This document shows, piece after piece, positions 1 to 64,000 of a stretch of DNA of 64,000 nucleotides (the first letter of the stretch is position 1; each line of letters begins with the position of its first letter). The stretch comes from a virus (Duplodnaviria; Heunggongvirae; Uroviricota; Caudoviricetes): IMG/VR virus record IMGVR_UViG_3300028030_000006, positions 29,611-93,610 of that record; one strand, written 5' to 3'. The notes beneath the pieces were generated by a model that had not been told where the DNA came from, did not search any database, and saw only the letters and a list, made by a program, of their open reading frames with translations. Made by a program: the position numbers and the translations under genes.

Positions 1-1
1 A

Positions 2-3000
2 TCCGGCAATATTTGTAGAGATGCCCATTCTAGTGGGTATTTTGTGGGTGGGTATAATAATATTGGGGCCAGTAATACAAAGACCAACCCAATCTTCACG
101 ATTGGTGGTCATTACTTACCTGGGGATAATGATTTATGTAATATGTATGGTATCGGCTATTCGCACTGTAATGCTAATTATGATGGTATCTCTACAGTAT
201 TACATAATGGGTGGGGAATGTATGTAGCAGCTGCTGGGTGTGCTCGTATTGGTCTTAATGCAACAGCTGGTGTTGGCTGTGCTGTAGGGTGTTGGAAAGC
301 TCCTACTGTTTGTGCTGATTTAAGACTAGCTTCAGTTTGTGGAGCTATTGACAATCTTTGTGTAAACTGTGCATGTATTAACTATACTACGATAGACTGT
401 GCTAGTATAAATCATTTAACAGCTAATACATGTGTTAGTGGGACCATTACGGCTGAGTATGTATGTGCAACTAACACCTTGTGCAGCTCAGACATGGTCG
501 TTGGTGATACGTTTAGAGCTAACTATGCGATGACAGTAGGACGTTTCAGTAACGATGATACGACACACAGTGCTACAATTACATTTAAATCTACAAAATG
601 TGTAGATAGTGCTGACGATATATGTCACGCAGGTACACTTACGTACGATGAAAATGGTGGGTTTCACCTTTCAAGTACTCTACAAAGTACTACATTTATA
701 GGGGATTGTTTAAGTATATCTGGAACTACATGCTTATATAGCGATGTAAGTATGAATAATAACCTATGCGTAGCTTCTAAGGTAAATATACAAGATACTT
801 TAACAACAGCAAGCTCTAAAGTAAGTAGTTATGCTGGAGGTAATGGGGCTCCTGCTATAGCTTTATGTAATAGCGATATCAATGGAATCAATGCTCTAGT
901 TTTTAACGACCCTTCTAACGTTACACATGAAGGTATTTTAGTTCCAACAAAAGATTCCCCTACACAGTTAGCTGACTACTCAAATCTAACTGCGAGAACA
1001 GATGGACAATGGTACGTAGCACCTAAAGCTAATGGTACTGCGTATAAGGTTTGGACTCAAGGCAATATGGGGCCTGGCAGTGGTTTAGACGCTGATAAAA
1101 TTGATGGGATTGATAGTTCTCAGCTAGTGTATGGGGATAATAGTACCGGTACTCGCTGTAATGATAACTTTGATACCATAACTAAATCTGGATTTTATAA
1201 TGCGCAGAATGCTACAGGTTCTCCTTATGATACACAGTGGACTTGGTTAGTACATCATGAACATTCTAACGATAATGGTTATGGGTTTCAAATGGCAGTA
1301 TGTAATGCTGCTACTGCACGTTTAGCTATTAGAACTAAAATGGATGGAAGTGTAAAACCTTGGAGAGAAGTAGCATTTTTAGATAGTGATATTAGTGGAG
1401 ATACTACTGGAAATGCGGCAACTGCAACAAAATTGGCTACAGCGCGAACAATAGGACTATCTGGTGATGTGTCAGGCTCAGCATCATTTGACGGCAGCTC
1501 AGATGTAACTATTATAGCTACTGTAGCGAATGATAGTCATACTCACGATACTAGATATTATACTAAGACTTGTACTGATAGTAAGTATGGAGCGAAAAGT
1601 GGGAGCTTAGATCAGTTTGCAGACTTTGCTGATGGCGATAATCACTGGCACACTGCAGGTAGAGACTTAAAAGTAAACAATAAAAGAGCTATGGTAGGTT
1701 TCTCTAGTACCGATGGTAATAAATTAGTTATTAATTATGACGACGATTTTTCGAATGGTACGTGTATATGTAAAAAGCTTAATACTGGTTGTGTATATGC
1801 CGGATTGTTGCAAGCTACATCAGTATGTAGTACATCTACAGCACGTGTTGGTTATCATAGTAATAATAATTCTACTCATTGTGGAGCTGTAGATTTTAGA
1901 TCAACATTGTGTGTTGACGGTGCTGATGACATCTGTAAAACTGCTAGGATACACTTACAAACTGACAATACACTATGTATTAGTAATGATACTTGGGCTC
2001 CTAAATTTACTGCTTGTGATATTGTAACAACTAGATATGTCTGTGCTCCGTACGTCAAAGGAACTACTTGGGTATGTAGTCCTACTGTATGTGCTACGTC
2101 TAAAGTAAGTACTCCTACACTGTCTGTTGGTACTGTTTCGGAAGGGTTTAGTGTAGGTAGTGTAACTAAAACATCCGATACCACTATTCGTATTAAGTCT
2201 GATGATGGGCATCAAGCGTCTTTAATGGTCTATGGAGATATTCAAGGTACTGGTAGAGTTTATGTAGGACAGTCTCCTACTTATGGTGGTGGTATAGAAT
2301 ATAACGGGGATAATAATCCTGTAACTACTGGTGCTGGAGCCGATTATGTTACAATGTTTAGACGTAATTCAGGTACTGATTATTGGACGGCTAGAAATAA
2401 GTATGATGGGAATGATTGGGAATTTCGTGAAAATGCTATAGCACGACAATGCTTAGTAGCAGGTTATCACAGTAATGATAATACTTCGCATGCTGGTAGT
2501 TTGGTACTTAGAACGACGTGTTGTGTTGCTGATGCTGATGACGTATGTAGAACTGCAAAAATACAGCTATGGAATAATAATTGTGTTTATATAGATCATG
2601 GAATTGTTACTGGTGGTTCTGTTAAAGCTTGTGGTATTATTTGTAGTTGTAATGCAGATGGTAATGTATGTATTGGTGCTCAGAATACAACTTGGGCGCA
2701 TCTAATGACTGATAGACCTAGTTTTTACACTAATAAGTCTTTATCGGTTAATGGTAGTATTTGCGTACATAGTGGGTTAGCTTGTATAGGAGCTAGTGGT
2801 ACTATATTAGCTAAAACTTGTATGATTACACCTATGTTGTGTGGCTGGACCGGTGGTGTAGTAGGACGCTTCAGTAATGATAATACTACACATGCTGCTA
2901 CTCTTACATTTAGATCTGCTAAATGTGTAGATAGTGCTAATGATACTTGCTATTCCGGGTATTTAAACTTTACAGAAAATGGGTATTTTCAGTTATCTGA

Positions 3001-5014
3001 TCACTTATACGGACAAGATTTTCATGGTGGTTTATTTTCAGGTACGTGTTTGAGTATTAATGGTGTTGCTTGTGTATATAATGACATACGTACTAGTAGT
3101 AAAGTATATGCTAATAGTGGTATTTGCGTATCTAGTGGTACTATTACTACTGCACCAGGTAAGAATAGTAGTTACGCCGGTGGCGGTGGAGCTCCTGCAA
3201 TTGCATTATGTAATAGTGAAATTAACGGAATTAACGCTTTAGTGTTTAATGATGTGTCTAACGGTCCTGGTGAGGGTATATTAGTACCTAAAACAGATAA
3301 CCCGTCAGGGTTAGCTAACTACACTAGTTTATATGCTAGATGTGACGGTCAGTGGCATATAGCACCTACTGCTTGTTCTACGTCTTATAAGATCTTTCAT
3401 CAAGGCAATATGGGACCTGGTAGTGGACTAGATGCAGATACTGTGGATGGAGTTGAAGCTAACTCATTAGCTAGGGCAGCTTTTAGGACTGACAATTCTG
3501 GTACAGACAGTACAACATGGTATAAAATTGCGAGAGTGACTCTATCAGGACGTTACCAAAATTATAACACGGAACTTCACTATATGAGTGAAGGTAGTAG
3601 TAATGTTATGCCGTATGTAGGTAAGCTTAATTTGCGTGTTAAGCAGCAAGCTGACTTTGGGAATGATCCTTATGTATCGGTATATGATTATTATGATGTA
3701 GCATCAGTTACAGATTTTAGTTACGTTATTGTTGATAATTCAGGACCATCTATTGTAGATATCTATGTAAAAAATAAATTAACTTATAACTATATTATAG
3801 GTACGCGTATTGAATCTTCTAGTGGTGCTGATAAAGTTGAATATTATGATTTAGCTACAAAACTTACTACGGAGCCTGCTGGGTTAGTACCTGCAGTTAA
3901 GCAGCATGTTGGACGTAGCTATGTGCAGACTTGTGGCGATACTATGACAGGCCAATTAAGTGTTTGTGGTAGTGGTACTATTGGTGGACCTAATGGTAGT
4001 GTTAATAATGGATATATTAGAGTTACGTGTGGTGGTGCTACGCTAGGTATAGATCCTAACGAAATTCAAACTACTGAGAGTGTATTGGGTTTATCTACTG
4101 CTGGTGGTACTGGGACATTAAAATTTAATGATCATACAGTTTGGCATGTAGGAAATATGGGAAGTGGGCATGGTTTAGATGCTGATAAGGTAGATGGATT
4201 ACACGCTAGTCAATTTGTTAGAAGTGATGCTGAAGACCATGCCACGGGTAAATTGTGGTTAGATGGCGGAGCTGTAATAAATAGTCACGTGTGTTGGACA
4301 AACACTAAGAATATTGTTCTTAACGCTAACGCAGATAACGCTGAATGGTCATTTGATTTACATAAATGCGGATATACTGGTGCTAAGTGGCATGTATGGG
4401 ATGAAGATAAAAGTTCATTGTTATCCGTACATCCTGATGATGGTACTGTTTGTACTCACTATAACTTAAGAGTCGGTAGTGCGCTGACTGTTGGCGGGTC
4501 AGCTGGACACTTTTTCAATGATGGTAATGGACGTACTGCGTATACTGGTGCGGACTTTTATATTCAGAGTGGTGCCCCTGTAACATACATTTATAGTCCT
4601 AATATCTACTTAGGAGATTCCGCAGGCTCTACTGTGTGGATGCGCGGCAATGCTTTAGTTGGTAATAATTGGGAGTTTAAAACTTCTGGTGAACTGTTAA
4701 TACATAGCTCTACACCGACGATAAGATTAAAAGATGTAGATAGTACTGGCTCCAATAATGCTATTAAATTCCAAACAGGTGCTAGTCAGGACTTGGCAAT
4801 TCGTCATGAGATCTCTGATAGTAATTTACCAACACCAGGGCAAGCAGTCGTAATACAGAATACATCTGATGCAGGTAATCATACGCAGTTAATAGTAGAT
4901 GAAGATGTATATGTACATGGTGGGAGTGGTACTGATGTATCAGGTGCTGTTAGGGTGCTACATTTAGGAGATTGTGATGATTTTGAAACGGCATATAACG
5001 CTGCCAAAGCGTAA
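2..5014 (+). CDS. Giant tail fibre protein, 5'-truncated by the window start. Internally repetitive, with a repeated ~33-aa Cys-containing motif (GYHSN/RFSNDDTTH...CVDSADDIC) and a repeated 'GNMGPGSGLDADKIDG' motif.
   Basis: The open frame runs from nt 2 with no upstream stop. Residues from nt 2 (SGNICRDAHSSGYFVGGYNNIGASNTKTNPIFTIGGHYLPGDNDLCNMYGIGYS) are near-identical to an internal segment of the next gene (nt 6020-6190). The 1656-aa ORF has low-complexity beta-rich G/S/T/N composition typical of fibres. A ~200-aa module is duplicated at nt 540-1130 and 2860-3470. Confidence 0.7.
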   Translation, partial: SGNICRDAHSSGYFVGGYNNIGASNTKTNPIFTIGGHYLPGDNDLCNMYGIGYSHCNANYDGISTVLHNGWGMYVAAAGCARIGLNATAGVGCAVGCWKAPTVCADLRLASVCGAIDNLCVNCACINYTTIDCASINHLTANTCVSGTITAEYVCATNTLCSSDMVVGDTFRANYAMTVGRFSNDDTTHSATITFKSTKCVDSADDICHAGTLTYDENGGFHLSSTLQSTTFIGDCLSISGTTCLYSDVSMNNNLCVASKVNIQDTLTTASSKVSSYAGGNGAPAIALCNSDINGINALVFNDPSNVTHEGILVPTKDSPTQLADYSNLTARTDGQWYVAPKANGTAYKVWTQGNMGPGSGLDADKIDGIDSSQLVYGDNSTGTRCNDNFDTITKSGFYNAQNATGSPYDTQWTWLVHHEHSNDNGYGFQMAVCNAATARLAIRTKMDGSVKPWREVAFLDSDISGDTTGNAATATKLATARTIGLSGDVSGSASFDGSSDVTIIATVANDSHTHDTRYYTKTCTDSKYGAKSGSLDQFADFADGDNHWHTAGRDLKVNNKRAMVGFSSTDGNKLVINYDDDFSNGTCICKKLNTGCVYAGLLQATSVCSTSTARVGYHSNNNSTHCGAVDFRSTLCVDGADDICKTARIHLQTDNTLCISNDTWAPKFTACDIVTTRYVCAPYVKGTTWVCSPTVCATSKVSTPTLSVGTVSEGFSVGSVTKTSDTTIRIKSDDGHQASLMVYGDIQGTGRVYVGQSPTYGGGIEYNGDNNPVTTGAGADYVTMFRRNSGTDYWTARNKYDGNDWEFRENAIARQCLVAGYHSNDNTSHAGSLVLRTTCCVADADDVCRTAKIQLWNNNCVYIDHGIVTGGSVKACGIICSCNADGNVCIGAQNTTWAHLMTDRPSFYTNKSLSVNGSICVHSGLACIGASGTILAKTCMITPMLCGWTGGVVGRFSNDNTTHAATLTFRSAKCVDSANDTCYSGYLNFTENGYFQLSDHLYGQDFHGGLFSGTCLSINGVACVYNDIRTSSKVYANSGICVSSGTITTAPGKNSSYAGGGGAPAIALCNSEINGINALVFNDVSNGPGEGILVPKTDNPSGLANYTSLYARCDGQWHIAPTACSTSYKIFHQGNMGPGSGLDADTVDGVEANSLARAAFRTDNSGTDSTTWYKIARVTLSGRYQNYNTELHYMSEGSSNVMPYVGKLNLRVKQQADFGNDPYVSVYDYYDVASVTDFSYVIVDNSGPSIVDIYVKNKLTYNYIIGTRIESSSGADKVEYYDLATKLTTEPAGLVPAVKQHVGRSYVQTCGDTMTGQLSVCGSGTIGGPNGSVNNGYIRVTCGGATLGIDPNEIQTTESVLGLSTAGGTGTLKFNDHTVWHVGNMGSGHGLDADKVDGLHASQFVRSDAEDHATGKLWLDGGAVINSHVCWTNTKNIVLNANADNAEWSFDLHKCGYTGAKWHVWDEDKSSLLSVHPDDGTVCTHYNLRVGSALTVGGSAGHFFNDGNGRTAYTGADFYIQSGAPVTYIYSPNIYLGDSAGSTVWMRGNALVGNNWEFKTSGELLIHSSTPTIRLKDVDSTGSNNAIKFQTGASQDLAIRHEISDSNLPTPGQAVVIQNTSDAGNHTQLIVDEDVYVHGGSGTDVSGAVRVLHLGDCDDFETAYNAAKA

Positions 5015-5031
5015 ACTAAAAGGATAAATAT

Positions 5032-8000
5032 ATGGCAGATATGACAAGTTTAGGTACCTTAATTGGTACCGATATAAAAAATATAAATACATGTTTGGGT
5101 ACAAAGTTGAATTGTGCTGGTGGGGCGCTATCTGGAACATTGTTAATGGATAAAATTGGTAGTTGTTCACAATCTATCTATTTTAAAAGCTCTGATTCGA
5201 CCTCTGCTGATTTCGCTATCCGTTCTTACGGTGAAGGGTTAGATTTTTATGAGCCAGAAGATGGTTGTAAATTGCATATGAGAATTTGTGATGACTCTGG
5301 AGTTAATGCTGTCTATGGCTTGATGGAAAATAATGTTAAGTTATGTAATAAGTATTTAGGAAAAACAGCTAAAGCAGCGGATTCTGACAAATTAGATGGC
5401 CAATATAGTAGTGGGTTCAGGAGATCAATTGGTAATGCGTCTGCTAATGTTGGAGTTAATGGAGAATCTCATTGGGTAACTGTTGCTAAGAATGTCGGTG
5501 GTAGGCATAGCGGTACTGTTATTGTCAGTGACCAAGATAGTGGAGATCACTCATTTATTGAAATTAACTGGGTGCGTTCTTATCTAGACTCCTCGTTTAA
5601 TGTTATTAATATTGGAGGACATGCTAACAAGATAACAGGTGTGCGGGTATTATATAATAACAATAATGATGGGTCTAATGGAAATATCTATAAAGAAAAA
5701 TTGTTACAAGTACAAGTGACTGCTCAAAGTACATATTCAGTAAAAGTTATAAGTGACTCATACACACCTGGTTGGGGTGGGCATACTGTAGTTACACCAA
5801 TTGTGGAAGATACAAAAACTGACTATTTAACTAAAGGCCCAGTACTTACAGATATTGCTTGTAATACAAGTGCTATACAGAAACATTTGACTGTTGGGGG
5901 CGATACTAAAGTACATGGAATGATGTGCTCCACTAAATCTTGCAGTAGTTGTGACTATGGGGCTTATATGTGCAGGAGCTGTATCAATACTATTGTAACT
6001 TGTGCAGATAAAGTATTGATGTCAGGTAATATTTGTAGAGATGCCCATTCTAGTGGCTATTTTGTTGGTGGGTATAATAATATTGGGGCCAGTAATACAA
6101 AGACCAACCCAATCTTCACGATTGGTGGTCATTACTTACCTGGGGATAATGATTTATGTAATATGTATGGTATCGGCTATTCTAACCATTGTGCTAACTA
6201 TGATGGTATTTCTAATGTGCTAGGTGGCAGTAATTGGGGTTTATATGTGGCTTCTGCTGGGTGTGCTCGTATTGGTCTTGGATCAAGTAATGGTGTTGGC
6301 TGTGCTGTGAGTTGTTGGAAAGCTCCTGTTATATGTGGAACCACTGCCGTATGTACAGCGTGTATAGCTACTGGGCGATTGGAGGCTACAGCAGACATTA
6401 CTGCTCAAGGTTGTATTTACTCGAATAGTTGTATTGTAACAAGTGGTATTATTAAGGGAGCTACAGTTTGTGGTTTTAATAAAGTAATTGGTCCTGTTGG
6501 ATGTTTTACTACACAAAACACGGTAGGGTACTACAGTAACAACGATACAACACATTGCGGAAAAATAGAATTTCGTTCAGCGTTAAGTGTAGCAAATGCT
6601 GATGATACGTGTCTATCATCTTGCCTATATCTGCACACAAATAATATATTACACTCGAATGTATCTATATGTACTCAAAGATTATACACTAACATTACCT
6701 GTACTGATAGGATTAAATTTAAGCCTGGTACGGCTGGTAGTGATGATGCGTCAATTGAGTGGTTAGGTAGTGACAATGCTGGATGTTTAAGGATATCAAC
6801 TAGTGATGATAATGGTTCTGAGCCAATAGAGTTTGGGGATTATGATAATACACACCAAGGTGGAGCTTTTTGTAGTTGGGGTAGATGGAATAGAGCAGGA
6901 TTACAGCTATCTAATGATTTAGTAGTTAAAGGTGGTGATATATGTATCTGTAACGTTAATAAAGGTATCAGTTTTCAAGACTGTAATAGGATGTGGTTAT
7001 CTACTGGTGGCAATAAAGACTGGGGGTTATTTTGGAATACTGATACTAACTCATTTGAGTTGAAGGCTGCTGGTACAACTAAACAGATCTTTGATATTGA
7101 TGCTAATAGTATTACTGCTGGCTGTTTTTGCGGTAAAGCTAGTAGTGCTAATGGTGCAGATTGTGCTGACCATGCAAGATTTGCTTGTTGTGTATGTGTA
7201 CACCAGACGGATACTGGAACTGGTGAGTATGAGATGGTTTGGCAAAATGCTGATAAGTGTCTGTATAGTTCGACTAGCTTTGTTATATACAGAGGTGGCA
7301 CATCACGGGAAACTCCATTTATTAAAATTGGTGCTTGGGGGTCTGATGACGTAGATAGAACGTCAGCTATCTGTTTTAGAAGTCAGTGTAAGTGCGGTGA
7401 CGGGGATACTGTATGTCATGCAGGATCAGTATACCTTGCAAAAGATGGAGACTTATATACTGCACAAAATTTCCACTCTAACGCACTATATTCTGGTGCT
7501 TTATGCGCTAATACTATCGGTGTAGGACAAACAGACGGTGTTTGTGGCCATGGTGTAAGTTTGTACGGTGGTCCGAGTAGCGGCATGCCAACATACGGTA
7601 TGGCATTTGCAAAAACTTGTACGTATGGTACATATGGTTGTGTGTCTGGAGATTGGGCGACTTATCTTACTATGAGCACTAATGCAGGACGTGGGTGGAT
7701 ATTTAAAGCTGCTGGTGGTAGTAATGTCGCAAGTATTAGTAATGACGGTAGGATGTGGTTAAATAGTAGTATGTACTCTCCTACCATTTGTGGTTGTAAT
7801 TACCAGACTAGAGACCAAAACAGTGGATACTGTCTAAAACACGTATCTAACAGTACTACACCTGTTTGCAGAACGTCTGGTAATATTATAACAGGTGGTA
7901 GTGATTATGCAGGGTTAGGTAAGCTTAACAATGTTGCGGTACAGACATGGTATGGATTTTCTATTAGTCCGACTATTAGTGGGCAAGCTATTGCTCAAGG

Positions 8001-8934
8001 TAAACCAGCATTTAGTGTTAACGCTAGAAATGGTTGTACGATTGTCGCAGGAAATGCTACAGCATTGGGATCAATTACAGCAGAATGCTCTATCACTGCA
8101 GGGCACTATAGTAACAACAATACGATCCATGGTGGTGTTATCCTATTCAAAGGGTCTAAATGTGTAGCGGATGCTGATGATATCTGTATTGTACAGCGCA
8201 TATGTTTGAACCCTTATGCTGGCTCATTAGAGACAGCTACAACATTTTGCGCCTCACAACTCCATACAGATCTAGTATCAGCGTGCAACCTTCACGCAGA
8301 ATGTACTGTAGAGATCGGTAGTATATCGTGCAATCGAGATAGTAAGTTGTCTGTATTTGCTGGCGATGCTAATGTAGCTACAATACAGGCACTAGGAAAT
8401 AGTCAAGGAACAGGTAGATTATTCGTTGGCCAGTCCACTACTTATGGTGGAGGTATTGAGTACAATGGTGATAATAATCCTGTAACTACTGGTGCTGGAG
8501 CCGATTATGTTACGTTATATCAAAAACGAAACGGAACTTTTAATTGGACTGCTAAAAACTATGTTAATAGTTATAATTGGGAGTTTCGAGGGGATGTTAA
8601 AGCTGTATCGTTTACAGAGACTTCTGCTAAACGGTATAAAACTGATATTTGTGAGTATGGTAAACAAACTTGCGTTTTATGTAGTTTAGCTAAATTAAGA
8701 CCAGTTACATATAAATTAAAGGAGGATTCAAATCATTGTAATCAGTATGGATTTATTGCAGAGGATGTGGAACAAGTATTCCCTGAATTTGTTCAGTATG
8801 ACGTATCTGGTGAGCAGGTAGAAGGGCTTCAGTATGCTAAAATGGTTAGTGTACTAACCGCAGGTATACAAGAGTTAAAAGAGCTTGTTGAGAAGCAAGA
8901 TAAACGAATAAAAGAGCTAGAGCAGATACTTTAG
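5032..8934 (+). CDS. Tail fibre protein with C-terminal intramolecular chaperone (peptidase S74-like) autoproteolytic domain
   Basis: RBS AAAAGGA precedes the ATG at 5032. The 1300-aa product shares modules with the upstream fibre (nt 6020-6330 ~ nt 2-330; GQSPTYGGGIEYNGDNNPVTTGAGADYVT at 8428-8510 ~ 2268-2350). The C-terminus '...QYGFIAEDVEQVFPEFVQYD...LQYAKMVSVLTAGIQELKELVEKQDKRIKELEQIL' matches the endosialidase/T5 L-shaped-fibre chaperone domain pattern. Confidence 0.75.
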   Translation: MADMTSLGTLIGTDIKNINTCLGTKLNCAGGALSGTLLMDKIGSCSQSIYFKSSDSTSADFAIRSYGEGLDFYEPEDGCKLHMRICDDSGVNAVYGLMENNVKLCNKYLGKTAKAADSDKLDGQYSSGFRRSIGNASANVGVNGESHWVTVAKNVGGRHSGTVIVSDQDSGDHSFIEINWVRSYLDSSFNVINIGGHANKITGVRVLYNNNNDGSNGNIYKEKLLQVQVTAQSTYSVKVISDSYTPGWGGHTVVTPIVEDTKTDYLTKGPVLTDIACNTSAIQKHLTVGGDTKVHGMMCSTKSCSSCDYGAYMCRSCINTIVTCADKVLMSGNICRDAHSSGYFVGGYNNIGASNTKTNPIFTIGGHYLPGDNDLCNMYGIGYSNHCANYDGISNVLGGSNWGLYVASAGCARIGLGSSNGVGCAVSCWKAPVICGTTAVCTACIATGRLEATADITAQGCIYSNSCIVTSGIIKGATVCGFNKVIGPVGCFTTQNTVGYYSNNDTTHCGKIEFRSALSVANADDTCLSSCLYLHTNNILHSNVSICTQRLYTNITCTDRIKFKPGTAGSDDASIEWLGSDNAGCLRISTSDDNGSEPIEFGDYDNTHQGGAFCSWGRWNRAGLQLSNDLVVKGGDICICNVNKGISFQDCNRMWLSTGGNKDWGLFWNTDTNSFELKAAGTTKQIFDIDANSITAGCFCGKASSANGADCADHARFACCVCVHQTDTGTGEYEMVWQNADKCLYSSTSFVIYRGGTSRETPFIKIGAWGSDDVDRTSAICFRSQCKCGDGDTVCHAGSVYLAKDGDLYTAQNFHSNALYSGALCANTIGVGQTDGVCGHGVSLYGGPSSGMPTYGMAFAKTCTYGTYGCVSGDWATYLTMSTNAGRGWIFKAAGGSNVASISNDGRMWLNSSMYSPTICGCNYQTRDQNSGYCLKHVSNSTTPVCRTSGNIITGGSDYAGLGKLNNVAVQTWYGFSISPTISGQAIAQGKPAFSVNARNGCTIVAGNATALGSITAECSITAGHYSNNNTIHGGVILFKGSKCVADADDICIVQRICLNPYAGSLETATTFCASQLHTDLVSACNLHAECTVEIGSISCNRDSKLSVFAGDANVATIQALGNSQGTGRLFVGQSTTYGGGIEYNGDNNPVTTGAGADYVTLYQKRNGTFNWTAKNYVNSYNWEFRGDVKAVSFTETSAKRYKTDICEYGKQTCVLCSLAKLRPVTYKLKEDSNHCNQYGFIAEDVEQVFPEFVQYDVSGEQVEGLQYAKMVSVLTAGIQELKELVEKQDKRIKELEQIL

Positions 8935-8961
8935 TTCTATAAATAATTTAAAGGAAACAAA

Positions 8962-9261
8962 ATGGTATATTTAGAAAGTTTAACAATGATTGATGGGACA
9001 GAGATTGATGGTGTAGCTATTAGAGTTAATAGTGTACAAGTTCGTAGAGCTATGATGGTAGCTGATACAAAGTTTGAGTGTGAAGCTAATATAGAATTCT
9101 TCAGATACGATAAAGAAAATGAGCAACTAGGGGAGTATATACAAATACCTTTCTATAGTTTACAGTTCCCTTATGATGGTGCAGAAGATGGTAATATTAT
9201 CAAACTAGCATATCTTGAGGTTGTAAAATTGCCGGCATTCACCGACGGCGTAGAGATATAA
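8962..9261 (+). CDS. Hypothetical protein (possible fibre-associated/assembly protein)
   Basis: 99-aa ORF with RBS AAAGGAAAC 5 nt upstream of the ATG. It sits between the fibre and lysin genes. Confidence 0.45.
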   Translation: MVYLESLTMIDGTEIDGVAIRVNSVQVRRAMMVADTKFECEANIEFFRYDKENEQLGEYIQIPFYSLQFPYDGAEDGNIIKLAYLEVVKLPAFTDGVEI

Positions 9262-9284
9262 AGTAAAACAGTAAAAGGATATTT

Positions 9285-9809
9285 ATGAGTAATTTTGAAA
9301 AGGCGTTAAACGAAGTATTAAAAGATGAGGGAGGGTACGTAAAAGACCCTCTCGATAATGGTGGTGAGACATTTAAAGGTATATCTAGACGTTACTTTCC
9401 TAAGTGGGAAGGGTGGGACATTGTAGATGTAAACCATTTTGATGAACGTTTAGATGATCTTGTGAGTAAGTTTTATAAGCACTACTTTTGGGATACTTTA
9501 AAGTTGGACGACGTACAGAGCCCATTTATAGCTGAAATGTTATTTAATGTTGGAATAAATCAAGGTAAGAAAGTTGTAACGAAGAAAGTGCAGCGTATCT
9601 TAGGCGTATCCGTAGATGGTATTATTGGGCCTAAGACGATAAGTGCTTTGAATAGTGTAGATGAAGGTAAATTTGTATTTCAATTTATTCTTGAAACTAT
9701 TGACTTGTATGTACATATCGTAAACACACATACAAACCAACGAAAGTTCCTACTTGGTTGGTTAAATAGGGCGATGCGTTTATATCATAAATACCTACGA
9801 GAGGGTTAA
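9285..9809 (+). CDS. Peptidoglycan hydrolase: GH108 N-terminal domain plus C-terminal peptidoglycan-binding domain
   Basis: N-terminus 'FEKALNEVLKDEGGYVKDPLDNGGETFKGIS' matches the GH108 signature (EGGY..DP.D.GG.T..GI). The C-terminal 'VSVDGIIGPKTISALN' is a PG_binding-like motif. RBS AAAAGGA is present. Confidence 0.7.
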   Translation: MSNFEKALNEVLKDEGGYVKDPLDNGGETFKGISRRYFPKWEGWDIVDVNHFDERLDDLVSKFYKHYFWDTLKLDDVQSPFIAEMLFNVGINQGKKVVTKKVQRILGVSVDGIIGPKTISALNSVDEGKFVFQFILETIDLYVHIVNTHTNQRKFLLGWLNRAMRLYHKYLREG

Positions 9810-9819
9810 ATCTCTCGTA
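9796..9819. terminator. Hairpin at the convergent gene junction (8-bp stem TACGAGAG/CTCTCGTA, 8-nt loop). Candidate bidirectional terminator.
   Basis: A perfect inverted repeat overlaps the lysin stop codon and lies 14 nt from the stop of the convergent - strand gene. No clear U-tract is present. Confidence 0.35.
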
Positions 9820-9832
9820 AGTATATGGTACG

Positions 9833-11032
9833 TTAAAAGTGTACAACCTTAACGTCCTCAATTCTCCCATCAGACTCTACAAATAATAACGTCTGACATG
9901 GTGTAATAGCAGAAAATCCTGACTGAACACCATATGATGTGTTACCAACCATTGTACCATTTACAATATTTAGACCTTTGTACTGGTTAGTTGCAGATAT
10001 AAATGAATGTGTATGCCCAGATATTGCGTGCCTGTAAGGTTTACCAAACAGTTGGATACAAGTATCTTGAAGTTTAGATCTAGCTGCTACTGTAGTGGGG
10101 CTGTATGTACGTTGAGTATCTCCGTGCATCAGCAAAATATTTGCAGTATTTACATTTAATAGCTGGTAGCCTGTATCGGTCGTGTGTATTATTACATTAT
10201 CCCATTTACCTGCTGTGATGATCTGCTTTAAAAGTAAATCGATTAACCTACCATAATCAAGATGTTTATTAGTTGTTTTAATGTCATCAGTTAAACGCTC
10301 ATGATTAGATCCTGTTGAATATAGTTCTACTACTTCATAATGTGCTCGCAAAGTGTTTAGCATAGCAGTGTACAACTCAACGGCTTTAGCAATGCTCTCA
10401 ATCACACTTCCCTCAGTTTCCCACATACCTCCATGAATCACACCTTTTAAGATATCTTTAAGGTCTGCAATTATTAACCTTTTTGACTGCTTATTACTAT
10501 TTAGGATAGCTGAAGTAAAACGCTCGATACGTAATTTTGCCACTTCATAGTTATACTCATTATCCGGCACATCATTTGGTGTTACTACTTCACCTAAGTG
10601 AATATCAGACATAACTGCAATCAGACCATACATTGGTATATTAGCGGTAAGCTCTGCATGTGTAGTTAGCTCAGGCACCTCTATAGCATCAACAACAGAT
10701 GATAATACAGACGTAAACTTATCTAAAGCTGCACCTTTAGCGATACTTCTACGTTTCGTAGCTCTATGATAATTCAACTCATTTCTAGAGTGTTGTAGTG
10801 ATTTTTCTAACTGTAATGCTTTGGTTTCGATAACATCAAACTTTGTCTCAATACTTTCACCACTTAAATACTGCTCATAGCTTTCAGCTCTATCTTTAAC
10901 CCTAATCTTCAAACCTTCTGATATGAACCAACGGCGTATTGCGTACTGATTAACACCAATAATGTCCTGCATCTCTTTCATAGATTTACCTTCTACATAC
11001 ATAGAAAGCAATAACTCTTCATAATCCTCCAT
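9833..11032 (-). CDS. HTH (sigma region-4-like) DNA-binding domain fused to a calcineurin-like metallophosphoesterase
   Basis: N-terminus 'SMKEMQDIIGVNQYAIRRWF' is HTH-like. Metallophosphoesterase motifs are present: 'AVMSDIHLGE', 'GNHE', 'LLMHGD', 'GHTHS'. Confidence 0.5.
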   Translation of the reverse strand: MEDYEELLLSMYVEGKSMKEMQDIIGVNQYAIRRWFISEGLKIRVKDRAESYEQYLSGESIETKFDVIETKALQLEKSLQHSRNELNYHRATKRRSIAKGAALDKFTSVLSSVVDAIEVPELTTHAELTANIPMYGLIAVMSDIHLGEVVTPNDVPDNEYNYEVAKLRIERFTSAILNSNKQSKRLIIADLKDILKGVIHGGMWETEGSVIESIAKAVELYTAMLNTLRAHYEVVELYSTGSNHERLTDDIKTTNKHLDYGRLIDLLLKQIITAGKWDNVIIHTTDTGYQLLNVNTANILLMHGDTQRTYSPTTVAARSKLQDTCIQLFGKPYRHAISGHTHSFISATNQYKGLNIVNGTMVGNTSYGVQSGFSAITPCQTLLFVESDGRIEDVKVVHF

Positions 11033-11041
11033 ACTACAACC

Positions 11042-11950
11042 TTATTTAGACTGTAGTTGTTTATCTAACTCAGCAATAATAGTATTACTATCGATACTGA
11101 TATAGTATGGATCAAACGGGTTAAACTCTTGAATTTTCCCTTTGAAGTTAGTTAAGTTTGTATGTATTTTCCACCCAAACTGCCAAGCAGGGATACCACC
11201 ATATAATGCTATAGCTGGTTTGTTATTTGCTGCCGCCATATGACATAAGCTACTATCAATACAAATTATTGCTTTAGCGTGCTTTGCAAGAATATTATAT
11301 GCTATTGATGGCAACTCTAACTGCGTTGTATGAGGAAATTTAGGGTGCTCATTTGGTAAACTATAATCAACTATAGCAAGATCCGGATACTTAGCATGTA
11401 TCTTCTGTAACAGCACATTAACAAATGGTATAGGATAATTACGCTGCTCATGCATCAACCCAGTATGATACTGCGACTCTTTCGGGTTAAAATCTACAGG
11501 ACTTTGGCCTCCTGTAAACTGGACTAAGATAAAGTCCACTAATTCCTCAGCAATACTTTCTGCATGCTTTGTGAGATCTTCAGGTATGACTGGTAACTGC
11601 GGTAAATTGTCTGGAGAATATTCAACCCCTAACTCATTAGCCCAATACTCGAGTAGATGCTTATCGCCATATAAACTAAAATTACCTTTGTATGGTTCGC
11701 TATAAATTAAATCTGTAGTTACTCTACGTAAATCCTCAGTACCTACAGCATCTGGAGTAAATACTCCTTGAACCCCTGGTATACCTACATATACATCAGG
11801 ATATGGGGACACGATATTGATAGCCCCGACTCCTGATTTACGTACCAATGCTGGAATCAATGATGTAAACATTATATGCTTACCTATACCACCCTCCACA
11901 TTATAGGTTGGTGCTTTGACAATTTGTTGTGTTTGTTGTTTATTTTCCAT
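11042..11950 (-). CDS. Glycosyltransferase family 9 (heptosyltransferase-like)
   Basis: C-terminal 'AIICIDSSLCHMAAANNKPAIALYGGIPAWQFGW' fits the GT9 'DSGpmHLAAAlg.P.vaLFGpT' motif. Confidence 0.45.
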   Translation of the reverse strand: MENKQQTQQIVKAPTYNVEGGIGKHIMFTSLIPALVRKSGVGAINIVSPYPDVYVGIPGVQGVFTPDAVGTEDLRRVTTDLIYSEPYKGNFSLYGDKHLLEYWANELGVEYSPDNLPQLPVIPEDLTKHAESIAEELVDFILVQFTGGQSPVDFNPKESQYHTGLMHEQRNYPIPFVNVLLQKIHAKYPDLAIVDYSLPNEHPKFPHTTQLELPSIAYNILAKHAKAIICIDSSLCHMAAANNKPAIALYGGIPAWQFGWKIHTNLTNFKGKIQEFNPFDPYYISIDSNTIIAELDKQLQSK

Positions 11951-13604
11951 TTGTTTCCTTTTTTGTTACTAATAGGTTTTGGTCAGCAAAGTAAATATAC
12001 TTAAATTCAGCATTGTCTAACGTGTGTAGTGCATCTTCTACAGTTTCAACAAGAGGTTCCCCACTTAAGTTGAAGCTAGTATTCCCTAATACGCCTACTC
12101 CACTAAGTTTTTTATACTCGACAAGAATGTCGTATAGTACTTTGTTCTGCTCTCGAGTGACTGTTTGTACTCGTGTTGTTAGATCATGATGAACTACAGC
12201 AGGTATTTGTGCTTTAACATCTTCAGTTGTAGGAAATGCTACCATCATATAAGGACTACTAGTGATACCAATAGGATCCCAAAGTGTTGATAAATCTTCT
12301 TCAAGTACGCTACAAGCGAAAGGTCTAAAGTACTCACGTTTTTTAACGCGATTCATACTATCTTTCCCGTCGTGTAATGTTGGGTTAAATAAAAATGAAC
12401 GATTACCTAAAGCTCTTGGACCTGCTTCTGAACGTCCTTGGTATAAAGCAACAATCTCACCCTCATCCACCAATTTAGCGATTTCTTTAAGATTTCCAGG
12501 CTTAGTTACCATGTACTCATAAATTGGTACCACATCATCAGCAGTATACTCCCCACCGGTGTAGTAGTTATCTATACCGCGAACCTTATTAATATCTCCA
12601 CCTGCTGTGATAAATCCGTACTTTGCTGCACCTATACTATTACCTGAATCATTACAAGTAGGCTCAAACCAGAACTCGTAATCTGGAAACTTTTGAAGAA
12701 GTTTCGCATTATTTACAACATTTAACCCGTACCCGCCAGAGATACAAATATGTTTACTACTTGGATTCATTGCAATAGCCCTACTCACAAGCATAGTAGC
12801 TAGCTGTTCGCTAGTATATTGAATTTTTCTAGCGATATTTTCAGCGAACCCTTCAGGATTACCTTTATTTACCTGAGCTGTTACTGTATCTGTAACGCTA
12901 GTTGTCGCAGGATAGTGCGGTTCAAAGTACTCTAGCTTACCTCGATTACCTGTATATAATTGAGGGATACGACTATCGAATTTACCATAAGCAGCTAAAC
13001 CCATTGTTTTTCCTGCTTCGATAGGGTGCCAACCTAATAACTGAGTTACGCCTTCATACATCTTCACTATGGTAGGCTCTGGCGCTACAGTTACATCACC
13101 AGACGTGCCTCTCAATTCAACGTTATTGGTTATAGCTTCTAGATGTAAGCGTTGAATACCTGCAGAAGCAGAAGCTTTAAATATCGACTCTGCCTCATAA
13201 GCAACATCAGTATCTGTAACTTTCAGCTCACTACCAGCACCATCAATGACAACTACAGTAGCATCATTAAATCCGCTATTTAAAAATGCGTTAGTAGCAT
13301 GCATAAGATGGTGTTTATCGCTTACATCTATAACATTTTTAACAGTCGCTCCTAGTTTTTCCAAGAACTCAACGTAGTAACTCGTACCATTCCACGGCGT
13401 TGGTGTAATAGGTGTGGTTGCTGATAGTACTAATGTGTCAATCTCTTTTGTATATTCAAGTACTTTTAACAGTGCTTTAAAAGGATTACCATCTCTTTTT
13501 ACTCTTGATAAGCGTTCTTCTTCTATATGCAGAACTAGCTCACCATCTTTTAGTAGTGCTACGGAACTGTTGTGTCCTATAGCAACTCCAAGTATGTAAC
13601 TCAT
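11940..13604 (-). CDS. NodU/CmcH-family carbamoyltransferase
   Basis: N-terminus 'MSYILGVAIGHNSSVALLKDGELVLHIEEERLSRVK' matches the carbamoyltransferase N-terminal (ASKHA-like) signature. The 554-aa length is typical. Confidence 0.6.
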   Translation of the reverse strand: MSYILGVAIGHNSSVALLKDGELVLHIEEERLSRVKRDGNPFKALLKVLEYTKEIDTLVLSATTPITPTPWNGTSYYVEFLEKLGATVKNVIDVSDKHHLMHATNAFLNSGFNDATVVVIDGAGSELKVTDTDVAYEAESIFKASASAGIQRLHLEAITNNVELRGTSGDVTVAPEPTIVKMYEGVTQLLGWHPIEAGKTMGLAAYGKFDSRIPQLYTGNRGKLEYFEPHYPATTSVTDTVTAQVNKGNPEGFAENIARKIQYTSEQLATMLVSRAIAMNPSSKHICISGGYGLNVVNNAKLLQKFPDYEFWFEPTCNDSGNSIGAAKYGFITAGGDINKVRGIDNYYTGGEYTADDVVPIYEYMVTKPGNLKEIAKLVDEGEIVALYQGRSEAGPRALGNRSFLFNPTLHDGKDSMNRVKKREYFRPFACSVLEEDLSTLWDPIGITSSPYMMVAFPTTEDVKAQIPAVVHHDLTTRVQTVTREQNKVLYDILVEYKKLSGVGVLGNTSFNLSGEPLVETVEDALHTLDNAEFKYIYFADQNLLVTKKETNGK

Positions 13605-14359
13605 TTGCTACCCCCTTTGCAGTGTATACCAACATTATTAAAGTCTCTAAACTCATTTACTGGTCGTATAACATAACCTTTTTTGTTTACCCGTTGTAGT
13701 GTGCCTATTTTTATAGTCTCAACAGGTAATTTATATGTATTTGTTTGCAAATTGTCATTCCAAGATAATTCACTCATTTTATCGTCCCATAGAATGTCTG
13801 GAACACCAACCCATAAATCTTCAGACGGGACGATAAGTTTGGCGTCTGACAACTCAGTATAATACTTAGAACGCAAATAGTTCTCCTTTCCAAATAACTT
13901 ATAAATCCAGTAACTATCACATAAGTCGTATAGTCCTGTCGTTTTCTTAACACCTGACGCAAGAACTAATGAGATAAACTCAGGACTGTCATCATTTGTA
14001 GCGTTAAACATATCTACTTTCTTTGCGGTACCTTTACCAGTAGCTAATTTTTTGACTTTAGTCACATGACTTTCTGCAAACAATAAATGCTCAGTCATGC
14101 ATAGATCCTGTATCATCATATGTAGGGCAGCTAGAGGTCTAACAGACGTACTATTAATACCAAAAGGTAGACTCTCAATTACAATTGTAGTAACATTAAA
14201 TTCTTTAACTAATTTACGTAACTCAGATAGTATGTAACGTATCCTCAATATGGTCTCTTGTTTTGGATCACTTTTAATGACTGTAAAACCTTCTAACGTG
14301 CCACCCTGCCATATTGTAACACCTGAAGCTGTTAGACTTTGGTCTATACTCATAATCAT
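13601..14359 (-). CDS. RuvC-like Holliday junction resolvase with a C-terminal extension
   Basis: 'IMSIDQSLTASGVTIW' is the RuvC motif I (IlGIDPG...G.a). 'IVIESLPFG' carries the catalytic Glu. 'DLCDSYWIY' carries the Asp motif. Confidence 0.55.
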   Translation of the reverse strand: MIMSIDQSLTASGVTIWQGGTLEGFTVIKSDPKQETILRIRYILSELRKLVKEFNVTTIVIESLPFGINSTSVRPLAALHMMIQDLCMTEHLLFAESHVTKVKKLATGKGTAKKVDMFNATNDDSPEFISLVLASGVKKTTGLYDLCDSYWIYKLFGKENYLRSKYYTELSDAKLIVPSEDLWVGVPDILWDDKMSELSWNDNLQTNTYKLPVETIKIGTLQRVNKKGYVIRPVNEFRDFNNVGIHCKGGSK

Positions 14360-14871
14360 AAGACCAAATCCCGAACAGGTGCTGGCAGTTTCAACTGTTG
14401 GACCAACTGTAACAAATCACGCTTGTCGTTATAAGTTAATACGCCTATTTTCTCAATCCCAGAGTGTGGGACAAGATACAACTTAAAGCCGATATCAAGC
14501 TCATTCACAATCCTAAATGTCTTAATAAGGGCACGCCGATCTGTATAGCCAGGCACCCAACTAGGTAAATCGATTATAGTAGAACGATCTATAGTCGGTA
14601 AAATAGGTCTAATCTCTAATAAAAATTGGACGGCCATAGGGTATCTAAAAAGGTATGGTATATTGTCTGTTGTAGCAATAGCTGTAAGTGGGGCTAGTAC
14701 TCCGTCAAACTCAAGATCTGTGTTGTTTGTAATCTCCTGTATAGCCGTACCTAACAGCTTATGCTTTGCTAAGGTACAGACAAGTCCAACTAACACATCC
14801 TCGATACCTCTTGGTCTGTAGGTTGGCTTTAAATGAAAGCCATCCAGCAGTGCTGTTGCTACTGATTGCAT
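14356..14871 (-). CDS. Hypothetical protein
   Basis: 171-aa ORF, tightly packed with overlapping start/stop contexts. Confidence 0.4.
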   Translation of the reverse strand: MQSVATALLDGFHLKPTYRPRGIEDVLVGLVCTLAKHKLLGTAIQEITNNTDLEFDGVLAPLTAIATTDNIPYLFRYPMAVQFLLEIRPILPTIDRSTIIDLPSWVPGYTDRRALIKTFRIVNELDIGFKLYLVPHSGIEKIGVLTYNDKRDLLQLVQQLKLPAPVRDLVL

Positions 14872-15786
14872 TTAGACCCCCTCAAGTAATGTTTTAACAT
14901 AAGTTTCCTTTCCCTTAAATTTACCAGACTCGCATACCTTACTTACTAATGTCTGAATCAAGTCTGTAGAGTCTGGTATGTCTTCAACTTCTGCATTTGT
15001 AACATCAATTACTTTAGTATAAAATACATTATTAAATTTTGGTAGTTTATTTAGCTCTTCTAACGTCCCATTTACAACTACTTTGTAAAGGTCTGTAGGA
15101 TTTGGTTCAAAATCCATGAAAGCATCGGCTTCTCCTACTAATTTAATCTTTTGTGGTAGTTGTAAATCTACATACTCCCAAGATAAGTCATCATTAATCA
15201 CAATATAAGAACCAGTAGGTTTACTAGATGTGAATGCTACTTGGTATGGGGATGAGGTATAGAAGGCATTACTTGCAACTTTGTACTTATGATGAATATC
15301 TCCAAACACGCAAAGTTTGTAGTTTTTAATAAACTGCATATCTCGCTCAGCCTTAATATGCGGAGGCATGTTGGCTCTAACATGTGTAATTAAAACATCA
15401 GCTGAACCAGTAGTAAGTCTCTTTAATACGCTCCAAGACGTGAGGCGGTATGTATTACCATCTAAACTGATTATCTTATCTTTAATATATTCACAATTGT
15501 GTGGAAGCACAAAGTCATATAATGATAGTCGCTTTTTTACGTTGATAGCTTCGTGATTTCCATCTAACAATAATACCTTAGAGACTTTACTTATCTCAGT
15601 AATAAAGTACTGAGCGAGCTGTACCTCCTCTAAGGTTGGTGGCATACTGTCCAGCAGATCACCATTAATGATAACTACTTGGTACGACTTATCAACAAAA
15701 TGTGCCGCCAGCTGCATCACACGACGTTCCTCAAACAGCTTATGCTGCCTGAGTTTAATGTGTATATCGGATACTACTGCTACCAA
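14872..15786 (-). CDS. Mre11/SbcD-type nuclease (calcineurin-like phosphoesterase)
   Basis: Motifs 'VVSDIHIK', 'INGDLLD', 'GNHE' and 'GDIHH' are present. It lies in the same cluster as a Rad50/SbcC homologue. Confidence 0.7.
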   Translation of the reverse strand: MVAVVSDIHIKLRQHKLFEERRVMQLAAHFVDKSYQVVIINGDLLDSMPPTLEEVQLAQYFITEISKVSKVLLLDGNHEAINVKKRLSLYDFVLPHNCEYIKDKIISLDGNTYRLTSWSVLKRLTTGSADVLITHVRANMPPHIKAERDMQFIKNYKLCVFGDIHHKYKVASNAFYTSSPYQVAFTSSKPTGSYIVINDDLSWEYVDLQLPQKIKLVGEADAFMDFEPNPTDLYKVVVNGTLEELNKLPKFNNVFYTKVIDVTNAEVEDIPDSTDLIQTLVSKVCESGKFKGKETYVKTLLEGV

Positions 15787-16601
15787 GCTAGATCATCATC
15801 CGGCTCTTCTTGAGTACCAGACCCTACTGGAGTAGCTTGCTTTGTACTATCAGGTGCTTGTAAACTCTCACGCCATGCTGCCATTTTCTTAGCTACGTCT
15901 GAAATCATATCACGAGTTTCAGGATTTGAAAAGAAATCAGCTGGACGCGGTGTAAATACACTTGCATCAGTATCAATAACCGTATAAGTTGTACTACCTT
16001 TTTTCTCTTTTTTAAATTTTAATGTATAAATTCCGTCCATGAGACCTTTTGACGGTTTATTATCAGTCAGAACCCCAAATGTATAATATGTTTTCCCTGA
16101 AATCTCATAGATTGCTGGAATCCAAGGACTTTTAGCATCAGAACGTACAAGTACGCCCATAATTTTACGCATTTTCCAACCTGCGGCCTTTTTATCTTCC
16201 TTAGATTTAGGTAATGGTTCACCATTAGCTAGGTTAACAGCTGAAGCCATCCCAGTAGTTACATCAGTAAACACATTTGAAGTCTCTGTACGTTCTTTTA
16301 CGTCGTCCCAACGACTATATTGATATGCTGTATCAATCACGAAAATATCAAAAGACACACCTAAATTGATACCCTTATCAGTAATAATACGCTCACCTGC
16401 ATCATTTTTCTCGGACTGTACGTTTACAACATGCTCACCCCATTTACCTAGTTCGCTGTCCATATCGGCAATCTTCTTTACGAATGAGAATGGTGCACCT
16501 TTTCCGCCAGTATTTGATTCCATTTGTGCTAACATTAATGCTGCTGTTTCTTCTCCAAATACTGCTATTAACTCTTCTCTACTCATTGTTACATTTTCCA
16601 T
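15780..16601 (-). CDS. Hypothetical protein
   Basis: 273-aa ORF in the recombination cluster, with no recognisable motif. Confidence 0.45.
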   Translation of the reverse strand: MENVTMSREELIAVFGEETAALMLAQMESNTGGKGAPFSFVKKIADMDSELGKWGEHVVNVQSEKNDAGERIITDKGINLGVSFDIFVIDTAYQYSRWDDVKERTETSNVFTDVTTGMASAVNLANGEPLPKSKEDKKAAGWKMRKIMGVLVRSDAKSPWIPAIYEISGKTYYTFGVLTDNKPSKGLMDGIYTLKFKKEKKGSTTYTVIDTDASVFTPRPADFFSNPETRDMISDVAKKMAAWRESLQAPDSTKQATPVGSGTQEEPDDDLAW

Positions 16602-16756
16602 TATATTTCCTTTGTTTTACGCTGTTGTTACGTTGTTTAAATTTATGTATTGTTGAACTATTAACCTTACCTCTTACCACGTTATTATGAGTCTTGTGTT
16701 ATGCTGATATCATTTGCACTCCTTATTAAATTAGTTTAATTATACACTATTAATGC

Positions 16757-17461
16757 TTAATTTAAGCTTAAAGCATACTCAATAAATGGTAATTTTGGTT
16801 GAAATTTCGTACCATTCCACGTGAATTTTACTTTATTTGTAGAATTTGACAAATGTTGAGCAGTGTATGCCATATAATGTACTGTAAAATTACCAATCTG
16901 TTGTCGAATACTACGTTTAAAGTTTTTGTAGTTAAGAGTCACGACTACTGGTTCCGTACTATAAAAGTATTCTGTAAACCTCTCCAATTCAAGTTTGCAA
17001 GGCTCACAAATACCTGTTTCAGTAACCTCAGTATCTCCACAGATAGCACATACAGGAATATCTATCGGCCGACCTAAAACCTCATAAATATTTATAACCT
17101 CAGCAACATCTACAAGTAATAGTAGTAATTGACCTTTGGTTAATCCTAGTGTTTTAGGTGTTGATAAGTAACTTAATACCTTAAGTGTTTTGAATGATAA
17201 CTTGGAGCTATCTTGGGTATTAAAATAACTAATAATATCAGTTAATAGGTCATTGGGCTCTCTTGTAGTATGTCGCATCTTAGGCCTCTTAATTACCTCT
17301 GCTGCCATAATATTTAACAGCAGAGGTAATCCTGGGATATATATATCTTGTATTATCCTAGTCTCTTTAAGCGCTAGCGTTTTTAGGCTAGCAACATCAT
17401 CAAATACTTGTAATATATCATCAATATTTATACTTGAATCACTCATATATAACCTCCTCAA
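16757..17461 (-). CDS. Hypothetical protein with C-terminal zinc ribbon (CAICGD...CEPC)
   Basis: 234-aa ORF with a CxxC...CxxC pair. Confidence 0.45.
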   Translation of the reverse strand: MRRLYMSDSSINIDDILQVFDDVASLKTLALKETRIIQDIYIPGLPLLLNIMAAEVIKRPKMRHTTREPNDLLTDIISYFNTQDSSKLSFKTLKVLSYLSTPKTLGLTKGQLLLLLVDVAEVINIYEVLGRPIDIPVCAICGDTEVTETGICEPCKLELERFTEYFYSTEPVVVTLNYKNFKRSIRQQIGNFTVHYMAYTAQHLSNSTNKVKFTWNGTKFQPKLPFIEYALSLN

Positions 17462-19061
17462 TTGTAGCTATCCCACCCTCTTTAATAACTTTGATGCTTC
17501 CTGTAAACGCAATTTTATCTAGTTGCTGTCCGTGTGATACTAATGCAATAAATTTTTGATCATTAGTAATTAGATAGTCAAACAGTTTCGCTAAGTCATC
17601 ACTAGCTGATGAATCTAAAGTATCTAACGACTCGTCGAATATTAATAAGTTTGTGGACGCATTTGTTAGATCTTTAATCGTGTATAGCATCCCAAGCAAT
17701 AATATTAAACGCATTCGAGTCTTTTCTCCACCAGATAATGAGTTTACGTGTATATTTTTGTTAAATCTTACATCATAAATAACAAAATCCACGCTAGATT
17801 TACTAGTTGTAGCTTGTACCGAGATATAAGGCAAGTTTACAAACGTTTTAAACTGGTTTAAGTAGGAGTTTAAGACCACTACAAATGTCTGTAATAGCTG
17901 CTTATGTAGATTTCCGCTTTTTATAATGCTTGACGTGTGGGATAGTATGTAATAGTCATCCTTCAACCTTCCCAATACAGCCTCAGCTTGTACTAAATCT
18001 TTGCGTAGGTTAGCTGTCTTATCTAAATTATCCTCATATATTTGATTCTTGGTATCAGCTGCTGTGATATCTAGTGTGATTCTATTGATTTCATCTGATA
18101 GCTCGATCTTCGTATCCTCTAACAGTGTTATAGTCTTAAAGATATCGTATGGCAATTCAGCTAAACTACGCTCAATCTCTGATAACTGCAACTCCAGGTC
18201 TGATATCGCTAGCTGAGACACGTTAATCGCGGCACCACAACACTTACATAATCCACTTTTCATATCTAGAAGTTTAGCTTCAGTGCTTGTTTGCTCTTCT
18301 TGTAAGCGTCTAAGTTGTGTACGGTACTCTTTATACTTAGTTAGTTTCGCATTCACATCAACTAACTTGGATACAAGTGACGCTTTATTTTTATGCATCC
18401 CAGACGTATCTATTTTGGTATATGTTGATAGCAAATCTAAACTGTTATTTATAGTTTTGATGCTAGACACTTTGCTGCTGATTTGGGAGTCTAAATCCTT
18501 AATTCGAGCTTTTACTCCTTTATCGATTGCAGATATCTGATTAAAGTCTAGTATAATTTTCATCAGACTAGAAGATGAGAAATTATCTAACAAATCACTG
18601 ATAGTTGTATGTGTGATGAATGTAAGAGTAATAAATGTAGTCAAATCCATACCAATAATATCTTGGATACGGCGTAACGCTCTTGGTATGGATGTTAAGC
18701 CTAGGTCTTTACCATCCTCAAGGATTGTTATTTTCATTAATTCTCTGTCATTAATTACTGTGTACACATGTCCAGACTTTTCAAACTCCGTAGTAAGTTT
18801 ATACTCTACTGTAGTACCACTCCCTATAAGCCGCCTAGATGTATCCTCAATAGGGATATTCAACGTCGTACGATTAAACAAACACTGCTGTACAGCCTCA
18901 AGTATAGTAGTCTTGCTACTACCATTTGATGAGAAAGGTCCATCCCTATTCTCACCATAGATTGACCACAAACCGGCCTTGTATTCTAATTTTACATCTT
19001 TAACTGCTTTAAAGTTTTGTATATGTATCCAGTTAAACTTCATTTGTTCCGATATCTCCAT
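17439..19061 (-). CDS. Rad50/SbcC-type ATPase (short form) with CxxC zinc hook
   Basis: N-terminal P-loop region 'NGSSKTT' is present. The central coiled coil carries a 'CKCCG' zinc hook. The ABC signature 'LSGGEKTRM' and the D-loop 'LLIFDESLDTLD' are present. Confidence 0.7.
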   Translation of the reverse strand: MEISEQMKFNWIHIQNFKAVKDVKLEYKAGLWSIYGENRDGPFSSNGSSKTTILEAVQQCLFNRTTLNIPIEDTSRRLIGSGTTVEYKLTTEFEKSGHVYTVINDRELMKITILEDGKDLGLTSIPRALRRIQDIIGMDLTTFITLTFITHTTISDLLDNFSSSSLMKIILDFNQISAIDKGVKARIKDLDSQISSKVSSIKTINNSLDLLSTYTKIDTSGMHKNKASLVSKLVDVNAKLTKYKEYRTQLRRLQEEQTSTEAKLLDMKSGLCKCCGAAINVSQLAISDLELQLSEIERSLAELPYDIFKTITLLEDTKIELSDEINRITLDITAADTKNQIYEDNLDKTANLRKDLVQAEAVLGRLKDDYYILSHTSSIIKSGNLHKQLLQTFVVVLNSYLNQFKTFVNLPYISVQATTSKSSVDFVIYDVRFNKNIHVNSLSGGEKTRMRLILLLGMLYTIKDLTNASTNLLIFDESLDTLDSSASDDLAKLFDYLITNDQKFIALVSHGQQLDKIAFTGSIKVIKEGGIATIEEVIYE

Positions 19062-19425
19062 ATTCTTTCATCGTAATCTCCTCAAGTATTTTATCCCCAT
19101 ATGGGTTTGGTATAAATTTAAACTTATACATCTTGGTACGTAATTGTCCTTGTAAATAACCTTGCACGTGGTAACGTGTTTTATACTTCTGTAGGCGTAG
19201 TACACCGGTAGAAAACTTAATACCCTCACCATGACTCAAAGCGTCATCAATAACAGCTCTAAAGGCCTTATACAGACGTTTCCCGTAGGTATTAGGTACC
19301 TGCAATTCATAAGCTAGACGCTTCGATAGCTCTTCCTCAGAAATGGATTTACCTGGAGCAGCTCGTGTCTTTTCAAAATCTCTATTAGTCCAACGTACGT
19401 CTGGATCTTCTAAATTATTTCCCAT
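19033..19425 (-). CDS. HU/IHF-like DNA-binding protein (tentative)
   Basis: 'GEGIKFSTGVLRLQKYKTRYHVQG...YKFKFIP' resembles the HU beta-arm pattern (G.G.F.v..r..R.grnP.tG...i....FK). Confidence 0.4.
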   Translation of the reverse strand: MGNNLEDPDVRWTNRDFEKTRAAPGKSISEEELSKRLAYELQVPNTYGKRLYKAFRAVIDDALSHGEGIKFSTGVLRLQKYKTRYHVQGYLQGQLRTKMYKFKFIPNPYGDKILEEITMKEYGDIGTNEV

Positions 19426-20386
19426 TAAATACCTTTCTGGCTGCTTCTGTCAATATTATTGGACGGTTAAAATACTCAAAACCTTTATTAAATGCGTCAA
19501 ACTGTTTATCTGGCAGTGGACGCTTTAGTGCTGCAATATACTGCTTCTGTTGTTCTGGTGTAAGCTGTGAAATATCCATCAATGTGCTTCCAAGTCTATA
19601 ATTAACATCAATAACCTCATCTATCGTAGACGCTACACCATATTCAACATACTTTGGAGGGACTTTAAATACTGCTGGATTCTTCTGCTTGTTTATGAAA
19701 TTGTGAATCTCCTCTCTTAAGATGTCCAGAGTAACCTCTCCTCGCATTTTACAACTCTCCCATATAATATCTGCTTTTTCTTTTCCGAGGTAGCGTATAT
19801 TTATAATAGAGTCTCCATCATCCCCGTATAAAGCTTTGCGTAGAGTAAACTCTTCACGAGTACTAACATTATACATTAAACGGACGTATTCAGGACCTTT
19901 ATCTTCTTCTCGAGGATAAGGGCTAATGATCTTCACGTTATCTCTATTAATGACAGAATGTAGCCAATCTAGATCTCTAGTGATTAACCCAACCCTATTA
20001 TGTGAATCTTGTGATAACGTATGGGCTAGTATCGATGCAACATCATCAGCCTCTACATCATTTATATCCATTACCGTTATAGGGAGCTCATTTTTAAGTA
20101 GTTCAATAAATTTAACATACTCCTCACTAAATAACTTATGAGCATCTTGTTCTGCTTGTGATTTCTTTGTCATCTGTTCTCTACGTTTACCTTTGTAGTA
20201 AGGTGATATAGCTAATCGATGCGTAGAAGACCCTAAATCAGCAACAACGTACACCTTACCTTTAGGTCTGCTAATTAAAGTCCTAGCAATATCATTTATA
20301 GACTCTAATACATCTCTACCAGTCTGTTTACAGCCGTAAAATATCAACTTAGTGTCTACTATGTAATGGTACGTAAAAGTGCTCAT
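19415..20386 (-). CDS. Flap endonuclease / 5'-3' exonuclease (RNase H-like, T5 D15/T4 rnh class)
   Basis: 'VYVVADLGSSTHRLAISPYYKGKRRE' and 'ITVMDINDVEADDVASILA' are PIN-like FEN motifs (the 'EADDV.a' signature). Confidence 0.7.
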   Translation of the reverse strand: MSTFTYHYIVDTKLIFYGCKQTGRDVLESINDIARTLISRPKGKVYVVADLGSSTHRLAISPYYKGKRREQMTKKSQAEQDAHKLFSEEYVKFIELLKNELPITVMDINDVEADDVASILAHTLSQDSHNRVGLITRDLDWLHSVINRDNVKIISPYPREEDKGPEYVRLMYNVSTREEFTLRKALYGDDGDSIINIRYLGKEKADIIWESCKMRGEVTLDILREEIHNFINKQKNPAVFKVPPKYVEYGVASTIDEVIDVNYRLGSTLMDISQLTPEQQKQYIAALKRPLPDKQFDAFNKGFEYFNRPIILTEAARKVFNGK

Positions 20387-20541
20387 ATTTTAGGCACCTC
20401 TACAACTGTAACTTCTTTTGTTATGTATCTTATAATATACCATAATGCTTGTAACTTCGAGTCTACCAACTCGTACTCGTACGAGTTTGTCTTTTTATCG
20501 TATATAGATACTAAATATGCTGTGCTATATGCTTTTTTCAT
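20383..20541 (-). CDS. Small ORF (52 aa) translationally coupled to the flap endonuclease
   Basis: RBS AAGGAGACAATTA precedes the ATG (revcomp 20539-20541). Its stop TGA overlaps the FEN ATG (ATATGA). It is below the ORF-track size cut-off and contains a 10-bp palindrome, CTCGTACGAG. Confidence 0.3.
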   Translation of the reverse strand: MKKAYSTAYLVSIYDKKTNSYEYELVDSKLQALWYIIRYITKEVTVVEVPKI

Positions 20542-20557
20542 TAATTGTCTCCTTTAT

Positions 20558-20866
20558 TCATTTACTCTCGATAATTTCGCGTCGTAACAGCATTTCTTTA
20601 TATTTTTCGACGCGACTCCTGTAGCCTACACACTCACGATATGCGATGAGCTCTGCAAAATCCTCTCTGCTAATAATCTGCAGTTTGGCGGAATACTCAA
20701 CATCTCCAAACATTGTACTAAACCGTTTATTTATTTGTGTGTGGCCTAATAAAGTTTCAGCTGCCTGCTCCGTAAGTCTTCTTTTTACCATACCTTCAAT
20801 AGTCTCTTGCGGTTGTTGCTCCAACAACTCATGAGAAACCTTTACTGTGGCTAATACCTCCTGCAT
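20558..20866 (-). CDS. Hypothetical protein
   Basis: 102-aa ORF with RBS TAAGGAGGTACTA before the ATG. It lies downstream of the iteron region. Confidence 0.45.
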   Translation of the reverse strand: MQEVLATVKVSHELLEQQPQETIEGMVKRRLTEQAAETLLGHTQINKRFSTMFGDVEYSAKLQIISREDFAELIAYRECVGYRSRVEKYKEMLLRREIIESK

Positions 20867-21018
20867 TAGTACCTCCTTACTAATAAAAATTTGCGGAATT
20901 CTTTCCTTTACAACTCAGAGCTATGCTCTTCGTATAGATATAGGTATAGATTACTATAACGTATTCGTGTTGTGTCATATAACTAAATGTTATATCAAAA
21001 TACAAGTGAAATTTTTCA

Positions 21019-21070
21019 CAACGTTTATATGTTTTTATACTCGTTTATAGACGTTTATATACGTTTAAAG
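21019..21070. promoter_or_regulatory. Three to four copies of 'ACGTTTATA(T/G)' (ATATAAACG on the - strand) in an AT-rich spacer
   Basis: aacgtttatatg / ctcgtttatagac / gacgtttatatac / tacgtttaaagg lie within 52 bp. A related 'gacgtttatat' recurs at 54287-54297 in another large intergenic region. Confidence 0.4.
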
Positions 21071-21107
21071 GTTAGCGAAACATCGTGCTACAGGGGTCTG
21101 TAGAGGA

Positions 21108-21213
21108 TTCTCAACACTTGATAATGTAATTTCAACACTTGATAATGTAATTTCAACACTTGATAATGTAATTTCAACACTTGATAATGTAATTTCAACA
21201 CTTGATAATGTAA
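21108..21213. repeat. Five tandem 21-bp direct repeats (TTTCAACACTTGATAATGTAA). Iteron-like array.
   Basis: Perfect copies lie at 21130, 21151, 21172 and 21193, with a variant first copy at 21108. The array sits in a 360-bp AT-rich intergenic region between two - strand genes. Confidence 0.85.
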
Positions 21214-21227
21214 AAACTATAAAAACA

Positions 21228-21911
21228 TCATATTTTGGTTCTACGTTTCCATATCAGTGTTTCATATATCTCGTCATACTTTACACCACTAAATGTCGAT
21301 TCATCATCATTCAAAGCCTTAACAACTTTCTGTACTTCATATATATTTGCTTTTGATTTTGGTAGTCTGCAAATATCCACCATATCATCTAGCGTAATAC
21401 CTACACGCTTTCGTATGCGATTATCCTGCATCGTAAGATACCAGAACAAGGCGCGCTGGTGTGGTCCAGATAAGCGCATCAACATCTTAAGCGAAGCTGA
21501 AGCAAACTTTTCAGATAAATTTAAAAGGTATGGCGCTAAGCGTTGGTTGATTAGTAGTGTAATCTTCCCAGCTTTCCATATACTTGTCGTAAAAATTACT
21601 TCAGTGATACGTTTATCGGTGTCTTCGTCAGTAAACGTAACTGTGACGCCTACAGCCTTTTGTACAGCTAAAGCACAGTTACGTTTACTCATAGGCATCA
21701 AATCGGTGAAATCCTCCCAATCAATCTGTATAGGTTTTATTTCACAATCTCCGTCACCAGATGTACCGTTATGGATATGACTTATAGCGTAATACATAAG
21801 GGCTGCTGTATTGGCCTCTTTAGGTACATCTATCACATGTCTAGCCATATCATTACGCATCACCACTTGATAATTTTCAACATTACGTATATATCCTTTA
21901 CGCTTACTCAA
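21228..21911 (-). CDS. Hypothetical protein adjacent to the iterons (possible DNA-binding or replication-associated)
   Basis: 227-aa ORF, basic, with no recognised motif. Its position directly upstream of the primase and beside the iterons suggests an origin-binding role, but this is inference only. Confidence 0.45.
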   Translation of the reverse strand: MSKRKGYIRNVENYQVVMRNDMARHVIDVPKEANTAALMYYAISHIHNGTSGDGDCEIKPIQIDWEDFTDLMPMSKRNCALAVQKAVGVTVTFTDEDTDKRITEVIFTTSIWKAGKITLLINQRLAPYLLNLSEKFASASLKMLMRLSGPHQRALFWYLTMQDNRIRKRVGITLDDMVDICRLPKSKANIYEVQKVVKALNDDESTFSGVKYDEIYETLIWKRRTKI

Positions 21912-22825
21912 AACTCATCTCCTGGATCCCATATTATAGGTTTGGCTAAGCCTTTACTTTTAACACCTTCTAGAAACTCATTAGCGTCCTTATATGGCGA
22001 GTTACGTACTAGTGTGACCATTGGATGGGCTACAATATTGAACCACTGCGAGTAGTATGGGAGCACACTAACCATACCTAATTGTCCAGCCTTGTCATTA
22101 TCGAAGGCTATAGTTATATCCTCTACACCTATAGATATTAAATCTTCAATACGCCGTATTGTTGGAGGCGATACGCCAAACGACGGTATCGATGGAACAC
22201 CCATTTGGATATAGGATACCGCATCCATAATACCCTCCGTTAAGACTACATGCTTAACTTGTTGTTCTTTTAACTGATCGTAGCGATATACAATTGAAGT
22301 AGCTGGCATAAGTTTAGGACGTAACCATTTAGCCTCTTTAGCTCGCGCTGTGTCGTCAACAATACGAGCATCAAACCCTACTGGAGCGCCTCTATAGTAG
22401 ATTGGGAAAATGTAACGACCTCTAAATCTGCCACGACTGCAATAATAAACACCAAGCTCCTGTAATAGCTTACTAGATATACCTCTCCAGTCCGTAGAGA
22501 CATAATAATCTATAGGCGGAAGATTTACCTTAGTAAAGTCTGCAATATCTTCAGCGTCCTCTGTCAGAATATTGGAATATCTCATCTGCCATAGTAGTTC
22601 TTCTTCATCTACCCCGGCAGTATCATCTTCTGTTATAAATTTCTCGGAGTGTCCACAACTGAAACAGTTAAATATGGCACTGTGTTTATTTATCCCTGCT
22701 GAAGGGTGCGTATCGTGGTGTTCTGGATTTATGCAACGACATTTGATCCAATCCGATAATGGGTTGTCAACATAGTCAATATGAAGTCTATCTAACTTCT
22801 TCTTGATTAGTTCTGTATAGTCCAT
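21908..22825 (-). CDS. DNA primase (CHC2 zinc finger plus TOPRIM)
   Basis: 'CINPEHHDTHPSAGINKHSAIFNCFSCGHS' is a CHC2 zinc finger. 'VLTEGIMDAVS' and 'IAFDNDKAGQ' are TOPRIM motifs. Confidence 0.7.
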   Translation of the reverse strand: MDYTELIKKKLDRLHIDYVDNPLSDWIKCRCINPEHHDTHPSAGINKHSAIFNCFSCGHSEKFITEDDTAGVDEEELLWQMRYSNILTEDAEDIADFTKVNLPPIDYYVSTDWRGISSKLLQELGVYYCSRGRFRGRYIFPIYYRGAPVGFDARIVDDTARAKEAKWLRPKLMPATSIVYRYDQLKEQQVKHVVLTEGIMDAVSYIQMGVPSIPSFGVSPPTIRRIEDLISIGVEDITIAFDNDKAGQLGMVSVLPYYSQWFNIVAHPMVTLVRNSPYKDANEFLEGVKSKGLAKPIIWDPGDEF

Positions 22826-23629
22826 CTATTCTCCTATTGCTAGTATGACAGGATTACTATGTCGTAACTCATTTGGATACCCAAACGGATTTACTATAAT
22901 ATCGGTCCCAGCAATGGTAGCATGTGCTTTTGTATGAGTATGGCCAGCTAACCAATACTGCATACTTCCATCTTTTACTAAATCTTCACAATCCATCACA
23001 AAAAACCCAGTAGTCGGCTCCAATCTGTACTCTGGAGCTAGTAGTGCTTCATTCATTGCTGGTGGATAATGTGAAATCATTACATCACATTCCTTATACA
23101 CAGATTTTAGCTTAGGAAGCTCCATTAAATACATTTCTTCAGGATCGTCTAAGTTATCTATCCAAACAGCATCGTTTAGGGTCTGGCTGTAAAATCCTAA
23201 CACTTTATCCTTATCCCAACCAAACTTTAGGACTTTATTGATGTATGGGGTACCATAAGACCAACCCATAGCACCACCAAATGTTACACCATCTATAGTT
23301 TTAGTTGTGCCGTTAAGTATTGTTACAACTTCTGATTCGTAGTTTACGTACTCAGTAAACCGTTTCATCGACGTATTGTGATTATCATTATATAGATCAT
23401 GATTACCTAACACAGCAATCACATGCTTAAAGTTAAATATTACTGCAATTCTTTCAAGTACGTATAAGGATTGTTTAGTGTCGTGCCCTAAGTCTCCTGG
23501 AACACACAATACTTCAACACTAATATCAGAACTTAAAACATCCTTAAACACCTCATAAATTTCAATGTCCTTTGCGTTAGCACGTACATGTGAGCTAATA
23601 TGTAAATCAGAAAGTACATTTATCTTCAT
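22826..23629 (-). CDS. Calcineurin-like metallophosphoesterase
   Basis: Motifs 'MKINVLSDLHIS', 'VPGDLGHD', 'LGNHD' and 'GHTHT' are present. Confidence 0.6.
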   Translation of the reverse strand: MKINVLSDLHISSHVRANAKDIEIYEVFKDVLSSDISVEVLCVPGDLGHDTKQSLYVLERIAVIFNFKHVIAVLGNHDLYNDNHNTSMKRFTEYVNYESEVVTILNGTTKTIDGVTFGGAMGWSYGTPYINKVLKFGWDKDKVLGFYSQTLNDAVWIDNLDDPEEMYLMELPKLKSVYKECDVMISHYPPAMNEALLAPEYRLEPTTGFFVMDCEDLVKDGSMQYWLAGHTHTKAHATIAGTDIIVNPFGYPNELRHSNPVILAIGE

Positions 23630-24288
23630 AACATCTCCTTAATGCAACACGTACGCAACACGTACATCTTTGTCGTAACACTTAGTACATGTGTCGCAAG
23701 TTTTTGTGTCTTACTTGGATCGGAAGCTGGACATACCCAAATACCATTCTTAGCAGCCTCAGGAATATCATTCACTCGTATTACAAAAGACATAATACCA
23801 GTACGTTCTAAGTTATTTAAGCCGATAGCGTCAGCTGATGGTCTTATACTTACATTTGGCAGCTTCCGAATATCGATATTTCCATCCATAAATAGTGCTG
23901 TTGCAATCTTATAGATCTTATCTGACCTAGTAGGAATCCAGTGCTTAACGTTAGGGGTTTTAAGTATAACCTCTTTTATTTTTAATGCAGTAGCTGCATC
24001 TGGAATATCTCCAGAATCAAACCAACGAAAATAATCATATTTAGCTACCTCTTTAACCATATTGTTTACCCAATCTGGATTTTGTAATCCTTCTAAATTG
24101 TAATCTCTAACTGCTTTTACTACAGGAAATCTGTACATACCTTTTGTCGCATAGCACTCCTTACAAACGTCTACTATTTCGCCGCTTGGATATTTACTCC
24201 CTGGACACGTTTTGCGTGCCTGGAGACTCCAACATCCTACCTTTTTACCTGTTATTTTCATCTTACTTGGTTTACTTATTTTAATCAC
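23626..24288 (-). CDS. Hypothetical Cys-rich protein
   Basis: 220 aa with N-terminal 'GCWSLQARKTCPGS...VCKECYA' and C-terminal 'CC' clusters. No family assigned. Confidence 0.45.
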   Translation of the reverse strand: MIKISKPSKMKITGKKVGCWSLQARKTCPGSKYPSGEIVDVCKECYATKGMYRFPVVKAVRDYNLEGLQNPDWVNNMVKEVAKYDYFRWFDSGDIPDAATALKIKEVILKTPNVKHWIPTRSDKIYKIATALFMDGNIDIRKLPNVSIRPSADAIGLNNLERTGIMSFVIRVNDIPEAAKNGIWVCPASDPSKTQKLATHVLSVTTKMYVLRTCCIKEML

Positions 24289-24301
24289 TTATACTCCTAT
24301 A

Positions 24302-25534
24302 TTAGGCATTTAATCTAATGCCGGTATCTTTAAATTTCATCCAATGTAAACGTCCTTCGACTAGACTATGGATTAATTTAGCGTATCTATTTTTAACTGC
24401 ATATACTACAAATGCGTCCTCATCAGAGGCGTCTAACTTTTTAGTGTAGAGCACTACTGATGAACTAAAGACTAATTCAGCAGATCCTCTAGATACTAAT
24501 GACACATTGTATTCATTTTCAATCTTAACTTCTGCTACCTGAGCTGCAGTTACAACAACAATTCCGTGCGTTACCGTCATTTTATGTAGGGATTTTACTA
24601 AATTACTCAGCGTTTTCCATGAGTCTGTTGCTGTAGAAGATCCGATCAATCCTAAGTAGTCAATATATACACCTCTAACGTCACTTGTTTGGGCTTGAAC
24701 AGATACCATAGCTAGTAGCTCTTTATCATCTAACTGCTCTGTGACAATCTTAAAGTCATCTTGACGTTCACCCCAAAATTCTTTCATTTTAGTGTCAATA
24801 AGTTTTCGTTCTTCTTCAGTAAGGCTATCTTGAATTATCTTATTGAAATCAATTTCACAAACATGAGATTTTAAACGAGCACCTAATGCTTTAGCTGATA
24901 ACTCTAACGAAATAAATAGAACAGCTTGACCTTCTTTAAAGGCCTCAATAGCAGACGATAACAGTTGTACAGTTTTACCGCCACCGGAGCTTGCTGTAAT
25001 AAGAGTAACGCCTGAAAATCTATTACCTAACAGTTCATCAAATTCTTCTCCAAATCCTGATGGGACGCTGTGTATTACTTCATCATTGTCCATAACATCA
25101 GCCATAGCGTTTATCTCTACACTACCTAATGATACTTCTTGCAAGGTCTCAGCTAGTAATGTTTTAACTGTGTCGAAGTCTTTATTACGTTGAGCTTCAA
25201 CTAGCTGCTCCATTTTATCGTCTACAGCGCGTAGTGTCCTTGCACCTTTTAAACCGGATATAACTTCATCATCGCCAACGTCTGAAACATCTTCAGGTAA
25301 AGCCTCTACGACAGCTTGAAATGGGCCTACCACGTTAGCAGGTGCTCGATTAGCTATTGTCGCTGACAGTGATAACTTATTTGGTAAGGTACTGTTATCT
25401 GCATAGTGCTGAATGATTAGTGAATATATTTTATTCTCTTTCCCTGTAAATAAGCTCTCATCTAAATCTTGTAATATTGTAATATTGCCTTTTAGTAATT
25501 TAGCTAAGGCTAATCTTTGATAGTTTATTCGCAT
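24302..25534 (-). CDS. DnaB-like replicative helicase
   Basis: Walker A 'TLITASSGGGKTVQLL' and Walker B-like 'VLFISLE' are present, as is the H4-like 'GVYIDYLGLI'. It is adjacent to the primase. Confidence 0.65.
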   Translation of the reverse strand: MRINYQRLALAKLLKGNITILQDLDESLFTGKENKIYSLIIQHYADNSTLPNKLSLSATIANRAPANVVGPFQAVVEALPEDVSDVGDDEVISGLKGARTLRAVDDKMEQLVEAQRNKDFDTVKTLLAETLQEVSLGSVEINAMADVMDNDEVIHSVPSGFGEEFDELLGNRFSGVTLITASSGGGKTVQLLSSAIEAFKEGQAVLFISLELSAKALGARLKSHVCEIDFNKIIQDSLTEEERKLIDTKMKEFWGERQDDFKIVTEQLDDKELLAMVSVQAQTSDVRGVYIDYLGLIGSSTATDSWKTLSNLVKSLHKMTVTHGIVVVTAAQVAEVKIENEYNVSLVSRGSAELVFSSSVVLYTKKLDASDEDAFVVYAVKNRYAKLIHSLVEGRLHWMKFKDTGIRLNA

Positions 25535-25599
25535 ATCTCTCCTTTTAAATTGTTAGCTTAATAGCTATCAGAAGGGCTGTATCGCCCCTCAAATAGATA

Positions 25600-26319
25600 T
25601 TAATCATGCTCTTCGGTTGAATCCCCTGACCATTTATCTATTACTTCTTGAGCTTTTTCAAACTCTTCTTTAGCTAAGCGTTTTTCCTCCTCCTTTAAAT
25701 ACTCTAAAGTTTGTGCCTTGCGTGCAGCCATAACAGACTCCCAACGTTGTAATATCTCATCTCGCGCCATAAATATATCAGTACCAGCAAGTACCGACTC
25801 AATTTCATCAGAGGATAAAAATGTGTCATATACATCACGGAAAAATGATTCAAAGTGTGGCAAATCAAACTTATACCGAGCTTTGTGCTCATTCGCTTTT
25901 AATACTCCGTTAGACCCAGACCACGCATGTATCATTATCGAGCCCCAAGTACTGACCTCGATAGTATCCATAGCCATTAATAGCATAGTACCTGCTGATG
26001 CTACATCTCCAACTACTCGTCCGTGTATACTAGCTTGGCATGTCAATATTGCATCTAATATAAACATCGCAGTATAAGCATCCCCACCAGGAGTACTTAA
26101 TATAAATTCGACAGTATCTTGCTCCTTCGCAGCTTTAAGTACTTCTACTATCTCAATAACGCTGTGTGGATCACCTAATGCGGTCGTAATGTAAATACGT
26201 GTATGTAATTTGTCACAACCAGCTTGCGTCGATAATATTGGATATTGCTTACTCCAGATATCTTTAGCTTCATCGTCAACAAGCTCCGTTGTATTTCCTT
26301 TTAAACTAGCACTAAACAC
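25600..26319 (-). CDS. ClpP-like serine protease
   Basis: 'GDVASAGTMLL' is Ser-nucleophile-like (G.AAS.G). 'IMIHAWSGS' is His-like. The fold length fits ClpP. Confidence 0.55.
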   Translation of the reverse strand: MFSASLKGNTTELVDDEAKDIWSKQYPILSTQAGCDKLHTRIYITTALGDPHSVIEIVEVLKAAKEQDTVEFILSTPGGDAYTAMFILDAILTCQASIHGRVVGDVASAGTMLLMAMDTIEVSTWGSIMIHAWSGSNGVLKANEHKARYKFDLPHFESFFRDVYDTFLSSDEIESVLAGTDIFMARDEILQRWESVMAARKAQTLEYLKEEEKRLAKEEFEKAQEVIDKWSGDSTEEHD

Positions 26320-26426
26320 TACTTATTCTCCTCAAACCATTTTAGTATCTCTTTATCTGTAGAGTACATCCCGGTAGCCTCAAAGTAGACTTCACGCATT
26401 GCCGGCGTTACTGTTTCATATTTCAT
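26319..26426 (-). CDS. Small ORF (35 aa from the internal ATG of the 67-aa track ORF), possibly coupled to phoH
   Basis: The track ORF 26319..26522 overlaps PhoH by 107 nt in another frame. Starting at the ATG at 26426 (MKYETV...) reduces the overlap to 11 nt, and a G/A-rich RBS-like stretch precedes it. Weakly supported. Confidence 0.2.
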   Translation of the reverse strand: MKYETVTPAMREVYFEATGMYSTDKEILKWFEENK

Positions 26427-27657
26427 GTTTCTTCCCTTCAAATAAATCATCAATGTATTCCACAAATGCTGACCGGTATACATTATCCAATCGTACATAA
26501 GAAATAAACTCCGTGTTTCCAAATTCGCCTCCTAACACTCTAAAACCTTCTTTGGCTCTATTTATACCATATACCTGCCCTACTGGATCACCTGCCAGTA
26601 TAACTTTCGTACCTTCACCTGCTCTAGTTAATAACATTTTCAGCATATCACGAGATAGTAGTTGGTACTCATCACAAATAATGGCCTCATCTTGCTGCAA
26701 GCTTAGCCCTTGTATACTTTCTAAACTTACGAACTCAAAAACTTCTGCTAGTAGTGTAGCTGCCTGATCTTCCCCTAATAGGAATTTTAGGTTTGATGTT
26801 ATACCCAACAACCACTGAGCGGATTTAGCTTCTAAATCACCAGGAGCAAATCCAAGTTCTAGTGATTTATCAATAGGAATAGGGGCTCTTGTATAGTAGA
26901 TTTTCTTGTACTTTTTGTGTTGTCGTTGTCCAATAGTCCTAGCAAGTAGGCCGACAAGTGCTGACATAGTTTTAGAGGAGCCAACACGACCCTCTAAAAC
27001 TGTTAATGATACATCACTAAATGCACTGTCCCAAGCGCACTGTTGTAGTGCGTCTAAAGGTGTTACAAGTATTCCAGCGTCTTTATAAGGTTTCGATGTT
27101 TTAGCTACACGCGTTACTTTCGTACCCTGCCGTTTCCATATATCAGTTTTTCCACCAACACGTTTAATCATAACATACTGGTTAATTTTCAGTTGTACAC
27201 CAATGACCGCTTCAAATTCTTCTAACGGTAACTCTTTTATTGGTACATAGTGCTCATAACTTAGATCACCGTCTACTTCAATATAGCCAGAGTACTCGAT
27301 CTGCGTAAATTCGTCAACAGTATTATCAACAACGTCTAAACCTTTGCTAATAGCTATCATACGACACCCAATATCATTAGTTAGTAATTTGCCTCCTGCT
27401 CGCCTAACACTTTCTACAATACGTTCATCGTTTGTAACGATATCTGTAGGTATATCTACTACCTCAACACCTCGCTTAATTGCTAGATATGTAGACTTAA
27501 TAGCCATTCTAGCTGCGTACCCAGTCTGCTCATTCCCTTTTAGCCCGTCCAATTCACGTAAAACTGTAAACGGGATAGCATACGTATCAGTAGCTACCCC
27601 TACCAGAAAGTCTGGATCGTCTAATAATATGTTTGTATCTACAAATATTTTTTGCAT
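26416..27657 (-). CDS. phoH: PhoH-like ATPase with N-terminal PIN domain
   Basis: 'MQKIFVDTNILLDDPDF' is a PIN motif. The P-loop 'LEGRVGSSKTMSAL' and the C-terminal PhoH core are present. Confidence 0.7.
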   Translation of the reverse strand: MQKIFVDTNILLDDPDFLVGVATDTYAIPFTVLRELDGLKGNEQTGYAARMAIKSTYLAIKRGVEVVDIPTDIVTNDERIVESVRRAGGKLLTNDIGCRMIAISKGLDVVDNTVDEFTQIEYSGYIEVDGDLSYEHYVPIKELPLEEFEAVIGVQLKINQYVMIKRVGGKTDIWKRQGTKVTRVAKTSKPYKDAGILVTPLDALQQCAWDSAFSDVSLTVLEGRVGSSKTMSALVGLLARTIGQRQHKKYKKIYYTRAPIPIDKSLELGFAPGDLEAKSAQWLLGITSNLKFLLGEDQAATLLAEVFEFVSLESIQGLSLQQDEAIICDEYQLLSRDMLKMLLTRAGEGTKVILAGDPVGQVYGINRAKEGFRVLGGEFGNTEFISYVRLDNVYRSAFVEYIDDLFEGKKHEI

Positions 27658-27658
27658 G

Positions 27659-27871
27659 CTATCCTTTCAATTGTTCTGCTGTTGCTACTAGCGGTGTTAC
27701 ATTCATATAGTCATGGTGGTCATAATAACCTTCCTGCGCTATAGGCGTATCATCAACTGGAGTCTGTGGATGTGTTTTATCATACCACTTCTTCTGCAAC
27801 CTATAATTAAGGTAAGAGCTAATCCCACCAGTTACCAATATTCCGTATATTATCACCATATACCACTGCAT
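27659..27871 (-). CDS. Small membrane protein
   Basis: 70 aa with one hydrophobic helix (MQWYMVIIYGILVTGGISSYL). Confidence 0.4.
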   Translation of the reverse strand: MQWYMVIIYGILVTGGISSYLNYRLQKKWYDKTHPQTPVDDTPIAQEGYYDHHDYMNVTPLVATAEQLKG

Positions 27872-27885
27872 ACATCTCCTTCTAC

Positions 27886-28995
27886 TTAAAGTAAAAACCC
27901 AGAGTAATCTTCATCCGTTACCTCTGTATCTAACTTACCTAACAGATAATTCGCACTATCTGTCTCTTTCATGGCAACTTGTACATTTGATAAGTTGCTA
28001 TACTTATCTACCCAAATGCATGGATTTTTTACACGCTTAACAAAGTGTGGTAGCTTCACATTAGACATAACATTATATAAATTGTACTGCACATACTGTT
28101 TCATAATAGCATTACTCACCCCTAGCAGAGGTATAGTCTCTCCCTCAGGGTAACAATAGTCTATCCACTCTAAGTCTGTTTCATACGCATCCTTATACAT
28201 CTGTATTGCTTGTTCTTCAACTTCTGCAAATGCACTAGACCACTCTAAATCGGCTTTTAGTCGTTTTATTAGGTAGTTTGATATCTGATAATGCATGATT
28301 TCATCCATAGATATCTTAGTTACAGCTTTCGCTGAACTTTCCATTATATGATTTTCTGCAAACGCAAAAGTAGTCACAAATGAAGATTTAAAGAAAACCG
28401 ACTCAAGTATGTTTAGAGCATACAGAGACAATACGATAGACTTTTTATGGTTATACTCATCATAATCTGGCGCTTGTAGTACCATCTTACTATTCAAAGT
28501 AATTGTACCATCAAAAGCCTGTGCTATTGCTAGTCCTCGCTTTATAATATGTTCATTAATCATAATATCATCAAATATCTCTTTAGCATCTACAGGTAGT
28601 GCCTTTAGGATTTCTGCGTAGGTTGGGCTATGAACTACACCCTCGAAGAACGCATGCTGGAACCACCACTCCTCGAGTTGCGGGTTTGTCGTTATAGGAC
28701 CAAATACCTCACTAACAGAACGTGCTGCAATCGAATCACCAACAGTCTGAAACTTTAAATTTTTCAGAAATAATACTCTAAGACTTGCAACAAGTTTTGC
28801 ATAATCCTCTCCATCTTTCTTATATGAAAAGTCAGTCTTAAACCAAATAAGCCCTAAAGCCTTATCTGTACGTTTTTGTATATCCTGTTCTAATGACAAA
28901 TCTAAACGTGCAACGTTTCTACCTTTACCTAAGAATAACGGCTCCTGCATAAATTCTATATTATCTGTAGTAAATGTACTAAATTTCACAACCAC
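27886..28995 (-). CDS. nrdB: Ribonucleotide reductase class I beta subunit
   Basis: The R2 ferritin-like fold is indicated by 'EEWWFQHAFFEGVVHS', the iron-ligand E/H spacing and a C-terminal acidic tail. The gene lies adjacent to nrdA. Confidence 0.7.
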   Translation of the reverse strand: MVVKFSTFTTDNIEFMQEPLFLGKGRNVARLDLSLEQDIQKRTDKALGLIWFKTDFSYKKDGEDYAKLVASLRVLFLKNLKFQTVGDSIAARSVSEVFGPITTNPQLEEWWFQHAFFEGVVHSPTYAEILKALPVDAKEIFDDIMINEHIIKRGLAIAQAFDGTITLNSKMVLQAPDYDEYNHKKSIVLSLYALNILESVFFKSSFVTTFAFAENHIMESSAKAVTKISMDEIMHYQISNYLIKRLKADLEWSSAFAEVEEQAIQMYKDAYETDLEWIDYCYPEGETIPLLGVSNAIMKQYVQYNLYNVMSNVKLPHFVKRVKNPCIWVDKYSNLSNVQVAMKETDSANYLLGKLDTEVTDEDYSGFLL

Positions 28996-31252
28996 CTCCT
29001 AAACATGCTTGTTTTGGTTGCTCTTCTACAGATGCAACTCTAGTATTGGTATAGTATAATGTCTTCACTCCGTAATATTTAGCAAAATACATATCTTTTA
29101 GTAAGGTAGCCAATGGTATCTTCCCGCCCTTAAATAAGTCTGGATTATAAAAACGATTAGCACTAATAGACTTATCTATCCACTTCTGTGTTACTGCTAC
29201 ATGCATCAAATAACGTATAGTCATATCTTTAGACTCATAAGCTAACTCATACTGATGTGCTAACTTCCGAACTTGTGGAGCGAATTGCTTCATTGTAGAC
29301 GTCTTATTATTTTTATAGGTAATAAAGTCTTTGATAGGCTCCAACCCATTTGTCTGGCTAGAAGGTCCTGCGGATGACTCTGCTGGTGGCACCATAGAAA
29401 GTGCAACATTCGCCATACCTACCAACATTACACGTTCTCGTAACCAGTCCCAATCTTGAGTATATTCGCGTTGTACTAGCTCATCTACATGTTTGTTATA
29501 CCGGTCTATTGGCATAATGCCTTTAGCGTATGTTGAACGTTCCCAAAATACTGGCGCAGGAGAAGTCTCCTCAGCGATATCAGTTGATGACTTAATCAAA
29601 CTAAACTGAAATAACTCCATCCATTCATCGTGTTTCAGTAACGCCTCTTTACTACCATACTTTAAATTTTGTTTTGCTAGCCAGTATGCATGATTTGAGA
29701 AACCTAGACCTACACTACGATACTGCTCAACGTAAGCTTGGGCTTGTGTTGTTGGATGCTTCTGGCGTAGCATAATATGCGTCTGTGCTCTCAATAGAAT
29801 ATCCACAGTATCTGCGAGTTCATCCATAGGTATTACTCCCTGATTTACATTACCTAGGACACATATAGCAATTGCTGGATCGTCTGGTTTGGTACTCAAT
29901 ACTGGTTTAGTTGGAGATACCTCCTCTACACAGATGTTGGATTGATAAATAGTTTCAACATACGGAGAGTTGGTATTAATATCATCAATATTGATCACAT
30001 AATACGCACTATTTTCAAAAGCTTCCGTGTTTAACTGCTCTAACAGCAACCTAGCTGAGATACGATGGTTATCTGGAAATTCCTCCTCTAGCTGCTCATA
30101 TAATGCAACAAACTCATCCTTGTTCCCAGAATGACATACTTCATATAACTCTTTAGAATCTCTAGTTGAGAATAGCGTAATAACCTTACCAGCTTTAGCA
30201 CGTTCATACACCAAATCACGTAATTTTATGCCATAAGACAAGTCATTAATACGCTTCTCTATTGACGTTCTAGGTGACTTTAGGGCTAGTACTTCTAGTA
30301 TTTCAGGATCGAAGAAAAGTAAGAATGGAGTTGCTGAACCCCGTCTGCCATTCTGTACCGCTTTTTGTATATCAGCATCGATAGATTTTAGTACAGGGAT
30401 TTTCCCTCCGTGGTTTATTAAACCTCCTTTAACTTTGTCACCAATCGATGCAATCGAAGAGACATCGATACCTATCCCAGCAGATGCGGCTGTATGCAAC
30501 ACTAACGCTTTGGAAGCTTCCACCCAAGAATCTAATGAATCACCCATAGAAAGCAGTACACACGAGGCATAATCCGTACTCTCAGTACGTAATGCATCCA
30601 TTTCAGGCGATGGGAACGTAATGTAGAAATCTCGTAACTTCTTGTACAGTTTTTTAATATAGTACATACGATCTTTATGATAATCCCGAAATGTGTCCAT
30701 AGCTATTAACATAAACATATGTTGTGGAAGTTCTATTAAACGTCCGTTATGCTTTTTCATGTAGCGTAACTGCATAAATTCCAAACCTGCTGTAGAGAAG
30801 TTAAAATCGTGTGAGTAATCAATCGCAGACTCGAGGTCTTGAAATTCGTCAGCAGTAAATGAGTCCAATAACACTTGACTATACACCCCATAACTTACAC
30901 CACGCTGTAAAATGTCTATTAATGGTAGCGCATGTTTGGATCTCCCAACATCTTTATACATACGATGAACCATCAAATTTTTAGCTATAATATCATACCA
31001 TATATCTTTAACGGTAGCCATATCTTTCGCAGTTTTAATCAACACCTCATCGATATGTCTAGTAGGGATGCCATTATAGAAATGCAATTTAGCGGCCAAC
31101 TCAATATTACCAATTAAATGCTCGTATTTGCCTTCAGCAGCAGCTTCAAGATGTGAATGAATTTTCCCAACGTCCAAAGGCTCTGTACTGCCATCAGCTT
31201 TGGTAACATTAATTACATTACCTTGCTGTTGAGACATCATACCTCCTCCCAA
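28979..31252 (-). CDS. nrdA: Ribonucleotide reductase class I alpha subunit with ATP-cone
   Basis: N-terminal ATP-cone 'VINVTKADGSTEPLDVGKIHSHLEAAAEG' is present. The active-site region 'NICVEE' and a C-terminal 'CLGGGCEI' thiol pair are present. Length is 757 aa. Confidence 0.8.
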   Translation of the reverse strand: MGGGMMSQQQGNVINVTKADGSTEPLDVGKIHSHLEAAAEGKYEHLIGNIELAAKLHFYNGIPTRHIDEVLIKTAKDMATVKDIWYDIIAKNLMVHRMYKDVGRSKHALPLIDILQRGVSYGVYSQVLLDSFTADEFQDLESAIDYSHDFNFSTAGLEFMQLRYMKKHNGRLIELPQHMFMLIAMDTFRDYHKDRMYYIKKLYKKLRDFYITFPSPEMDALRTESTDYASCVLLSMGDSLDSWVEASKALVLHTAASAGIGIDVSSIASIGDKVKGGLINHGGKIPVLKSIDADIQKAVQNGRRGSATPFLLFFDPEILEVLALKSPRTSIEKRINDLSYGIKLRDLVYERAKAGKVITLFSTRDSKELYEVCHSGNKDEFVALYEQLEEEFPDNHRISARLLLEQLNTEAFENSAYYVINIDDINTNSPYVETIYQSNICVEEVSPTKPVLSTKPDDPAIAICVLGNVNQGVIPMDELADTVDILLRAQTHIMLRQKHPTTQAQAYVEQYRSVGLGFSNHAYWLAKQNLKYGSKEALLKHDEWMELFQFSLIKSSTDIAEETSPAPVFWERSTYAKGIMPIDRYNKHVDELVQREYTQDWDWLRERVMLVGMANVALSMVPPAESSAGPSSQTNGLEPIKDFITYKNNKTSTMKQFAPQVRKLAHQYELAYESKDMTIRYLMHVAVTQKWIDKSISANRFYNPDLFKGGKIPLATLLKDMYFAKYYGVKTLYYTNTRVASVEEQPKQACLGGGCEI

Positions 31253-31524
31253 ATGTCTTTAAATTTGTGATCTGGTGTTGTGATAGACCATAAAGATGGG
31301 AAGTCATTTATGTATCTGAATGCTTTCGATCGAGTGACTAATTTAGTATACCCAGTACGCCGATTTTTAATCGTTACGTGGAAAGCTTCTGCAGTGTACG
31401 CCGGTGTTTTCACTACACCCTCGGCTCTAACAGCCCGTTTAGTTATATATCTTGGTTTTACTTTTGTAGCATCAACAACTCGTTTAATGCTACCTGTAAG
31501 TTCTACTTGATTGTCATCTGTCAT
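31237..31524 (-). CDS. Hypothetical basic protein
   Basis: 95 aa. Its stop overlaps the nrdA start by 16 nt. Confidence 0.4.
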   Translation of the reverse strand: MTDDNQVELTGSIKRVVDATKVKPRYITKRAVRAEGVVKTPAYTAEAFHVTIKNRRTGYTKLVTRSKAFRYINDFPSLWSITTPDHKFKDIWEEV

Positions 31525-31680
31525 GCTTTTCCTTTATTTGCTGTATAAACTTGATAATCTTTTGTATATTATCAGTGGTAGGTTCGGCATTAAGCAGCCT
31601 AGAAGCTTCTTTGTAGTGTTTACCACCGTTGTATCTAAGCCGCTGCAACTCTACTATATAAGAACACGCCTTATTTATGA

Positions 31681-32283
31681 TCATTTAGTTACCTTGTATA
31701 AAAACTTATGACTCTCTGGTATGACTTCGTATAGTAGTTTAGCCAACATTTGAATGTCGTAATGTGCATGGCTTTGTTCTCCGTAACGCATATCAAAAAA
31801 GTGCTGCAATGATTGTACATTAAAACTGACCACTAGATCATATTGCATTGCTTGTGGATATAACATAGCTAAATCTTCGGCTGATATTTTATGCTTTTTT
31901 GCTAATGTATGTATATCTTCAATATGTTTAGATAATAGGGCATTAACATGCTCATTAGGTGTTGTGGTATAGTTGGTCCCAAATTTATCAAGCTTACAGA
32001 ATCTTGAACTCATTACGCTCAAGTCTACAGCCGCTTGATGTCTGCTTAACCCTAGTAAAGTTTTCGTTGATATCCCTTGCACACTAAATGTATATTTCAC
32101 ATGCCGGCTTACTGAGTAATGTCCGTGTTGGTGCAACAACCGTTTTAGGTACTTTTCATCTGTCTCAGTGATATCATCTGTAGCTGTATCATAGTTTCCA
32201 CCTAAATGGAAAGACTGATAGCACACCCTACCACCTATAACTGCGTTACTTAGCTTTGTGTGATCTAATAATTCTACTTGCAT
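31681..32283 (-). CDS. thyX: Flavin-dependent thymidylate synthase, divergent
   Basis: 'VIGGRVCYQSF', 'HGHYSVSRHVKYTFSVQGISTKTLLGLSRHQAAVDLSVMSSRF' parallels the ThyX core 'HeSv.EH..fTF.i.g.SR....qL.RHR.aS.SqqSqRY'. Here RHR reads RHQ and SQRY reads SSRF. Confidence 0.55.
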   Translation of the reverse strand: MQVELLDHTKLSNAVIGGRVCYQSFHLGGNYDTATDDITETDEKYLKRLLHQHGHYSVSRHVKYTFSVQGISTKTLLGLSRHQAAVDLSVMSSRFCKLDKFGTNYTTTPNEHVNALLSKHIEDIHTLAKKHKISAEDLAMLYPQAMQYDLVVSFNVQSLQHFFDMRYGEQSHAHYDIQMLAKLLYEVIPESHKFLYKVTK

Positions 32284-32291
32284 ATTTCTCC

Positions 32292-32912
32292 TTAATTTGT
32301 AGTAAGTACTTCACGTAACTGTTTAACAGCTTTACCATATAATCCTGTATTATAAGATAATCCCTGTAACATTCTGTAAACTTCAGTACGAAGTTTCGGT
32401 TGTAGCTTCTCAATAGCGTCAGCTATATCTTCTAACATAGAATCTTCAACTTCATCAGTAGCATCTTGCATAGCAGTTAAGGATAATTTCACTAGCTCTT
32501 CACTGTTCCTTAGTGCGCGTTTATAAGCAACAGCAGGAATGTGTAAAGCTTCAAGTGTCATATCAATACTAGGTATTTTCTTATGTTCGACTATGTACTC
32601 ATCAATATACGTGTAGATCCTATTTAGTGTATGTTGATGTTTAGTTGATGTGGATGTAATACTACGAATAACAGCACCTGTAACAGCTTGTTGTATGAAG
32701 TTCCCGAATTTACCCTTCTCTGGATCATACCTCTTCTCGGCTACTAACGCAGCAATGATAGCCTCTGAGAGCATATCATCAACATCATGTTTTTTGCCAA
32801 ATTTACGGTGCAATTGATACACAATACGTCTGATCAGTGGTAAATACTGTACTGTTAAGCTGTCAGAATTTTCTGGTAAATCATCAGTAGATAAATTCAT
32901 CAGTAACTCCAT
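32292..32912 (-). CDS. Sigma-70 family sigma factor (region 2 and region 4)
   Basis: 'DDMLSEAIIAALVAEKRYDPEKGKFGNFIQQAVTGAVIRSI' matches region 2.1-2.4 ('DL.QEG.iGL..A...fDp..G.kFstYA...Ir..I'). A C-terminal helix-turn-helix-like segment follows. Confidence 0.5.
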   Translation of the reverse strand: MELLMNLSTDDLPENSDSLTVQYLPLIRRIVYQLHRKFGKKHDVDDMLSEAIIAALVAEKRYDPEKGKFGNFIQQAVTGAVIRSITSTSTKHQHTLNRIYTYIDEYIVEHKKIPSIDMTLEALHIPAVAYKRALRNSEELVKLSLTAMQDATDEVEDSMLEDIADAIEKLQPKLRTEVYRMLQGLSYNTGLYGKAVKQLREVLTTN

Positions 32913-33132
32913 TCAGGTATTCGAGTAACTCTGTTTTATGATTAAACACTTCTGTGACCGTTAACCCATCTTTTACTATTACAATATCATTAAGTGCAGC
33001 ATAATTGTATAAAGGTAGTACTCGAATGATATCATTTAGATCACTAATGTCCTTAAGTATAACTATTGATGTCGTCGGCTCAGGCGAAAAAACCTCCTGA
33101 GTTGTAAATTGTATCATATATTCTCCTTTCAT
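32884..33132 (-). CDS. Hypothetical protein
   Basis: 82-aa ORF overlapping its neighbours by a few codons. Confidence 0.35.
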   Translation of the reverse strand: MKGEYMIQFTTQEVFSPEPTTSIVILKDISDLNDIIRVLPLYNYAALNDIVIVKDGLTVTEVFNHKTELLEYLNGVTDEFIY

Positions 33133-33879
33133 TTAGATAGAGTATATCGGAAAGCTGCTTAAAACTTCCTTAATCTCTGCTTCAGTTACATTATTTGGTA
33201 GCGTAGTCTGATCTTTCCATGATGGTCCAATATCTAACTCAGCTTCGTTGTGGATAACTTGATTCTCACAATAATCTTGTACCATATGAGGGATAAGGTG
33301 GTCGTTTAACCATTTAATACTCTCAACATCAGCTTTCACTAAACCATACAAGGCATCATGTATTTGGTTAGTTACAATAACGTAATCTTGCATACTATCG
33401 TGCTCAATATCTTCTTGTAACCCAATACCAGCTCTGTTCATCAATAAACCGTATGACTGAATACTCATATTATTTAAAGTTCTACCTTCTTTACCAGCAA
33501 TAATACGGTCATTGCTCCATATCCTAGGGGTACGTAATTTTAACCCGAAAGCTCCAATAATGTATCCTGTAGCTTTCGATTTACGTATGTTCTCTTCTGC
33601 AAATTTAGCAGTACCGTAGTACAGCTCATGGTACCCGTCATAAACTGCATTTGCTACAGTTTTAGAGCACTTCAATAGATCCTGTATCTTACCTGGACCT
33701 GAACCATAAGCCATCGCAAAAGATGGGCTTTTACTTTTCGCCCTAATATCTGGCAACTCTGTTTTAATTCTGTTGATGGACTTTGGATCACTCATATCCA
33801 ACTCTTCGCCTAACGCTTCGTCTATCTCGTCTTTAAAGAACGCGTAAGCTCTTAGACTATGTCCATCGAACCCTTCACC
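33133..33879 (-). CDS. DNA polymerase A, C-terminal part (exon 2 or second polypeptide): O-helix (motif B) and motif C
   Basis: The open frame extends upstream of the track start (a TTG at 33801) to a stop at 33880-33882. It contains 'IRAKSKSPSFAMAYGSG' (motif B, R..AK...F...YG) and 'NQIHDALYG' (motif C, with HDA in place of HDE). Confidence 0.6.
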   Translation of the reverse strand, partial: GEGFDGHSLRAYAFFKDEIDEALGEELDMSDPKSINRIKTELPDIRAKSKSPSFAMAYGSGPGKIQDLLKCSKTVANAVYDGYHELYYGTAKFAEENIRKSKATGYIIGAFGLKLRTPRIWSNDRIIAGKEGRTLNNMSIQSYGLLMNRAGIGLQEDIEHDSMQDYVIVTNQIHDALYGLVKADVESIKWLNDHLIPHMVQDYCENQVIHNEAELDIGPSWKDQTTLPNNVTEAEIKEVLSSFPIYSI

Positions 33880-34010
33880 TTAATGTTCAACATAGGTCGT
33901 TAATCTATGCCAGTTCTCTTATGAACTTCTGTATATCTCTATACAGAGCAGATCATCTCAACATCCTAGTAATTTAAGGATGACCACCGTTTCTTCCCAC
34001 TTGGGTTCTA

Positions 34011-34196
34011 CTAGCTTACGCTATGATCGTTAGACATTTTAATAACGTCTGATATAATATTATGTGTAAATAGTTCTGTATTCCCTTTTCTCACCAATAC
34101 TCTCGAGCCTGTATACAATTTATCTTGATGTTTATTACGTATTTGTTGCTCAATTTTGTGGGCTAATTCTAAAGCTTCAAGTTCTACTGAGTACAA
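34011..34196 (-). pseudogene. Remnant of a T5orf172/GIY-YIG-like endonuclease C-terminal domain
   Basis: The 61-aa ORF 'LYTGSRVLVRKGNTELFTHNIISDV' parallels the C-terminus of the neighbouring 315-aa endonuclease ('YYGRKVIRSGNTELYTQDITEI'). Confidence 0.4.
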
Positions 34197-34393
34197 GATG
34201 TAATAATTTCACATTTATATCCGTTATTAATTTAGTACGGGATTGTCCACAACCTTACTTGTTTGGAGTTTCCCCGTTTAGATGGTTTTCGACATAAGAT
34301 TACTCTTATGAAGCCCTGAAATCAAGGAATTCTTTTCGTTTATTGGAGTCACCTGAAACCTGAGCCCCCACCCTATCTTCCTTTAAGGTTCCT

Positions 34394-35341
34394 TTAAGGT
34401 TCCTTTGTAATACTACCTAGGTATTTTGTGGTAATTTCGGTAATATCTTGGGTGTAAAGTTCAGTATTTCCTGACCTAATTACTTTTCGTCCGTAGTACT
34501 TGAATGGTTTTAATATTCCAGCTAGGTCAGCCTCTGCCTTATATGCTAATTCGCTAGAACCAAACGTATGCTGGTAGAGTACTATGTAAGGTTCAGGCTC
34601 TCCACTAAACCTATGTTTTACTGTATGTATAGTAACTCCAAGCTTCCATAAATTAAGTCGGGTAAAGTATATGACATACAAGAGTGTTTTAGTTTCTATG
34701 TCTTTATTTAAGTACCCTCGGTTACATAATGGACATCCTTTCCCTTTTCGATGGTTTTGATAGTCTTGTCTCACCTCGCCATGCACAGGACAGTCATAGA
34801 TAATCGTTGGATTTGCATCGACGCGTGCATAGATTAGGTCTTTATATGTATAAGTATGATTATGTGTTTGTATTAGTAGAGGTATTACCTGCTTTAACAT
34901 TACACGCTTCTGTTTGGCTGATGATAGAAAACCACAACACTTACAACCCTTACCTTGTAGATGATCATATTTTCTCTGTTTTCTAATACCATGCTCCATA
35001 CATATATAATAGACGTAATGTTTATCGATTTTTACATAACTATACTGATTATTATGAATTTTAGAGCAACGAATTTTAAAATCTTTAAATGATATCCTCC
35101 GATTAAGACCACGCTGCTTTCTAGCACAGATAGGACACCCATATTTAGTCTTGAGAATACCATCTGGCGTACTAGTAAAGTCTCCATGTAACTTACATGT
35201 AAATACTGATTTACATTTTGCACAAGAAAAGCTAAATTTATCTGTTAGAATCTTGCCATGGAATCTATTTTTGATTCGTTCTCTGTAAACCATAGAATAA
35301 TCTTTCACTTTACTTTCCTTCTGTTTTGTTGTTAATACCAC
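34394..35341 (-). CDS. Homing endonuclease-like protein: N-terminal Zn-ribbon repeats plus C-terminal T5orf172/GIY-YIG-superfamily domain
   Basis: Repeated CxxC pairs (CAKCKS, CPICARK, CKCCG, CPLCNRG) are present. The C-terminal 'LLYVIYFTRLNLWKLGVTIHTVKHRF...AEADLAGILKPF...GNTELYTQD' fits the T5orf172 pattern. The gene is located inside the polA interruption. Confidence 0.55.
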   Translation of the reverse strand: MVLTTKQKESKVKDYSMVYRERIKNRFHGKILTDKFSFSCAKCKSVFTCKLHGDFTSTPDGILKTKYGCPICARKQRGLNRRISFKDFKIRCSKIHNNQYSYVKIDKHYVYYICMEHGIRKQRKYDHLQGKGCKCCGFLSSAKQKRVMLKQVIPLLIQTHNHTYTYKDLIYARVDANPTIIYDCPVHGEVRQDYQNHRKGKGCPLCNRGYLNKDIETKTLLYVIYFTRLNLWKLGVTIHTVKHRFSGEPEPYIVLYQHTFGSSELAYKAEADLAGILKPFKYYGRKVIRSGNTELYTQDITEITTKYLGSITKEP

Positions 35342-35605
35342 ACTATGTCTCCATAGTGAATAGACTATATCACCACCCGTAGTGTAATCTACGGGGCTCC
35401 CCGTTTCGAGCTACCACTGCTCTACGTCTTACGACTAGTCGTTGAACCTTATCCATATCTAATAAAGACTTAGGATCTTGGCTGCTGATTGTCTCTATTA
35501 CTTAAATTTTCAGAGTTCGTTACATATTTCTATGTGATATTCTATTAAGTACCTTATAAGATATTCCAGCAATTAGAGGAGTTTTTCCAAATCTTATTAC
35601 TAAGA

Positions 35606-37393
35606 TTAGGCGCTCAAAGATTCAAGCGCCGCGTAGTCAGACGACCAAAATAAATAACCTTCTGGGGCGGGAAAGCAGGCTTTAATCAATTTTCCCATCG
35701 CCCCTTTTGAAGGGAGATTCGCGAAGTTTGGTGAGTTACTACTCAACCGACCTGTTACAGTTCCTCCAAGACGTTGATTGCCGTACAGACGTCCAATATC
35801 TCCTTGCCCTACATCTGTCCAAAGATCTTCAAACGCCTTCAAGAATGTTGATAGTACGATACTAGTCTCTGAGATAGTTATAAGATTTTCTAATGCCTCC
35901 TTAGCATCCGGATCTGTTACTTTATCTAAAAACTCTATAATACTGTCACGATTAGTTTTAGGTTGCTTTTTATCTGTAAAGTCAATAGGCTCAAACTCTA
36001 GAATATCAAAGAGTAATACACGTAGCTGAGCAGAACTATTAGGGTTAAATTTAAGATCCACAAAATCATCCGCAGTTTTCTTTTTAACTTTAGTCTTAGC
36101 ATTATACTTATCAGCAGCCTCTAGACGTAGTTGTGTTAGAGCCTGTTTGACGTAGAAATTATCTTGCAACGTATCCATAGCTGCATCATAGAGTTTCTTA
36201 ACGTGTATTTTTGCTTCTTTTGTCTTTGTTTTTGAGATAGGCAACCCGGCTACCATCATATTTACTAAGTACTTTAAAGAGGGTTGAATAATAATACGAT
36301 ATGTATCTTCTTGCTCTTCTTCTTGCATAAGCTTATAGTATTTATTATAGACCCAAAACGTGCCTACTACATCCATTGCATTGTACTTATAGAGAGTATC
36401 TTTAGGTAAAGCTAGTACGTCTTTAACGTCGACTGCATAATCACCCAAGTACTCATAAGCTAAGTCCTTCAAAGATAATGAGAATCTAGATGTACTATTC
36501 AAAGATAAAAATGCCATTAGCATCGTATCTTCCGAATCTAAATAATTAGCACCTAACGTACGCCCAATGTGATCTAAAGGGTCTGCCATAAACAGATGAC
36601 GCACTAAAAACTTAGCATCAAATAAATAGTTATGGAAAATCTTAACACCATTGTAAGCAATAAAAAACTCTTTAAGCCAACCTTTAACTTCTTCTGCTTT
36701 ATCTTTACGCTCTTGGTCAGTACCTTCCCACAACGATTCATGTATAGGTAAAGTAACCGCTTGAGTATCAGACCATGCAAATGCAATAGACACCAACTCA
36801 TCACGCTCAAAGCGTAAACCTGTAGCCTCAATATCAATAGCTAGTATATCTTTGGATAATAGATGCTGTAATTCCCTCTCAGTACGTATTACCTTATAAA
36901 AATCAAACTTGAATTTTTTATCTTCTATTTCCTCATGGTTCATCTCAGCGGCTATACGTTTTAATGCTAAGTCTTGAGTTTTCTGCCGATCAGGGTACAT
37001 TTGAAGTAACACATGACTAAGCATAGGAATTACTTTAATATGCTCATAGCCTGAAATAGCACATTGAAAGGCTTTACCAGCATTCTTTTCAATGCCTTTT
37101 GTACCAGCTAAGTAATAAAAATACTTTGAATCTGTAACAATGATACGTTCAATCCCAAGTGTATCACACTCGTCTAACACCTCACTAGCACTTTCCACTA
37201 AATCCTTCTTTTTCAGATTTCCTGTAGCTGGGTAGTATAAGCCAATAGCTCCTATGTCAGCACCTGCAGGCACCTCAGTAGAGTATTTACTTATTGGGTA
37301 GATATAATTTTTTAGTATGAGATCCTTTTTGAGATTCACTTGCTTAACTAGTAACGCCGTTGTTTGATTAGTATCTATACCAAATCTTAACAT
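35606..37393 (-). CDS. DNA polymerase A, N-terminal part (exon 1): 3'-5' exonuclease domain plus polymerase palm up to motif A
   Basis: Exo I 'LAIDIEATGL' is present. The polymerase region ends with motif A 'FWSSDYAALE' and then runs into an in-frame stop after 'SLSA'. Confidence 0.7.
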   Translation of the reverse strand: MLRFGIDTNQTTALLVKQVNLKKDLILKNYIYPISKYSTEVPAGADIGAIGLYYPATGNLKKKDLVESASEVLDECDTLGIERIIVTDSKYFYYLAGTKGIEKNAGKAFQCAISGYEHIKVIPMLSHVLLQMYPDRQKTQDLALKRIAAEMNHEEIEDKKFKFDFYKVIRTERELQHLLSKDILAIDIEATGLRFERDELVSIAFAWSDTQAVTLPIHESLWEGTDQERKDKAEEVKGWLKEFFIAYNGVKIFHNYLFDAKFLVRHLFMADPLDHIGRTLGANYLDSEDTMLMAFLSLNSTSRFSLSLKDLAYEYLGDYAVDVKDVLALPKDTLYKYNAMDVVGTFWVYNKYYKLMQEEEQEDTYRIIIQPSLKYLVNMMVAGLPISKTKTKEAKIHVKKLYDAAMDTLQDNFYVKQALTQLRLEAADKYNAKTKVKKKTADDFVDLKFNPNSSAQLRVLLFDILEFEPIDFTDKKQPKTNRDSIIEFLDKVTDPDAKEALENLITISETSIVLSTFLKAFEDLWTDVGQGDIGRLYGNQRLGGTVTGRLSSNSPNFANLPSKGAMGKLIKACFPAPEGYLFWSSDYAALESLSA

Positions 37394-37656
37394 TTTAAAT
37401 CCTTACAGGTAGTAATCAGCTCTTGCATATTTTTCTCAATAGCAGTCACAGCCTGCTTCAACGTTTTGCATTCACGGCTAGCATCAACAGTGGTAACACG
37501 TAATAGTATAGTAAAGGCGTCTAACATATCTCTAGGATAATAAACAGGAGTGAATACCTCCTCACCCGCTTGTTTGCCAGTCTTAGCCTTTGTAATCTTC
37601 CCTACTACAGGATACTCACCAGAAGTGCTAATTGCCCATGTTTTATATTTTATCAT
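37387..37656 (-). CDS. Hypothetical protein
   Basis: 89-aa ORF upstream of polA. Confidence 0.35.
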   Translation of the reverse strand: MIKYKTWAISTSGEYPVVGKITKAKTGKQAGEEVFTPVYYPRDMLDAFTILLRVTTVDASRECKTLKQAVTAIEKNMQELITTCKDLKC

Positions 37657-37948
37657 CTAACTCCTCCAATTTGAGTTGACGTATCCTCTCATCACATATA
37701 TGTTTAATTTTTTCATAGTCAGTAATTCTAGAATCGCCTTGCTTGGTACGCAATACTCGTTTAATAATGTCAGCATCCCAAGCATTTAAGCTATATTCTT
37801 TCCAGACCGCCCAAGGCTGTATGAAATGATTTGAGTAGTCACTAGTACCTACATTAGTACCACGAACTTCTGTATCTAACATACCGAGCTCTAACAGCTT
37901 TTTGTAGATAGGTTGCGGCACCACCTCCAATTTTTCCTCATCTATCAT
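37643..37948 (-). CDS. Hypothetical protein
   Basis: 101-aa ORF. Confidence 0.35.
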   Translation of the reverse strand: MIDEEKLEVVPQPIYKKLLELGMLDTEVRGTNVGTSDYSNHFIQPWAVWKEYSLNAWDADIIKRVLRTKQGDSRITDYEKIKHICDERIRQLKLEELDDKI

Positions 37949-39249
37949 TCTTCAATCCTCCCTATATGTTGAGATATGACCTTCTCTAAGGTATCAGCGT
38001 CATCCAGATCCACTCGCATTTGATCATACCTAGGTAAAAATAGACTATAAGTATCACTATCACGGCCTTTAATAAGTACATTAAACGTCACTTCGATAAT
38101 CTTACCTATTGGCGGCGTTTTAGTAAACATTTTAACATGCTCATCTGACAGTCCGCTACCGACGTTCACCTTGATCCGCCCATCAGCAGACTCACAAACT
38201 AGAGATCCTACCTGCCCAGCACGCTTACCTTTACCATTTACGACACCAACTACTCTCAATGAACATGAATTAACAGCTTTCATCTTAATCCAAGCTTTAG
38301 TACGTTTAAAGTTATATGGTGCATTTCTATCTTTAATAATTACACCCTCACCACCGGCATTTATAATCTCCTCATTAAACTGTTTAACTTGTCGCATTGA
38401 AGTCGCTAATCTAGACTCGGTAGTCTTTATATGTAGGGATTTAGTAAAAATTACACGTTTTTGTAATGAAAGTGTACGTTCATATTGAGGGTTAGACTTT
38501 CCTTGAGTTAAAAATACGTCTGTAGGAAGCTCATCAAAAGTGGAATACGTAATTATATCGTCGCTATTTGGCTGGTATCCGGACTTCAGGTTTTTATTAC
38601 AAATCCCTGATATAACAGTACGCTGTTCAGTGATTAATTCCCCATCAAACGTTAAGTCCTCACCATTAGCAACTTCTAAACATGCCTTCTCAATCTGAGG
38701 AAAGTGCAGTTCTCGGCCTTGTCGAGTAAATAGTGTACATTTATTATCTTTGATAACTGCTAAACATCTTACACCATCCTCTTTCTTTTCAACAATAGCA
38801 GGAAACTTGAACTTTACCTTCTCATCAAGCGGTGATGCTAAACCGCACTTGAATGTAGGGATAAAAGTATATCCAAAAGCTTTATTTACAGCTGTATCTA
38901 CACCTAACGCTAACTGTTTAGTGATAATACCTTCAACTACTTCTACAACGTCGGGATGTGTGTGTGACAACACGTTTAATGCCTTTTGTCGTAATTTATC
39001 ATTGATATTACTACTACGCAATATGTCTAGTAAAGATATAACATCATCAAACGTTGTAGTAGGCTCCAACATACGATACTCTTCAAATTTCTTAATCTTA
39101 TAAGAATACATAGGGTTTAACCTATATAAAAGTAAAGTCCGAAAATCTGCATCATCTTTGTACTTACGTAATACCTCAAGTTTATCATTTTTTCCGGTGG
39201 TACTTTTCAGTTCTTGTAATTTCTGTGTTGCTTGTTTTAATCGTTCCAT
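37945..39249 (-). CDS. ATP-dependent DNA/RNA ligase (nucleotidyltransferase with KxDG motif I)
   Basis: Motif I 'VEKKEDGVRCLAV' is present, along with downstream nucleotidyltransferase/OB-like regions. Length is 434 aa. Confidence 0.6.
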   Translation of the reverse strand: MERLKQATQKLQELKSTTGKNDKLEVLRKYKDDADFRTLLLYRLNPMYSYKIKKFEEYRMLEPTTTFDDVISLLDILRSSNINDKLRQKALNVLSHTHPDVVEVVEGIITKQLALGVDTAVNKAFGYTFIPTFKCGLASPLDEKVKFKFPAIVEKKEDGVRCLAVIKDNKCTLFTRQGRELHFPQIEKACLEVANGEDLTFDGELITEQRTVISGICNKNLKSGYQPNSDDIITYSTFDELPTDVFLTQGKSNPQYERTLSLQKRVIFTKSLHIKTTESRLATSMRQVKQFNEEIINAGGEGVIIKDRNAPYNFKRTKAWIKMKAVNSCSLRVVGVVNGKGKRAGQVGSLVCESADGRIKVNVGSGLSDEHVKMFTKTPPIGKIIEVTFNVLIKGRDSDTYSLFLPRYDQMRVDLDDADTLEKVISQHIGRIEE

Positions 39250-41468
39250 CTCTCTCCTTTAATTAGTTTAAAGTAATCATCCCGAAGCTTGACAGCATCA
39301 GTATACGGATATTTTGTAGCCAGTTCAATTACATGATACTCGATAGCTCTATACATATTTTCACGTATTTGTTGAAGTTTGCTTCTATCATCCTTAACTT
39401 TATATACTCTTGTTGCAACTGCTCGCATATGTTTCCAAAAACGATACCATCTAGTTTTATATTTAAATCGGTAGCCGTTAGCCCCTACATAAACATACCC
39501 TTCAACGAAGTTTTGACGATCTGCATTAGTATCTTGCTCCATCTCTTCGATATCTGCACGAAGTTCTTCTATAGTACTTATAACTTTTACTACAGATACT
39601 CGATGAACACCCTCGAACAGTACTTGTACATTAATCATTTCAACCTCACTTAAAACCTCAAACTTAATTTGATTCTTAATGGCATCGAGTAAAATTATTT
39701 CTGGTTTAGTATATTTAACTATATGTGGATCTTTTATTGGTTCGATTACTTCAAATGTGAGTGTAACATTATTATCCACTAGAAAATCTCGTAATTCATC
39801 TGTTAGATATGGTTTAAGCTGTTCACGAAACCATATACTATGGGATGATGTAATAGAGCTTTTTGATGCTATAAACCAAGCATCTTTGATAGTATCATAC
39901 GATAAAAGTCCTAAGTAACCATTAGGTTTTTCAACCTTCACGGTAGGGAATGTGATCTGGTTTGTGATTGCATCAAAATCTGTTTGAGGGTTCTCTTTAT
40001 AATTGAAAAACTTCTCGTAGCCTCTTGCAATAATGCTAGAGTCACTACGTATGAATAATCCTCGAGCTTTCGTAGATATGTCATCATACGTACCAGTTTT
40101 AAACGCTTTAGTAGTAAAGTTACAAGCAAACACATCATAGTCTAACTCTCTAACATTTACCATAGTATGTTCCTGCATTAGCTCAAATAAAGGTTTATCA
40201 TTCGCACATACACAAGTAGTTGAAGGCTCATATAATGAAGGATTAGTAGTAAAAGTATAGTCGGTATTTTTAACGGTATGTACTGTACAATCACCATCAA
40301 CAGGCACAATAACAGCTACTAACTCTCCACCATACTCAACGTTTCCTGTGATATTATACATACGATTTTTTACAACTTCTGGCTTCTGTTGTTTAATATT
40401 ACGATGTCCGTGTATTTGCAGCGCACGTGTTGGCATAGCATTAAGCCAATGTTCTTGTATCTTAGTAATATCAGAATAACTACCAACTCCTTTAATGAAT
40501 TCCTTAGTAGATGTTAGCAAACTAGGTATAGTGGGATATCCTGCATGATTAGCGAAAATAATACGATCACCAAACTTAGCATGAAACATTTGCCAATATC
40601 TAGTACGTAAACGTGTTACATCTTTTACTGTAATACCTGCCTGCATAAACTGATAAAAAGTTCGACGTGTTGCTGGGGATAGTTTAACTGTGCGTTTAAA
40701 TTCAGCATACTTATGATCTCCCGATGTACGTGCTGCTAACCACTCTTTGTAATGTATTAAGTGAGAATCATGATTACCTTCTAGTAGTACGTAATCAGGA
40801 CTGTCTTGGATAAGTTTAAATACTCCAGCCGCATCCTCTCCTCGATCAAACAAATCACCGATAAACACTGTCAACTGTTTATCCTGTTCTGTATCACTTA
40901 AGATTTGTTTAAGTTGTTTAAAGGAACTATGAACATCACCGATAAATCTAATACTATTATACTTATCCGTATAATCGAATAACGCTTCGTCTATTGTAAA
41001 CTCATCAGGTTTTACTACTTTAATCCAAGAAGGTATTATATTGTACTGAATACGCGCATACATGTTATCAATAACGTCTGCAGGAACTCTTTTAACGCCG
41101 CGTAAATCATTACGGCGGTGTAATTCTTCTAACGATACATCTCTAAAATCTACTGCAATAATTCGATATCTATACTGTTTGGCAAGTGTACGATACCTAT
41201 TAATCAGTTTAGAGCGCGTATGTGTTGCATCAATAATTGTAAAATCACCATTCTGCATTCGATGTTCTAGTAGTGTGAATAAGTGATCCCACACAGCTCC
41301 GTCATTCTTTTGTGATATGCCTTTGGATCCGTCTATCTGAGTTTCTGGTGCTTGGTACTGTAATCTAATAATGTCTGGAGACAATGTATAAGATTCTAAT
41401 CCTTGTGACGCAATCCACGTCGATTTTCCTGAAGCTGGCGTACCTACAGTAATAACTAATGTTCTCAT
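39237..41468 (-). CDS. Pnkp-like trifunctional end-healing/sealing enzyme: polynucleotide kinase, lambda-phosphatase-like phosphoesterase, and a C-terminal ligase-like domain
   Basis: The P-loop 'ITVGTPASGKSTW' is present. Phosphoesterase motifs 'GDVH', 'GDLFDRGED', 'LEGNHD' and 'HGHR' are present. The C-terminal 'VEKPNGYLGL' resembles ligase motif I (KxNG, as in Rnl2 KIHG). Confidence 0.55.
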   Translation of the reverse strand: MRTLVITVGTPASGKSTWIASQGLESYTLSPDIIRLQYQAPETQIDGSKGISQKNDGAVWDHLFTLLEHRMQNGDFTIIDATHTRSKLINRYRTLAKQYRYRIIAVDFRDVSLEELHRRNDLRGVKRVPADVIDNMYARIQYNIIPSWIKVVKPDEFTIDEALFDYTDKYNSIRFIGDVHSSFKQLKQILSDTEQDKQLTVFIGDLFDRGEDAAGVFKLIQDSPDYVLLEGNHDSHLIHYKEWLAARTSGDHKYAEFKRTVKLSPATRRTFYQFMQAGITVKDVTRLRTRYWQMFHAKFGDRIIFANHAGYPTIPSLLTSTKEFIKGVGSYSDITKIQEHWLNAMPTRALQIHGHRNIKQQKPEVVKNRMYNITGNVEYGGELVAVIVPVDGDCTVHTVKNTDYTFTTNPSLYEPSTTCVCANDKPLFELMQEHTMVNVRELDYDVFACNFTTKAFKTGTYDDISTKARGLFIRSDSSIIARGYEKFFNYKENPQTDFDAITNQITFPTVKVEKPNGYLGLLSYDTIKDAWFIASKSSITSSHSIWFREQLKPYLTDELRDFLVDNNVTLTFEVIEPIKDPHIVKYTKPEIILLDAIKNQIKFEVLSEVEMINVQVLFEGVHRVSVVKVISTIEELRADIEEMEQDTNADRQNFVEGYVYVGANGYRFKYKTRWYRFWKHMRAVATRVYKVKDDRSKLQQIRENMYRAIEYHVIELATKYPYTDAVKLRDDYFKLIKGERWND

Positions 41469-41839
41469 TCTGCACCTCCCACTTCAGGAGTTTGGCGATT
41501 TAAAGCATTTGCTTTATTTTGTACTAAGATAACTATAAAGGTCAAAGCGTCATCTAATGAAGCAAACAAAAAGTACCCTGCACGAGGATTAACGTCTACC
41601 ATAAAGTAGGCTACACCTGCGTCTAATCGATGTTCTAAAGGTGGCCCATCACTAAATCTGAAACGAGCGTCAACAGGCATAATGCAGGTTGCACTTATCG
41701 AGGATGTATGTAAATTAATACATGACTGAAAACCAACTAGCCATCGTGCGCCGTCATACTGCGTAAATTTATAACTACCTACTGTAGCAACCTCTTCATG
41801 ACCCTCTGGAACTTCAACCGTATCTGTAATTTCTAACAT
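41465..41839 (-). CDS. Hypothetical protein
   Basis: 124-aa ORF with stop/start overlap to its neighbours. Confidence 0.4.
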   Translation of the reverse strand: MLEITDTVEVPEGHEEVATVGSYKFTQYDGARWLVGFQSCINLHTSSISATCIMPVDARFRFSDGPPLEHRLDAGVAYFMVDVNPRAGYFLFASLDDALTFIVILVQNKANALNRQTPEVGGAE

Positions 41840-42039
41840 TATTTATCCTTGTCGTTAATGTGTGTCCAAAATCTGATGGCACTAATTATTTTATTTATCC
41901 GAACCGTATCACGAACTGTATAATCTACAGCTAACAGTTTTTGTAAATTACCATTAAGCAGCGAAACTCGCTTATCTATTAACTCTTGCGATATAGTGGG
42001 AACTTCTACACCCTCTCCATATAAATATGTATTTGTCAT
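41839..42039 (-). CDS. Hypothetical protein
   Basis: 66-aa ORF in an operon-like array. Confidence 0.3.
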   Translation of the reverse strand: MTNTYLYGEGVEVPTISQELIDKRVSLLNGNLQKLLAVDYTVRDTVRINKIISAIRFWTHINDKDK

Positions 42040-42272
42040 CGTACAAACTTATTTGGTTTTACTACTAGCACATGTTGTGTGCTAGTTATGTGGGCATGTA
42101 CTTCTAATTGAGGCTTAATACCAAAATCTAAAGCCTCTATAAGTTGCCTAACCGTATGATCTCGCTCAACGTCCTCTGGGTGTGTTATATAAAATTCTAA
42201 TAGATGTCGCCTATCTACATAAATGTTCATGCTTCTCCTTTGTGTACTGTTAAATTGCCTGCGTAATACCAA
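42036..42272 (-). CDS. Hypothetical protein
   Basis: 78-aa ORF with a 4-nt overlap to the downstream gene. Confidence 0.3.
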   Translation of the reverse strand: MVLRRQFNSTQRRSMNIYVDRRHLLEFYITHPEDVERDHTVRQLIEALDFGIKPQLEVHAHITSTQHVLVVKPNKFVR

Positions 42273-42397
42273 CGTATTATTTTGCTACGTACACGTTTTA
42301 CTGGTAAATGTAACGATAGTAAACTACCATCATCGAATACAAATAACGTTCTGTGTAGGTAGTTCTTTTTACGTTGCTTCCCATAAGTTTTCATTGT

Positions 42398-43054
42398 TTA
42401 GTGCTTTAAGGTTTGTATAAATTCTAGTGGGCCTATGTTATCAAAAGCACAAACCATTAATTCATCACTACCTATATTTACTAAAATAGCTTTACGGTAA
42501 TGACTGTATTTTCCTATACTAGGTATATTTTCGTCATCGTTATATCCGCACACTATTTCACCATCTTTAGGTTTCCATTTTTTAATTATACTTCTGTCAT
42601 AATTTTTAATATGATACCTAATTCCGCTAAGTGTTTCTAGGTTCTCATAATCTAAAGATGTATTCCAGCCGTATTTATCACCTGAAAATGCTTTAAATTG
42701 ATGAACTCTATTATTAGGAGTAACTATCCAATCTCCTATTGCAAATTTAGGCTCATCTGGTTTTATACGATATTTAAAAGCTTTAGAAAAATGTTGTATA
42801 GTATTCTCTACAATATTCCACTGCTCGCAATTTTTTAGTGAGTATTCAACATCTTTGTTATCAACTAATGCTTTCCTAAATTCAGCATATTCATCATTTC
42901 GTATAAATACATAAAACGACTCCCAATCAGGTTCATATGTTAATACCCAGTCTTGCAATCCTGTATCATTTCTTCTGCACCATACACCTTTACTAGGGTT
43001 ATTAATAAACCATTTGATTACTTCACCATGTTTTTCTATCTGCTCTTTTGTCAT
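42398..43054 (-). CDS. Hypothetical protein
   Basis: 218-aa ORF. Confidence 0.45.
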   Translation of the reverse strand: MTKEQIEKHGEVIKWFINNPSKGVWCRRNDTGLQDWVLTYEPDWESFYVFIRNDEYAEFRKALVDNKDVEYSLKNCEQWNIVENTIQHFSKAFKYRIKPDEPKFAIGDWIVTPNNRVHQFKAFSGDKYGWNTSLDYENLETLSGIRYHIKNYDRSIIKKWKPKDGEIVCGYNDDENIPSIGKYSHYRKAILVNIGSDELMVCAFDNIGPLEFIQTLKH

Positions 43055-43248
43055 CTAATACTCCAATTTATATATTAACACTTATAGCGTCTCGGAATAG
43101 GTAACTCTCTTAAAGCGTAATCTATTTCCACCCAATCCGTACCTTTTCGTTTACACAAGTAACCAAACCATACATATACTTCATGCTACTAGAAGAAAAT
43201 TAGTAATCTAGCTGCTTATTTTATAAAATTGTACTTTTAAATACTGGT

Positions 43249-43464
43249 TCAGTCATTTAAAAACCTTTCACAATCGAAAGCAGATAACATTGGTATATCT
43301 GTAAAATGTTTATACCTGTATAAACCATCACTATTTTTAAATCTAATAGCCAGTTCATACTCATTCCGTTCCTGACTTATAATGGGAATGATACTTGCAT
43401 CATATTTTTCAAGCAATTCTTTAAAGTCTTTTATAAAGTTACACATTTCCAGCAACCTCCCCAT
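43249..43464 (-). CDS. Hypothetical protein
   Basis: 71-aa ORF. Confidence 0.3.
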   Translation of the reverse strand: MGRLLEMCNFIKDFKELLEKYDASIIPIISQERNEYELAIRFKNSDGLYRYKHFTDIPMLSAFDCERFLND

Positions 43465-43556
43465 ATTTCCAACTAACTGTGTTGTTTCTGGTTGAAGACC
43501 AAGAGGTCATACCACTAGCAAATGTGTACCTTCTACATTCTTCTTTTGTCATTTTG

Positions 43557-44027
43557 CTAATTTTTTAATGATTTTTGTGCTTCTATAGCCCAGTCAGGGT
43601 ATTCCCAAGGCATAAGTTTACGGTAGTTATCATAAATAGCGCCATCTCTTGTACCATCAATTGAAAAAAGACAAGTATTTTTAGCATCATAAAAACTAAT
43701 TCTTCGAGTGTACGGATGGGCATTATCCCAACATTCTACTAAGTCTTTATCACATAATTCGTTAGGATTATTGACTTCTTTCCATTTATTTTTATTACTG
43801 CAATCAAACCAATGCTTACTATTATGTTGTATAGGATATTCAGAATTTTCAGCAGTTGCAATTACTGTTCCTTCATACATATTAGTAAATTCAACTATAA
43901 ATAATCTACTTTTGAATTTATTGGTTGCTAACATATATTTAGGATAATTGTTATTTAATTTCTCAACTTGCTGTTTAAGCTCTTCTATCTTTTTTAGTAA
44001 CTTTTCTTTTTCATTGCACACAATCAT
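43557..44027 (-). CDS. Hypothetical protein with N-terminal coiled coil
   Basis: 156-aa ORF. Confidence 0.4.
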   Translation of the reverse strand: MIVCNEKEKLLKKIEELKQQVEKLNNNYPKYMLATNKFKSRLFIVEFTNMYEGTVIATAENSEYPIQHNSKHWFDCSNKNKWKEVNNPNELCDKDLVECWDNAHPYTRRISFYDAKNTCLFSIDGTRDGAIYDNYRKLMPWEYPDWAIEAQKSLKN

Positions 44028-44042
44028 TATTTCTCCTTTAAG

Positions 44043-44267
44043 TTAATTATTTTTACAGTATTTAGCTTTTTTATATAAGTAATATGTTATCGCTGGTATA
44101 ACTAATGCTGTTAATATTGCTCTAATCATATACCCCTTTAGTTCCCACTTTATGAATGCTGTAATACTAAGCCCAAATAGTGCTAAAATAGATACTATAC
44201 TTAATATCACCAATATTAAGTATATAAAACTTTTATCTGCCCATTTTTCAAAATCTGCCATTATCAA
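44043..44267 (-). CDS. Small membrane protein (two predicted TM helices)
   Basis: 'SFIYLILVILSIVSILALFGLSITAFI' and 'AILTALVIPAITYYL' are hydrophobic helices. Confidence 0.4.
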   Translation of the reverse strand: MIMADFEKWADKSFIYLILVILSIVSILALFGLSITAFIKWELKGYMIRAILTALVIPAITYYLYKKAKYCKNN

Positions 44268-44332
44268 TCTCCTTACTTTTATTAATCTATATCAACGTTA
44301 CTTATAACGCTCATATAATGACCCTTCGGGGT

Positions 44333-44599
44333 CTAGTATAAAGCATACCACTTACTTATTGGGTAACACTGCATTGCAGGTGCAACCATTTTGTCTGAAC
44401 TTGCTATAAGTACAATACAGTGCTTGATAGGCTTTACTCTTGTAGTAAATTCGTACACTCGTGGGTTGACACCGGCGGTATCTATAGTATACGATGCTTT
44501 CGGTTTAACCTCTTTCATAGACATACCTGCAACCATACTATATAGTCCAGCATTAGCTACGGTACCTAATAATACCGCAGCTATGATAATTTTATACAT
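44333..44599 (-). CDS. Secreted small protein (signal peptide)
   Basis: N-terminus 'MYKIIIAAVLLGTVANAG' is signal-peptide-like. Confidence 0.45.
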   Translation of the reverse strand: MYKIIIAAVLLGTVANAGLYSMVAGMSMKEVKPKASYTIDTAGVNPRVYEFTTRVKPIKHCIVLIASSDKMVAPAMQCYPISKWYALY

Positions 44600-44600
44600 A

Positions 44601-45902
44601 CTATTTGACCTTCTCTAAGATATGAAGATTTGTTAAATCTTGAAGAGATGCTCCAGATGTACCTTCTCCAGCGTTTGTCATAAACAAGTTAGTAGGCATA
44701 GTAACAGCAGTGTGTTCTAATGCTTTATACTTAGCCAATTGTGTAATCTTCTCAACTTCTAGCTCTAAAATGTCTTTACGCACTGCTAAGTAATTTGCTT
44801 TCTTAACTGCAGCTTCTGCTAACCCTTTCTCTTTTATCGCTACAGCTTGAAATTTGGCTGCCTCTGCTGTTGCTTTCTGAATACCTTTGTTGGCTTTGGC
44901 AATTTCCAATTCTTTACGTTTACGTACGATTTGAAGTTCTGCCTCTTTTTGCTCTAAGTCAACTTTTTTCTGTGCTTGAATTACGGCTGCATCTTTTTCT
45001 CGTAACATCTTTTGTTTAGCCTCAATACGCTCTCTCGTACCTTTTAACTCTGCTGTTACTGCGGCTTGACGCTCATTTTCCTGCTCTTCAATTAACTTCT
45101 GACGTTTTGCGATTTGGTCTTTTTTACGGTTGATAAAGTCATTCAACTTAGGCTCTGGCTTAAAGTCATCAATAGTCAACTGTACGATTTTGATACCGTA
45201 CTTAGTAGTAGGTAGTGCTTGACGTTTTGGTACGCCTTTATCATCACGCTGAATCACATTACGGTAAATAAATGATTCACGTTGAGCACGTTTTTTAGGA
45301 TTTTGGTCATTTATACCAATATCTGATGCATTTTTAGAGACTTTAACTTTTTGACGTTTGGTTACATATAGACCATTATTGCCTTGGTCTTCTACCCTAA
45401 TCTGATACTCATTTTGCCCTCCTTGCATAAACTCTTCCCCAGTTATTTGGTTAGCTGTATATGTTAATAGCTGTTTGGAGACAGGTTCTAACCCACTACG
45501 GATTAAATTAGATTCGTTAACGTATGCCCTATGCATCGACACTAATAATGTCGGATCGGCAGGTAATTGATATCTAATAGTCCCACCTATAAAACCACCA
45601 TATGTATCAGCAAATGTAATCCTTTTCATAGTGCCATGCGTTTGTGGATCGCCATCATCATCGTCCTCATAACGCACTGTTTGAAATTGGTCGTACACAT
45701 GAACTGTAGACAAGAACGGTGTTTTAAAGTGTACTCCAGGTTCTATAATACCAATAAGCTTCCCACCAGGTGTTCGTTTAACCGCATACTCAGTACCTCC
45801 TAATATATAAAAACTACTAAATGCAGTCACTACTACAATAAAGCCTATTAATGAGGCTAAAATTGTTTTAATCCCTAACTTTTTAATTTGATCAAATGTC
45901 AT
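44601..45902 (-). CDS. SPFH/band-7 (HflK/C-like) membrane protein with a long C-terminal coiled coil
   Basis: An N-terminal TM helix is present. 'YAVKRTPGGKLIGIIEPGVHFKTPFLSTVHVYDQFQTV' matches the SPFH core (GE.aVv.rfGk....l.PGlhfkiPfi..v..vd.r). A 150-aa Lys/Glu/Ala-rich coiled coil follows. Confidence 0.5.
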   Translation of the reverse strand: MTFDQIKKLGIKTILASLIGFIVVVTAFSSFYILGGTEYAVKRTPGGKLIGIIEPGVHFKTPFLSTVHVYDQFQTVRYEDDDDGDPQTHGTMKRITFADTYGGFIGGTIRYQLPADPTLLVSMHRAYVNESNLIRSGLEPVSKQLLTYTANQITGEEFMQGGQNEYQIRVEDQGNNGLYVTKRQKVKVSKNASDIGINDQNPKKRAQRESFIYRNVIQRDDKGVPKRQALPTTKYGIKIVQLTIDDFKPEPKLNDFINRKKDQIAKRQKLIEEQENERQAAVTAELKGTRERIEAKQKMLREKDAAVIQAQKKVDLEQKEAELQIVRKRKELEIAKANKGIQKATAEAAKFQAVAIKEKGLAEAAVKKANYLAVRKDILELEVEKITQLAKYKALEHTAVTMPTNLFMTNAGEGTSGASLQDLTNLHILEKVK

Positions 45903-46020
45903 GTGTATCCTTTTAATTTTAGTACCTATCCGACTTGTTTTACGGAATCTATTTGTATCGATAGGTATGATAGACCAACCTTAGTCTTGTTTTAAACAGC
46001 TGTCTAAGGACGTTAAATGG

Positions 46021-46698
46021 TTACCATTGGGGAGTATACTCTTTACGCAGCTGTGCGACATCTTTAGCAGCTTGCAAATAGTCTTCGTAATGTTGTATGA
46101 TTTTATCATCATCCTGTTTTATACGTCTATTTAACTCTACCTTTATAAATTTATTAAGTAGTGTGTACTGCTTTCTATTATCGTAATCCTTATTGCGCCA
46201 CTCAATCAATGCAAACAAAAATGCAGCGTTTATAGGACTACCTCGCAATTCCATTGTTTCGTTAAAAGTAAACTTATATTCATAAGGTAGTGTATTAGTC
46301 CCAACGATCTCTATAATCGTAGCTATCTCCTGTATATTTATAGCATATCGTGATTGCATAACTTCAGTATACTGAAAAATGTCTATGATGTCATCAAATG
46401 TTATATCCTTAGGACTATCATAGATAGCAAGTAGTATTTGGTGATTAAGAATTTTGTTAAAGTGGATAAACTTGTCTGGCATCCTTCTAGAAGAGCGTTC
46501 ATTAAATAGAGACTCTACTAGTGTTAATATCTTAAAGAGCCTAACGGCTGTAGCAAAAGTATCCTTTGGTATCTTACTATAGTATGGTAGCTCCGTGCAA
46601 GACAACTGATGGTAAAATCGCCATAACTCCTCCAGCCGCTTTATTGTTTTAGCTGCCTTAATTTGCTGCATAGCTGCAGCATACTCAAAATCATTCAT
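46021..46698 (-). CDS. Hypothetical protein
   Basis: 225-aa ORF. Confidence 0.45.
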   Translation of the reverse strand: MNDFEYAAAMQQIKAAKTIKRLEELWRFYHQLSCTELPYYSKIPKDTFATAVRLFKILTLVESLFNERSSRRMPDKFIHFNKILNHQILLAIYDSPKDITFDDIIDIFQYTEVMQSRYAINIQEIATIIEIVGTNTLPYEYKFTFNETMELRGSPINAAFLFALIEWRNKDYDNRKQYTLLNKFIKVELNRRIKQDDDKIIQHYEDYLQAAKDVAQLRKEYTPQW

Positions 46699-46716
46699 TA
46701 TAAGTCTCCTTGATGT

Positions 46717-48108
46717 TTATGGTAATACAACATTAGTACCACCATAAATAGTAGTATCGATAGGACGCCCATCGCTTGGACATAGCCAGAACGTAGTAAT
46801 TTTGCTCAACTCAGGATGTTTGTCCCAGTAACGCTCAATATCTGAGTAATTATCACTAAATGATATGTATATCAGTTTGGTTAAATCTTTACCTTTTACA
46901 TACTTCTCTATATTTTTAAACACATATTTATGGCTAGTACCTCCGTTACACATCCTGGTAGCTAATGCTGCAGCAAAATCTGGATCATCTGTAATCTTGT
47001 TAAGTGCATCTAAATCATAAGTCACGATATCTACGTCATGCATTATCACACGCAGACTTTTTATGTATTTAGCGCGACTTTTCACCATACCTAAAACTTT
47101 CTGCAGATCTTCGGTATGGATTGAGCCGGACTGGTCAATACTTAGAATTAAATCAATCTTATCCTCTAAATTTACATGTACCGGGGCTTTAAACTTTTTA
47201 CGGTATCTTAATGATATGCTCTTCCAAGAACTATAACTTTCTTGAGTTTTGTAAAATACATCACGCTCAAATGCACTTTTCAATTTGTCAAACCATGCTG
47301 TATCTATTGTAATGGCTTCAAACTCTGCTTTAAAACGAGCACCGGCACTTGTACCTTTAGCGTGTGTTTGAATTATGTCAAAAACAGCTAACGATAATGA
47401 ACTTAAAGATCGTGTTGGATCTTCCATCATATCTGTAGGACTGCTTATAAATAAACGTTTTGATGGTACCGTGTATTTAATACCATCAATATTATACACA
47501 TCAACACTCTTTAACGTTTTTATGGGCTTGACGTTTTTATGTAATGCAGCTAAGTTTTGTAGGCATACTACAGGATCTGCACTAGCGGTAGTGTCTATAA
47601 CGTACTCAAGCTCACCCCAATATTTCTTAAATTGTGAGTCAATAAAGAAGTCTTTTAGTCCTTTATTTACTGCTTGAGTATCAGCTATTAGTATTAGTGT
47701 ATGGGGATCTGCCTTTTTCAATACGTGCTTGATCATCATCGAATGGTGAACCGATGTGTACATTTGGCGTAATACGAATTGGAGTTGTACCATATATTTA
47801 AATGTAAAGTAGAGTGTATGTTTAGTTACTATTTTAAGAATATGTTTAAGGTGCTTATCATCCTTATACTCGAATACAAAAAGTACTGAGTTGGTAGAAC
47901 TATCAAAAGTCGAATAAAATATTTTATCTAGTTCAATAATACCCATTCTAGTAGTTCTCTCAAGTTCTGGAGTCTTCTCAAAGACGACTTTTATAGGTAG
48001 CCGTAAAAATAAGCCGGTTGATAGAAAGCTGGTCTTACTTGTTCCTATTAGTTGGTTAATATTAACTACCAAGTTTGTTAGTAGTATTTTCTCTATCTGT
48101 TTTTTCAT
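46717..48108 (-). CDS. von Willebrand factor A (vWA) domain protein. Partner of the upstream AAA+ ATPase.
   Basis: MIDAS-type 'DLILSIDQSGSI' (DxSxS) is present. The 463-aa gene lies immediately downstream of a MoxR-like ATPase with a 14-nt gap. Confidence 0.5.
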   Translation of the reverse strand: MKKQIEKILLTNLVVNINQLIGTSKTSFLSTGLFLRLPIKVVFEKTPELERTTRMGIIELDKIFYSTFDSSTNSVLFVFEYKDDKHLKHILKIVTKHTLYFTFKYMVQLQFVLRQMYTSVHHSMMIKHVLKKADPHTLILIADTQAVNKGLKDFFIDSQFKKYWGELEYVIDTTASADPVVCLQNLAALHKNVKPIKTLKSVDVYNIDGIKYTVPSKRLFISSPTDMMEDPTRSLSSLSLAVFDIIQTHAKGTSAGARFKAEFEAITIDTAWFDKLKSAFERDVFYKTQESYSSWKSISLRYRKKFKAPVHVNLEDKIDLILSIDQSGSIHTEDLQKVLGMVKSRAKYIKSLRVIMHDVDIVTYDLDALNKITDDPDFAAALATRMCNGGTSHKYVFKNIEKYVKGKDLTKLIYISFSDNYSDIERYWDKHPELSKITTFWLCPSDGRPIDTTIYGGTNVVLP

Positions 48109-48122
48109 TAGATTTTCCTTTA

Positions 48123-49295
48123 TTACAGAATATATGCAGATGCTTTAGCTAGTAAGGCCTCAGGATCTTCAAATTTGATGGATTTAAGAGCTTTTAAGTG
48201 TTCAGCAGTATTATCGTTATCCAATAATTTATCGTAACCTAACAGCTTACTGATCACTAAATCTAAACCAAGTGATAGGTTTTCTCCTCTTGACCTTGCC
48301 TGATACTTTGTGTATATTGCAGCCATTAAATATCCAATGTAAGTCTCTTCATCTATGTTTTGATTTATCATCTTAACCAGATATTTAGCGTCATCAACCG
48401 TATGAATATATGGAATCATAAACGTATACAATATTTGATCAATCGTATTTAGTTCAGAAATACGTACCAGTTTCTTCTTTTTCACAACTGAAGCAAAATC
48501 AATTTTCATTAAATATTGTACGTGTTTAGTAAATTCAACAGCTGCTTGTGGAGAGACATACTGCCGTGTGATCTGCTCAAGATTTGCTACTACAAAATCC
48601 TCGTCCAGCAACTTAATTTGATCACTTAAAGCTTCCCAAGATCTTGGAGTACCATAAGGTGTATTTACATTTTCAGGTTCACTTAAAAATTCCGCATTGT
48701 TCTTGAGAAAGGACGCGACAAAGTGATGATAAAATCTACCAGCAACATCGTACCACTCTTCAGGACTAATCTCAAAACGTAAAAAGGCTAAACGATTGAC
48801 AACCGCTGAAGAAAATCCTGTGAATCCCGCCTCATCACTTGTATTCATAGTGCCAACAATTGCTACATTATCATCTAACTTAAAGTTTTTAAGCTTACGC
48901 TCCAATAGAAATTCATAAAGTGCTTTTTGGGTTGATCTATCAGACTCATGGATATCCTCTAACGAGATAACTACTGGAGTACCTTCAGAAGCATACATAT
49001 TGGCCTGATAGATCACCTCTGGACAACTCCACTCGGTAACTAAATCATTCCCGTGAGAGCTGTAAGGTAATAGTTTAGGTTCGTGCTTATCACTAGGCAA
49101 CCCAGAAAGTTCAGAGATGTCCATTGCAGCTATAGAAGCATAAATCAAGTGCCAACCGTTATCTTTACAAATTTGCTTGAGGGTTGCTGATTTCCCCCTA
49201 CCAGGTGCTCCTTGTAGTATAACCGGAGCAATTTTTTTAGTTCTATCGAACTGACCTCTGATGTTTGATTCTATAATTTTTATTGTCGTTTTCAC
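48123..49295 (-). CDS. AAA+ ATPase, MoxR/CobS-like
   Basis: Walker A 'LQGAPGRGKSATL' and Walker B 'VVISLEDIHESD' are present. 'AIVGTMNTSDEAG' is sensor-1-like (..atqNp). Confidence 0.6.
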   Translation of the reverse strand: MKTTIKIIESNIRGQFDRTKKIAPVILQGAPGRGKSATLKQICKDNGWHLIYASIAAMDISELSGLPSDKHEPKLLPYSSHGNDLVTEWSCPEVIYQANMYASEGTPVVISLEDIHESDRSTQKALYEFLLERKLKNFKLDDNVAIVGTMNTSDEAGFTGFSSAVVNRLAFLRFEISPEEWYDVAGRFYHHFVASFLKNNAEFLSEPENVNTPYGTPRSWEALSDQIKLLDEDFVVANLEQITRQYVSPQAAVEFTKHVQYLMKIDFASVVKKKKLVRISELNTIDQILYTFMIPYIHTVDDAKYLVKMINQNIDEETYIGYLMAAIYTKYQARSRGENLSLGLDLVISKLLGYDKLLDNDNTAEHLKALKSIKFEDPEALLAKASAYIL

Positions 49296-49341
49296 GTCGT
49301 TTTCTCCTTTAATGTTGTATGTAAAACCAAGAAAGTGTTAC

Positions 49342-49650
49342 CTATTCTCCAATTTTCAATAACTTTAATGCGTACTCTGTACCATCTTTAAAACCGTCTA
49401 AATATGTTACACCATCTGGTATTTCTATAGCATCCCCTATAGTCTCTACTAAACTTATTGCTTCGTCCTTATCACTCGTTGTATATACATTTGTAGCACC
49501 AGGAGTTCCGTGTAGTGATATATCTACACGATAAATAGGTTGTTTAGTATCCCAATGGACATCTTCAAAGATTGACACACTAGCAATAGCCGATGGGACA
49601 ATAAAAATTGGGTTTTTATTTATTTCTAGCCTCATATTATTTTCCTTCAT
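49342..49650 (-). CDS. Hypothetical protein
   Basis: 102-aa ORF. Confidence 0.35.
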   Translation of the reverse strand: MKENNMRLEINKNPIFIVPSAIASVSIFEDVHWDTKQPIYRVDISLHGTPGATNVYTTSDKDEAISLVETIGDAIEIPDGVTYLDGFKDGTEYALKLLKIGE

Positions 49651-50233
49651 CGAATAACAGTTCAGCTATTTGTTTTATGTTTTTATAGTGCAAGTTATCC
49701 TCTTTTTCAGCTTTAGCTATTAACTCATCTAAAATCCCATAAAAACAACCTCTATTAACGTATATAGTATTGTTATACCTTACCAAAGTTAATACACCAT
49801 TCTCATAACCGATATGGGATATAACTTTTATATCCTTTTGTCTTTTTAACTCAATGTCATCAAATAAAGTACCATATAATTTTGTATATAGCTTTGCATT
49901 ATTAAACATTATTGCATTATTAAACATTGCTGCATTATTAAACATTGCTGCATTATCATATAGCTTTGTATTATTGAACATTTCTGCATTATCATATAGC
50001 TTTGTATTATTAAACATTGCTGCATTATCATATAGCTTTGTATTATTAAACATTGCTGCATTATCATATAACCAACAAGTACCTTCTTGACTTAAGTTAT
50101 GTTCGTTGTTTACATAACCCCCTAAATCACCTTTTTTAACATTACCAAAGTCTTTTAATGCTTTAATTTGATAATTAACACCAGCACCATAAAATTTATG
50201 GTTTGGTTGTAATTTTATTAATTCATATTTCAT
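49637..50233 (-). CDS. Hypothetical protein containing an in-frame tandem 12-aa repeat (KLYDNAAMFNNT)
   Basis: The 36-bp DNA unit 'attatcatatagctttgtattattaaacattgctgc' is repeated about 3 times, plus 18-bp sub-repeats, at roughly 49890-50075. Confidence 0.45.
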   Translation of the reverse strand: MKYELIKLQPNHKFYGAGVNYQIKALKDFGNVKKGDLGGYVNNEHNLSQEGTCWLYDNAAMFNNTKLYDNAAMFNNTKLYDNAEMFNNTKLYDNAAMFNNAAMFNNAIMFNNAKLYTKLYGTLFDDIELKRQKDIKVISHIGYENGVLTLVRYNNTIYVNRGCFYGILDELIAKAEKEDNLHYKNIKQIAELLFDEGK

Positions 50234-50694
50234 TCTTGCTCCTTATTATAGTACATCATGTATACTAAAGATTTGGCTCTGTTACCTGTTTGATGGTACC
50301 ATAAACTAGATTTCATATGATTTGCAGCGGCATGCCAATATTTGTTTTTGAGGCACCAAATAAAGCCTTTGAATTGAAGAAGTTTAGCTAGACCTATGTT
50401 GTAGGTCATATCTAATAATACAACTTTACGATTTATTGGAAGCTCGTTGTACCATACGTATTGTTGTAGTTGATGTTCTACAATAGAAAGTCGATGTTTA
50501 AGAAGAAGAGATGCTTCTTCTTTTGTTATACCATAGGTTAAATTTGTGCCATACCCTATGGAATACCCGTTGGTATCAACATAAAGGTGCTTAGAATAAC
50601 CTTCATGTTGTTTAATCAATCTGGTAGCATGCGTTAATGTTTGTTCAGCGAACACACTCGATACCACAAATAGTATAAGTAAAAGTACTCGCAC
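50230..50694 (-). CDS. GH24 (T4 e / lambda R-type) lysozyme with N-terminal signal or signal-anchor sequence
   Basis: 'MRVLLLILFVVSSVFA' is a signal-like N-terminus. 'LIKQHEGYSKHLYVDTNGYSIGYGTNL' matches the GH24 catalytic E...D...T(IGyG) pattern. Confidence 0.6.
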   Translation of the reverse strand: MRVLLLILFVVSSVFAEQTLTHATRLIKQHEGYSKHLYVDTNGYSIGYGTNLTYGITKEEASLLLKHRLSIVEHQLQQYVWYNELPINRKVVLLDMTYNIGLAKLLQFKGFIWCLKNKYWHAAANHMKSSLWYHQTGNRAKSLVYMMYYNKEQE

Positions 50695-50698
50695 TTTA

Positions 50699-51595
50699 TT
50701 ACCTCATCAGAAAGTCTTTAACACTTATATCGTTTTTAAATAGATACTTCGCTACATCGCCGAATGATGTTAATGGGTACCCTTTTGCCAGTACCGCAGA
50801 AATAATATATGATCTAGGGTATGTGTCAAGCTCTTCTAGTAAATGTACCAATCTAGCACATTTAAATGGTTTTAACATATCTATAATATCTTTTACATGT
50901 CCAGGGTGTGTTACAATAACTTCCCATAAAGATGGTGATATATTACAGTGTTCAACAGACGTAGTACCATCATCAGCAGACGTAGTATCATCATCATCAG
51001 CAGACGTAGTATCATCATCAGCAGCAGACGTAGTATCATCATCAGCAGACGTAGTATCATCATCAACAGATGTAGTATCATCATCAGCAGACGTAGTATC
51101 ATCATCATCAACAGACGTATTACCTCGTGTAGCTGTTAATAAAAGGCCTATAATTGTAGTCCCGCTTGGAGCATTCTCCAACTGCTCAGCTAGCTGTGTG
51201 ACTGTTAAGTCACCTACATCTCTTTTTGTATGTACACCTAAGAAAAATAGAGCTGTAGGCAATTCTGTAAGTACTTGATCTAATACGTGCAATTTTTCAG
51301 ACTCTTGATTGTCTTTGAGTAACTTTTTAATTTTACTTATATCAGAGATCTTGTGAAGCTCCTCCCAACTAAGAGATTTATTAGTACCTGTATGACCATT
51401 AAGCTCATCTCTCATCCGTCTATTTATACCAGACCAAAAAGCGTAACCTTCGGGAGTCATATCCCAACTAAATGCAGTAACTAGGGTAGTATATTTATCA
51501 GTACAACTAATGTCACATTCTCCAATGTTCTCTTTTACAGCTTTCCATAAGTTATTGACTTGAAGCCATTGTTTTTGTTGTTTATTAAATTTCAT
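50699..51595 (-). CDS. Hypothetical protein with an acidic (D-D-D-T-T-S-A)n tandem repeat
   Basis: The 21-bp unit 'gacgtagtatcatcatcagca' is repeated about 7 times at roughly 50945-51125. Confidence 0.45.
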   Translation of the reverse strand: MKFNKQQKQWLQVNNLWKAVKENIGECDISCTDKYTTLVTAFSWDMTPEGYAFWSGINRRMRDELNGHTGTNKSLSWEELHKISDISKIKKLLKDNQESEKLHVLDQVLTELPTALFFLGVHTKRDVGDLTVTQLAEQLENAPSGTTIIGLLLTATRGNTSVDDDDTTSADDDTTSVDDDTTSADDDTTSAADDDTTSADDDDTTSADDGTTSVEHCNISPSLWEVIVTHPGHVKDIIDMLKPFKCARLVHLLEELDTYPRSYIISAVLAKGYPLTSFGDVAKYLFKNDISVKDFLMR

Positions 51596-51623
51596 TTTGT
51601 TGTCCTTTATTTTATATTTAGTG

Positions 51624-52973
51624 TCATTTATCGACTATTTGTCGTTCTAATGCTTGTTCGAGTTGTGACCAAGTATGTCTAGTCACTTTATACCCATTCT
51701 GTTTATATGCTTGTATTCGCCCATATGGGTTCTGGCCACGAAATACAAGATCAAAGATAAATGCCCCATCTTTCCCTGGAAAAGATCTTAGCGCTCTTCC
51801 TACTAGCTGGACGTTTTTCTCCTTTGAGCTGACAAAGGCTACACGAATTATTGTGGACACTCTAGGCATAGATAGTCCTGCATTCAACACTGCCGCCCCT
51901 ATAATCACTTTAATCTGACCTGAATCAAATTTCTGTAAAATATCATCTCGAGCAGACTTAGAAGTTTGACTATTTAGTATACCAACAGTTGTATACCCTG
52001 ATAACCGTTCATAAAGCTTCTCTTGGAACTCTTGAATATTGACCGCTATCAGAATATGTCTATTTTTAACTAAGCTTTTCTTAACTAAAAATTCAACTTT
52101 ATCGGCAATACTGTCTTGACGAAAAAACTTTTGCCGTCGTTTAACGGTTGTATGTTTTGATATGAATCTAGGGTATTGTTCATCACAGTAGACCATCATT
52201 ACACTTGGTACGATGATATCAGGGTTAACTAACTCAAATATAGTACCACCGGATAAATCCATCAATGCTTCGGTTCTATTATCTACAGAACGAGAGAATG
52301 TAGCACTTACAAAAATACGATATTTTGCATGAGCTCTTTGCAAAATCCTTAACATAGTTAAAGCTCCAGCTGATTCACTTTCATCTACAATAATGCACCC
52401 AATATTATGCTTTATCTCTCTCCACAGCTCAGGGCGTCCTGATATGAATTGGGATGTGGCAATATTGACATCTTTAAGTTCTAGATGCTTATCATCTAAA
52501 GTTGTTATATTGGCATCAGTAGCAGCACTAAGCTCTTTAAACAGTTGCGTTGTAAGTAACGTCATATGAGCAATGACAAGCGTCTTGATATTTAAGCTAG
52601 CCAGTATTGCCGCGATTAATACAGACTTGCCTGAGGATGGTTTACCAGATAAATTAAAAGTTGTACCACCAGACTCAAAAAACTCAAGTATTTCCACCAA
52701 TAACGTCTCTTGATAAGGTCTTAAAGTTAGACCAGTAAGGGTTATTGCTTTATTGGTGTGCGGAGCAATACGTTTATCTATTAAGTTAGCTTTAGGAAAC
52801 AACGCTAAAAACTTCTGCTTATTACCTATAGGAAACCCATAACGGCCTTTACTATATACATAAGTTTTAAAAGATGTTAGCTCGTGAGGGTGATGGTAGG
52901 TATAAGCGTGTAAAATCGTAGGAGTAACGTGGGCTTCATCAACCCAAGCTACACCAGTAATTACAACATCCAT
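51624..52973 (-). CDS. Superfamily 2 helicase (DEAD/DEAH-like)
   Basis: Walker A 'SGKPSSGKSVLIAAI' and the DExx box 'CIIVDESE' are present, with a helicase C-terminal domain. Confidence 0.6.
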   Translation of the reverse strand: MDVVITGVAWVDEAHVTPTILHAYTYHHPHELTSFKTYVYSKGRYGFPIGNKQKFLALFPKANLIDKRIAPHTNKAITLTGLTLRPYQETLLVEILEFFESGGTTFNLSGKPSSGKSVLIAAILASLNIKTLVIAHMTLLTTQLFKELSAATDANITTLDDKHLELKDVNIATSQFISGRPELWREIKHNIGCIIVDESESAGALTMLRILQRAHAKYRIFVSATFSRSVDNRTEALMDLSGGTIFELVNPDIIVPSVMMVYCDEQYPRFISKHTTVKRRQKFFRQDSIADKVEFLVKKSLVKNRHILIAVNIQEFQEKLYERLSGYTTVGILNSQTSKSARDDILQKFDSGQIKVIIGAAVLNAGLSMPRVSTIIRVAFVSSKEKNVQLVGRALRSFPGKDGAFIFDLVFRGQNPYGRIQAYKQNGYKVTRHTWSQLEQALERQIVDK

Positions 52974-53471
52974 TTAAGCCTCGAGAATTTTCCGCTCAAG
53001 ATCTAAATCACGAACTAGGGCGGCTTTCTTTTTAAACCCCTCAGGATAGCGAGCTTTTAGTTTTGCGACACCACGCTCTGTAATATCCTCAAGAGATGAG
53101 TCGTACAATTTAGCGAAGTTATCGATAAGTTCTCTTGTTCCATAAAATGTACGCTTTAATTCTGATTCGAGTATCACAACATAGAAAAATACGTCGAAAA
53201 GTTCTTCCAACACATTGACTACATCTAACTCTTTATGGTAAAACCAATGCTTTTTATATGCATCAATTAGCTCACCAAGTTCTGTTTGAGTACCCATAAT
53301 GCCGTGTAGTAGACGAGGATTGTCGTACATCTCATCAAAGTCATCACCAATGTCTCGATCGATACTCATCTCAATTGCGTAGATATGTTGAATTACTCCA
53401 ACGTCTGGCTGTACATCATCATATGGGCATTCCGTTGTTATGATTACATCATTAGGTATTAGTTGTTTCAT
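52974..53471 (-). CDS. MazG-like nucleoside triphosphate pyrophosphohydrolase (tentative)
   Basis: 'ELGELIDAYKKHWFYHKELD...EELFDVFFYVVIL' fits the MazG EEXX(E/D) helix pattern. Confidence 0.45.
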   Translation of the reverse strand: MKQLIPNDVIITTECPYDDVQPDVGVIQHIYAIEMSIDRDIGDDFDEMYDNPRLLHGIMGTQTELGELIDAYKKHWFYHKELDVVNVLEELFDVFFYVVILESELKRTFYGTRELIDNFAKLYDSSLEDITERGVAKLKARYPEGFKKKAALVRDLDLERKILEA

Positions 53472-53484
53472 GTTATATTTTCCT

Positions 53485-54120
53485 TTAAATAAATGTTGGT
53501 TGATCTTTAAGTTCTAAACTTAAAAAGTTTGTTGGTGTTAAATCATAGTGATTTCGTAACTCTGATTTGGTAAAATCAGTCTCAATAATTAAAAGCGTCT
53601 CCTCCTTTTTGTAGTGTGTAATCAAGGCGTGTAAAATTTGCCTTGAAATATTATAATTAGTTGTAACCTCAGCCCCAACTGAATGTATTAAGACTACGTC
53701 AGCTTGAGGATTATCATGTTGTTCAAAGGCAGCATTAGCCCTTTCTGTAAAATCAATTCCTCTAACTTCTCGACCTTCATCAACTAATTGATTAATGACA
53801 GGCGCTGCAGTCCCTTTAATCACAAGCAAACCAGTTTTTGGTGCTTGTGATATCTTACCCTGTAATTGCTTAGCTCTAGCTAAAGATATTCGAGTATCTT
53901 CATAATTAAGGTTTAAGTAAGTTACTGGTAATTTGTAATACGTATAGACTAATTTGTTTTTCTGCACTAGGTCTACCTCCTTCATAGTGGTTTTAATTGT
54001 TGCGTGTGTGTGTGTTTTATTTTCCAGATCCGGTGAATACAGGAATCTGCAGTGGGCTGTGCCCGGCCCTACATCTAACATAGGTTGTATTGCGAAGCTT
54101 GCTGAGCTCTTACAATACAT
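53485..54120 (-). CDS. Hypothetical protein; start uncertain
   Basis: The track ATG at 54120 has no SD. An internal GTG roughly 153 nt downstream is preceded by AAGGAGGT with 7-nt spacing. Confidence 0.4.
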   Translation of the reverse strand: MYCKSSASFAIQPMLDVGPGTAHCRFLYSPDLENKTHTHATIKTTMKEVDLVQKNKLVYTYYKLPVTYLNLNYEDTRISLARAKQLQGKISQAPKTGLLVIKGTAAPVINQLVDEGREVRGIDFTERANAAFEQHDNPQADVVLIHSVGAEVTTNYNISRQILHALITHYKKEETLLIIETDFTKSELRNHYDLTPTNFLSLELKDQPTFI

Positions 54121-54549
54121 GTTAGATGTAGGGATTAATACTAATAGTGAGGCTACCTCACATATGCTTAATGAGTACGAAGCTCAAAATAGGCAATTAA
54201 GCCAACAATTTTATATATATATATATGCGTGTTAGGTGACTATATTTTCGATGTCTGATACATAAGATAGGTTTAAATAGTCCTCTGTAGACGTTTATAT
54301 TCCCATGAAATAAATCCTGTATTAAATTGAAGCAATTAGATTAATGAACTCTAGAGTCTAAAATCAATCTAAATATTCATTGAATATAGTATTTATATCG
54401 TTGGAATGTAAGCTGTCTTCAGAAGGACATTTAAAGATTGTATACTGTATTATATTAATATTGGAGAACCTCCAAATTACTGATTAGTTTAACCAGTTAG
54501 CTATCAAACACAAAATAAAAGATACTCGTTAAGAGTATTTAATAGCCCG

Positions 54550-55443
54550 CTAAGCGGCTACATGCTCAGCCACAATTTTGTTTAACAATTCTTCCGGTTT
54601 TAGAGCACTATCGATCGTAATAACGCCTTTCAAACCATTTATAGCTAACCCATAACCGGATACCAATTTTTTATCATATTGGACTTCCTCAAATTTAAAT
54701 ATTAAGCGGCGTAGAAAGCTAGGATAAATAATACGAGCTATGGACTTAATATTTATCCATTCATCGTAACGCTTTACACAAACGTTGATAATAGATGATC
54801 TGCCGTCAGTTGATACATCTTTTGAAAAAGAGGAGGCAAATAAACGTATCTTATGTCCTCTCTTTTCTAGAGATACAATAACAGCTATCACATTACAAAA
54901 AGCTTCGATGATTTGATTTGTTGTGACATAATGGGCTACTCCAATATTTATATAAAGGTCATAAAAATGGTCTTTATACTTTTTATTTGGTTTTAAATAG
55001 CATTCAGCATCGCCAGCTATTAGCTTACCAATGTCTATCTCAACACCCTCTACATCATAATGATAATCCTCTACCAACCAATCTGTTAATAGACCCTTTT
55101 TGTGTAGGTTATTACGTATTTTCGCTTCTATGTCTAGAACAGCATCTTTAATATCTACTGGAGGTTCACCGTAAGGTTTTAACACCAACTCCAAAGCATC
55201 CTCGAAATTCTCTGTTCCGGTAAAATTCTTATCTCCTGTGTGAGAAGAATCACGATAAGTTTGTACGTCTTTAATAGAGCTTATATATCCAGCGAATGCA
55301 GCTAAATTATGGTATGTATGAATATCTAATTTAGTTGTATCGACGCCCTCGCTTTCTAACCAAGATCGACGAATATCGATCCCTGGGATTTGGTCACTTA
55401 ATTGTGACACCTTTGGTTTGTGTAGTTTGGTTGTTTTACTCAT
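54550..55443 (-). CDS. Hypothetical protein (partner of the upstream AAA+ ATPase). Start reassigned to the internal ATG.
   Basis: The track ORF starts at 55551 and overlaps the upstream gene by 98 nt. The ATG at 55443 (MSKTTKLHKP...) is preceded by AAAGGAGAGGTT and leaves a 10-nt gap after the upstream stop. Confidence 0.45.
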   Translation of the reverse strand: MSKTTKLHKPKVSQLSDQIPGIDIRRSWLESEGVDTTKLDIHTYHNLAAFAGYISSIKDVQTYRDSSHTGDKNFTGTENFEDALELVLKPYGEPPVDIKDAVLDIEAKIRNNLHKKGLLTDWLVEDYHYDVEGVEIDIGKLIAGDAECYLKPNKKYKDHFYDLYINIGVAHYVTTNQIIEAFCNVIAVIVSLEKRGHKIRLFASSFSKDVSTDGRSSIINVCVKRYDEWINIKSIARIIYPSFLRRLIFKFEEVQYDKKLVSGYGLAINGLKGVITIDSALKPEELLNKIVAEHVAA

Positions 55444-55453
55444 AACCTCTCCT

Positions 55454-56329
55454 TTAAAATAATGGTTCGACTTCTTCAGGTGCTTCTTCAGGTGCTTCTT
55501 CAGGTGGTATATACTCTGATAACTCGATGGGCTCACTTTTCGGTAAGACAACCTTTACGTAACTTAACAACTCTGGTCGTTGGCTAGGATCAACTTCACG
55601 CAAAATTGTGGATGCTGCAGCACTCTCGTATCCAATCCATACCTCAAGCAACGCTTTGTACGATAATGCATCTCGCATAGTTAATTCATAACCACGCTTA
55701 CGTAATTCTTCACGAGTCCTTTTTATTGCTTCATCTATTCGAAGATTATCCAGTAAATCAGTTTCTAGTTGTTCATCTAGTTCCCACTCAAGTCGTAAAA
55801 ATCTTGACATAGTTGAAGCATCTAGTTTTGTACGAGCATTATAGTTATCATCGCTACCACCATAAGTGTTAGCTGTTGCTATAAGACGAAAATCAGGGTG
55901 TCTTTCTACCATACGCCCTGCAAAATATCCACGATGTCCTGCAATAGCTGTATTCAAGTTAAGTAGGATGTTATTATTAATGGCATCAATCTCCTCTATA
56001 ACAAATACGCCACCTTGCTGATAGAATTGTCCTAACAAGCTATCAATTATCTTACCGTCAGGTGAGCGGTAACCTAACATGTCGCTTTTTGTGAGTTGTT
56101 GCGAACCTGCCATGTAGCCATAATTTAAGCCTAATGTTTCAGCTAGATGTTCAGCTGCTTGGGATTTAGCGGTACCTGCTGGTCCTGTAAGCATGATAGG
56201 CATATGAAGCCCGTCGTGATTTACTGCATTACTGTATTGTAGTAAATCAGTAAATCTTTTATGTTCTTTACGTTTTTTATTGGGCATTATATTCCTTTTA
56301 ATGATAAATTTACAAAGAATCTGTAACAT
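55454..56329 (-). CDS. AAA+ ATPase (CbbQ/NirQ/GvpN-MoxR class) with a C-terminal PEEA repeat tail
   Basis: Walker A 'LTGPAGTAKSQAAEHLA', Walker B 'VFVIEEIDAIN' and sensor 'RLIATANTYG' are present. The C-terminus is 'PPEEAPEEAPEEVEPLF'. Confidence 0.6.
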   Translation of the reverse strand: MLQILCKFIIKRNIMPNKKRKEHKRFTDLLQYSNAVNHDGLHMPIMLTGPAGTAKSQAAEHLAETLGLNYGYMAGSQQLTKSDMLGYRSPDGKIIDSLLGQFYQQGGVFVIEEIDAINNNILLNLNTAIAGHRGYFAGRMVERHPDFRLIATANTYGGSDDNYNARTKLDASTMSRFLRLEWELDEQLETDLLDNLRIDEAIKRTREELRKRGYELTMRDALSYKALLEVWIGYESAAASTILREVDPSQRPELLSYVKVVLPKSEPIELSEYIPPEEAPEEAPEEVEPLF

Positions 56330-56346
56330 TTCGATCTGAGACCCCA

Positions 56347-56392
56347 GCGACGACTCGAAGGCATCCTACCCGAGGATGTCCGTCTGTCGTCG
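56347..56392. other. G+C-rich nested imperfect hairpin (cgacgac...gcatcct-acccg-aggatgtc...gtcgtcg) in the 5' leader of the AAA+ gene
   Basis: Composition is locally about 65% G+C in an AT-rich genome. It has a two-stem dyad structure. It lies roughly 20-60 nt upstream of the RBS 'AAAAGGAATATAATG'. Confidence 0.3.
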
Positions 56393-56501
56393 GTCGAAGA
56401 TCGATTATGTTAAGATATATATAGAATAGTATTGTTACTATCGAGAGGTAACCTCGAATCCTTTTAAGCTAAATTTATACAATACGTTGTAATGACTACA
56501 A

Positions 56502-56548
56502 AATGTAAATCTTGACCGTTATTAGTTACAAAGGTCAAGATTTACATT
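56502..56548 (-). terminator. Perfect 16-bp inverted repeat (AATGTAAATCTTGACC ... GGTCAAGATTTACATT) with a 15-nt loop. Candidate terminator after the 129-aa gene.
   Basis: The perfect palindromic arms lie 90 nt downstream of the stop of the 56638..57027 gene. On the - strand the hairpin is followed by UUUG. Confidence 0.4.
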
Positions 56549-56637
56549 GATATGTTATGTAGTATTAGCGATACACTAAACTAAGAGCTAGTCATTTACG
56601 ATTATTGCGTTAAAATTGCACCTAAGTAAGGTCTACA

Positions 56638-57027
56638 TTATAGTAGAGCGTTAGCTTCTGTATCAGCATTACCTAACCAATATGCAGCACCTAGTAAGTT
56701 AGCATCTGTAGCAATTGCACGACATAACTCAGCATTTAGTGAAAAGTTCTCATCAGCGATATCAGTACAAGTAGCAGCAACTGCAGCGCTATGTCGCTGT
56801 TTAATTACTTGTAGCAGTGATTCCTCATCCAACATTGACATCGATACACACCCACTCACAGTCTCGATTGTTAAATTTTTGTTAGCTTTTAAAGCTCCTT
56901 TTGAAGAACCTTTATATGCTTCTACTGCTGCTTCGACTGTACCAATGATTGTATCGATCTCTTTGTCGATAGATTTACCTTTTTGTGCTTTTTTGATTGT
57001 TTGAGTTAATAATTTTGAGAAACGCAT
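56638..57027 (-). CDS. Hypothetical protein
   Basis: 129-aa ORF with RBS AAAAGGATATAAAATG. It is the last gene of the RT operon. Confidence 0.4.
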   Translation of the reverse strand: MRFSKLLTQTIKKAQKGKSIDKEIDTIIGTVEAAVEAYKGSSKGALKANKNLTIETVSGCVSMSMLDEESLLQVIKQRHSAAVAATCTDIADENFSLNAELCRAIATDANLLGAAYWLGNADTEANALL

Positions 57028-57109
57028 TTTATATCCTTTTATTTTAAAGTTTATGGGTTATGAAGGGACTTACCAAACTAAATACTCCGACCGTAAATAC
57101 AGATAGGTT

Positions 57110-58879
57110 TTAGCTAAAGCCTTCTATAACTGTATTTATGTACTTTAATACTGCTGTATAATCACCAGGCATGATTTTTACTCCTTTACGTGGATTTGAC
57201 ATATAGATCGTTTTAATTCCCTGAGTTTTTTGACAATCTATATGTAAAGGTATATTTGAATTAAGAACAGAGGATAGTGCTTTAAATTCAATACCATATT
57301 CATCATATAGTATGTCTTTCAGTGGTTGATCACCTCGATACACACTAATAGAACGTCTATCCTTATACGCTACAAACTTAGTAGGATCAGGTAACGGCAG
57401 CGTTGTATGTTTAACCTCATCCACCTTAGCCACACCGCCAACTGTAAGCATGATAGTCCGTGAATCTAATACCTCTTTAACCTGTCTAGGGATTTTAGAG
57501 TACGAGTCTACTACAGGAAGGACAATATCTCCTTCCTTAAATGTATCTGTAACAGATACACTATTTACTGCAATAATATTTTCTGTAGTTACAGTAAACA
57601 TAGTATCACTAGACATTATAGTAATACCAGATACATCTATTGACCTAATAATACCACTGTGGATGATGGAAGTATTAGGATTGGTAAATGTTACATTATC
57701 ACCAACCTGTACAAGTAGATGACTAACAGAGTTGATAGATACTACAACACTGGTATTTTCTGCATATATATTTATAATATTCTGCTGTTGATCTACACTA
57801 ATTACCTCGAAAGTACCTCCTCGAAGGGTTTTAGGTATCTCTGGATCAAACCGTAACACAACTTTCTGGTTTGGTCTGATTTGCAGCCCTGGTGTATACT
57901 CTACAATTTCATCAAGTCGTTTGGATAACACATCCCCAGTAGAGTTTCTATATTTAATCTCATCATCACTTACCGATATAACTGTATAACATCTTGTAAT
58001 ATTCCTGAAGTATACTCGAGAGCCTACTGGCGGCTCTAATACACAATTTGACTCCCGCGCTTTAAGTTCTGGTAAAGGTTCATCACGTTGGTGATAGGAA
58101 ATAATTTCTTCACTAACAGCAGTTATTACACCTTTTTGTAACTCTGCATCTTTTTGATATACTTGTATATGATCACCAATACGAAATTTTGTGGACTCTG
58201 GTGGCATTTCTCCTCCTTTTTTAATATGTACTATTTTATTATTACGGACCCATGTAGTAGTCCCAGATGGTTGTTGTATTTTGAACATTCTCTTGAAGGC
58301 ATCTATCTCTCCAACAGTTACCTCATGAGCTATACCATCATCATAAAATAGTAGCTCATCATCAACTTGTGGCACTAGTGAGTGTACAAAAGATAAGTTT
58401 ATCCTAGTAATTTTGCGTGTTTTTGGATCTTGGACATCAAAATCTAATGATACGTCTGGCATAGAAACTACATTTACTACAGCTTGAGAGAATTCATGAG
58501 GGATGGAGACCAGTACACTCGAGTGTAATTTAATTTGGTCTCCAATATTCAACTGTAAAGGCTTGGGACACACTTCCCTAATACTGCCATAATCTTTAAT
58601 ATTTTCGTATAATAGAGTAGTAGAAGTAAATATGCCTCGAGTCCTAACATAATAACTTAAGTAGAAATAACGAATAGAGTCATCATAGTCAAATTTAACC
58701 TCATCACCAATGTCAGGTCTAAGCATTAGATGCTTAGTATCCCAGCGAGTTACCCCATGTTCTGGTATCTGTACGGTAACCACATCAGAATTTGTTGAAA
58801 GTATCGTGCCTATTGAGTCTGTTGACTTATTATATACCTTATTACCAACATGAAAAACTTTTGAAACTTCCGATGACAT
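57110..58879 (-). CDS. Large hypothetical protein built of repeated small beta-barrel-like (SH3/KOW/Tudor-like) modules. Translationally coupled to the RT.
   Basis: The 589-aa product has recurring '(V/I)GD.(V/I)...' modules: VGNKVYNK, IGDQIKLH, IGDHIQVY, VGSRVYFR, VGDNVTFT, EGDIVLPV. Its ATG lies 1 nt after the RT stop (TGAtATG), with a GAGG RBS inside the RT 3' end. Confidence 0.5.
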   Translation of the reverse strand: MSSEVSKVFHVGNKVYNKSTDSIGTILSTNSDVVTVQIPEHGVTRWDTKHLMLRPDIGDEVKFDYDDSIRYFYLSYYVRTRGIFTSTTLLYENIKDYGSIREVCPKPLQLNIGDQIKLHSSVLVSIPHEFSQAVVNVVSMPDVSLDFDVQDPKTRKITRINLSFVHSLVPQVDDELLFYDDGIAHEVTVGEIDAFKRMFKIQQPSGTTTWVRNNKIVHIKKGGEMPPESTKFRIGDHIQVYQKDAELQKGVITAVSEEIISYHQRDEPLPELKARESNCVLEPPVGSRVYFRNITRCYTVISVSDDEIKYRNSTGDVLSKRLDEIVEYTPGLQIRPNQKVVLRFDPEIPKTLRGGTFEVISVDQQQNIINIYAENTSVVVSINSVSHLLVQVGDNVTFTNPNTSIIHSGIIRSIDVSGITIMSSDTMFTVTTENIIAVNSVSVTDTFKEGDIVLPVVDSYSKIPRQVKEVLDSRTIMLTVGGVAKVDEVKHTTLPLPDPTKFVAYKDRRSISVYRGDQPLKDILYDEYGIEFKALSSVLNSNIPLHIDCQKTQGIKTIYMSNPRKGVKIMPGDYTAVLKYINTVIEGFS

Positions 58880-58880
58880 A

Positions 58881-59789
58881 TCAACGCCTCGCTCTCGGCT
58901 CTTTACATGAAGCCCACTCTATTAATCCTAATGTACGTGTAATATCTTGCTGATGTATCGCTTGGCGAAGTTGCATTTTAGTCTTTCTAGTACGATATAC
59001 CTGTGTATGATCTACCGCAACACCACAAATGATACGACGCATCCAAGGCTTATGCCCAAACTTTAATTTGGTCTTTTTAAAGTTAATCTTAAAGTTCGAC
59101 TCTTTTAAAAGATGATAAACGGTCTGCTTAATGGCTTCATAATCCATGCGATTGTTAAATGAGATCGTAATATCATCAGCATATACTGTCATACGTGCCT
59201 CAGAGGCTATTGTACGTACAGCATCATCTATTTGGTATGCTACCTCGATAAAGGCTATCGAAGCCAGTAAAGGACTTGTAGGAAGTCCTTGTCGGGTTAC
59301 ACCATTTAACAGACAATAATCGAGGATATCACTACTTATAGATAAGTTGTCAAACCTTTCTCGTGTAATTTGGTCGAAGAAGTTTTTCATGTCGAATTTC
59401 GCCGAATAGTTATACCCAATATGAGCTTTAGCATTTGTAACCGCATTGTAATTACTACGAAAGGCGTGAAACATTCCTCGTGTATCCATCAGAGACAGAA
59501 TTTGCTCAAGGTTTGGCAATAAGGATTGTAGTTTATGCTTATACTGGGTATTTGGAGCATATACATAGCGATAAGACCCATTACCTTTATCTATACGATG
59601 TACTTTACATGCTTTACACAACACTGTTGCTGTAAGTAGGTATGCAGCCTGCTTTGGCGTTTTATTTGTAATGTCATGAGTAGCTCCGTCAATAGTAATG
59701 ACATTATTATCTTCGTCGATCGTGACTTCAGGGTTGAAGCGGTAACGCCACTTCAACTCTTTCCAATCTTTGATTTTAGAGTTCGACAT
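58881..59789 (-). CDS. Reverse transcriptase (small, retron/Abi-like domain set)
   Basis: RT motifs are in order: 'GMFHAFRSNYNAVTNAKAH' (NAxxH), 'FDMKNFFDQI' (motif A Asp), 'QGLPTSPLL' (QGxxxSP), 'MTVYADDITISF' (YADD), 'INFKKTKL' and 'RRIICGVAVD'. The 302-aa gene has a strong RBS, AAGGAGGTAGT, before its ATG. Confidence 0.75.
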   Translation of the reverse strand: MSNSKIKDWKELKWRYRFNPEVTIDEDNNVITIDGATHDITNKTPKQAAYLLTATVLCKACKVHRIDKGNGSYRYVYAPNTQYKHKLQSLLPNLEQILSLMDTRGMFHAFRSNYNAVTNAKAHIGYNYSAKFDMKNFFDQITRERFDNLSISSDILDYCLLNGVTRQGLPTSPLLASIAFIEVAYQIDDAVRTIASEARMTVYADDITISFNNRMDYEAIKQTVYHLLKESNFKINFKKTKLKFGHKPWMRRIICGVAVDHTQVYRTRKTKMQLRQAIHQQDITRTLGLIEWASCKEPRARR

Positions 59790-59790
59790 A

Positions 59791-60033
59791 CTACCTCCTT
59801 GGACGTAATGGGAATACTTTCCCTGAAAATACCATATATAGCTTCCAGAAAAATCCTTTGTTTGTGTCTATGCGCCACGTTGGGTGGTCGAGTGAGTATT
59901 CCCATTTACGTCTTTTGTTTGTGGAGTAGGACGTCCCGAACAGTCTAAATGTTCGAATTTTGTGGTGAGTTTCTATGAGTACAACACCTCGTTTAAAGGC
60001 GTCTCGCATTTCTTGTTGGTGTTTGGTATTCAT
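59791..60033 (-). CDS. Small basic protein (80 aa) overlapping the inverted-repeat element upstream of the RT. Coding status uncertain.
   Basis: RBS AAGGAGAAGTG precedes the ATG at 60033, and the TGATG overlaps the upstream gene's stop. The ORF spans the 59801-59912 dyad element. Confidence 0.35.
   Translation of the reverse strand: MNTKHQQEMRDAFKRGVVLIETHHKIRTFRLFGTSYSTNKRRKWEYSLDHPTWRIDTNKGFFWKLYMVFSGKVFPLRPRR
59801..59912 (-). ncRNA. Candidate retron-like msr/msd ncRNA. An 18-bp inverted-repeat pair (a1/a2-like) flanks 76 nt and ends 1 nt before the RT RBS.
   Basis: 59801-59818 'ggacgtaatgggaatact' is the reverse complement (one indel) of 59895-59912 'agtattcccatttacgtc'. The internal hairpin 'ccaccc aacgtgg' and its position directly 5' of the RT match retron geometry. 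The region is short and overlaps an ORF. Confidence 0.25.
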
Positions 60034-60512
60034 CACTTCTCCTTATTTATTATGTTCTGTATTGTGGTATTTATAGCATCCCAAAATAAGAATCCTTCAG
60101 GCGTATCTTTCCAAACGAACGCCTGTTTTAAGGTAAGGTTCTCCATATTTGACATTTCCGCATACTTAATATGTGACTTTACAAGTCGCCAAACGCCTAG
60201 GCGTTTCAGTATACGTTTTTGCTCTTTGTTGAACGGGGTATAAGGTTTAAGTACTAAATCGTTTGGTAAACATATAGCTATCTTAGGACTAAACTCGCTA
60301 GGTTTTATCACTGAGTACTCAGCATATAACTCAATCAGTTCCGGGCTACTTGCAGCAGTAGCTAAATCACTGTACTTAGTACCATATTCTAACGTATCCC
60401 GCAAATCTACTACCCTTACGAGCAACTTAGTACTATCTAGTGTACATTTAAAGAAATGGCCAACGAATTTCGTCCAGTTTTTATCCATATATTGAGTTGT
60501 GTATTTATGCAT
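60033..60512 (-). CDS. Hypothetical protein, paralogue of the upstream gene
   Basis: The 159-aa product shares 'NWTKFVG..FK', 'WKDTPEG..FW..IN' with the 166-aa neighbour. Confidence 0.45.
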   Translation of the reverse strand: MHKYTTQYMDKNWTKFVGHFFKCTLDSTKLLVRVVDLRDTLEYGTKYSDLATAASSPELIELYAEYSVIKPSEFSPKIAICLPNDLVLKPYTPFNKEQKRILKRLGVWRLVKSHIKYAEMSNMENLTLKQAFVWKDTPEGFLFWDAINTTIQNIINKEK

Positions 60513-61005
60513 TTTCGTTCTCCTTAATATGTTTATTTATGTTAGCCCAGAAATTATACCCTTCCGGTGTGTCTTTCCAACAAAAAGCGCTTTGAAGTGT
60601 TATAGTGCTACTAATACTTCGGTAATCGTTAGTACGTTTTATATATTGATATATACGCTTTTTTGTGCGTTTCCATAATTTAAGACGTTTTAGGTTATGT
60701 TTTTCAGCCTTATCAAACTGAATTACCAACTCTAAACATATAATATCTGACAGACAGACAGACTTCTTGAGGTCTGTAACCCCTTCAGGTAAATATTCAG
60801 CATACGTAGGTTCGCCTGGCTCATTCTGATTCCTGTCCGTATATTCACGAATCGTACTAGTGGAATGTATTTCGTCGACGTCTACTAGTTTTAACACTTG
60901 TCCAAATTTTCTCGAGTCGGTAGGACTAACCACTTTAAAACGGCACCCTACAAATTTGGTCCAGTTGGCATCAAGTTGTGGAGCTGTCAATATTAACTTT
61001 TTCAT
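60505..61005 (-). CDS. Hypothetical protein, paralogue of the downstream gene (tandem duplication)
   Basis: 166 aa with RBS AAAAGGATAATACAATG. It is the first gene after promoter P2. Confidence 0.45.
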   Translation of the reverse strand: MKKLILTAPQLDANWTKFVGCRFKVVSPTDSRKFGQVLKLVDVDEIHSTSTIREYTDRNQNEPGEPTYAEYLPEGVTDLKKSVCLSDIICLELVIQFDKAEKHNLKRLKLWKRTKKRIYQYIKRTNDYRSISSTITLQSAFCWKDTPEGYNFWANINKHIKENENA

Positions 61006-61067
61006 TGTATTATCCTTTTATGTTTTTGTTTGATATTAGGTATGTGTATTATTAGGTAGGGTATTGA

Positions 61068-61150
61068 GTTACCTATTGGGTTACTTATTGGGTTACTTAT
61101 TGGGTTACTTATTACGCTACCTATTGGGTTACTTATTACGCTACCGTTTA
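61068..61150. repeat. Short tandem repeats (GGGTTACTTATT / ACGCTACCTATTGGGTTACTTATT) in the transcribed leader downstream of promoter P2
   Basis: Directly visible. The track ORF 61002..61193 merely translates these repeats (SNPI/SNPIG). Confidence 0.8.
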
Positions 61151-61202
61151 GCGTATCTCTATAGGTGTAAGTACCTATTACCTCTGCCGGCAATAGGTTT
61201 TT

Positions 61203-61231
61203 ATTATATCCAGATTTGAGCTTTTTGTCAA
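61203..61231 (-). promoter_or_regulatory. Consensus sigma-70 promoter P2 (TTGACA-17-TATAAT) directed into the - strand operon
   Basis: The reverse complement of 61203-61231 reads TTGACAaaaagctcaaatctggaTATAAT. It sits inside a ~140-bp element duplicated at 62456-62585. Confidence 0.7.
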
Positions 61232-61277
61232 GCGATTTCGCTTAAAACCATCTTAAATTTACAAATTTCAGGTAGAT

Positions 61278-61493
61278 TTAAGCCTTGACCATCGCTTTCG
61301 CTTTTGGTGTGAGGTAGTAGTCCAGACCTAACACCGTCTCCCGCAGCTCCAATAGTCCTGCTTGTATAGCTTTAGCCGGGCTTTTAACAAGCTTATTGTA
61401 AAGCTTGAATTGGCCTTTTAAGCTTGTACAACTTTCGCTATTTTCATGATGGTAGGTTTGAGACCCGCCTCCGACAAACTCTCCGGCTATCAT
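61278..61493 (-). CDS. Hypothetical protein (G+C-richer island gene)
   Basis: 71 aa. Codon composition is shifted relative to the rest of the window. Confidence 0.35.
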   Translation of the reverse strand: MIAGEFVGGGSQTYHHENSESCTSLKGQFKLYNKLVKSPAKAIQAGLLELRETVLGLDYYLTPKAKAMVKA

Positions 61494-61741
61494 TTCAAAC
61501 CTCCACAGTGTTTAGGGAAGCCATTACTATCGAGACGTGGTGTCATACCCGCCCCGTAACGAGATTCGAGAATTAAATATTCCCTATAACTTTGTGGGTC
61601 ACAATAAACTGTGACGTTATTGGGTCTATTGTACTGTTGAGGTGTTGTATATGATTCAGTATGTAGACCGCCCGCACTCTGACACGCTGAGAATGTCATA
61701 ATTATTGCGACGATGCCTAAGGCGTATTGATGTAGTTTCAT
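61490..61741 (-). CDS. Small lipoprotein (signal peptide plus lipobox FSAC)
   Basis: 'MKLHQYALGIVAIIMTFSACQSAGG' is a lipoprotein signal with the Cys at +1. The mature part is about 63 aa. Confidence 0.5.
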   Translation of the reverse strand: MKLHQYALGIVAIIMTFSACQSAGGLHTESYTTPQQYNRPNNVTVYCDPQSYREYLILESRYGAGMTPRLDSNGFPKHCGGLK

Positions 61742-61751
61742 GATATATCCT

Positions 61752-61979
61752 TTACTTGATTTCTTTTAATAGTTTGGTACAACGCTCCGCTTCTAGGCGG
61801 AATATCTCCCTATCGAGTTGAAGCGTTGTTTGTTCGGAGCGCCTATTTAGCAATTTTATGTGTACTCTCTCACAGACGTTCAGAGCTTCGCCAATAGTTG
61901 GTATATGCTTTACCCTTCGCAGAGCGATAAACTCCGCCTCAGGGAAGCATATACCACATTTAGACATACCTAATCCCAT
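61752..61979 (-). CDS. Small Cys-containing protein (possible TraR/DksA-like zinc finger; tentative)
   Basis: 'MSKCGICFPEAEFIALRRV...C' has a CxxC near the N-terminus. Length is 75 aa. Confidence 0.3.
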   Translation of the reverse strand: MGLGMSKCGICFPEAEFIALRRVKHIPTIGEALNVCERVHIKLLNRRSEQTTLQLDREIFRLEAERCTKLLKEIK

Positions 61980-62167
61980 AGTTCATCGAGCCGTGAGACA
62001 GGTTTCTTCGTAGTCGCCAAATCTTGACGCTTCTTAATAGTTAGGCGTCCTAGTTTTGCCGCCCTAGTTAGCGGCATTTTATTTTGAGGAGGTTTCGTGG
62101 TGTTTCGCTGCGCAGAGCGTTGGGTATATGGCTCCGCCCCTCTTATGTGGGTTCTACAGTTTATCAT
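61970..62167 (-). CDS. Hypothetical basic protein
   Basis: 65-aa ORF. It is the first ORF downstream of promoter P1, after a ~340-nt leader. Confidence 0.3.
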   Translation of the reverse strand: MINCRTHIRGAEPYTQRSAQRNTTKPPQNKMPLTRAAKLGRLTIKKRQDLATTKKPVSRLDELWD

Positions 62168-62384
62168 AATGATTCCTTTGTATAGTAAGAGCGATACGCT
62201 CTAAGTGACGAATAAGGTTCGTTTGGAGGCGTTAGTATCTAACGCGGACTAAAGGTGTTAAGAGATTTAATAATCCCTCCAGAGATACATATTTAGTAAC
62301 TTAATATGCTCGATAAGAATTGGAGACGGTTTATATAGGTTAGTAGGATATGTATCTATGTAAGGATTGTGAGGTACTGTGTAT

Positions 62385-62435
62385 ATTGAGCTACCTATTG
62401 GGTTCGTTATTGAGCTACCTATTGGGTTCGCTAAA
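62385..62435. repeat. Tandem repeat (GAGCTACCTATTGGGTTCG(T/C)TA..) in the P1 leader. Related to the P2 leader repeats.
   Basis: Two direct copies are present. They share the 'CCTATTGGGTT' core with 61068-61150. Confidence 0.75.
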
Positions 62436-62512
62436 CGGTATCATAATAAGTTAGCGTTTAGCGTATCTCTATAGGTGTAAGTACCTATTACCTCTGCCGG
62501 CAATAGGTTTTT

Positions 62513-62541
62513 ATTTTACCCAAATTTTCCGTTTTTGTCAA
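62513..62541 (-). promoter_or_regulatory. Near-consensus sigma-70 promoter P1 (TTGACA-17-TAAAAT) directed into the G+C-richer small-gene island
   Basis: The reverse complement of 62513-62541 reads TTGACAaaaacggaaaatttgggTAAAAT. It is in the same register as P2 within the duplicated element. A 57-bp stretch immediately downstream (62456-62512) is identical to 61146-61202. Confidence 0.65.
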
Positions 62542-62678
62542 GTGAAATCACTTAAATCTACCTGAAATTTGTAAATTTAAGCGTCCTCTAAGCTTATAGG
62601 ACGATTTCCGCCCACTTAGCCAACTTTGTTTCGAGCTTATCAAGCCAATCGTTTAAGGTTTTCATAAGGTTTCTCCTT

Positions 62679-62735
62679 CCCAGTTTTGGGGACGCCAAAC
62701 GCCCCAGTTTTGGGGACGCCAAACGCCCCAGTTTT
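62679..62735. repeat. 2.4 copies of a 24-bp direct repeat (CCCCAGTTTTGGGGACGCCAAACG), each forming a GGGG...CCCC hairpin
   Basis: Directly visible. Upstream of P1, in a non-coding region. Confidence 0.8.
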
Positions 62736-63252
62736 CATCCCATATTAAACCTTAAATTTAGCTTAAAAAGTTCGTGTAGGGTCGAAAAAATTCGAATGTT
62801 TTTCAAATTCCTTAAGCTACGATTAAGTTTATACTATAAGGAATTTTCGAGGTGGTTAAAAATTAAGCAGTCCGTGAATAGAAACTGCCTAAATTTTAAT
62901 CAGTTGGTTCGTTTCTTCTTTCGGCGATGAGGTTTCGCCTTTTTGCACCGAGGTGCTTTGATAATACCCCGAAACCTCGGTTTCGGGTTCAGCACTTCCT
63001 CGTGTTGATGCTGGTATCGCTGCAATGGTGAGCGGCAAGCCTCTCGGAACTCTGGGTCGTCCAGAAAGCGGTCGCCCAACTCCGAGAACGCTATCGTCCC
63101 GCGGTTGATATGGTATGACATAGGTGTACTCCTATATTGGTATATGTTCGATAAACGCCCCAATCTAGGGCGCTTGGTAGAAAATATGAAGATAACAGAC
63201 GGACGCGAAACGATACCATTTAACGATACCGAAACATCCGCCGAGCGGTAAT

Positions 63253-63310
63253 TGAAGCCCGCCCAAAGACGGGCGAATACTTGAAGCCCGCCCAAAGACG
63301 GGCGAATACT
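63253..63310. repeat. Two copies of a 29-bp direct repeat (TGAAGCCCGCCCAAAGACGGGCGAATACT), each containing a CGCCC/GGGCG hairpin
   Basis: Directly visible. Confidence 0.8.
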
Positions 63311-63876
63311 TGTACTAGAGCCCTCCGCTATGGGGCTGTTGGCAATTACATAATTCATCTCCAGAAAATTTCAAAACGCTTGCCGCTCCTCCCGCTAGGG
63401 GCGACCCAATAAAGGACGCGAAACGGTATGATATGAAATTTGTAGAGACCACCCCTTGCCGTTTTGGGGTGATAGAGATACGCTCTCTATGGGCGTTTGA
63501 CGCCATCGGCACTACTGCTCTAGGTGACGCCACGGGATTTATACCCACCCGCTAAGGGCACTGCCGCCAATCTATCTTAGTACCCGATACGATAACCAAC
63601 ATTTCATAGAAAACCGCTATTTGCCTTTTACCCCGTGTCGCTTCACGGGAAGATTATAGGCGGTTTGACTAAAACCACTAAGGTCAGTTGGCTATATTCT
63701 ATGCGTACATAATACGCCCCTAAAGCGGGGATATAGCCCTTCGTGGGCGGTTTTGACGGGTTGCCATAATCTTGGAAAATTCGGGGGTTGTCGTTAATCT
63801 TGGATAAATTTTTGACAGAAGTCGCCCTATCCTACTAAATAGGGCTTTGAATTTTTAAGTTAGATACAATTTATAA

Positions 63877-64000
63877 GCCATACGCTAAGCCATACGCTAA
63901 GCCATACGCTAAGCCATACGCTAAGCCATACGCTAAGCCATACGCTAAGCCATACGCTAAGCCATACGCTAAGCCATACGCTAAGCCATACGCTAAGCCA
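63877..64000. repeat. 12-bp tandem repeat (GCCATACGCTAA) with at least 10 copies, truncated by the window end
   Basis: Perfect copies run from 63877 to the last base of the window. Confidence 0.9.

Follow-up and report, generated by a model that had tools for sequence, protein, structure and literature searches.

A phage glycosyltransferase and carbamoyltransferase that recur as a pair beside tail-fibre genes and probably decorate a glycan on the fibres or on the host surface

Introduction

TibC and Aah (BAHT) are cytoplasmic enzymes that add heptose to a fibrous, repeat-rich surface protein encoded beside them. Viruses also glycosylate their own particles, as in the capsid and tail of mycobacteriophages, the Mimivirus fibril and the capsid glycans of chloroviruses; the virion-modifying glycosyltransferases, sometimes accompanied by genes for sugar-nucleotide synthesis and tailoring, are encoded beside structural genes. 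The glycosyltransferase families and the sugars of these systems differ from those of the pair described here, and we know of no report that links a GT9 enzyme, heptose or a carbamoyl group to a phage virion. A chemical precedent for joining heptose to a carbamoyl group does exist in Pseudomonas aeruginosa, where HepII of the LPS core bears a 7-O-carbamoyl group. The enzymes TobZ, NodU, CmcH, NovN and GdmN carbamoylate hydroxyls, often on sugars (TobZ, NodU, NovN), and a TobZ-like phage enzyme of the same superfamily, found by MetaGPA, makes 5-carbamoyloxymethylcytosine from 5-hydroxymethylcytosine (5hmC) (PMC8670742).

It has been known since 2005 that marine phages carry glycosyltransferase and 'LPS' genes in their host-recognition regions. 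Remodelling of the host surface has been assumed to be their role, and the literature reads such clusters as LPS-modifying (PMC1079782, PMC3037559, PMC7029224). The 'LPS gene' cluster of the Kyanoviridae, T4-GC 302-308, holds side by side the same two families as the locus studied here. This locus lies in a 64,000-nt stretch of DNA (the window; positions 29,611 to 93,610 of IMG/VR record IMGVR_UViG_3300028030_000006) from a phage of about 93.5 kb that has no close relative in the INPHARED collection. An earlier note on this DNA, made from the sequence alone, had read the pair as a GT9 heptosyltransferase-like gene (GT) and a NodU/CmcH carbamoyltransferase gene (CT) that could act on the LPS inner core of the host or, alternatively, on DNA or protein.

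Results

The pair and its neighbours are arranged as follows.

44-5014, plus strand: large tail protein, 1656 aa from the first start in the window (1703 aa in the gene call of the source contig), Cys-rich (3.8%); second candidate acceptor
5032-8934, plus strand: tail fibre of 1300 aa, rich in Cys (5.2%) and ending in a Peptidase_S74 chaperone domain (PHROG tail-fibre families; precomputed Peptidase_S74 match for the identical gene); candidate acceptor
9285-9809, convergent to the operon of the pair: endolysin, separated from the pair by one gene, the exonuclease
9833-11032: exonuclease, next after GT and 9 nt from the GT stop
11042-11950, minus strand: GT, 302 aa, ATG start, GT9-fold glycosyltransferase
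11940-11950, minus strand: overlap of the CT stop and the GT start, 11 nt, read from the sequence
11940-13604, minus strand: CT, 554 aa, ATG start, O-carbamoyltransferase of NodU/CmcH/TobZ type
13601-14359: RuvC, overlapping the CT start by 4 nt

Both open reading frames are thus present and adjacent as first described, and the overlap of "a few nucleotides" is 11 nt. It suggests translational coupling, and a Shine-Dalgarno-like AAGGAAA lies 6 nt upstream of the GT start. Within the gene string, promoter-like and terminator-like sites did not rise above shuffle expectation, and we therefore take CT and GT to be members of one tightly packed operon. They are cotranscribed with replication and recombination genes, and the fibre genes are on the opposite strand. 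The pair had been placed within a DNA-metabolism region; it does adjoin those genes, but at the edge of the region rather than deep inside it, with the S74-type fibre gene (5032-8934) 2.1 kb away and the exonuclease alone between it and the endolysin. A megablast search of 50,697 phage records with positions 9800-14400 found no DNA relatives. Elsewhere in the window, a diversity-generating retroelement (DGR) was considered around the RT-like ORF at 58881-59789 and rejected, as the sole nearby repeat pair has mismatches of all kinds and not adenine-specific ones.

The CT product is identified by its domains and motifs as a full-length O-carbamoyltransferase of the NodU/CmcH/TobZ type, in agreement with the family first proposed for it. 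Both Pfam domains are above threshold (Carbam_trans_N: 1.8e-26, 93.9 bits, cut-off 24; Carbam_trans_C: 1e-53, 181.8 bits, cut-off 27), and the match to phrog_1601, 'Nol-like carbamoyltransferase', is full length (1.4e-134). The N-terminal Kae1-like domain carries the HxxxH metal-site motif (H98-H102; HHLMH at residue 98) and the C-terminal YrdC-like domain the carbamoyl-phosphate-site motif GPRALGNRS at residue 395. Its solved relatives include 7xb6, TobZ (3ven, E 3e-40), decarbamoylnovobiocin carbamoyltransferase (9s2t) and GdmN (E 2e-47 to 1e-35 overall); TobZ, NodU, CmcH, NovN and GdmN have the two-domain architecture and motifs in common with it, although identity is low. It is neither a HypF protein, a family that would have undermined the first assignment (TIGR00143: 11.5 bits against a cut-off of 466, E 0.059), nor a NodU orthologue (NF041651: 168.9 bits against an equivalog cut-off of 1000).

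The 302-residue GT scores 33 bits against Pfam Glyco_transf_9 (PF01075; gathering cut-off 22), in a match limited to residues 220-252, and its predicted fold is GT-B, closest to solved GT9 enzymes. The GT9-like label, about which some doubt had been voiced, is borne out on both counts. Its motifs are GGIGK (20-24), QFTGGQ (144-149), R170, LPNE (198-201) and IDSSLCH (231-237). Comparison by hhalign and hmmsearch with the ADP-heptose site of WaaC (K192, D261 and the D-T-G-x-x-H loop) equates R170 with K192, D232 with D261, S233/S234 with T262/G263 and H237 with H266. Across 51 divergent members of the family there is little or no variation at R170, E201, D232, S233, S234 and H237 and in the Gly-rich loops. 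Only the C-terminal domain aligns with WaaC and WaaF. The N-terminal acceptor domain, which is acidic (pI 4.7), aligns with neither, and its beta1-loop-helix, a topological match to the region of WaaC D13 and TibC D110, reads GGxGK with no conserved acidic residue; this domain is not alignable by sequence.

The GT9 enzymes characterised so far act for the most part as heptosyltransferases of the LPS core, and the best structural matches of the GT include WaaF and WaaC. On one reading, heptose or another sugar is transferred by the GT to the LPS core or another surface glycan of the host and then carbamoylated by the CT, which would mask the receptor. Such remodelling would give superinfection exclusion or stop progeny from re-adsorbing to debris, and the early/middle-type replication operon of the window pair is in keeping with it. 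We consider this reading somewhat unlikely. The GT scores 30.7, 24.3 and 21.1 bits against the NCBIfam equivalogs for WaaC, WaaF and WaaQ, whose cut-offs are 185, 135 and 170, and 19-31 bits across the equivalogs compared (cut-offs 135-569). The acceptor domain is unalignable to those of WaaC and WaaF and is acidic, whereas the acceptor that it would have to bind, Kdo2-lipid A, is anionic, a mismatch that would disfavour binding. Bacterial genomes, moreover, have almost no members of the family, which is not what a host-derived auxiliary gene would show. Homologues were gathered from IMG/VR by an alignment-based scan, as a scan with the single GT sequence returned no matches; among 185,579 cellular species genomes only six matches were found, all on MAG contigs. 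Three of these six were inspected in detail and look phage-derived, two (L173 and L175) from their tail genes and one (L176) from a phage-type cluster with a split CT, and some family members are on contigs binned with Firmicutes MAGs. The GT family thus appears essentially phage-restricted. Some members (P0083, P0146) have C-terminal extensions fused to them, for which no significant PDB matches were found.

The conservation of the gene neighbourhood, proposed as a check in the earlier note, is clear. Eight distinct phage CTs with about 36-41% identity were inspected, and each is abutted by a GT-family ORF that ends at the CT start (S-CAM3, S-CAM1, P-SSM2, S-SSM7, Sf-FS3 and AG-345-P14, -F15 and -O18; GT profile E 1e-14 to 1e-20); four less similar phage CTs have no abutting GT-family gene. 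The pair is also found in L003/L004, L007 and L160, and a clade in which the CT is split into two ORFs is likewise paired with a GT (L144, L153, L155, L164, L176). After dereplication, a CT lies within three genes of the GT-family gene in 15 of 52 GT clusters, or in 7 of 44 when loci fetched via the CT are left out, and a CT of this type is present anywhere in only 142 of 50,697 phage records. The adjacency is therefore beyond chance, and as the pairing is kept across unrelated phages, we take CT and GT to be functionally coupled. In keeping with a protein acceptor, enzymes of protein-modifying type also occur in the neighbourhood: an HlyC-type protein acyltransferase in HTVC111P, and 2OG/JmjC/prolyl-4-hydroxylase-like oxygenases near the pair in L153, L160 and Sf-FS3.

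In the cyanomyophages T4-GC 302, annotated as hypothetical, is a homologue of the window GT family, and the T4-GC 303 'Nol-like' CT is the best phage match of the window CT (36-41% identity). The two loci differ in several ways. The order is GT then CT in the cyanomyophages and CT then GT in the window, the cyanophage GTs are longer (370-415 aa against 302 aa), the cyanomyophages are T4-like whereas the window phage has a genome of about 93.5 kb, and the cyanophages also carry genes for nucleotide-heptose synthesis, a cupin and 2OG oxygenases, all of which the window lacks. In all five annotated cyanomyophages (S-CAM3, S-CAM1, P-SSM2, S-SSM7 and Sf-FS3) the nucleotide-heptose genes come after the CT, no more than a few genes away. 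Their annotations are heptose 7-phosphate kinase/adenylyltransferase, phosphoheptose isomerase and nucleotide-sugar epimerase; their Pfam matches are PfkB, CTP_transf_like and Epimerase. The S-CAM3 'phosphoheptose isomerase' has only a weak HAD-like Pfam match, so the heptose assignment relies in part on RefSeq annotation. In the window itself, a phmmer search of six-frame ORFs with the cyanophage pathway proteins and E. coli RfaD found no nucleotide-heptose synthesis gene at E<=0.1. To judge from these neighbouring genes in cyanophages, the transferred sugar is most probably heptose. The heptose and carbamoyl chemistry first suggested for the pair therefore gains support from the cyanophages, but its proposed target does not. 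Besides the scores below every WaaC, WaaF and WaaQ cut-off, the unalignable and acidic N-terminal domain and the near absence from cells, the hosts speak against it: cyanobacterial phages carry the module, and cyanobacterial LPS is reportedly without heptose and Kdo (PMC4515613). WaaC and WaaF are thus relatives in the donor half of the fold, from which the phage GT departs in its acceptor domain, its scores, its acidity and its restriction to phages.

The GT gene is also linked to tail fibres. A large repeat-rich tail-fibre or tailspike ORF directly precedes it in 51 of 73 viral loci; after dereplication a fibre is found no more than two genes upstream in 17 of 44 clusters and within three genes on either side in 33 of 52, an adjacency that is moderate and not universal. 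HTVC111P-type pelagiphages and a gut phage (L173) have this order of fibre then GT, S74 fibres flank the pair on both sides in L007, and the cluster lies between two tail-fibre genes in S-CAM3, S-CAM1 and P-SSM2, with a fibre gene upstream in S-SSM7. In the window, the tail protein (44-5014) and the fibre (5032-8934) have repeats in common, and the ORF directly downstream of CT-GT in L003 has a Cys-rich repeat motif, [YFH]SN[ND][DN][TS]xH...CVD.ADD.C, in common with the window fibres. S-CAM3 and P-SSM2 for their part encode Cys-rich Gly_rich_2 proteins. Most GT homologues follow a fibre of the phrog_4636 type; by jackhmmer the window fibres are not members of that family. Many phages with such a fibre lack the GT, which can therefore be at most an accessory to it. 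Because the pairing recurs beside tail-fibre genes in many ocean phages, we suggest that the pair probably acts on a glycan carried by the phage's own fibres or by the host surface. In most relatives the GT gene ends the late structural operon, just before the lysis genes, which would be late for remodelling of the outer membrane and so argues against a host target.

Receptor-blocking genes can adjoin receptor-binding genes, as T5 llp does, and the tail-fibre synteny is to this extent compatible with modification of the host envelope. As to the two alternative substrates named at the outset, protein is the better fit to this synteny and DNA seems unlikely. If DNA were the target, the CT would carbamoylate 5hmC in the manner of the MetaGPA enzyme and the GT would glycosylate hydroxymethylated bases. 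The precedent of that enzyme (PMC8670742) and the position of the window pair among DNA-metabolism genes speak for such hypermodification, yet we judge it highly improbable. The sole thymidylate synthase in the window is ThyX (PF02511), and no ThyA-family hydroxymethylase (PF00303) was found among the window ORFs searched, the other 29.6 kb of the source contig, presumably structural genes, lying outside the window; with ThyX only, DNA modification is unlikely. The MetaGPA enzyme, for which specificity residues are considered at TobZ positions W408, G421 and R423, co-occurs with ThyA-type hydroxymethylases and deaminases, whereas the window CT accompanies a glycosyltransferase and ThyX; according to PMC8670742, the CTs flanked by glycosyltransferases are those of unmodified contigs. 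The nearest relatives of the window CT accompany heptose genes, not ThyA, and the thymidylate synthase beside the S-RIM44 CT is annotated as ThyX. The GT family, furthermore, is found mostly in small phages, directly after tail-fibre genes.

Fibre chaperones are typically encoded after the fibre gene, as the GT often is, PnsB1 serves as a structural subunit although it is GT9-like, and the loop expected to hold the catalytic base lacks a conserved acidic residue. These points would fit a GT-like protein that is a non-catalytic fibre assembly factor; alternatively, the substrate of the pair might be a small molecule or some other polymer (capsule, S-layer glycan or teichoic acid), and the members binned with Firmicutes MAGs would suit this. 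Taken together, we regard these possibilities as improbable. The near-invariance of the donor-site residues and Gly-rich loops in the 51 divergent members would not be expected of a scaffold protein and disfavours a pure scaffold role, and the inheritance of the GT together with a CT that looks active and with genes for nucleotide-sugar synthesis speaks for a catalytic role.

Discussion

We tentatively favour glycosylation of the fibres over remodelling of the host envelope. The fold and family of both enzymes, the conservation of the donor site, the conserved pairing and the tail-fibre synteny were established directly. On this basis the pair may form a two-step, cytoplasmic, glycan-decorating module that acts on the phage's own fibres, a model to which we would give rather less than an even chance. 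The sugar that the GT would move onto an acceptor would come in nucleotide-activated form, most probably as ADP-heptose from the host, and the CT, using carbamoyl phosphate and ATP via carbamoyl-AMP, would then O-carbamoylate a hydroxyl of the added sugar. The most likely acceptors are the fibrous virion proteins of the phage itself, in this case the Cys-rich tail fibre and the tail protein encoded 2 kb away.

Fibre modification would resemble the heptosylation by TibC and Aah of an adjacently encoded autotransporter. The N-lobe of TibC has a four-stranded sheet (PMC4358343) and the modelled N-lobe of the phage GT likewise has four strands. No similarity between the phage GT and TibC was detected at the sequence level, however, and the phage enzyme, about 100 aa shorter, lacks the Cys4 motif of the BAHT iron finger (it has only two Cys, 0.66%) as well as the beta-hairpin thumb and dodecamer elements (PMC4358343). 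BAHT enzymes are encoded next to their substrate, whereas the window fibre is 2.1 kb away on the other strand, though adjacency to a fibre is common in relatives of the GT.

Several observations count against fibre modification. The replication and recombination operon of the window pair suits an early, host-directed role equally well. The GT is without the iron finger and thumb of the sole known protein heptosyltransferases and has no conserved acidic residue at the location of WaaC D13 and TibC D110, the window fibres fall outside the phrog_4636-type family, and in print such clusters have been interpreted as modifying host LPS. The literature that we searched reported no experiments on any member of this phage GT subfamily.

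A broader proposal is that tail fibres are heptosylated and carbamoylated by the phages that bear them, through a phage-restricted branch of GT9 that is often joined by a dedicated CT and, in cyanophages, by an ADP-heptose pathway encoded by the phage; we hold this to be possible, with marginally less confidence than the model for the window pair. If true, it would constitute an unrecognised post-translational modification of virions, widespread in ocean phages (cyanomyophages, HTVC111P-type pelagiphages and the phage of about 93.5 kb studied here) and present in some gut phages, and marine phage 'LPS genes' would have been misread for two decades. By sequence relationship and gene order, we identify T4-GC 302, the 'Nol-like' CT and the glycosyltransferase of HTVC111P-type pelagiphages as one phage-specific, tail-fibre-linked system, of which the window, with GT and CT only, has the minimal form. 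Were the fibre the acceptor, the virions of some of the ocean's most abundant viruses would carry a modification of a new kind, and host range, adsorption and virion stability might be affected. With the host envelope as acceptor, the phage would instead be one of the few lytic phages to rewrite LPS. The culturable phages P-SSM2, S-SSM7, S-CAM1/3 and HTVC111P carry the module or the GT. As a minor point of annotation, the 'Nol-like' CT is usually classed as an auxiliary metabolic gene and the T4-GC 302 cluster is left unannotated.

The gene pair and its setting

The earlier note had described a heptosyltransferase-like gene overlapping a carbamoyltransferase gene in a region of DNA metabolism. 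Both minus-strand ORFs are present: an O-carbamoyltransferase (CT) of the NodU/CmcH/TobZ type and a GT9-fold glycosyltransferase (GT), whose start overlaps the CT stop by 11 nt and is preceded by a Shine-Dalgarno-like AAGGAAA. The gene string reads as follows.

13601-14359, RuvC, overlapping the CT start by 4 nt
11940-13604 (-), CT, 554 aa
11042-11950 (-), GT, 302 aa
9833-11032, exonuclease gene, 9 nt after GT

No promoter-like or terminator-like site within the string rises above shuffle expectation. The DNA-metabolism setting stands in that the pair belongs to a replication/recombination operon, but it sits at the operon's edge, one gene from a convergent endolysin and 2.1 kb from an S74-type tail fibre gene. 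The minus strand encodes SbcCD, primase, a DnaB-type helicase, RNR, ThyX, a split PolA, ligase and a Pnkp/RNA ligase. The endolysin and a pair of very large tail proteins are on the plus strand, and the phage looks lytic. An identical GT protein is recorded on a 93.5-kb metagenome contig; a megablast of 9800-14400 found no close relatives among 50,697 phage records.

The two enzymes

CT matches both Carbam_trans_N and Carbam_trans_C well over threshold in a profile search, is covered end to end by PHROG 1601 ('Nol-like carbamoyltransferase'), and carries the motifs HHLMH (residue 98) and GPRALGNRS (residue 395). The relatives of known structure (7xb6, TobZ, decarbamoylnovobiocin carbamoyltransferase 9s2t and GdmN) are O-carbamoyltransferases, and the carbamoyltransferase identity proposed earlier holds. 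Profile scoring rules out both HypF and an orthologue of NodU itself.

The GT9 assignment was likewise borne out, since GT passes Pfam Glyco_transf_9 (33 bits against a threshold of 22, over a 33-residue stretch only) and matches donor-site residues of WaaC. GT falls far short of every LPS heptosyltransferase equivalog. When its profile was compared with WaaC and WaaF of E. coli (sequences from NC_000913), the C-terminal donor domain alone could be aligned, with R170, D232 and H237 equivalent to K192, D261 and H266 of WaaC; the N-terminal acceptor domain gave no alignment to either enzyme. GT therefore combines a GT9 fold and a conserved donor site with an acceptor half that is novel. This acceptor domain is acidic (pI 4.7; whole protein pI 5.6), and its first loop is GGxGK, without a conserved acidic residue at the position expected for D13 of WaaC. 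The family is well conserved in a 51-homologue alignment (GGxGK, QFxGGQ, R170, LPNE, IDSSLxH), and the AlphaFold model of GT is confident (pLDDT 95.5). A few family members (among P0061, P0083, P0133 and P0146) have C-terminal extensions of ~250 aa, through which further domains for glycan tailoring may have been fused to GT; one contains LLDADMWF, a DxD-like motif, and the likeness of another to the methyltransferase StiE is weak and not significant (E 0.55).

Conservation of the pair

The proposed coupling of the two genes holds. We inspected eight distinct phages with best CT matches (36-41% identity), namely the cyanomyophages S-CAM3, S-CAM1, P-SSM2, S-SSM7 and Sf-FS3 and the single-cell viral contigs AG-345-P14, -F15 and -O18; the CT of P-SSM5, also among the best matches, was left out. 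In each of them, the ORF that ends where CT begins, T4-GC 302, matches the GT family profile (E 1e-14 to 1e-20) and keeps the GGxG, R, E and DSxxQH motifs. The less similar CTs of S-CAM8, S-RIM44, HTVC008M and AG-345-E02 have no GT-family neighbour (4/4). Among loci with GT-family genes (L-numbers), the closest GT relatives (L003/L004 and L007) have GT directly after CT; L160 has the same order with JmjC and 2OG oxygenases at the flanks, and in a distant clade (L144, L153, L155, L164, L176) GT precedes a CT split into two ORFs, with 2OG oxygenases and a GT2-like gene as neighbours. After dereplication at 80% identity, CT lies within three genes of GT in 15 of 52 GT clusters, or 7 of 44 with CT-seeded loci left out. 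The window pair is a minimal, non-T4-like case of a module visible yet unannotated in cyanomyophages, and its GT belongs to a phage-specific GT9 subfamily, no characterised member of which was found in the literature searched.

The cyanomyophage cluster T4-GC 302, 'hypothetical protein' in RefSeq, belongs, as a divergent GT9-fold glycosyltransferase, to the family of the window GT (L170 5848-6987, L171 5874-6986, L178 5838-6983, L179 5743-6990, L187 5819-6985).

The sugar donor

In S-CAM3, S-CAM1, P-SSM2, S-SSM7 and Sf-FS3, the genes after the pair are of nucleotide-heptose type by annotation (heptose 7-phosphate kinase/adenylyltransferase, carbohydrate kinase, phosphoheptose isomerase, nucleotide-sugar epimerase). 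Pfam confirmed PfkB, CTP_transf_like, Epimerase and a cupin, together with a HAD-like match that is weak. Heptose and Kdo are reported absent from cyanobacterial LPS (PMC4515613), which would explain why cyanophages carry the heptose pathway themselves. The window holds no nucleotide-heptose pathway genes, and its host would therefore have to supply the donor. Of the earlier suggestion of heptose and O-carbamoyl on the LPS core, the chemistry survives as likely, supported by the cyanophage pathway genes, but the inner-core target is not supported.

S-CAM3 gp150 (L170 9780-10100), annotated 'phosphoheptose isomerase', is only 106 aa long and has no SIS-domain match, only a weak HAD/PNKP-phosphatase-like one; the label may be wrong and the protein GmhB-like instead.

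The acceptor

The pair would form a two-step cytoplasmic module that decorates a glycan, and we tentatively favour the phage's own fibre proteins as its acceptor. Four strands of evidence favour the virion over a classical role in the LPS inner core. A large repeat-rich tail-fibre/tailspike ORF directly precedes the GT gene in 51 of 73 viral loci; after dereplication a fibre lies at most two genes upstream in 17 of 44 clusters and at most three genes to either side in 33 of 52. In the isolates HTVC111P and HTVC112P GT stands between a tail fibre gene and lysis genes, and the gut phage contig L173 has the order baseplate wedge, fibre, GT. The pair of L007 is bracketed by S74 fibres, two tail-fibre genes flank the cluster in S-CAM3, S-CAM1 and P-SSM2, a fibre gene is upstream of it in S-SSM7, and neck and head-closure genes come after it in Sf-FS3. 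The ORF after CT-GT in L003 encodes a Cys-rich protein, in which a distinctive repeat recurs that is also present in the two Cys-rich tail proteins encoded by the window. The family also looks confined to phages: a scan of 185,579 species (one genome each) gave six matches, all on MAG contigs, and the three of these examined closely appear to come from phages. A search of 1.84 billion clusters gave only 214 representatives at E<=1e-30. Protein-modifying enzymes occur nearby, with a HlyC-type lysine acyltransferase encoded before the HTVC111P tail genes and JmjC, 2OG and prolyl-4-hydroxylase-like oxygenases near the pair in L153, L160 and Sf-FS3. A precedent exists in the GT9-like TibC and Aah, which heptosylate a fibrous autotransporter encoded alongside; the N-lobe of TibC has a four-stranded sheet (PMC4358343), and that of the AlphaFold model of GT also has four strands.

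Several observations count against fibres as acceptor. The window pair is co-transcribed with genes of an early type, from the strand opposite to the fibres, the window fibres fall outside the family that most GT homologues follow, and that family is often present without GT. GT also has neither the iron finger nor the thumb of TibC. Such clusters have moreover been read in print, without test, as modifying the host O-chain or LPS (PMC1079782, PMC3037559, PMC7029224), and remodelling of the host envelope is a close rival that we rate only somewhat lower. Modification of DNA, also raised earlier, is very improbable. A phage TobZ-like enzyme does make 5-carbamoyloxymethylcytosine, and it co-occurs with ThyA-type hydroxymethylases; however, its authors assign glycosyltransferase-flanked CTs to unmodified contigs (PMC8670742), and ThyX is the only thymidylate synthase in the 64-kb window, the other 29.6 kb of the source contig lying outside the search.

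Cys-rich tail proteins and possible acylation

The window tail proteins (44-5014 and 5032-8934, both +) contain 3.8% and 5.2% Cys, against 1.5% in the window's 45 largest ORFs, and near-identical segments (2-194 and 6022-6214 of the window, 94% identity) are common to the two. Their common repeat, [YFH]SN[ND][DN][TS]xH..F[RK]S..CVD.ADD.C, recurs in the L003 ORF at 10880-13084 (6.8% Cys), right after CT-GT. In S-CAM3, P-SSM2 and S-CAM1 (L170, L171 and L178, about 2100-5700), the fibre and GT genes are separated by genes for proteins of ~300 aa whose Cys content is 8-12%, two of those from S-CAM3 matching Pfam Gly_rich_2, one only weakly. In 19 of 52 GT clusters, an ORF that is Cys-rich and no shorter than 250 aa occurs within four genes of GT. 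HTVC111P gp50 (L001 234-641), immediately before the tail protein genes, is a HlyC-family RTX-toxin lysine acyltransferase (PF02794, E 2e-12), a hint that HTVC111P-type pelagiphages also acylate a structural protein.

Other features of the window

A reverse-transcriptase domain (RVT_1, E 1.3e-23) occurs in a 302-aa ORF at 58881-59789 (-). The sole nearby repeat pair (61074-61271 / 62384-62581, 79% identity) differs by mismatches of all types rather than at adenines specifically, and so does not establish a diversity-generating retroelement. The family-A DNA polymerase at 33133-37393 (-) is divided into ORFs of 595 aa (35606-37393) and 222 aa (33133-33801). An HNH endonuclease ORF (34394-35341) separates the two, in what looks like a homing-endonuclease or intron-type interruption. 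The 743-aa kinase-phosphatase-ligase (Pnkp/RNA ligase type; 39237-41468, -; phrog_8238, E 8e-182) has its closest phage relatives, at about 35% identity, in Staphylococcus, Lactobacillus and Bacillus phages. This is oddly at variance with the endolysin (GH108 plus PG_binding_3), which we take to be of the type usual in phages of Gram-negative hosts. Three further genes lie inside the replication module.

21228-21911 (-), plasmid-type Rep3_N initiator
25600-26319 (-), ClpP-like protease
44601-45902 (-), SPFH/Band-7 protein

An 18-nt tandem array of nine copies (49868-50088) lies inside a 198-aa ORF (49637-50233), and a 21/24-nt repeat (50928-51146) inside a 298-aa ORF (50699-51595). The last 3 kb of the window have little coding potential and higher GC (0.44). 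A perfect 12-nt tandem repeat, TAAGCCATACGC, runs in at least 10 copies from 63850 to the window end at 64000; by coordinate mapping, the end of a related ENA contig falls near 63916 of the window, and the repeat is probably a genome or contig terminus.

Follow-up and report, generated by a model that had tools for sequence, protein, structure and literature searches.

A candidate iteron-type replication origin downstream of a Rep_3-family initiator gene in a large uncultured tailed phage

A spacer between two genes of a tailed-phage contig carries two sets of direct repeats close to genes of DNA replication, and the question raised by this locus is whether replication of the phage begins here or whether the repeats are operators or sites of another kind. 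To our knowledge, the replication origins of most large phages are not known. An earlier note had taken the repeats for the iterons of a protein-primed or initiator-dependent origin and had named operators for a phage regulator as the alternative. In this study, the repeats, the neighboring genes and the related loci were analyzed. The window referred to below is the whole stretch of DNA that was analyzed, which comprises 64 kb of a 93.6-kb contig.

The spacer and its repeats

The spacer (20867–21227) is 361 bp long with a GC content of 28.8%, in agreement with the AT-rich spacer of ~360 bp described in the earlier note, and ranks second in size among the gaps of the minus-strand gene array at 9.8–61 kb, as judged from the list of open reading frames (ORFs). 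All of the flanking genes lie on the minus strand. In the order of transcription, the genes for a DnaB-like helicase, a GP88-family protein, a metallophosphoesterase, a DnaG-type primase and a 227-aa protein precede the spacer, and a 102-aa ORF, a 52-aa ORF, a 5′–3′ flap exonuclease, a 130-aa ORF and an SbcC-like ATPase follow it. The spacer was said to separate a basic, primase-adjacent protein of 227 aa from a small gene, and this is indeed its position: the protein has a pI of 9.1 and the 102-aa ORF lies downstream. The genes needed here are as follows.

20558–20866, minus strand: 102-aa ORF downstream of the spacer, with a strong Shine–Dalgarno motif
21228–21911, minus strand: rep, encoding a 227-aa Rep_3-family initiator with WH1 and probably WH2 (Pfam, PHROG, profile and predicted fold)
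21908–22825, minus strand: DnaG-type primase (Toprim_2 and zinc-ribbon Pfam hits, PHROG 47), overlapping rep from upstream
24302–25534, minus strand: DnaB-like replicative helicase (Pfam DnaB_C, PHROG 19, E = 1e-39)

Elsewhere the window encodes tail fibres, a split family-A DNA polymerase, ribonucleotide reductase, DNA ligase, Pnkp/RNA ligase, PhoH, ThyX, a sigma factor, lysozymes and helicases; the DNA is that of a large tailed phage which brings its own replisome. A protein-primed origin is not supported by this gene content, which includes a family-A polymerase, a DnaB-type helicase and a DnaG-type primase, with no terminal-protein system found in the window. The phage belongs to a lineage without cultured relatives and far from isolates: its helicase is ~25% and its Pnkp/RNA ligase ~35% identical to the nearest isolate proteins, and neither the region (as nucleotides) nor the 227-aa protein, Rep, gave a match in the phage collection.

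Within and next to the spacer, the following elements were located.

20977–21037, no strand: least stable duplex segment of the spacer, an AT-rich candidate unwinding region
21021–21069, minus strand: five phased 10-bp units, four of them recognisable, of the TATAAACGT type in the direction of rep; candidate unwinding-element repeats
21091–21114, minus strand: conserved box TTGAGAATCCTCTACAGACCCCT, 24 nt, GC-rich, overlapping the end of the last iteron
21109–21213, minus strand: five 21-bp iterons, head to tail; perfect tandem copies, unique in the window
21860–21874, minus strand: sixth, solitary copy of the iteron core, 14/15 nt, in the same orientation, at rep codons 13–17

The five tandem 21-bp repeats of the earlier note were recovered by Tandem Repeats Finder (TRF) as an array with a period of 21, 4.9 copies, 100% matches and a score of 206 (21111–21213). 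In the register TTTCAACACTTGATAATGTAA the copies start at 21109, 21130, 21151, 21172 and 21193, four of them being exact and one carrying 1 mismatch; the count comes from a short-read metagenome assembly in which repeats may have collapsed, and five copies are possibly a lower bound. In the direction of rep the unit reads TTACATTATCAAGTGTTGAAA, and 14 nt lie between the rep stop codon and the first iteron. At least three helix-phased tandem direct repeats of ~17–22 bp are therefore present beside rep, here as five units with a period of 21 bp, or two helical turns. No further site with up to 3 mismatches to the 21-mer was found across the 64 kb, for which shuffled sequences give an expectation of 0. 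The solitary core copy inside rep is the only extra match to the iteron core with at most 2 mismatches in the 64 kb and is unlikely to have arisen by chance; no extra copies were found near the 5′ ends of rep in the relatives described below, and the copy, whose significance is uncertain, may serve autoregulation or pairing. The 21-bp periodicity also gives rise to four sigma-70-like matches, TTGATA-N17-GATAAT, on the plus strand, antisense to rep, which may be incidental.

The short repeats beside the 21-mers, counted earlier as three to four, amount to four or five 10-bp units of the ACGTTTATA type. TRF describes them as the unit ACGTTTATAT with a period of 10, 4.7 copies and 72% matches (21021–21067), and on the plus strand, with 1 mismatch allowed, ACGTTTATA sites start at 21021, 21041, 21051 and 21061, against ~0.05 expected per 50 bp. 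Following the rep stop codon, the order of modules is 14 nt, the five iterons, a GC-richer segment of 39 bp, the 10-bp repeats (22% GC) and an AT-rich stretch, with 22–25% GC over the repeats and the AT-rich region together. In a nearest-neighbour stability scan, the segment 20977–21037 (z = 2.5) falls among the least stable 0.3% of stretches of 40–100 bp in the 64 kb and is not the least stable region of the window. By sequence, an AT-rich region and short repeats thus flank the iterons, as candidates for a role in unwinding.

Other features were sought in the spacer. No tRNA was found in it and no Rfam family reaches its gathering score there, the sole match at E ≤ 1 being a weak one to L19_leader at 21048–21086 (19.8 bits against a gathering score of 36 bits). 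RNA folding of the iteron and box region is no better than that of shuffled sequences (z = −0.27). No match to the DnaA box TTATCCACA with at most 1 mismatch lies inside 20867–21227, a result that weighs little here. Neither an inverted-repeat operator, which like the DnaA box is common on iteron plasmids, nor any inverted copy of the iteron was found; a separate promoter region for rep is also missing, its start overlapping the primase stop. The GC skew does not switch at 21 kb; it tracks the coding strand with a single switch near 10 kb and is uninformative on the origin.

The 227-aa protein and its relatives

By sequence and predicted fold, the 227-aa protein is a winged-helix initiator of the Rep_3/RepE type. 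Its sequence matches Pfam Rep3_N (PF01051, 'Initiator Replication protein, WH1') with an E-value of 4.1e-11 (43.9 bits against a curated cut-off of 22.4), as do all five of its close relatives, and it matches PHROG 4402, 'replication initiation protein'. A profile of Rep and its five closest relatives detects RepE in the PDB with an E-value of 6e-5 and aligns with canonical Rep3_N+Rep3_C proteins over residues 11–192 at 99.3% probability (E = 2e-20; hhalign). The earlier note had proposed a check of the fold, and this came out in favor of an initiator: an AlphaFold model (pLDDT 71, pTM 0.66) aligns over ~225 columns, essentially its whole length, with RepE54 of mini-F, π of R6K and the complexes of RepE with iteron dsDNA and DUE ssDNA, 8aan and 8ac8 (TM 0.60–0.69, probability 1.00), the top structural matches being 1rep, 7rva, 2nra, 8aan and 8ac8 at sequence identities of 13–17%. 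Pfam Rep3_C (PF21205) gives no hit to Rep at E ≤ 0.1; the alignment of the predicted structure with the two-domain RepE54 and π, and the reach of the hhalign match to residue 192, suggest a WH2. The rep gene starts with a TTG that overlaps the primase stop codon (TTGA), with AGGAG before it, and the N-terminal 'VENYxVVM' is retained in the relatives, which makes the long ORF and translational coupling to the primase gene plausible.

When 1.84 billion representatives of protein clusters were searched exhaustively with HMMER, 12 other proteins were returned at E ≤ 1e-3. A word-indexed protein search recovered Rep itself and nothing else, on the 93,610-bp JGI contig. Scans of IMG/VR with Rep or the family alignment found no relatives, a metagenome scan found nothing beyond two JGI contigs that were already in the set, and tblastn of Rep against all plasmids gave E-values of 0.01 or higher. 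Rep represents a compact and very divergent subfamily that is known solely from a handful of metagenome contigs. The loci of the five closest relatives, all on short metagenome contigs, were compared; their Reps are 23–54% identical to that of the window. A perfect tandem array with a period of 20–22 bp lies at the end of rep in four of the five, with start points that range from 9 nt short of the gene's end to 13 nt past it.

L002: 22 bp, unit GGTAATCTAGGGTGTGGTTATA, 3.9 copies, array reaching the contig end
L003: 20 bp, unit TGGTCAAGTTAGGTTTAAAA, 3.8 copies, array internal to the contig
L004: 21 bp, unit ACATCTAACATACGATTTGTG, 3.6 copies, array reaching the contig end
L005: 21 bp, unit TCGGGAATAGGGTGTATGGTA, 3.6 copies, array reaching the contig end

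These copy numbers are lower bounds because short-read assemblies break at tandem repeats, and three of the contigs stop inside the array. The same circumstance bears on the possibility that the array of the window is a product of chance or of assembly. The underlying data are short-read metagenome assemblies, and the truncated contigs might be taken as a warning; however, contig breaks at arrays are the expected effect of real tandem repeats, shuffled sequences give an expectation of no matches, and by our count five independent contigs from different samples have a like layout. An artefact is scarcely credible.

Between loci, the pairwise similarity of the iteron units is no higher than that of shuffled controls, and none is significant. 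What is kept is the position of the array, its period of about two helical turns and the identity of the copies within each array. An arrangement that stays in place while each initiator has a repeat sequence to itself is the signature of cognate iterons. Conservation in close relatives, which the earlier note had made a test of its reading, holds for the position and period of the array in four of the five loci, where the unit sequences are unrelated, as co-variation of iteron and initiator would have it; the exception is L001, which lacks a downstream array. L001 is the closest relative, with a Rep 52–54% identical to that of the window, and has the primase–rep order in common with it (primase 58% identical). 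No 21-bp array was found in the 116 nt after its longer rep ORF; a 13-bp array of 5.6 copies lies upstream of rep, between primase and rep. The Rep of L001 is also extended by 150 aa at its C terminus, and this part gave no Pfam hit and resembles nothing in the window.

L003 shows two further likenesses to the window. A 9-bp array of 2.6 copies lies ~50 nt after its iterons and is analogous to the 10-mers of the window. In addition, the 24-nt box TTGAGAATCCTCTACAGACCCCT is identical at 23 of 24 nt at the equivalent place in L003, in which Rep is only 29% identical and the iterons are unrelated, while the remainder of the spacer has diverged between the two loci. The box occurs once in the window, where it holds a hairpin, CTACAG-ACCC-CTGTAG, and its role may be to bind a conserved factor of the phage or the host, or to act as a hairpin for priming.

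The box partly resembles the core of the cobalamin riboswitch. A genome scan with the box gave two Clostridia matches, both of which are cobalamin-riboswitch cores; a cobalamin riboswitch was nevertheless rejected for the box itself, with no Cobalamin (RF00174) hit at E ≤ 1 in 20400–21700 and no B12 box in the spacer. The 84 IMG/VR matches to a 15-mer of the box were also discarded, all of them being chance or coding matches without an adjacent array.

The comparison of loci also bears on two functions other than initiation. Centromere-like and pac sites can consist of tandem repeats, and the array might accordingly be a partition centromere or a packaging-recognition site. Its conserved partner in the relatives is, however, the rep gene, and searches with Pfam and PHROG of ~40 ORFs of the window, with all but three of those of at least 120 aa among them, found no partition, integrase or terminase family, with ParA, ParB, ParR and terminase all missing from the scanned ORFs. 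Such a function is at best remotely probable. The second function, that named in the earlier note, is transcriptional: the repeats would serve mainly as operators, bound by Rep or another regulator, for the 102-aa gene or an antisense promoter, with no origin function. Rep_3 proteins also repress transcription and are known autorepressors, the gene that follows the spacer has a strong Shine–Dalgarno motif, and the four plus-strand sigma-70-like matches could be promoters. The promoter-like motif is, however, not reproduced in the unrelated iteron units of the relatives, and the sigma-70-like consensus may not be that of the host. Five identical sites that adjoin the gene of an initiator together with a module of AT-rich repeats suit an origin better, and a purely regulatory role is highly improbable.

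Comparison with known iteron systems

The closest likeness is to the class-A theta replicons of the Rep_3 (RepB) family, such as the lactococcal pCI305, pWV02 and pUCL22 and those of Acinetobacter, which share with the window a Rep_3 initiator (WH1–WH2 in these replicons, WH1 and probably WH2 in the window), tandem iterons of ~22 bp and AT-rich short repeats (PMC4490491). The order of such an origin is an AT-rich region, 3.5 copies of a 22-bp iteron and then rep (PMC4490491). The AT-rich region and iterons are thus upstream of rep in these replicons, whereas the window has the mirror order of rep, iterons and AT-rich region. The replicons also carry inverted repeats over the rep promoter, while the spacer of the window is without an inverted-repeat operator, and the window differs further in that its iterons are perfectly identical, its Rep is compact and divergent, and its setting is a phage replisome operon and not a plasmid. 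An upstream origin is typical of the Rep_3 class without strictly defining it; in the window and in L002–L005 the array is downstream.

Distant relatives of Rep are ordinary Rep3_N+Rep3_C proteins, with their DNA modules upstream of rep, and the comparison with related origins that had been proposed shows that iterons and short repeats occur together in the Rep_3 phage-plasmids D6 and KS14 as well.

L094 (plasmid-like contig): short repeats 13-mer, 2.8 copies; iterons 22-mer, 5.4 copies; upstream of rep
L092: no short repeats reported; iterons 21-mer, 7 copies; upstream of rep
Burkholderia phage KS14: short repeats 8–9-mer; iterons 22-mer, 3.8 copies; upstream of rep
Escherichia phage D6: short repeats 11-mer; iterons 22-mer, 3.9 copies; upstream of rep

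Rep_3 genes occur in ~20–25 of 50,697 phage records, mostly phage-plasmids (D6, KS14, phiSG1) or small plasmid-like entries. Like the window, the phage-plasmids D6, KS14, Sodalis phage phiSG1 and Clostridioides phiSemix9P1 have a phage-borne Rep_3 initiator with iterons. Their iterons are imperfect (70–87% matches) and their origins lie upstream of rep, whereas the iterons of the window are near-perfect and downstream; their rep stands alone among structural or partition genes and serves maintenance as a plasmid-prophage, whereas that of the window lies between primase and flap-exonuclease genes.

The downstream position leads to the alternative that the array titrates Rep as a copy-control or incompatibility locus and that replication initiates elsewhere. 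The control arrays incC of F and incA of P1 are located downstream of rep, and in mini-F the array at this position is incC and not ori2; moreover, the canonical Rep_3 loci listed above keep their origin iterons upstream of rep. In the window, however, the primase gene overlaps rep from upstream and leaves no room there for an origin, and the 64 kb contain no second set of iterons, barring the solitary 14/15 site inside rep. Next to the array there is in addition an AT-rich segment whose short repeats are phased, as is the hallmark of unwinding elements, and most members of this Rep clade that were compared have the array downstream. A control array with initiation at another place is therefore considered distinctly improbable.

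Other iteron systems share only part of the arrangement. Mini-F RepE/ori2 and R6K π/γ-ori have the logic of iterons plus an unwinding element in common with the window, and DnaA boxes, which are typical of DnaA-assisted origins of the pSC101, RK2, F and R6K type, are not found in its spacer. In phage λ, the initiator O acts on about four tandem iterons beside an AT-rich region and recruits a DnaB-type helicase (PMC7466680); O belongs to another protein family, however, and oriλ lies inside the O gene, whereas the candidate origin of the window is intergenic and its initiator is Rep_3/RepE-like. The PLE, a satellite of phage ICP1 in Vibrio cholerae, uses an initiator of the RepA_N family (RepA) and iterons together with the replisome of the lytic phage (PMC7145576), whereas the window is from a phage itself. 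The combination of an initiator, iterons and an AT-rich element for unwinding is already textbook for Rep_3; what is new here is the divergent and compact Rep subfamily, the position of the origin after rep, the perfectly identical iterons and the setting in a phage replisome operon.

Proposed initiation and its significance

With a probability of roughly 0.85, as judged from sequence, the spacer is an iteron-type, initiator-dependent (class-A theta-like) origin of the ~94-kb uncultured tailed phage, and the 227-aa gene encodes its cognate Rep_3 initiator. This reading is preferred because Rep is a full-length initiator, with WH1 and probably WH2, by Pfam, profile and predicted structure, because the array has the properties of iterons (five copies at a 21-bp period, beside rep and unique in the window), and because the layout of rep followed by an array is kept while the unit sequence co-varies in four of five relatives. 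It is further favored by the like modules of canonical Rep_3 replicons, with short AT-rich repeats and iterons of ~22 bp, by the location of the 10-bp repeats in DNA of low stability with 22–25% GC, by the place of rep in a replisome block with apparent translational coupling to primase, and by a spacer free of tRNAs and of Rfam families at gathering score. Of the two kinds of origin suggested in the earlier note, it is the initiator-dependent one, with iterons next to replication genes, that has gained support.

The initiation reaction that we infer for this origin comprises iteron binding by Rep, melting, helicase loading and use in lytic growth. Monomers of Rep would occupy the five identical 21-bp iterons, and a spacing of two helical turns would place the proteins on one face of the DNA. 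The resulting nucleoprotein complex would melt the adjacent AT-rich region with its phased 10-bp TATAAACGT units, and by analogy with RepE and TrfA the iteron-bound Rep may also hold on to a single strand of the opened element ('loop-back'). RepE and TrfA are the initiators on which the loop-back model is based (PMC10602881; PMC4081077), and their action requires repeated elements in the unwinding region (PMC4081077; PMC10602881); the structures of RepE obtained in that work rank first among the structural matches to Rep of the window. The DnaB-type helicase and DnaG-type primase of the phage, encoded in the same operon, would be loaded next at the opened origin.

A wider proposal can be put forward tentatively, with chances somewhat short of even: a small clade of large uncultured phages of the lytic type may have placed a Rep_3 initiator in the replisome operon, coupled to primase, and may use it for lytic theta replication from a rearranged origin 3′ of rep, with perfectly homogenised iterons, the 24-nt box perhaps as a priming or loading signal and the 10-mers as the unwinding element.

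The locus provides a concrete and testable pair of candidate origin and initiator for a phage lineage without cultured relatives, and it places a plasmid-type winged-helix initiator inside the helicase, primase and polymerase module of a phage. The iterons, perfect within a locus and unrelated between loci, go with Reps that are 23–54% identical to that of the window and form a natural series for the evolution of initiator specificity. If the host is identified, the cassette of rep and spacer may also become a compact replicon part.

Elements around the iterons and the conserved box

The conserved origin box, GAGAATCCTCTACAGNCCCC (21091-21114), matches the cobalamin riboswitch core in loci from two Clostridia metagenome-assembled genomes (L096 and L097). 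The riboswitches of both genomes also contain the B12 box; the phage spacer has no B12 box, and no match to the Rfam Cobalamin model was found in it.

Four overlapping sigma-70-like motifs (TTGATA-N17-GATAAT, 10/12 matches) lie on the plus strand at 21118-21209, facing the 3' end of rep in the antisense direction, and are present because the periodicity of the iterons generates them. The iterons, the conserved box and most of the 10-mers (the 10-bp candidate unwinding-element repeats) are enclosed by an inverted repeat; by a rough estimate, AT-rich DNA would be expected to contain about this much by chance:

21029-21039 and 21218-21228, perfect 11-bp inverted repeat, ATGTTTTTATA / TATAAAAACAT

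Relatives of Rep

The closest relative, contig L001, has an array of another unit length between primase and rep:

L001 896-968, 13-bp array of TAGATAACCCATA, 5.6 copies

Instead of a downstream 21-bp array, the Rep of this contig (985-2097) has a 150-aa C-terminal extension, for which no Pfam match was found. P0005 and P0008, two giant metagenomic proteins of 2568 and 2039 aa, each contain nine stretches that match Rep residues ~83-149, the C-terminal part of the winged-helix domain WH1. The stretches look like Rep-like modules repeated within a single polypeptide.

Other gaps and interruptions in the window

The largest intergenic gap in the minus-strand gene array, at 54121-54549 (429 bp), holds at position 54291 the only other exact copy of ACGTTTATA in the window, together with a (TA)7 run and some of the DNA with the lowest duplex stability across the 64 kb. 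The gap has no tandem array and is therefore probably a promoter region.

The family-A DNA polymerase is encoded on the minus strand in two ORFs (35606-37393 and 33133-33801). The ~1.8 kb between them, which may be a mobile insertion, contains a 315-aa ORF (34394-35341) with a weak match to DUF723, in a below-threshold stretch.

Further tandem repeats

Two sets of tandem repeats lie within ORFs and code for repeated peptide modules; they are not iterons:

49886-50070, 36-bp repeats, 5 copies, inside ORF 49637-50233 (PHROG 7964)
50952-51124, 21-24-bp repeats, ~7.5 copies, inside ORF 50699-51595

The right end of the window (61005-64000) is richer in GC (0.44); long ORFs are few there and tandem arrays numerous.

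Tandem arrays at the right end of the window
61062-61145, TATTGGGTTACT, 6 copies
62384-62430, 24-mer related to TATTGGGTTACT, 2 copies
62679-62735, CCCAGTTTTGGGGACGCCAAACGC, 2.4 copies
63252-63312, 29-mer hairpin unit, 2.1 copies
63874-64000, TAAGCCATACGC, at least 10.6 copies, continuing past the window end

A segment of ~60 nt is present twice (61146-61205 and 62456-62515), each copy directly following a TATTGGGTT-type array. For the region 61005-64000, possible readings are an early regulatory region, a terminal region or a second region resembling an origin.

Follow-up and report, generated by a model that had tools for sequence, protein, structure and literature searches.

Organization of the polymerase locus

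The window, a 64,000-nt stretch of DNA from an uncultivated phage, carries on its minus strand a divided family-A DNA polymerase gene, and all features described below lie on this strand. Exon 1 (35624..37393, 590 codons), delimited using the ORF list, Pfam (PF01612 and PF00476) and BLASTP, encodes the N-terminal region, the 3'-5' exonuclease domain and the palm as far as motif A, DYAAL. In agreement with an earlier note on this DNA, it belongs to a 595-aa ORF (37393..35606) that carries the N-terminal part of DNA_pol_A, reaches DYAALE and then runs through SLSA into a stop codon. BLASTP alignments of exon 1 with unsplit Schitoviridae polymerases stop at ..DYASLE and pick up again in exon 3 (33133..33877; Pfam PF00476, BLASTP), at DGFDGH of the homologues. 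The latter exon contributes the last base of a Leu codon, EGFDGHSLRAY..., motifs B and C (IRAKSK..YGSG and QIHDALYG) and the stop codon. Its frame, which holds the rest of DNA_pol_A as previously recognized, is open from 33879 and has its first start codon, TTG, at 33801.

Unsplit homologues possess 18 residues between DYxxLE and DGFDGH that neither large ORF contains; their coding sequence is at 34380..34325. This segment represents exon 2 (34325..34380), a 56-nt mini-exon, GAAGAT...GAATTCCT, that codes for E DRVGAQVSGDSNKRKEF and ends with bases 1 and 2 of the Leu codon; it was recognized from the homologue gap, the Klenow alignment and two related genomes, L005 and L010, where exons 2 and 3 are contiguous. 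Its residues (EDRVGAQVSGDSNKRKEFL) fill the 18-19-residue gap relative to the unsplit homologues (DRVNALITKDKNKLKVYT), in which precisely the same residues stand between DYxxLE and GFDGH, and align without gaps with 19 Klenow residues. Alignment to unsplit homologues, proposed in the earlier note as a way to find the exact site, thus revealed the missing 18-19 residues.

When spliced in silico, the three exons form an 856-aa ORF (2571 nt) with zero internal stops, which matches PF00476 in a single stretch (8-380 of 381) with 144 bits, compared with 128.9 bits for the direct join of the outer exons. The spliced product aligns gap-free with Klenow across both junctions, reading DYAAL|EDRVGAQVSGDSNKRKEFL|EGFDGH, and is nearest, at 33-36%, to Schitoviridae polymerases. 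In E. coli Pol I numbering, anchored on Klenow D705 and E710, one insertion site is the boundary of codons 709 and 710, and the other lies inside the 728-equivalent codon.

The limits previously given for the insert, ~35620 and ~33879, miss the outer splice sites (35624|35623 and 33878|33877) by just 1-4 nt; however, the coding segment in its middle means that two tandem introns, and not a single 1.7-kb intron, lie between them. The junction suggested at that time, DYAALE(S)LRAYAFF, drops ~19 conserved residues, and if the true outer splice sites are joined directly, CTT is followed at once by the stop codon TGA (CTT|TGA). Its supposed parallel to T7 DASGLELRCLAHF was likewise mistaken, the true counterpart of ELRxxAH lying within the mini-exon.

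Two group IA2 introns

Intron 1 (34381..35623, 1243 nt) was delimited by its P1 and P10 pairings and by the same intron in L005/L011, a related metagenomic phage. Its 5' splice site comes after GCGCUU and its 3' end is ..CCUUAAAG, the last base being G. P1 (GGCGCUUGA/UUGAGCGCC) has a U.G pair at the splice site, formed by the last base of exon 1, U35624, while P10 comprises 6 bp between GAAGAU of exon 2 and AUCUUU of the intron. The ribozyme core, P1 to P9 (35341..35634; Rfam, helix table), matches the covariance model RF00028 over positions 1-253 of 253 with 92 bits (E 2.7e-22; gathering score 50 bits). With this match, the earlier preference for a group I intron with a homing endonuclease over a two-piece polymerase held.

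Intron 2 (33878..34324, 447 nt) was delimited by its helices, covariation and absence in L005. Its 5' splice site comes after GAAUUCCU and its 3' end is ..CAUUAAGG; P1 is CCU|U/AGGG with a U.G pair and just 3 exon bases paired, and P10 is UGAAG/UUUCA. In keeping with the splice-site rules, both introns have U at position -1 in the P1 U.G pair, a terminal G and a P10 (6 bp and 5 bp, respectively). Both also contain P7.1 and P7.2 joined by GUA, which is the criterion for the IA2 subgroup (PMC3428280).

The Rfam score of intron 2 (RF00028, 23.9 bits, E 0.003, at 34337..33929) falls under the gathering score of 50, because an insertion of ~190 nt in P6a, with an endonuclease remnant, is misplaced in the Rfam alignment. 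The helix table shows a full set of core helices with complete complementarity, and an unconstrained fold (z = -3.1) recovers P2, P3, P4, P5, P6a, P7.1, P7.2, P8, P9, P9.1 and P9.2. The P6a element (34039..34230), found in the helix table and the unconstrained minimum-free-energy fold, is a perfect 9-bp stem, UUAAUAACG/CGUUAUUAA, that closes the loop containing the remnant. In an alignment with eight relatives (A5), built with a search pattern that fixed P4 and after manual removal of the P6a loop, 94.4% of cells are paired versus 34-42% in slid controls, and both sides have changed in 22 of the 33 pairs (0/500 shuffles as high). For example, P7 reads GAUCA/UGAUC instead of the family GACUA/UAGUC, which amounts to two compensatory swaps. 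The 3' half of the intron shows 70-77% identity to annotated phage group I introns.

Natural alleles were found among related phages. L005/L011 (57-66% amino acid identity) possesses intron 1 at the same site and with the same 3' end, its endonuclease being 75% identical to that of the window. This allele is without intron 2 and reads GAGTTCCT^TGAAGGATATGATGGGCAT straight across the predicted exon 2/3 junction; the precise absence in L005 defines the junction. Neither intron is present in L010. Among the relatives, none was found with an intron at the precise position of intron 2, the functionality of which is argued from structure and reading frame only.

The endonuclease gene and its remnant

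As the earlier note had stated, a zinc-ribbon endonuclease ORF and a 61-aa ORF lie between the polymerase parts. The former, located in intron 1 on the 3' side of P9 (34394..35308), was characterized using Pfam, PHROG, AF2 and BFVD. It most likely encodes 304 aa, instead of the 315 aa of the mechanical ORF list, from a predicted GTG start at 35308 with an AGGA Shine-Dalgarno sequence, chosen because it aligns with the start of the 75%-identical homologue P0002. The N-terminal part contains three to four CxxC...CxxC zinc-finger repeats (DUF723/CapR-like), followed by a C-terminal GIY-YIG/T5orf172-like nuclease domain. Profile searches matched Pfam DUF723 (E 1e-5) and phrog_681 'endonuclease' (E 2e-29); PF10544 gave no significant match in the Pfam search. 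Among 12 homologues, DUF723 was found in 10, CapR in four and T5orf172 in two. As modelled by AF2 (pLDDT 84.6), the enzyme has a GIY-YIG fold, and its best BFVD structural matches are T5orf172, GIY-YIG and CapR proteins (E 1e-19).

The 61-codon ORF (34011..34196) is a remnant of a T5orf172-like endonuclease gene, homologous to the C-terminus of the intron 1 enzyme (28% identity, alignment A4). It had been taken for what is left of a second domain in one insert, but it belongs to intron 2, in the P6a loop. The C-terminal ~55 residues alone are left (..E..GNTELFT..); in alignment A4 it lacks every zinc finger as well as the GIY, YIG and Arg motifs, and Pfam and PHROG searches found no match.

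It should be noted that an 11-nt tandem duplication, AAGGAACCTTA x2 (34384..34405, read directly from the sequence), overlaps the stop codon of the endonuclease gene; its end is 3 nt short of the intron 1 3' splice site. The duplication is identical in L005.

Interpretation and alternative scenarios

The split of the polymerase gene is real, and the 1.75-kb insert is a pair of group IA2 introns around a 56-nt mini-exon. The anatomy, the homology, the restored reading frame and the natural alleles without one or both introns can all be read from the sequence. On these grounds we assign a probability of about 0.88 to a gene of three exons with two self-splicing group IA2 introns, 56 nt apart, in and just after motif A.

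Removal of a single ~1.75-kb group I intron in one step, from ~35620 to ~33879, which would make internal debris of the 61-aa ORF and the second ribozyme-like region, or alternatively exon skipping, seems extremely improbable. The outer boundaries are real splice sites, the start of exon 3, UGAAGG, partly resembles the GAAGAU paired by the intron 1 guide sequence, and the SIOphi terminase and Twort orf142 are reported cases of exon skipping at a pair of adjacent phage introns (PMC11878797). However, the 35624 to 33877 join creates the immediate stop, the join of the earlier note loses residues conserved in every homologue and Klenow, the 56-nt segment is ordinary coding sequence in L005 and L010, and the internal region has its own P1, P10 and complete core. 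Hardly any weight can be given to a genes-in-pieces polymerase, divided through endonuclease invasion, whose 595-aa and ~222-aa products would be made independently and then assemble. Such an arrangement is known for the split ribonucleotide reductase of an Aeromonas phage; split gene 43 of some T4-like phages was proposed as another case. It would account for the two large ORFs and the in-frame stop five codons into the insert, and in Klebsiella phage Pylas an HNH ORF breaks the polymerase at a nearby position, where no ribozyme was detected. Against it, a full-length, high-scoring ribozyme begins exactly at the break, the TTG at 33801 is ~25 codons into conserved sequence, and the 19 mini-exon residues, including the Glu equivalent to Klenow E710, would be left out of both polypeptides.

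It is also very improbable that intron 1 splices while intron 2 is a dead relic, the polymerase being a pseudogene in a defective or mis-assembled genome. The sub-threshold Rfam score, the short P1 and the decayed endonuclease gene point in this direction, but the misplaced P6a insertion explains the score, the core helices are all intact and show compensatory changes peculiar to the window copy (P7), and P10 retains 5 bp. Moreover, the flanking exons keep a perfect frame and conserved residues, and the polymerase is an essential gene within an otherwise intact 64-kb coding region.

With two functional introns, each would fold independently after transcription. Guanosine would attack each 5' splice site just after the U of the P1 U.G pair, and the released exon end would then attack the bond after the terminal G while P10 holds it in position, the 856-aa frame being regained only once both introns are removed. 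Intron 1, with its intact endonuclease gene after P9, is probably the mobile one. Its enzyme would use the zinc-finger array for DNA recognition and the GIY-YIG/T5orf172-type domain as nuclease; it presumably cuts the polymerase alleles of co-infecting relatives where these lack the intron, which is then copied into them during repair (homing). Intron 2 appears to have formerly held a related endonuclease gene in its P6a loop, now a fragment without catalytic motifs; today it may survive only as a passenger still able to splice, and intron 1 possibly takes it along in its co-conversion tract.

Comparison with known phage introns

Both introns are an ordinary kind of selfish element at a new position. 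Group IA2 introns occur in the family-A polymerase genes of phages SPO1/SP82 (I-HmuI/II), Bastille (I-BasI), Pf-WMP3 (I-PfoP3I), T7-like PhiI/W31 and Xanthomonas phiL7 (PMC3428280). With annotated phage introns, those of the window have a nucleotide similarity of 68-77%, and they share with the polymerase introns just listed the presumably self-splicing IA2 class with P7.1/P7.2, the location in highly conserved polymerase motifs and a homing endonuclease gene. In contrast, the published sites correspond to E. coli Pol I 674, 676 and 881 (PMC3428280), whereas those of the window are at ~709/710 and ~728/729; the published endonucleases are all HNH, unlike the zinc-finger and GIY-YIG/T5orf172-like enzyme, and the intron 1 ORF follows P9 instead of lying in P6a.

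Two or three group I introns per essential gene, as in the window, are known from the Bastillevirinae polymerase, terminase and RNR genes, the ICP1 tape-measure gene and Twort orf142, where a small inter-intron exon, differing endonuclease occupancy and decay of endonuclease genes have been documented as well (PMC11878797, PMC10448857). The window polymerase belongs to another phage lineage, nearest to Schitoviridae, with other insertion sites, and its inter-intron exon is 56 nt long versus 12-15 nt in relatives (L009). Similar cases come from published N4-like phages (Schitoviridae). In Shigella phage Moonfish (PhAPEC5-like), the polymerase gene contains a group I intron that harbours an HNH ORF; its P9-P9.2 tail is ~69% identical to that of window intron 2, but the intron occupies the classic ..SEP|NLQ.. 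site and not motif A. The Pylas polymerase CDS is annotated as joined around an HNH gene, with no ribozyme signature in the interruption, and Vibrio phage pVa5 has a td intron (PMC5746245). Unlike the window, none of these three phages has two tandem introns.

The architecture of the intron 1 enzyme, with N-terminal CxxC zinc fingers and a C-terminal GIY-YIG-superfamily domain, resembles the T5orf172-family endonucleases with CapR/DUF723/DUF4397 arrays from ICP1, T5-like and Vibrio phages, although those are free-standing genes next to essential genes, whereas the window gene resides inside an intron (Barth et al. 2023, PMC10448857). Intron 2, if it splices as predicted, is similar to the splicing-competent T4 nrdB intron, whose peripheral-loop (P6a) endonuclease ORF, the defunct I-TevIII gene, decayed by deletion (PMC2790892, PMC1865063). 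The host gene and the endonuclease family are different, and the decayed window intron lies 56 nt from an intact, presumably mobile one.

Predicted three-exon structure of the polymerase gene

The family-A DNA polymerase gene of this phage consists of three exons separated by two group I introns, and ligation of the exons would restore a conserved, uninterrupted host frame at both sites. In this part of the window every gene is encoded on the minus strand. The N-terminal polymerase ORF (37393..35606(-), 595 aa) contains the DNA_pol_A_exo1 domain, matches the Pfam DNA_pol_A profile over positions 1-163, and reads ...SSDYAALE before SLSA and a stop. The C-terminal ORF (33801..33133(-)) covers profile positions 204-380, and its frame is open back to 33879. 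Between the two parts lie a zinc-ribbon ORF, mechanically listed at 34394..35341(-), and a 61-aa ORF at 34011..34196(-). The ORFs are as described in an earlier note on the sequence, which had proposed a single intron of ~1.7 kb and a direct join, DYAALE(S)LRAYAFF, parallel to LRCLAHF of T7.

As unsplit references we used the polymerases of Vibrio phage 1.224.A and Klebsiella phage P184 (both Schitoviridae), the nearest annotated relatives of the window polymerase (~33-36% identity). In this alignment, suggested in the earlier note, the first part extends up to ...DYASLE and the second continues from DGFDGH onward, leaving 18 homologue residues (DRVNALITKDKNKLKVYT / DRINALLTQDPNKVKVFT) without a counterpart in either part. 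The missing residues come from a 56-nt mini-exon that follows the endonuclease stop and precedes the second ribozyme, at 34380..34325(-) (GAA GAT AGG GTG GGG GCT CAG GTT TCA GGT GAC TCC AAT AAA CGA AAA GAA TTC CT), which translates as E DRVGAQVSGDSNKRKEF(L). The three-exon join (37393..35624, 34380..34325 and 33877..33133, all on the minus strand) comprises 2571 nt without an internal stop, with the predicted ligated sequence ..GCGGCGCTT|GAAGATAGG..GAATTCCT|TGAAGGGTTC.. PF00476 matches its product in a single stretch (8-380 of 381) with 144 bits; the direct join scores 128.9 bits. In a phmmer search against PDB, SSDYAALEDRVGAQVSGDSNKRKEFLEGFDGHSLRA of the three-exon product aligns gaplessly to Klenow, indicating that the counterpart of ELRxxAH sits in the mini-exon and that the resemblance of LRAYAFF to the T7 motif is a coincidence.

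Klenow residues D705 and E710 served as anchors for the E. coli numbering. By this alignment the predicted site of intron 1 is between codons 709 and 710, and that of intron 2 is inside the codon aligned with A728. The locus should be annotated as one three-exon gene for an 856-aa polymerase. Gene callers and the earlier note would otherwise report two polymerase fragments, an annotation that misses 19 conserved residues, including the Glu aligned with Klenow E710.

Two group IA2 introns

The covariance-model search that the earlier note had proposed for the insert was run with Rfam. Scanning the whole window at gathering thresholds gave one match, Intron_gpI (RF00028) at 35634..35341(-), and no other introns. 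This match, in intron 1 (35623..34381(-), 1243 nt), reaches 92 bits (gathering score 50; E 2.7e-22), spans model positions 1-253 of 253 and begins exactly at the polymerase frame break. P1 of intron 1 is formed by GGCGCUUGA/UUGAGCGCC (GGCGCU-U.G), and the position of U35624 in the U.G pair implies that exon 1 ends with ...GCG CTT. The 3' end reads ...CCUUAAAG with terminal G34381, and a 6-bp P10 pairs GAAGAU of exon 2 with AUCUUU next to the guide sequence; the synthetic intron-less exon 1/exon 2 junction sequence is TCGTCTGACTACGCGGCGCTTGAAGATAGGGTGGGGGCTCAG. An 11-nt tandem duplication (AAGGAACCTTA x2, 34384-34405(-)) overlaps the endonuclease stop codon, with 3 nt between its end and the 3' splice site. 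L005, a related metagenomic phage, has the identical duplication, and more distant relatives lack it. A 3' splice site at the first 11-nt copy was rejected, because P10 would have only 3 bp and the frame would shift.

A permissive Rfam scan of 33000..36000 also picked up a weak match at 34337..33929(-), again along the full length of the model (23.9 bits, E 0.003), pointing to two ribozyme-like regions rather than one. This score of intron 2 (34324..33878(-), 447 nt) is below the RF00028 gathering score of 50 bits, a shortfall attributed to an insertion of ~190 nt in P6a. Because of this insertion, which Rfam wrongly puts between J6/7 and P3', P6 and P7 are misplaced in the alignment, and the membership of intron 2 therefore rests on other features. 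Its P1 is CCU|U/AGGG with the U.G pair at U34325, its 3' end is ...CAUUAAGG with terminal G33878, and its P10 has 5 bp (UGAAG of exon 3 with UUUCA). In both introns the 5' site thus follows a U.G-paired U, the last nucleotide is G and P10 is present.

By inspection, intron 2 has P2 (AUAAGA/UCUUAU), P3 (ACCAUC/GGUGGU), P4 (ACGGGG/UCCCGU), P5, P6a (UUAAUAACG/CGUUAUUAA), P7 (GAUCA/UGAUC), P7.1 (UAGC-GUAA-GCUA, then GUA), P7.2 (CCC-AAGU-GGG), P8 (CAUCCU/AGGAUG), P9 (CUGUAUA-GAGA-UAUACAG), P9.1 and P9.2, all of the listed helices being fully complementary. When intron 2 is folded without constraints after removal of the loop, every one of these helices is recovered except the P7 pseudoknot (z = -3.1). 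Subgroup IA2 is defined by P7.1 and P7.2 between P7 and P3', joined by G-U-A (PMC3428280). The corresponding elements are GUCGUAAGAC-GUA-GAGC..GCUC in intron 1 and UAGCGUAAGCUA-GUA-..CCCAAGUGGG in intron 2, and by this P7.1-GUA-P7.2 signature both introns are assigned to IA2 from sequence.

A pattern search for the P4-P5-P4' variant of intron 2 retrieved 33 viral contigs. MAFFT misaligned P5 and P6 between intron 2 and intron 1-type cores, and a helix table made by hand was used instead. In the alignment of intron 2 with eight ORF-less relatives, 94.4% of cells are paired, compared with 34-42% for slid partners; 22 of the 33 pairs show changes on both sides, and none of 500 shuffles was as good. 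The alignment supports P3, P5, P6, P7 and P9, while P4 is invariant by construction, having been fixed by the search pattern. P7 of intron 2 differs from that of all other members by two compensatory swaps. A P3-P8 core with the P3/P7 pseudoknot and covariation was found for both introns. Furthermore, annotated group I introns from phages of Staphylococcus, Bacillus, Pseudomonas and Shigella share 70-77% identity with the 3' half of intron 2.

These results bear on other explanations of the broken frame. The finding of two ribozyme-like regions with a 56-nt coding segment between them leads us to reject a single intron; the earlier note was right about the kind of element, a group I intron, but its anatomy gives way to two introns and a mini-exon. 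A polymerase made in pieces would account for the two separate ORFs if the second part had its own start and no residues were lost. However, the first downstream start, TTG 33801, lies ~25 codons inside the conserved region and the 19 mini-exon residues would be missing, so this explanation was rejected as well. An intein would appear as an in-frame, stop-free insertion with Cys/Ser ... His-Asn + Cys/Ser/Thr boundaries; the window frame stops five codons after the break, and an intein was likewise rejected.

Intron-encoded endonuclease and a decayed relative

The endonuclease gene of intron 1 likely starts at GTG 35308 and encodes 304 aa: AGGA is located seven bases upstream, and the product from this start, MKDYSMVYRERIKNRFHGK, aligns with MKNYQDIYTKRIKDKYNGQ of a 75%-identical homologue. 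Pfam recognizes DUF723 alone (E 1e-5, two stretches) and PHROGs assigns phrog_681 'endonuclease' (E 2e-29), while neither PF10544 nor a GIY-YIG clan profile matches the window protein even at E <= 10. Among 12 aligned homologues, DUF723 was found in 10, CapR in four, T5orf172 in two (best E 0.0078) and MUG113 in one (E 0.0038). Since the T5orf172 Pfam search was negative, the family assignment rests on fold searches. The AlphaFold model (12 sequences) has a pLDDT of 84.6, and Foldseek against viral models (BFVD) returned full-length matches named T5orf172, GIY-YIG and CapR-homology (E 1e-19 to 1e-16), with values of 1e-19 to 1e-18 for the T5orf172 and GIY-YIG proteins. R233 and E259 are nearly invariant in the family alignment. 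By these fold searches, whose scores are modest, the nuclease domain is assigned to the GIY-YIG fold with a conserved Arg and Glu. Predicted zinc-finger DNA-binding repeats (CapR/DUF723/DUF4397) occupy the other terminus, with conserved CxxC/H pairs at C38, H41, C58, C61, C103, H106, C122, C125, C173, H186, C192 and C195. The T5orf172/GIY-YIG-like enzyme of the earlier note is thus upheld in its fold and zinc-finger repeats, but not by a match to the PF10544 profile.

The 61-aa ORF of intron 2 aligns solely with the last ~55 residues of the endonuclease family; it has neither the GIY, YIG and Arg motifs nor any zinc finger, and is therefore a decayed gene. T5orf172 endonucleases with zinc-finger arrays were described by Barth et al. 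(PMC10448857). The window enzyme is alike in architecture but resides inside an intron, whereas those enzymes are encoded by free-standing genes.

Natural alleles and related interruptions

A megablast search with the complete region found no match among 50,697 phage records; the phage is absent from this collection. Alleles were found among metagenomic relatives. The 75%-identical endonuclease homologue is located on the 88-kb contig L005 (L011 represents the same phage), whose polymerase is 57-66% identical to that of the window and whose gene shares intron 1 (Rfam 96.7 bits), its insertion site and its 3' end (...CCTTAAAG|GAAGATAGG). This gene reads through the predicted exon 2/exon 3 junction (...AAAGAGTTCCT TGAAGGATATGATGGGCAT, EFLEGYDGH), and as an intron 2-less allele it fixes that junction to the base. 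Another relative, L010 (70% identical in the region), has neither intron, its type of allele reading ..GCTTTAGAGGATAGG... The same gene contains a 309-codon in-frame intein (L010:3053-3979, Ga0164318_10027461; CVTKD...IVTHN|T, HNH-like motif) at RLGGTQ|TGRLSS, ~45 codons 5' of where intron 1 is inserted.

Among further relatives, L009 (799-2571 of a 4.7-kb ERZ22666193 contig) has just 12-15 nt of exon, GAAGATAGAATT[AGT], between two strong group I introns (79 and 83 bits). Its second 5' splice site can be placed in two ways: Rfam P1 favours 12 nt, and protein length with a 4-bp P1 favours 15 nt. The polymerase gene of L013 (4871-7790 of AZID01016792.1) has at least four interruptions, namely intron 1 together with its endonuclease gene, a segment of ~290 nt (6105-6385) without an RNA-family match at E <= 10, an intron of 251 nt that has no ORF and separates GYDG from H, and an intron near residue 663 with a second DUF723-type ORF 5' of the core; a weak Rfam match at 6422-6653 was absent on a narrower search. 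In L012 (1217-2250 of Ga0256827_10041053), the 5' splice site and a ribozyme core are separated by an HNH-type endonuclease ORF. This element is located at the intron 1 site or beside it, and the contig stops within the core.

In Klebsiella phage Pylas (NC_049444; L003:2846-3504), an HNH gene interrupts the polymerase, annotated as a joined CDS, no more than a few codons away from the intron 2 site. No group I match was found there at E<0.1 and the non-coding sequence is too short for a ribozyme core. The polymerase may be genuinely split here, or the interruption may be an element that has gone unrecognised. The polymerase of Shigella phage Moonfish (Schitoviridae; PQ613263; L056:1976-2645) is annotated as two CDS around an HNH gene; the region has a group I match of 33 bits and is probably an unannotated intron. 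It is related to intron 2 but lies elsewhere in the gene, the break at ..GRLSASEP|NLQTIP.. being the classic SPO1/Pf-WMP3-type site.

Possible evolution of the two introns

Across the relatives, introns occupy at least three distinct sites in the ~70 coding nucleotides between motif A and GFDGH, and the motif A region shows up to four interruptions per gene, exons down to 12-15 nt and an intein nearby. This region is evidently a hot spot of interruption. By established group I biology, each intron would self-splice with guanosine. As in homing, the intron 1 enzyme would cut intron-less alleles in co-infection, and repair would copy the intron in. Intron 2 would have lost its independent mobility and may be carried along with intron 1, as the 56 nt between them are within typical co-conversion distance, and the occurrence of intron 1 alone in L005 shows that the two are separable. 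Skipping of the mini-exon would give CTT|TGA, a stop. Exon skipping has been reported in other phage genes (PMC11878797).

We tentatively combine these points in a scenario with a probability of about 0.3. The segment from motif A to GFDGH in a clade of uncultivated phage polymerases would be a hot spot where selfish elements stack. The endonuclease-less intron 2 would be kept and spread by riding the co-conversion tract of the T5orf172-type endonuclease of intron 1. Two ribozymes acting across so short an exon may need ordered splicing, with skipping to CTT|TGA serving as an off-switch.

Earlier publications already cover phage family-A polymerase genes that contain group IA2 introns, the presence of two or three introns in one gene, small exons inside genes, intron endonucleases that have decayed, and T5orf172 endonucleases (PMC3428280, PMC11878797, PMC10448857, PMC2790892, PMC5746245). 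The new elements are the two insertion sites, which add to the known positions 674, 676 and 881, the lineage, and the zinc-finger/GIY-YIG (T5orf172-like) endonuclease family residing within a polymerase intron; a non-exhaustive literature search found no description of these sites, this lineage or this family as intron-encoded in phage polymerase genes. The general understanding of group I introns is unchanged. The window and its relatives form a natural series (no intron, intron 1 alone, and intron 1 with a second intron at varied sites) that serves the study of how endonucleases decay, how introns persist and how splicing proceeds across very short exons.

Neighbouring genes

A 743-aa fusion at 39237-41468(-), with polynucleotide-kinase-like AAA_33, metallophosphatase and T4 RNA ligase 1 domains, looks like an RNA-repair enzyme by its domain content and is directly adjoined by an ATP-dependent DNA ligase (37945-39249(-)). 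Downstream of the polymerase, the region 27886-32912(-) encodes a sigma-70 region-2 protein (32292..32912), ThyX (31681..32283) and the large (28979..31252) and small (27886..28995) subunits of a class I ribonucleotide reductase, all uninterrupted.
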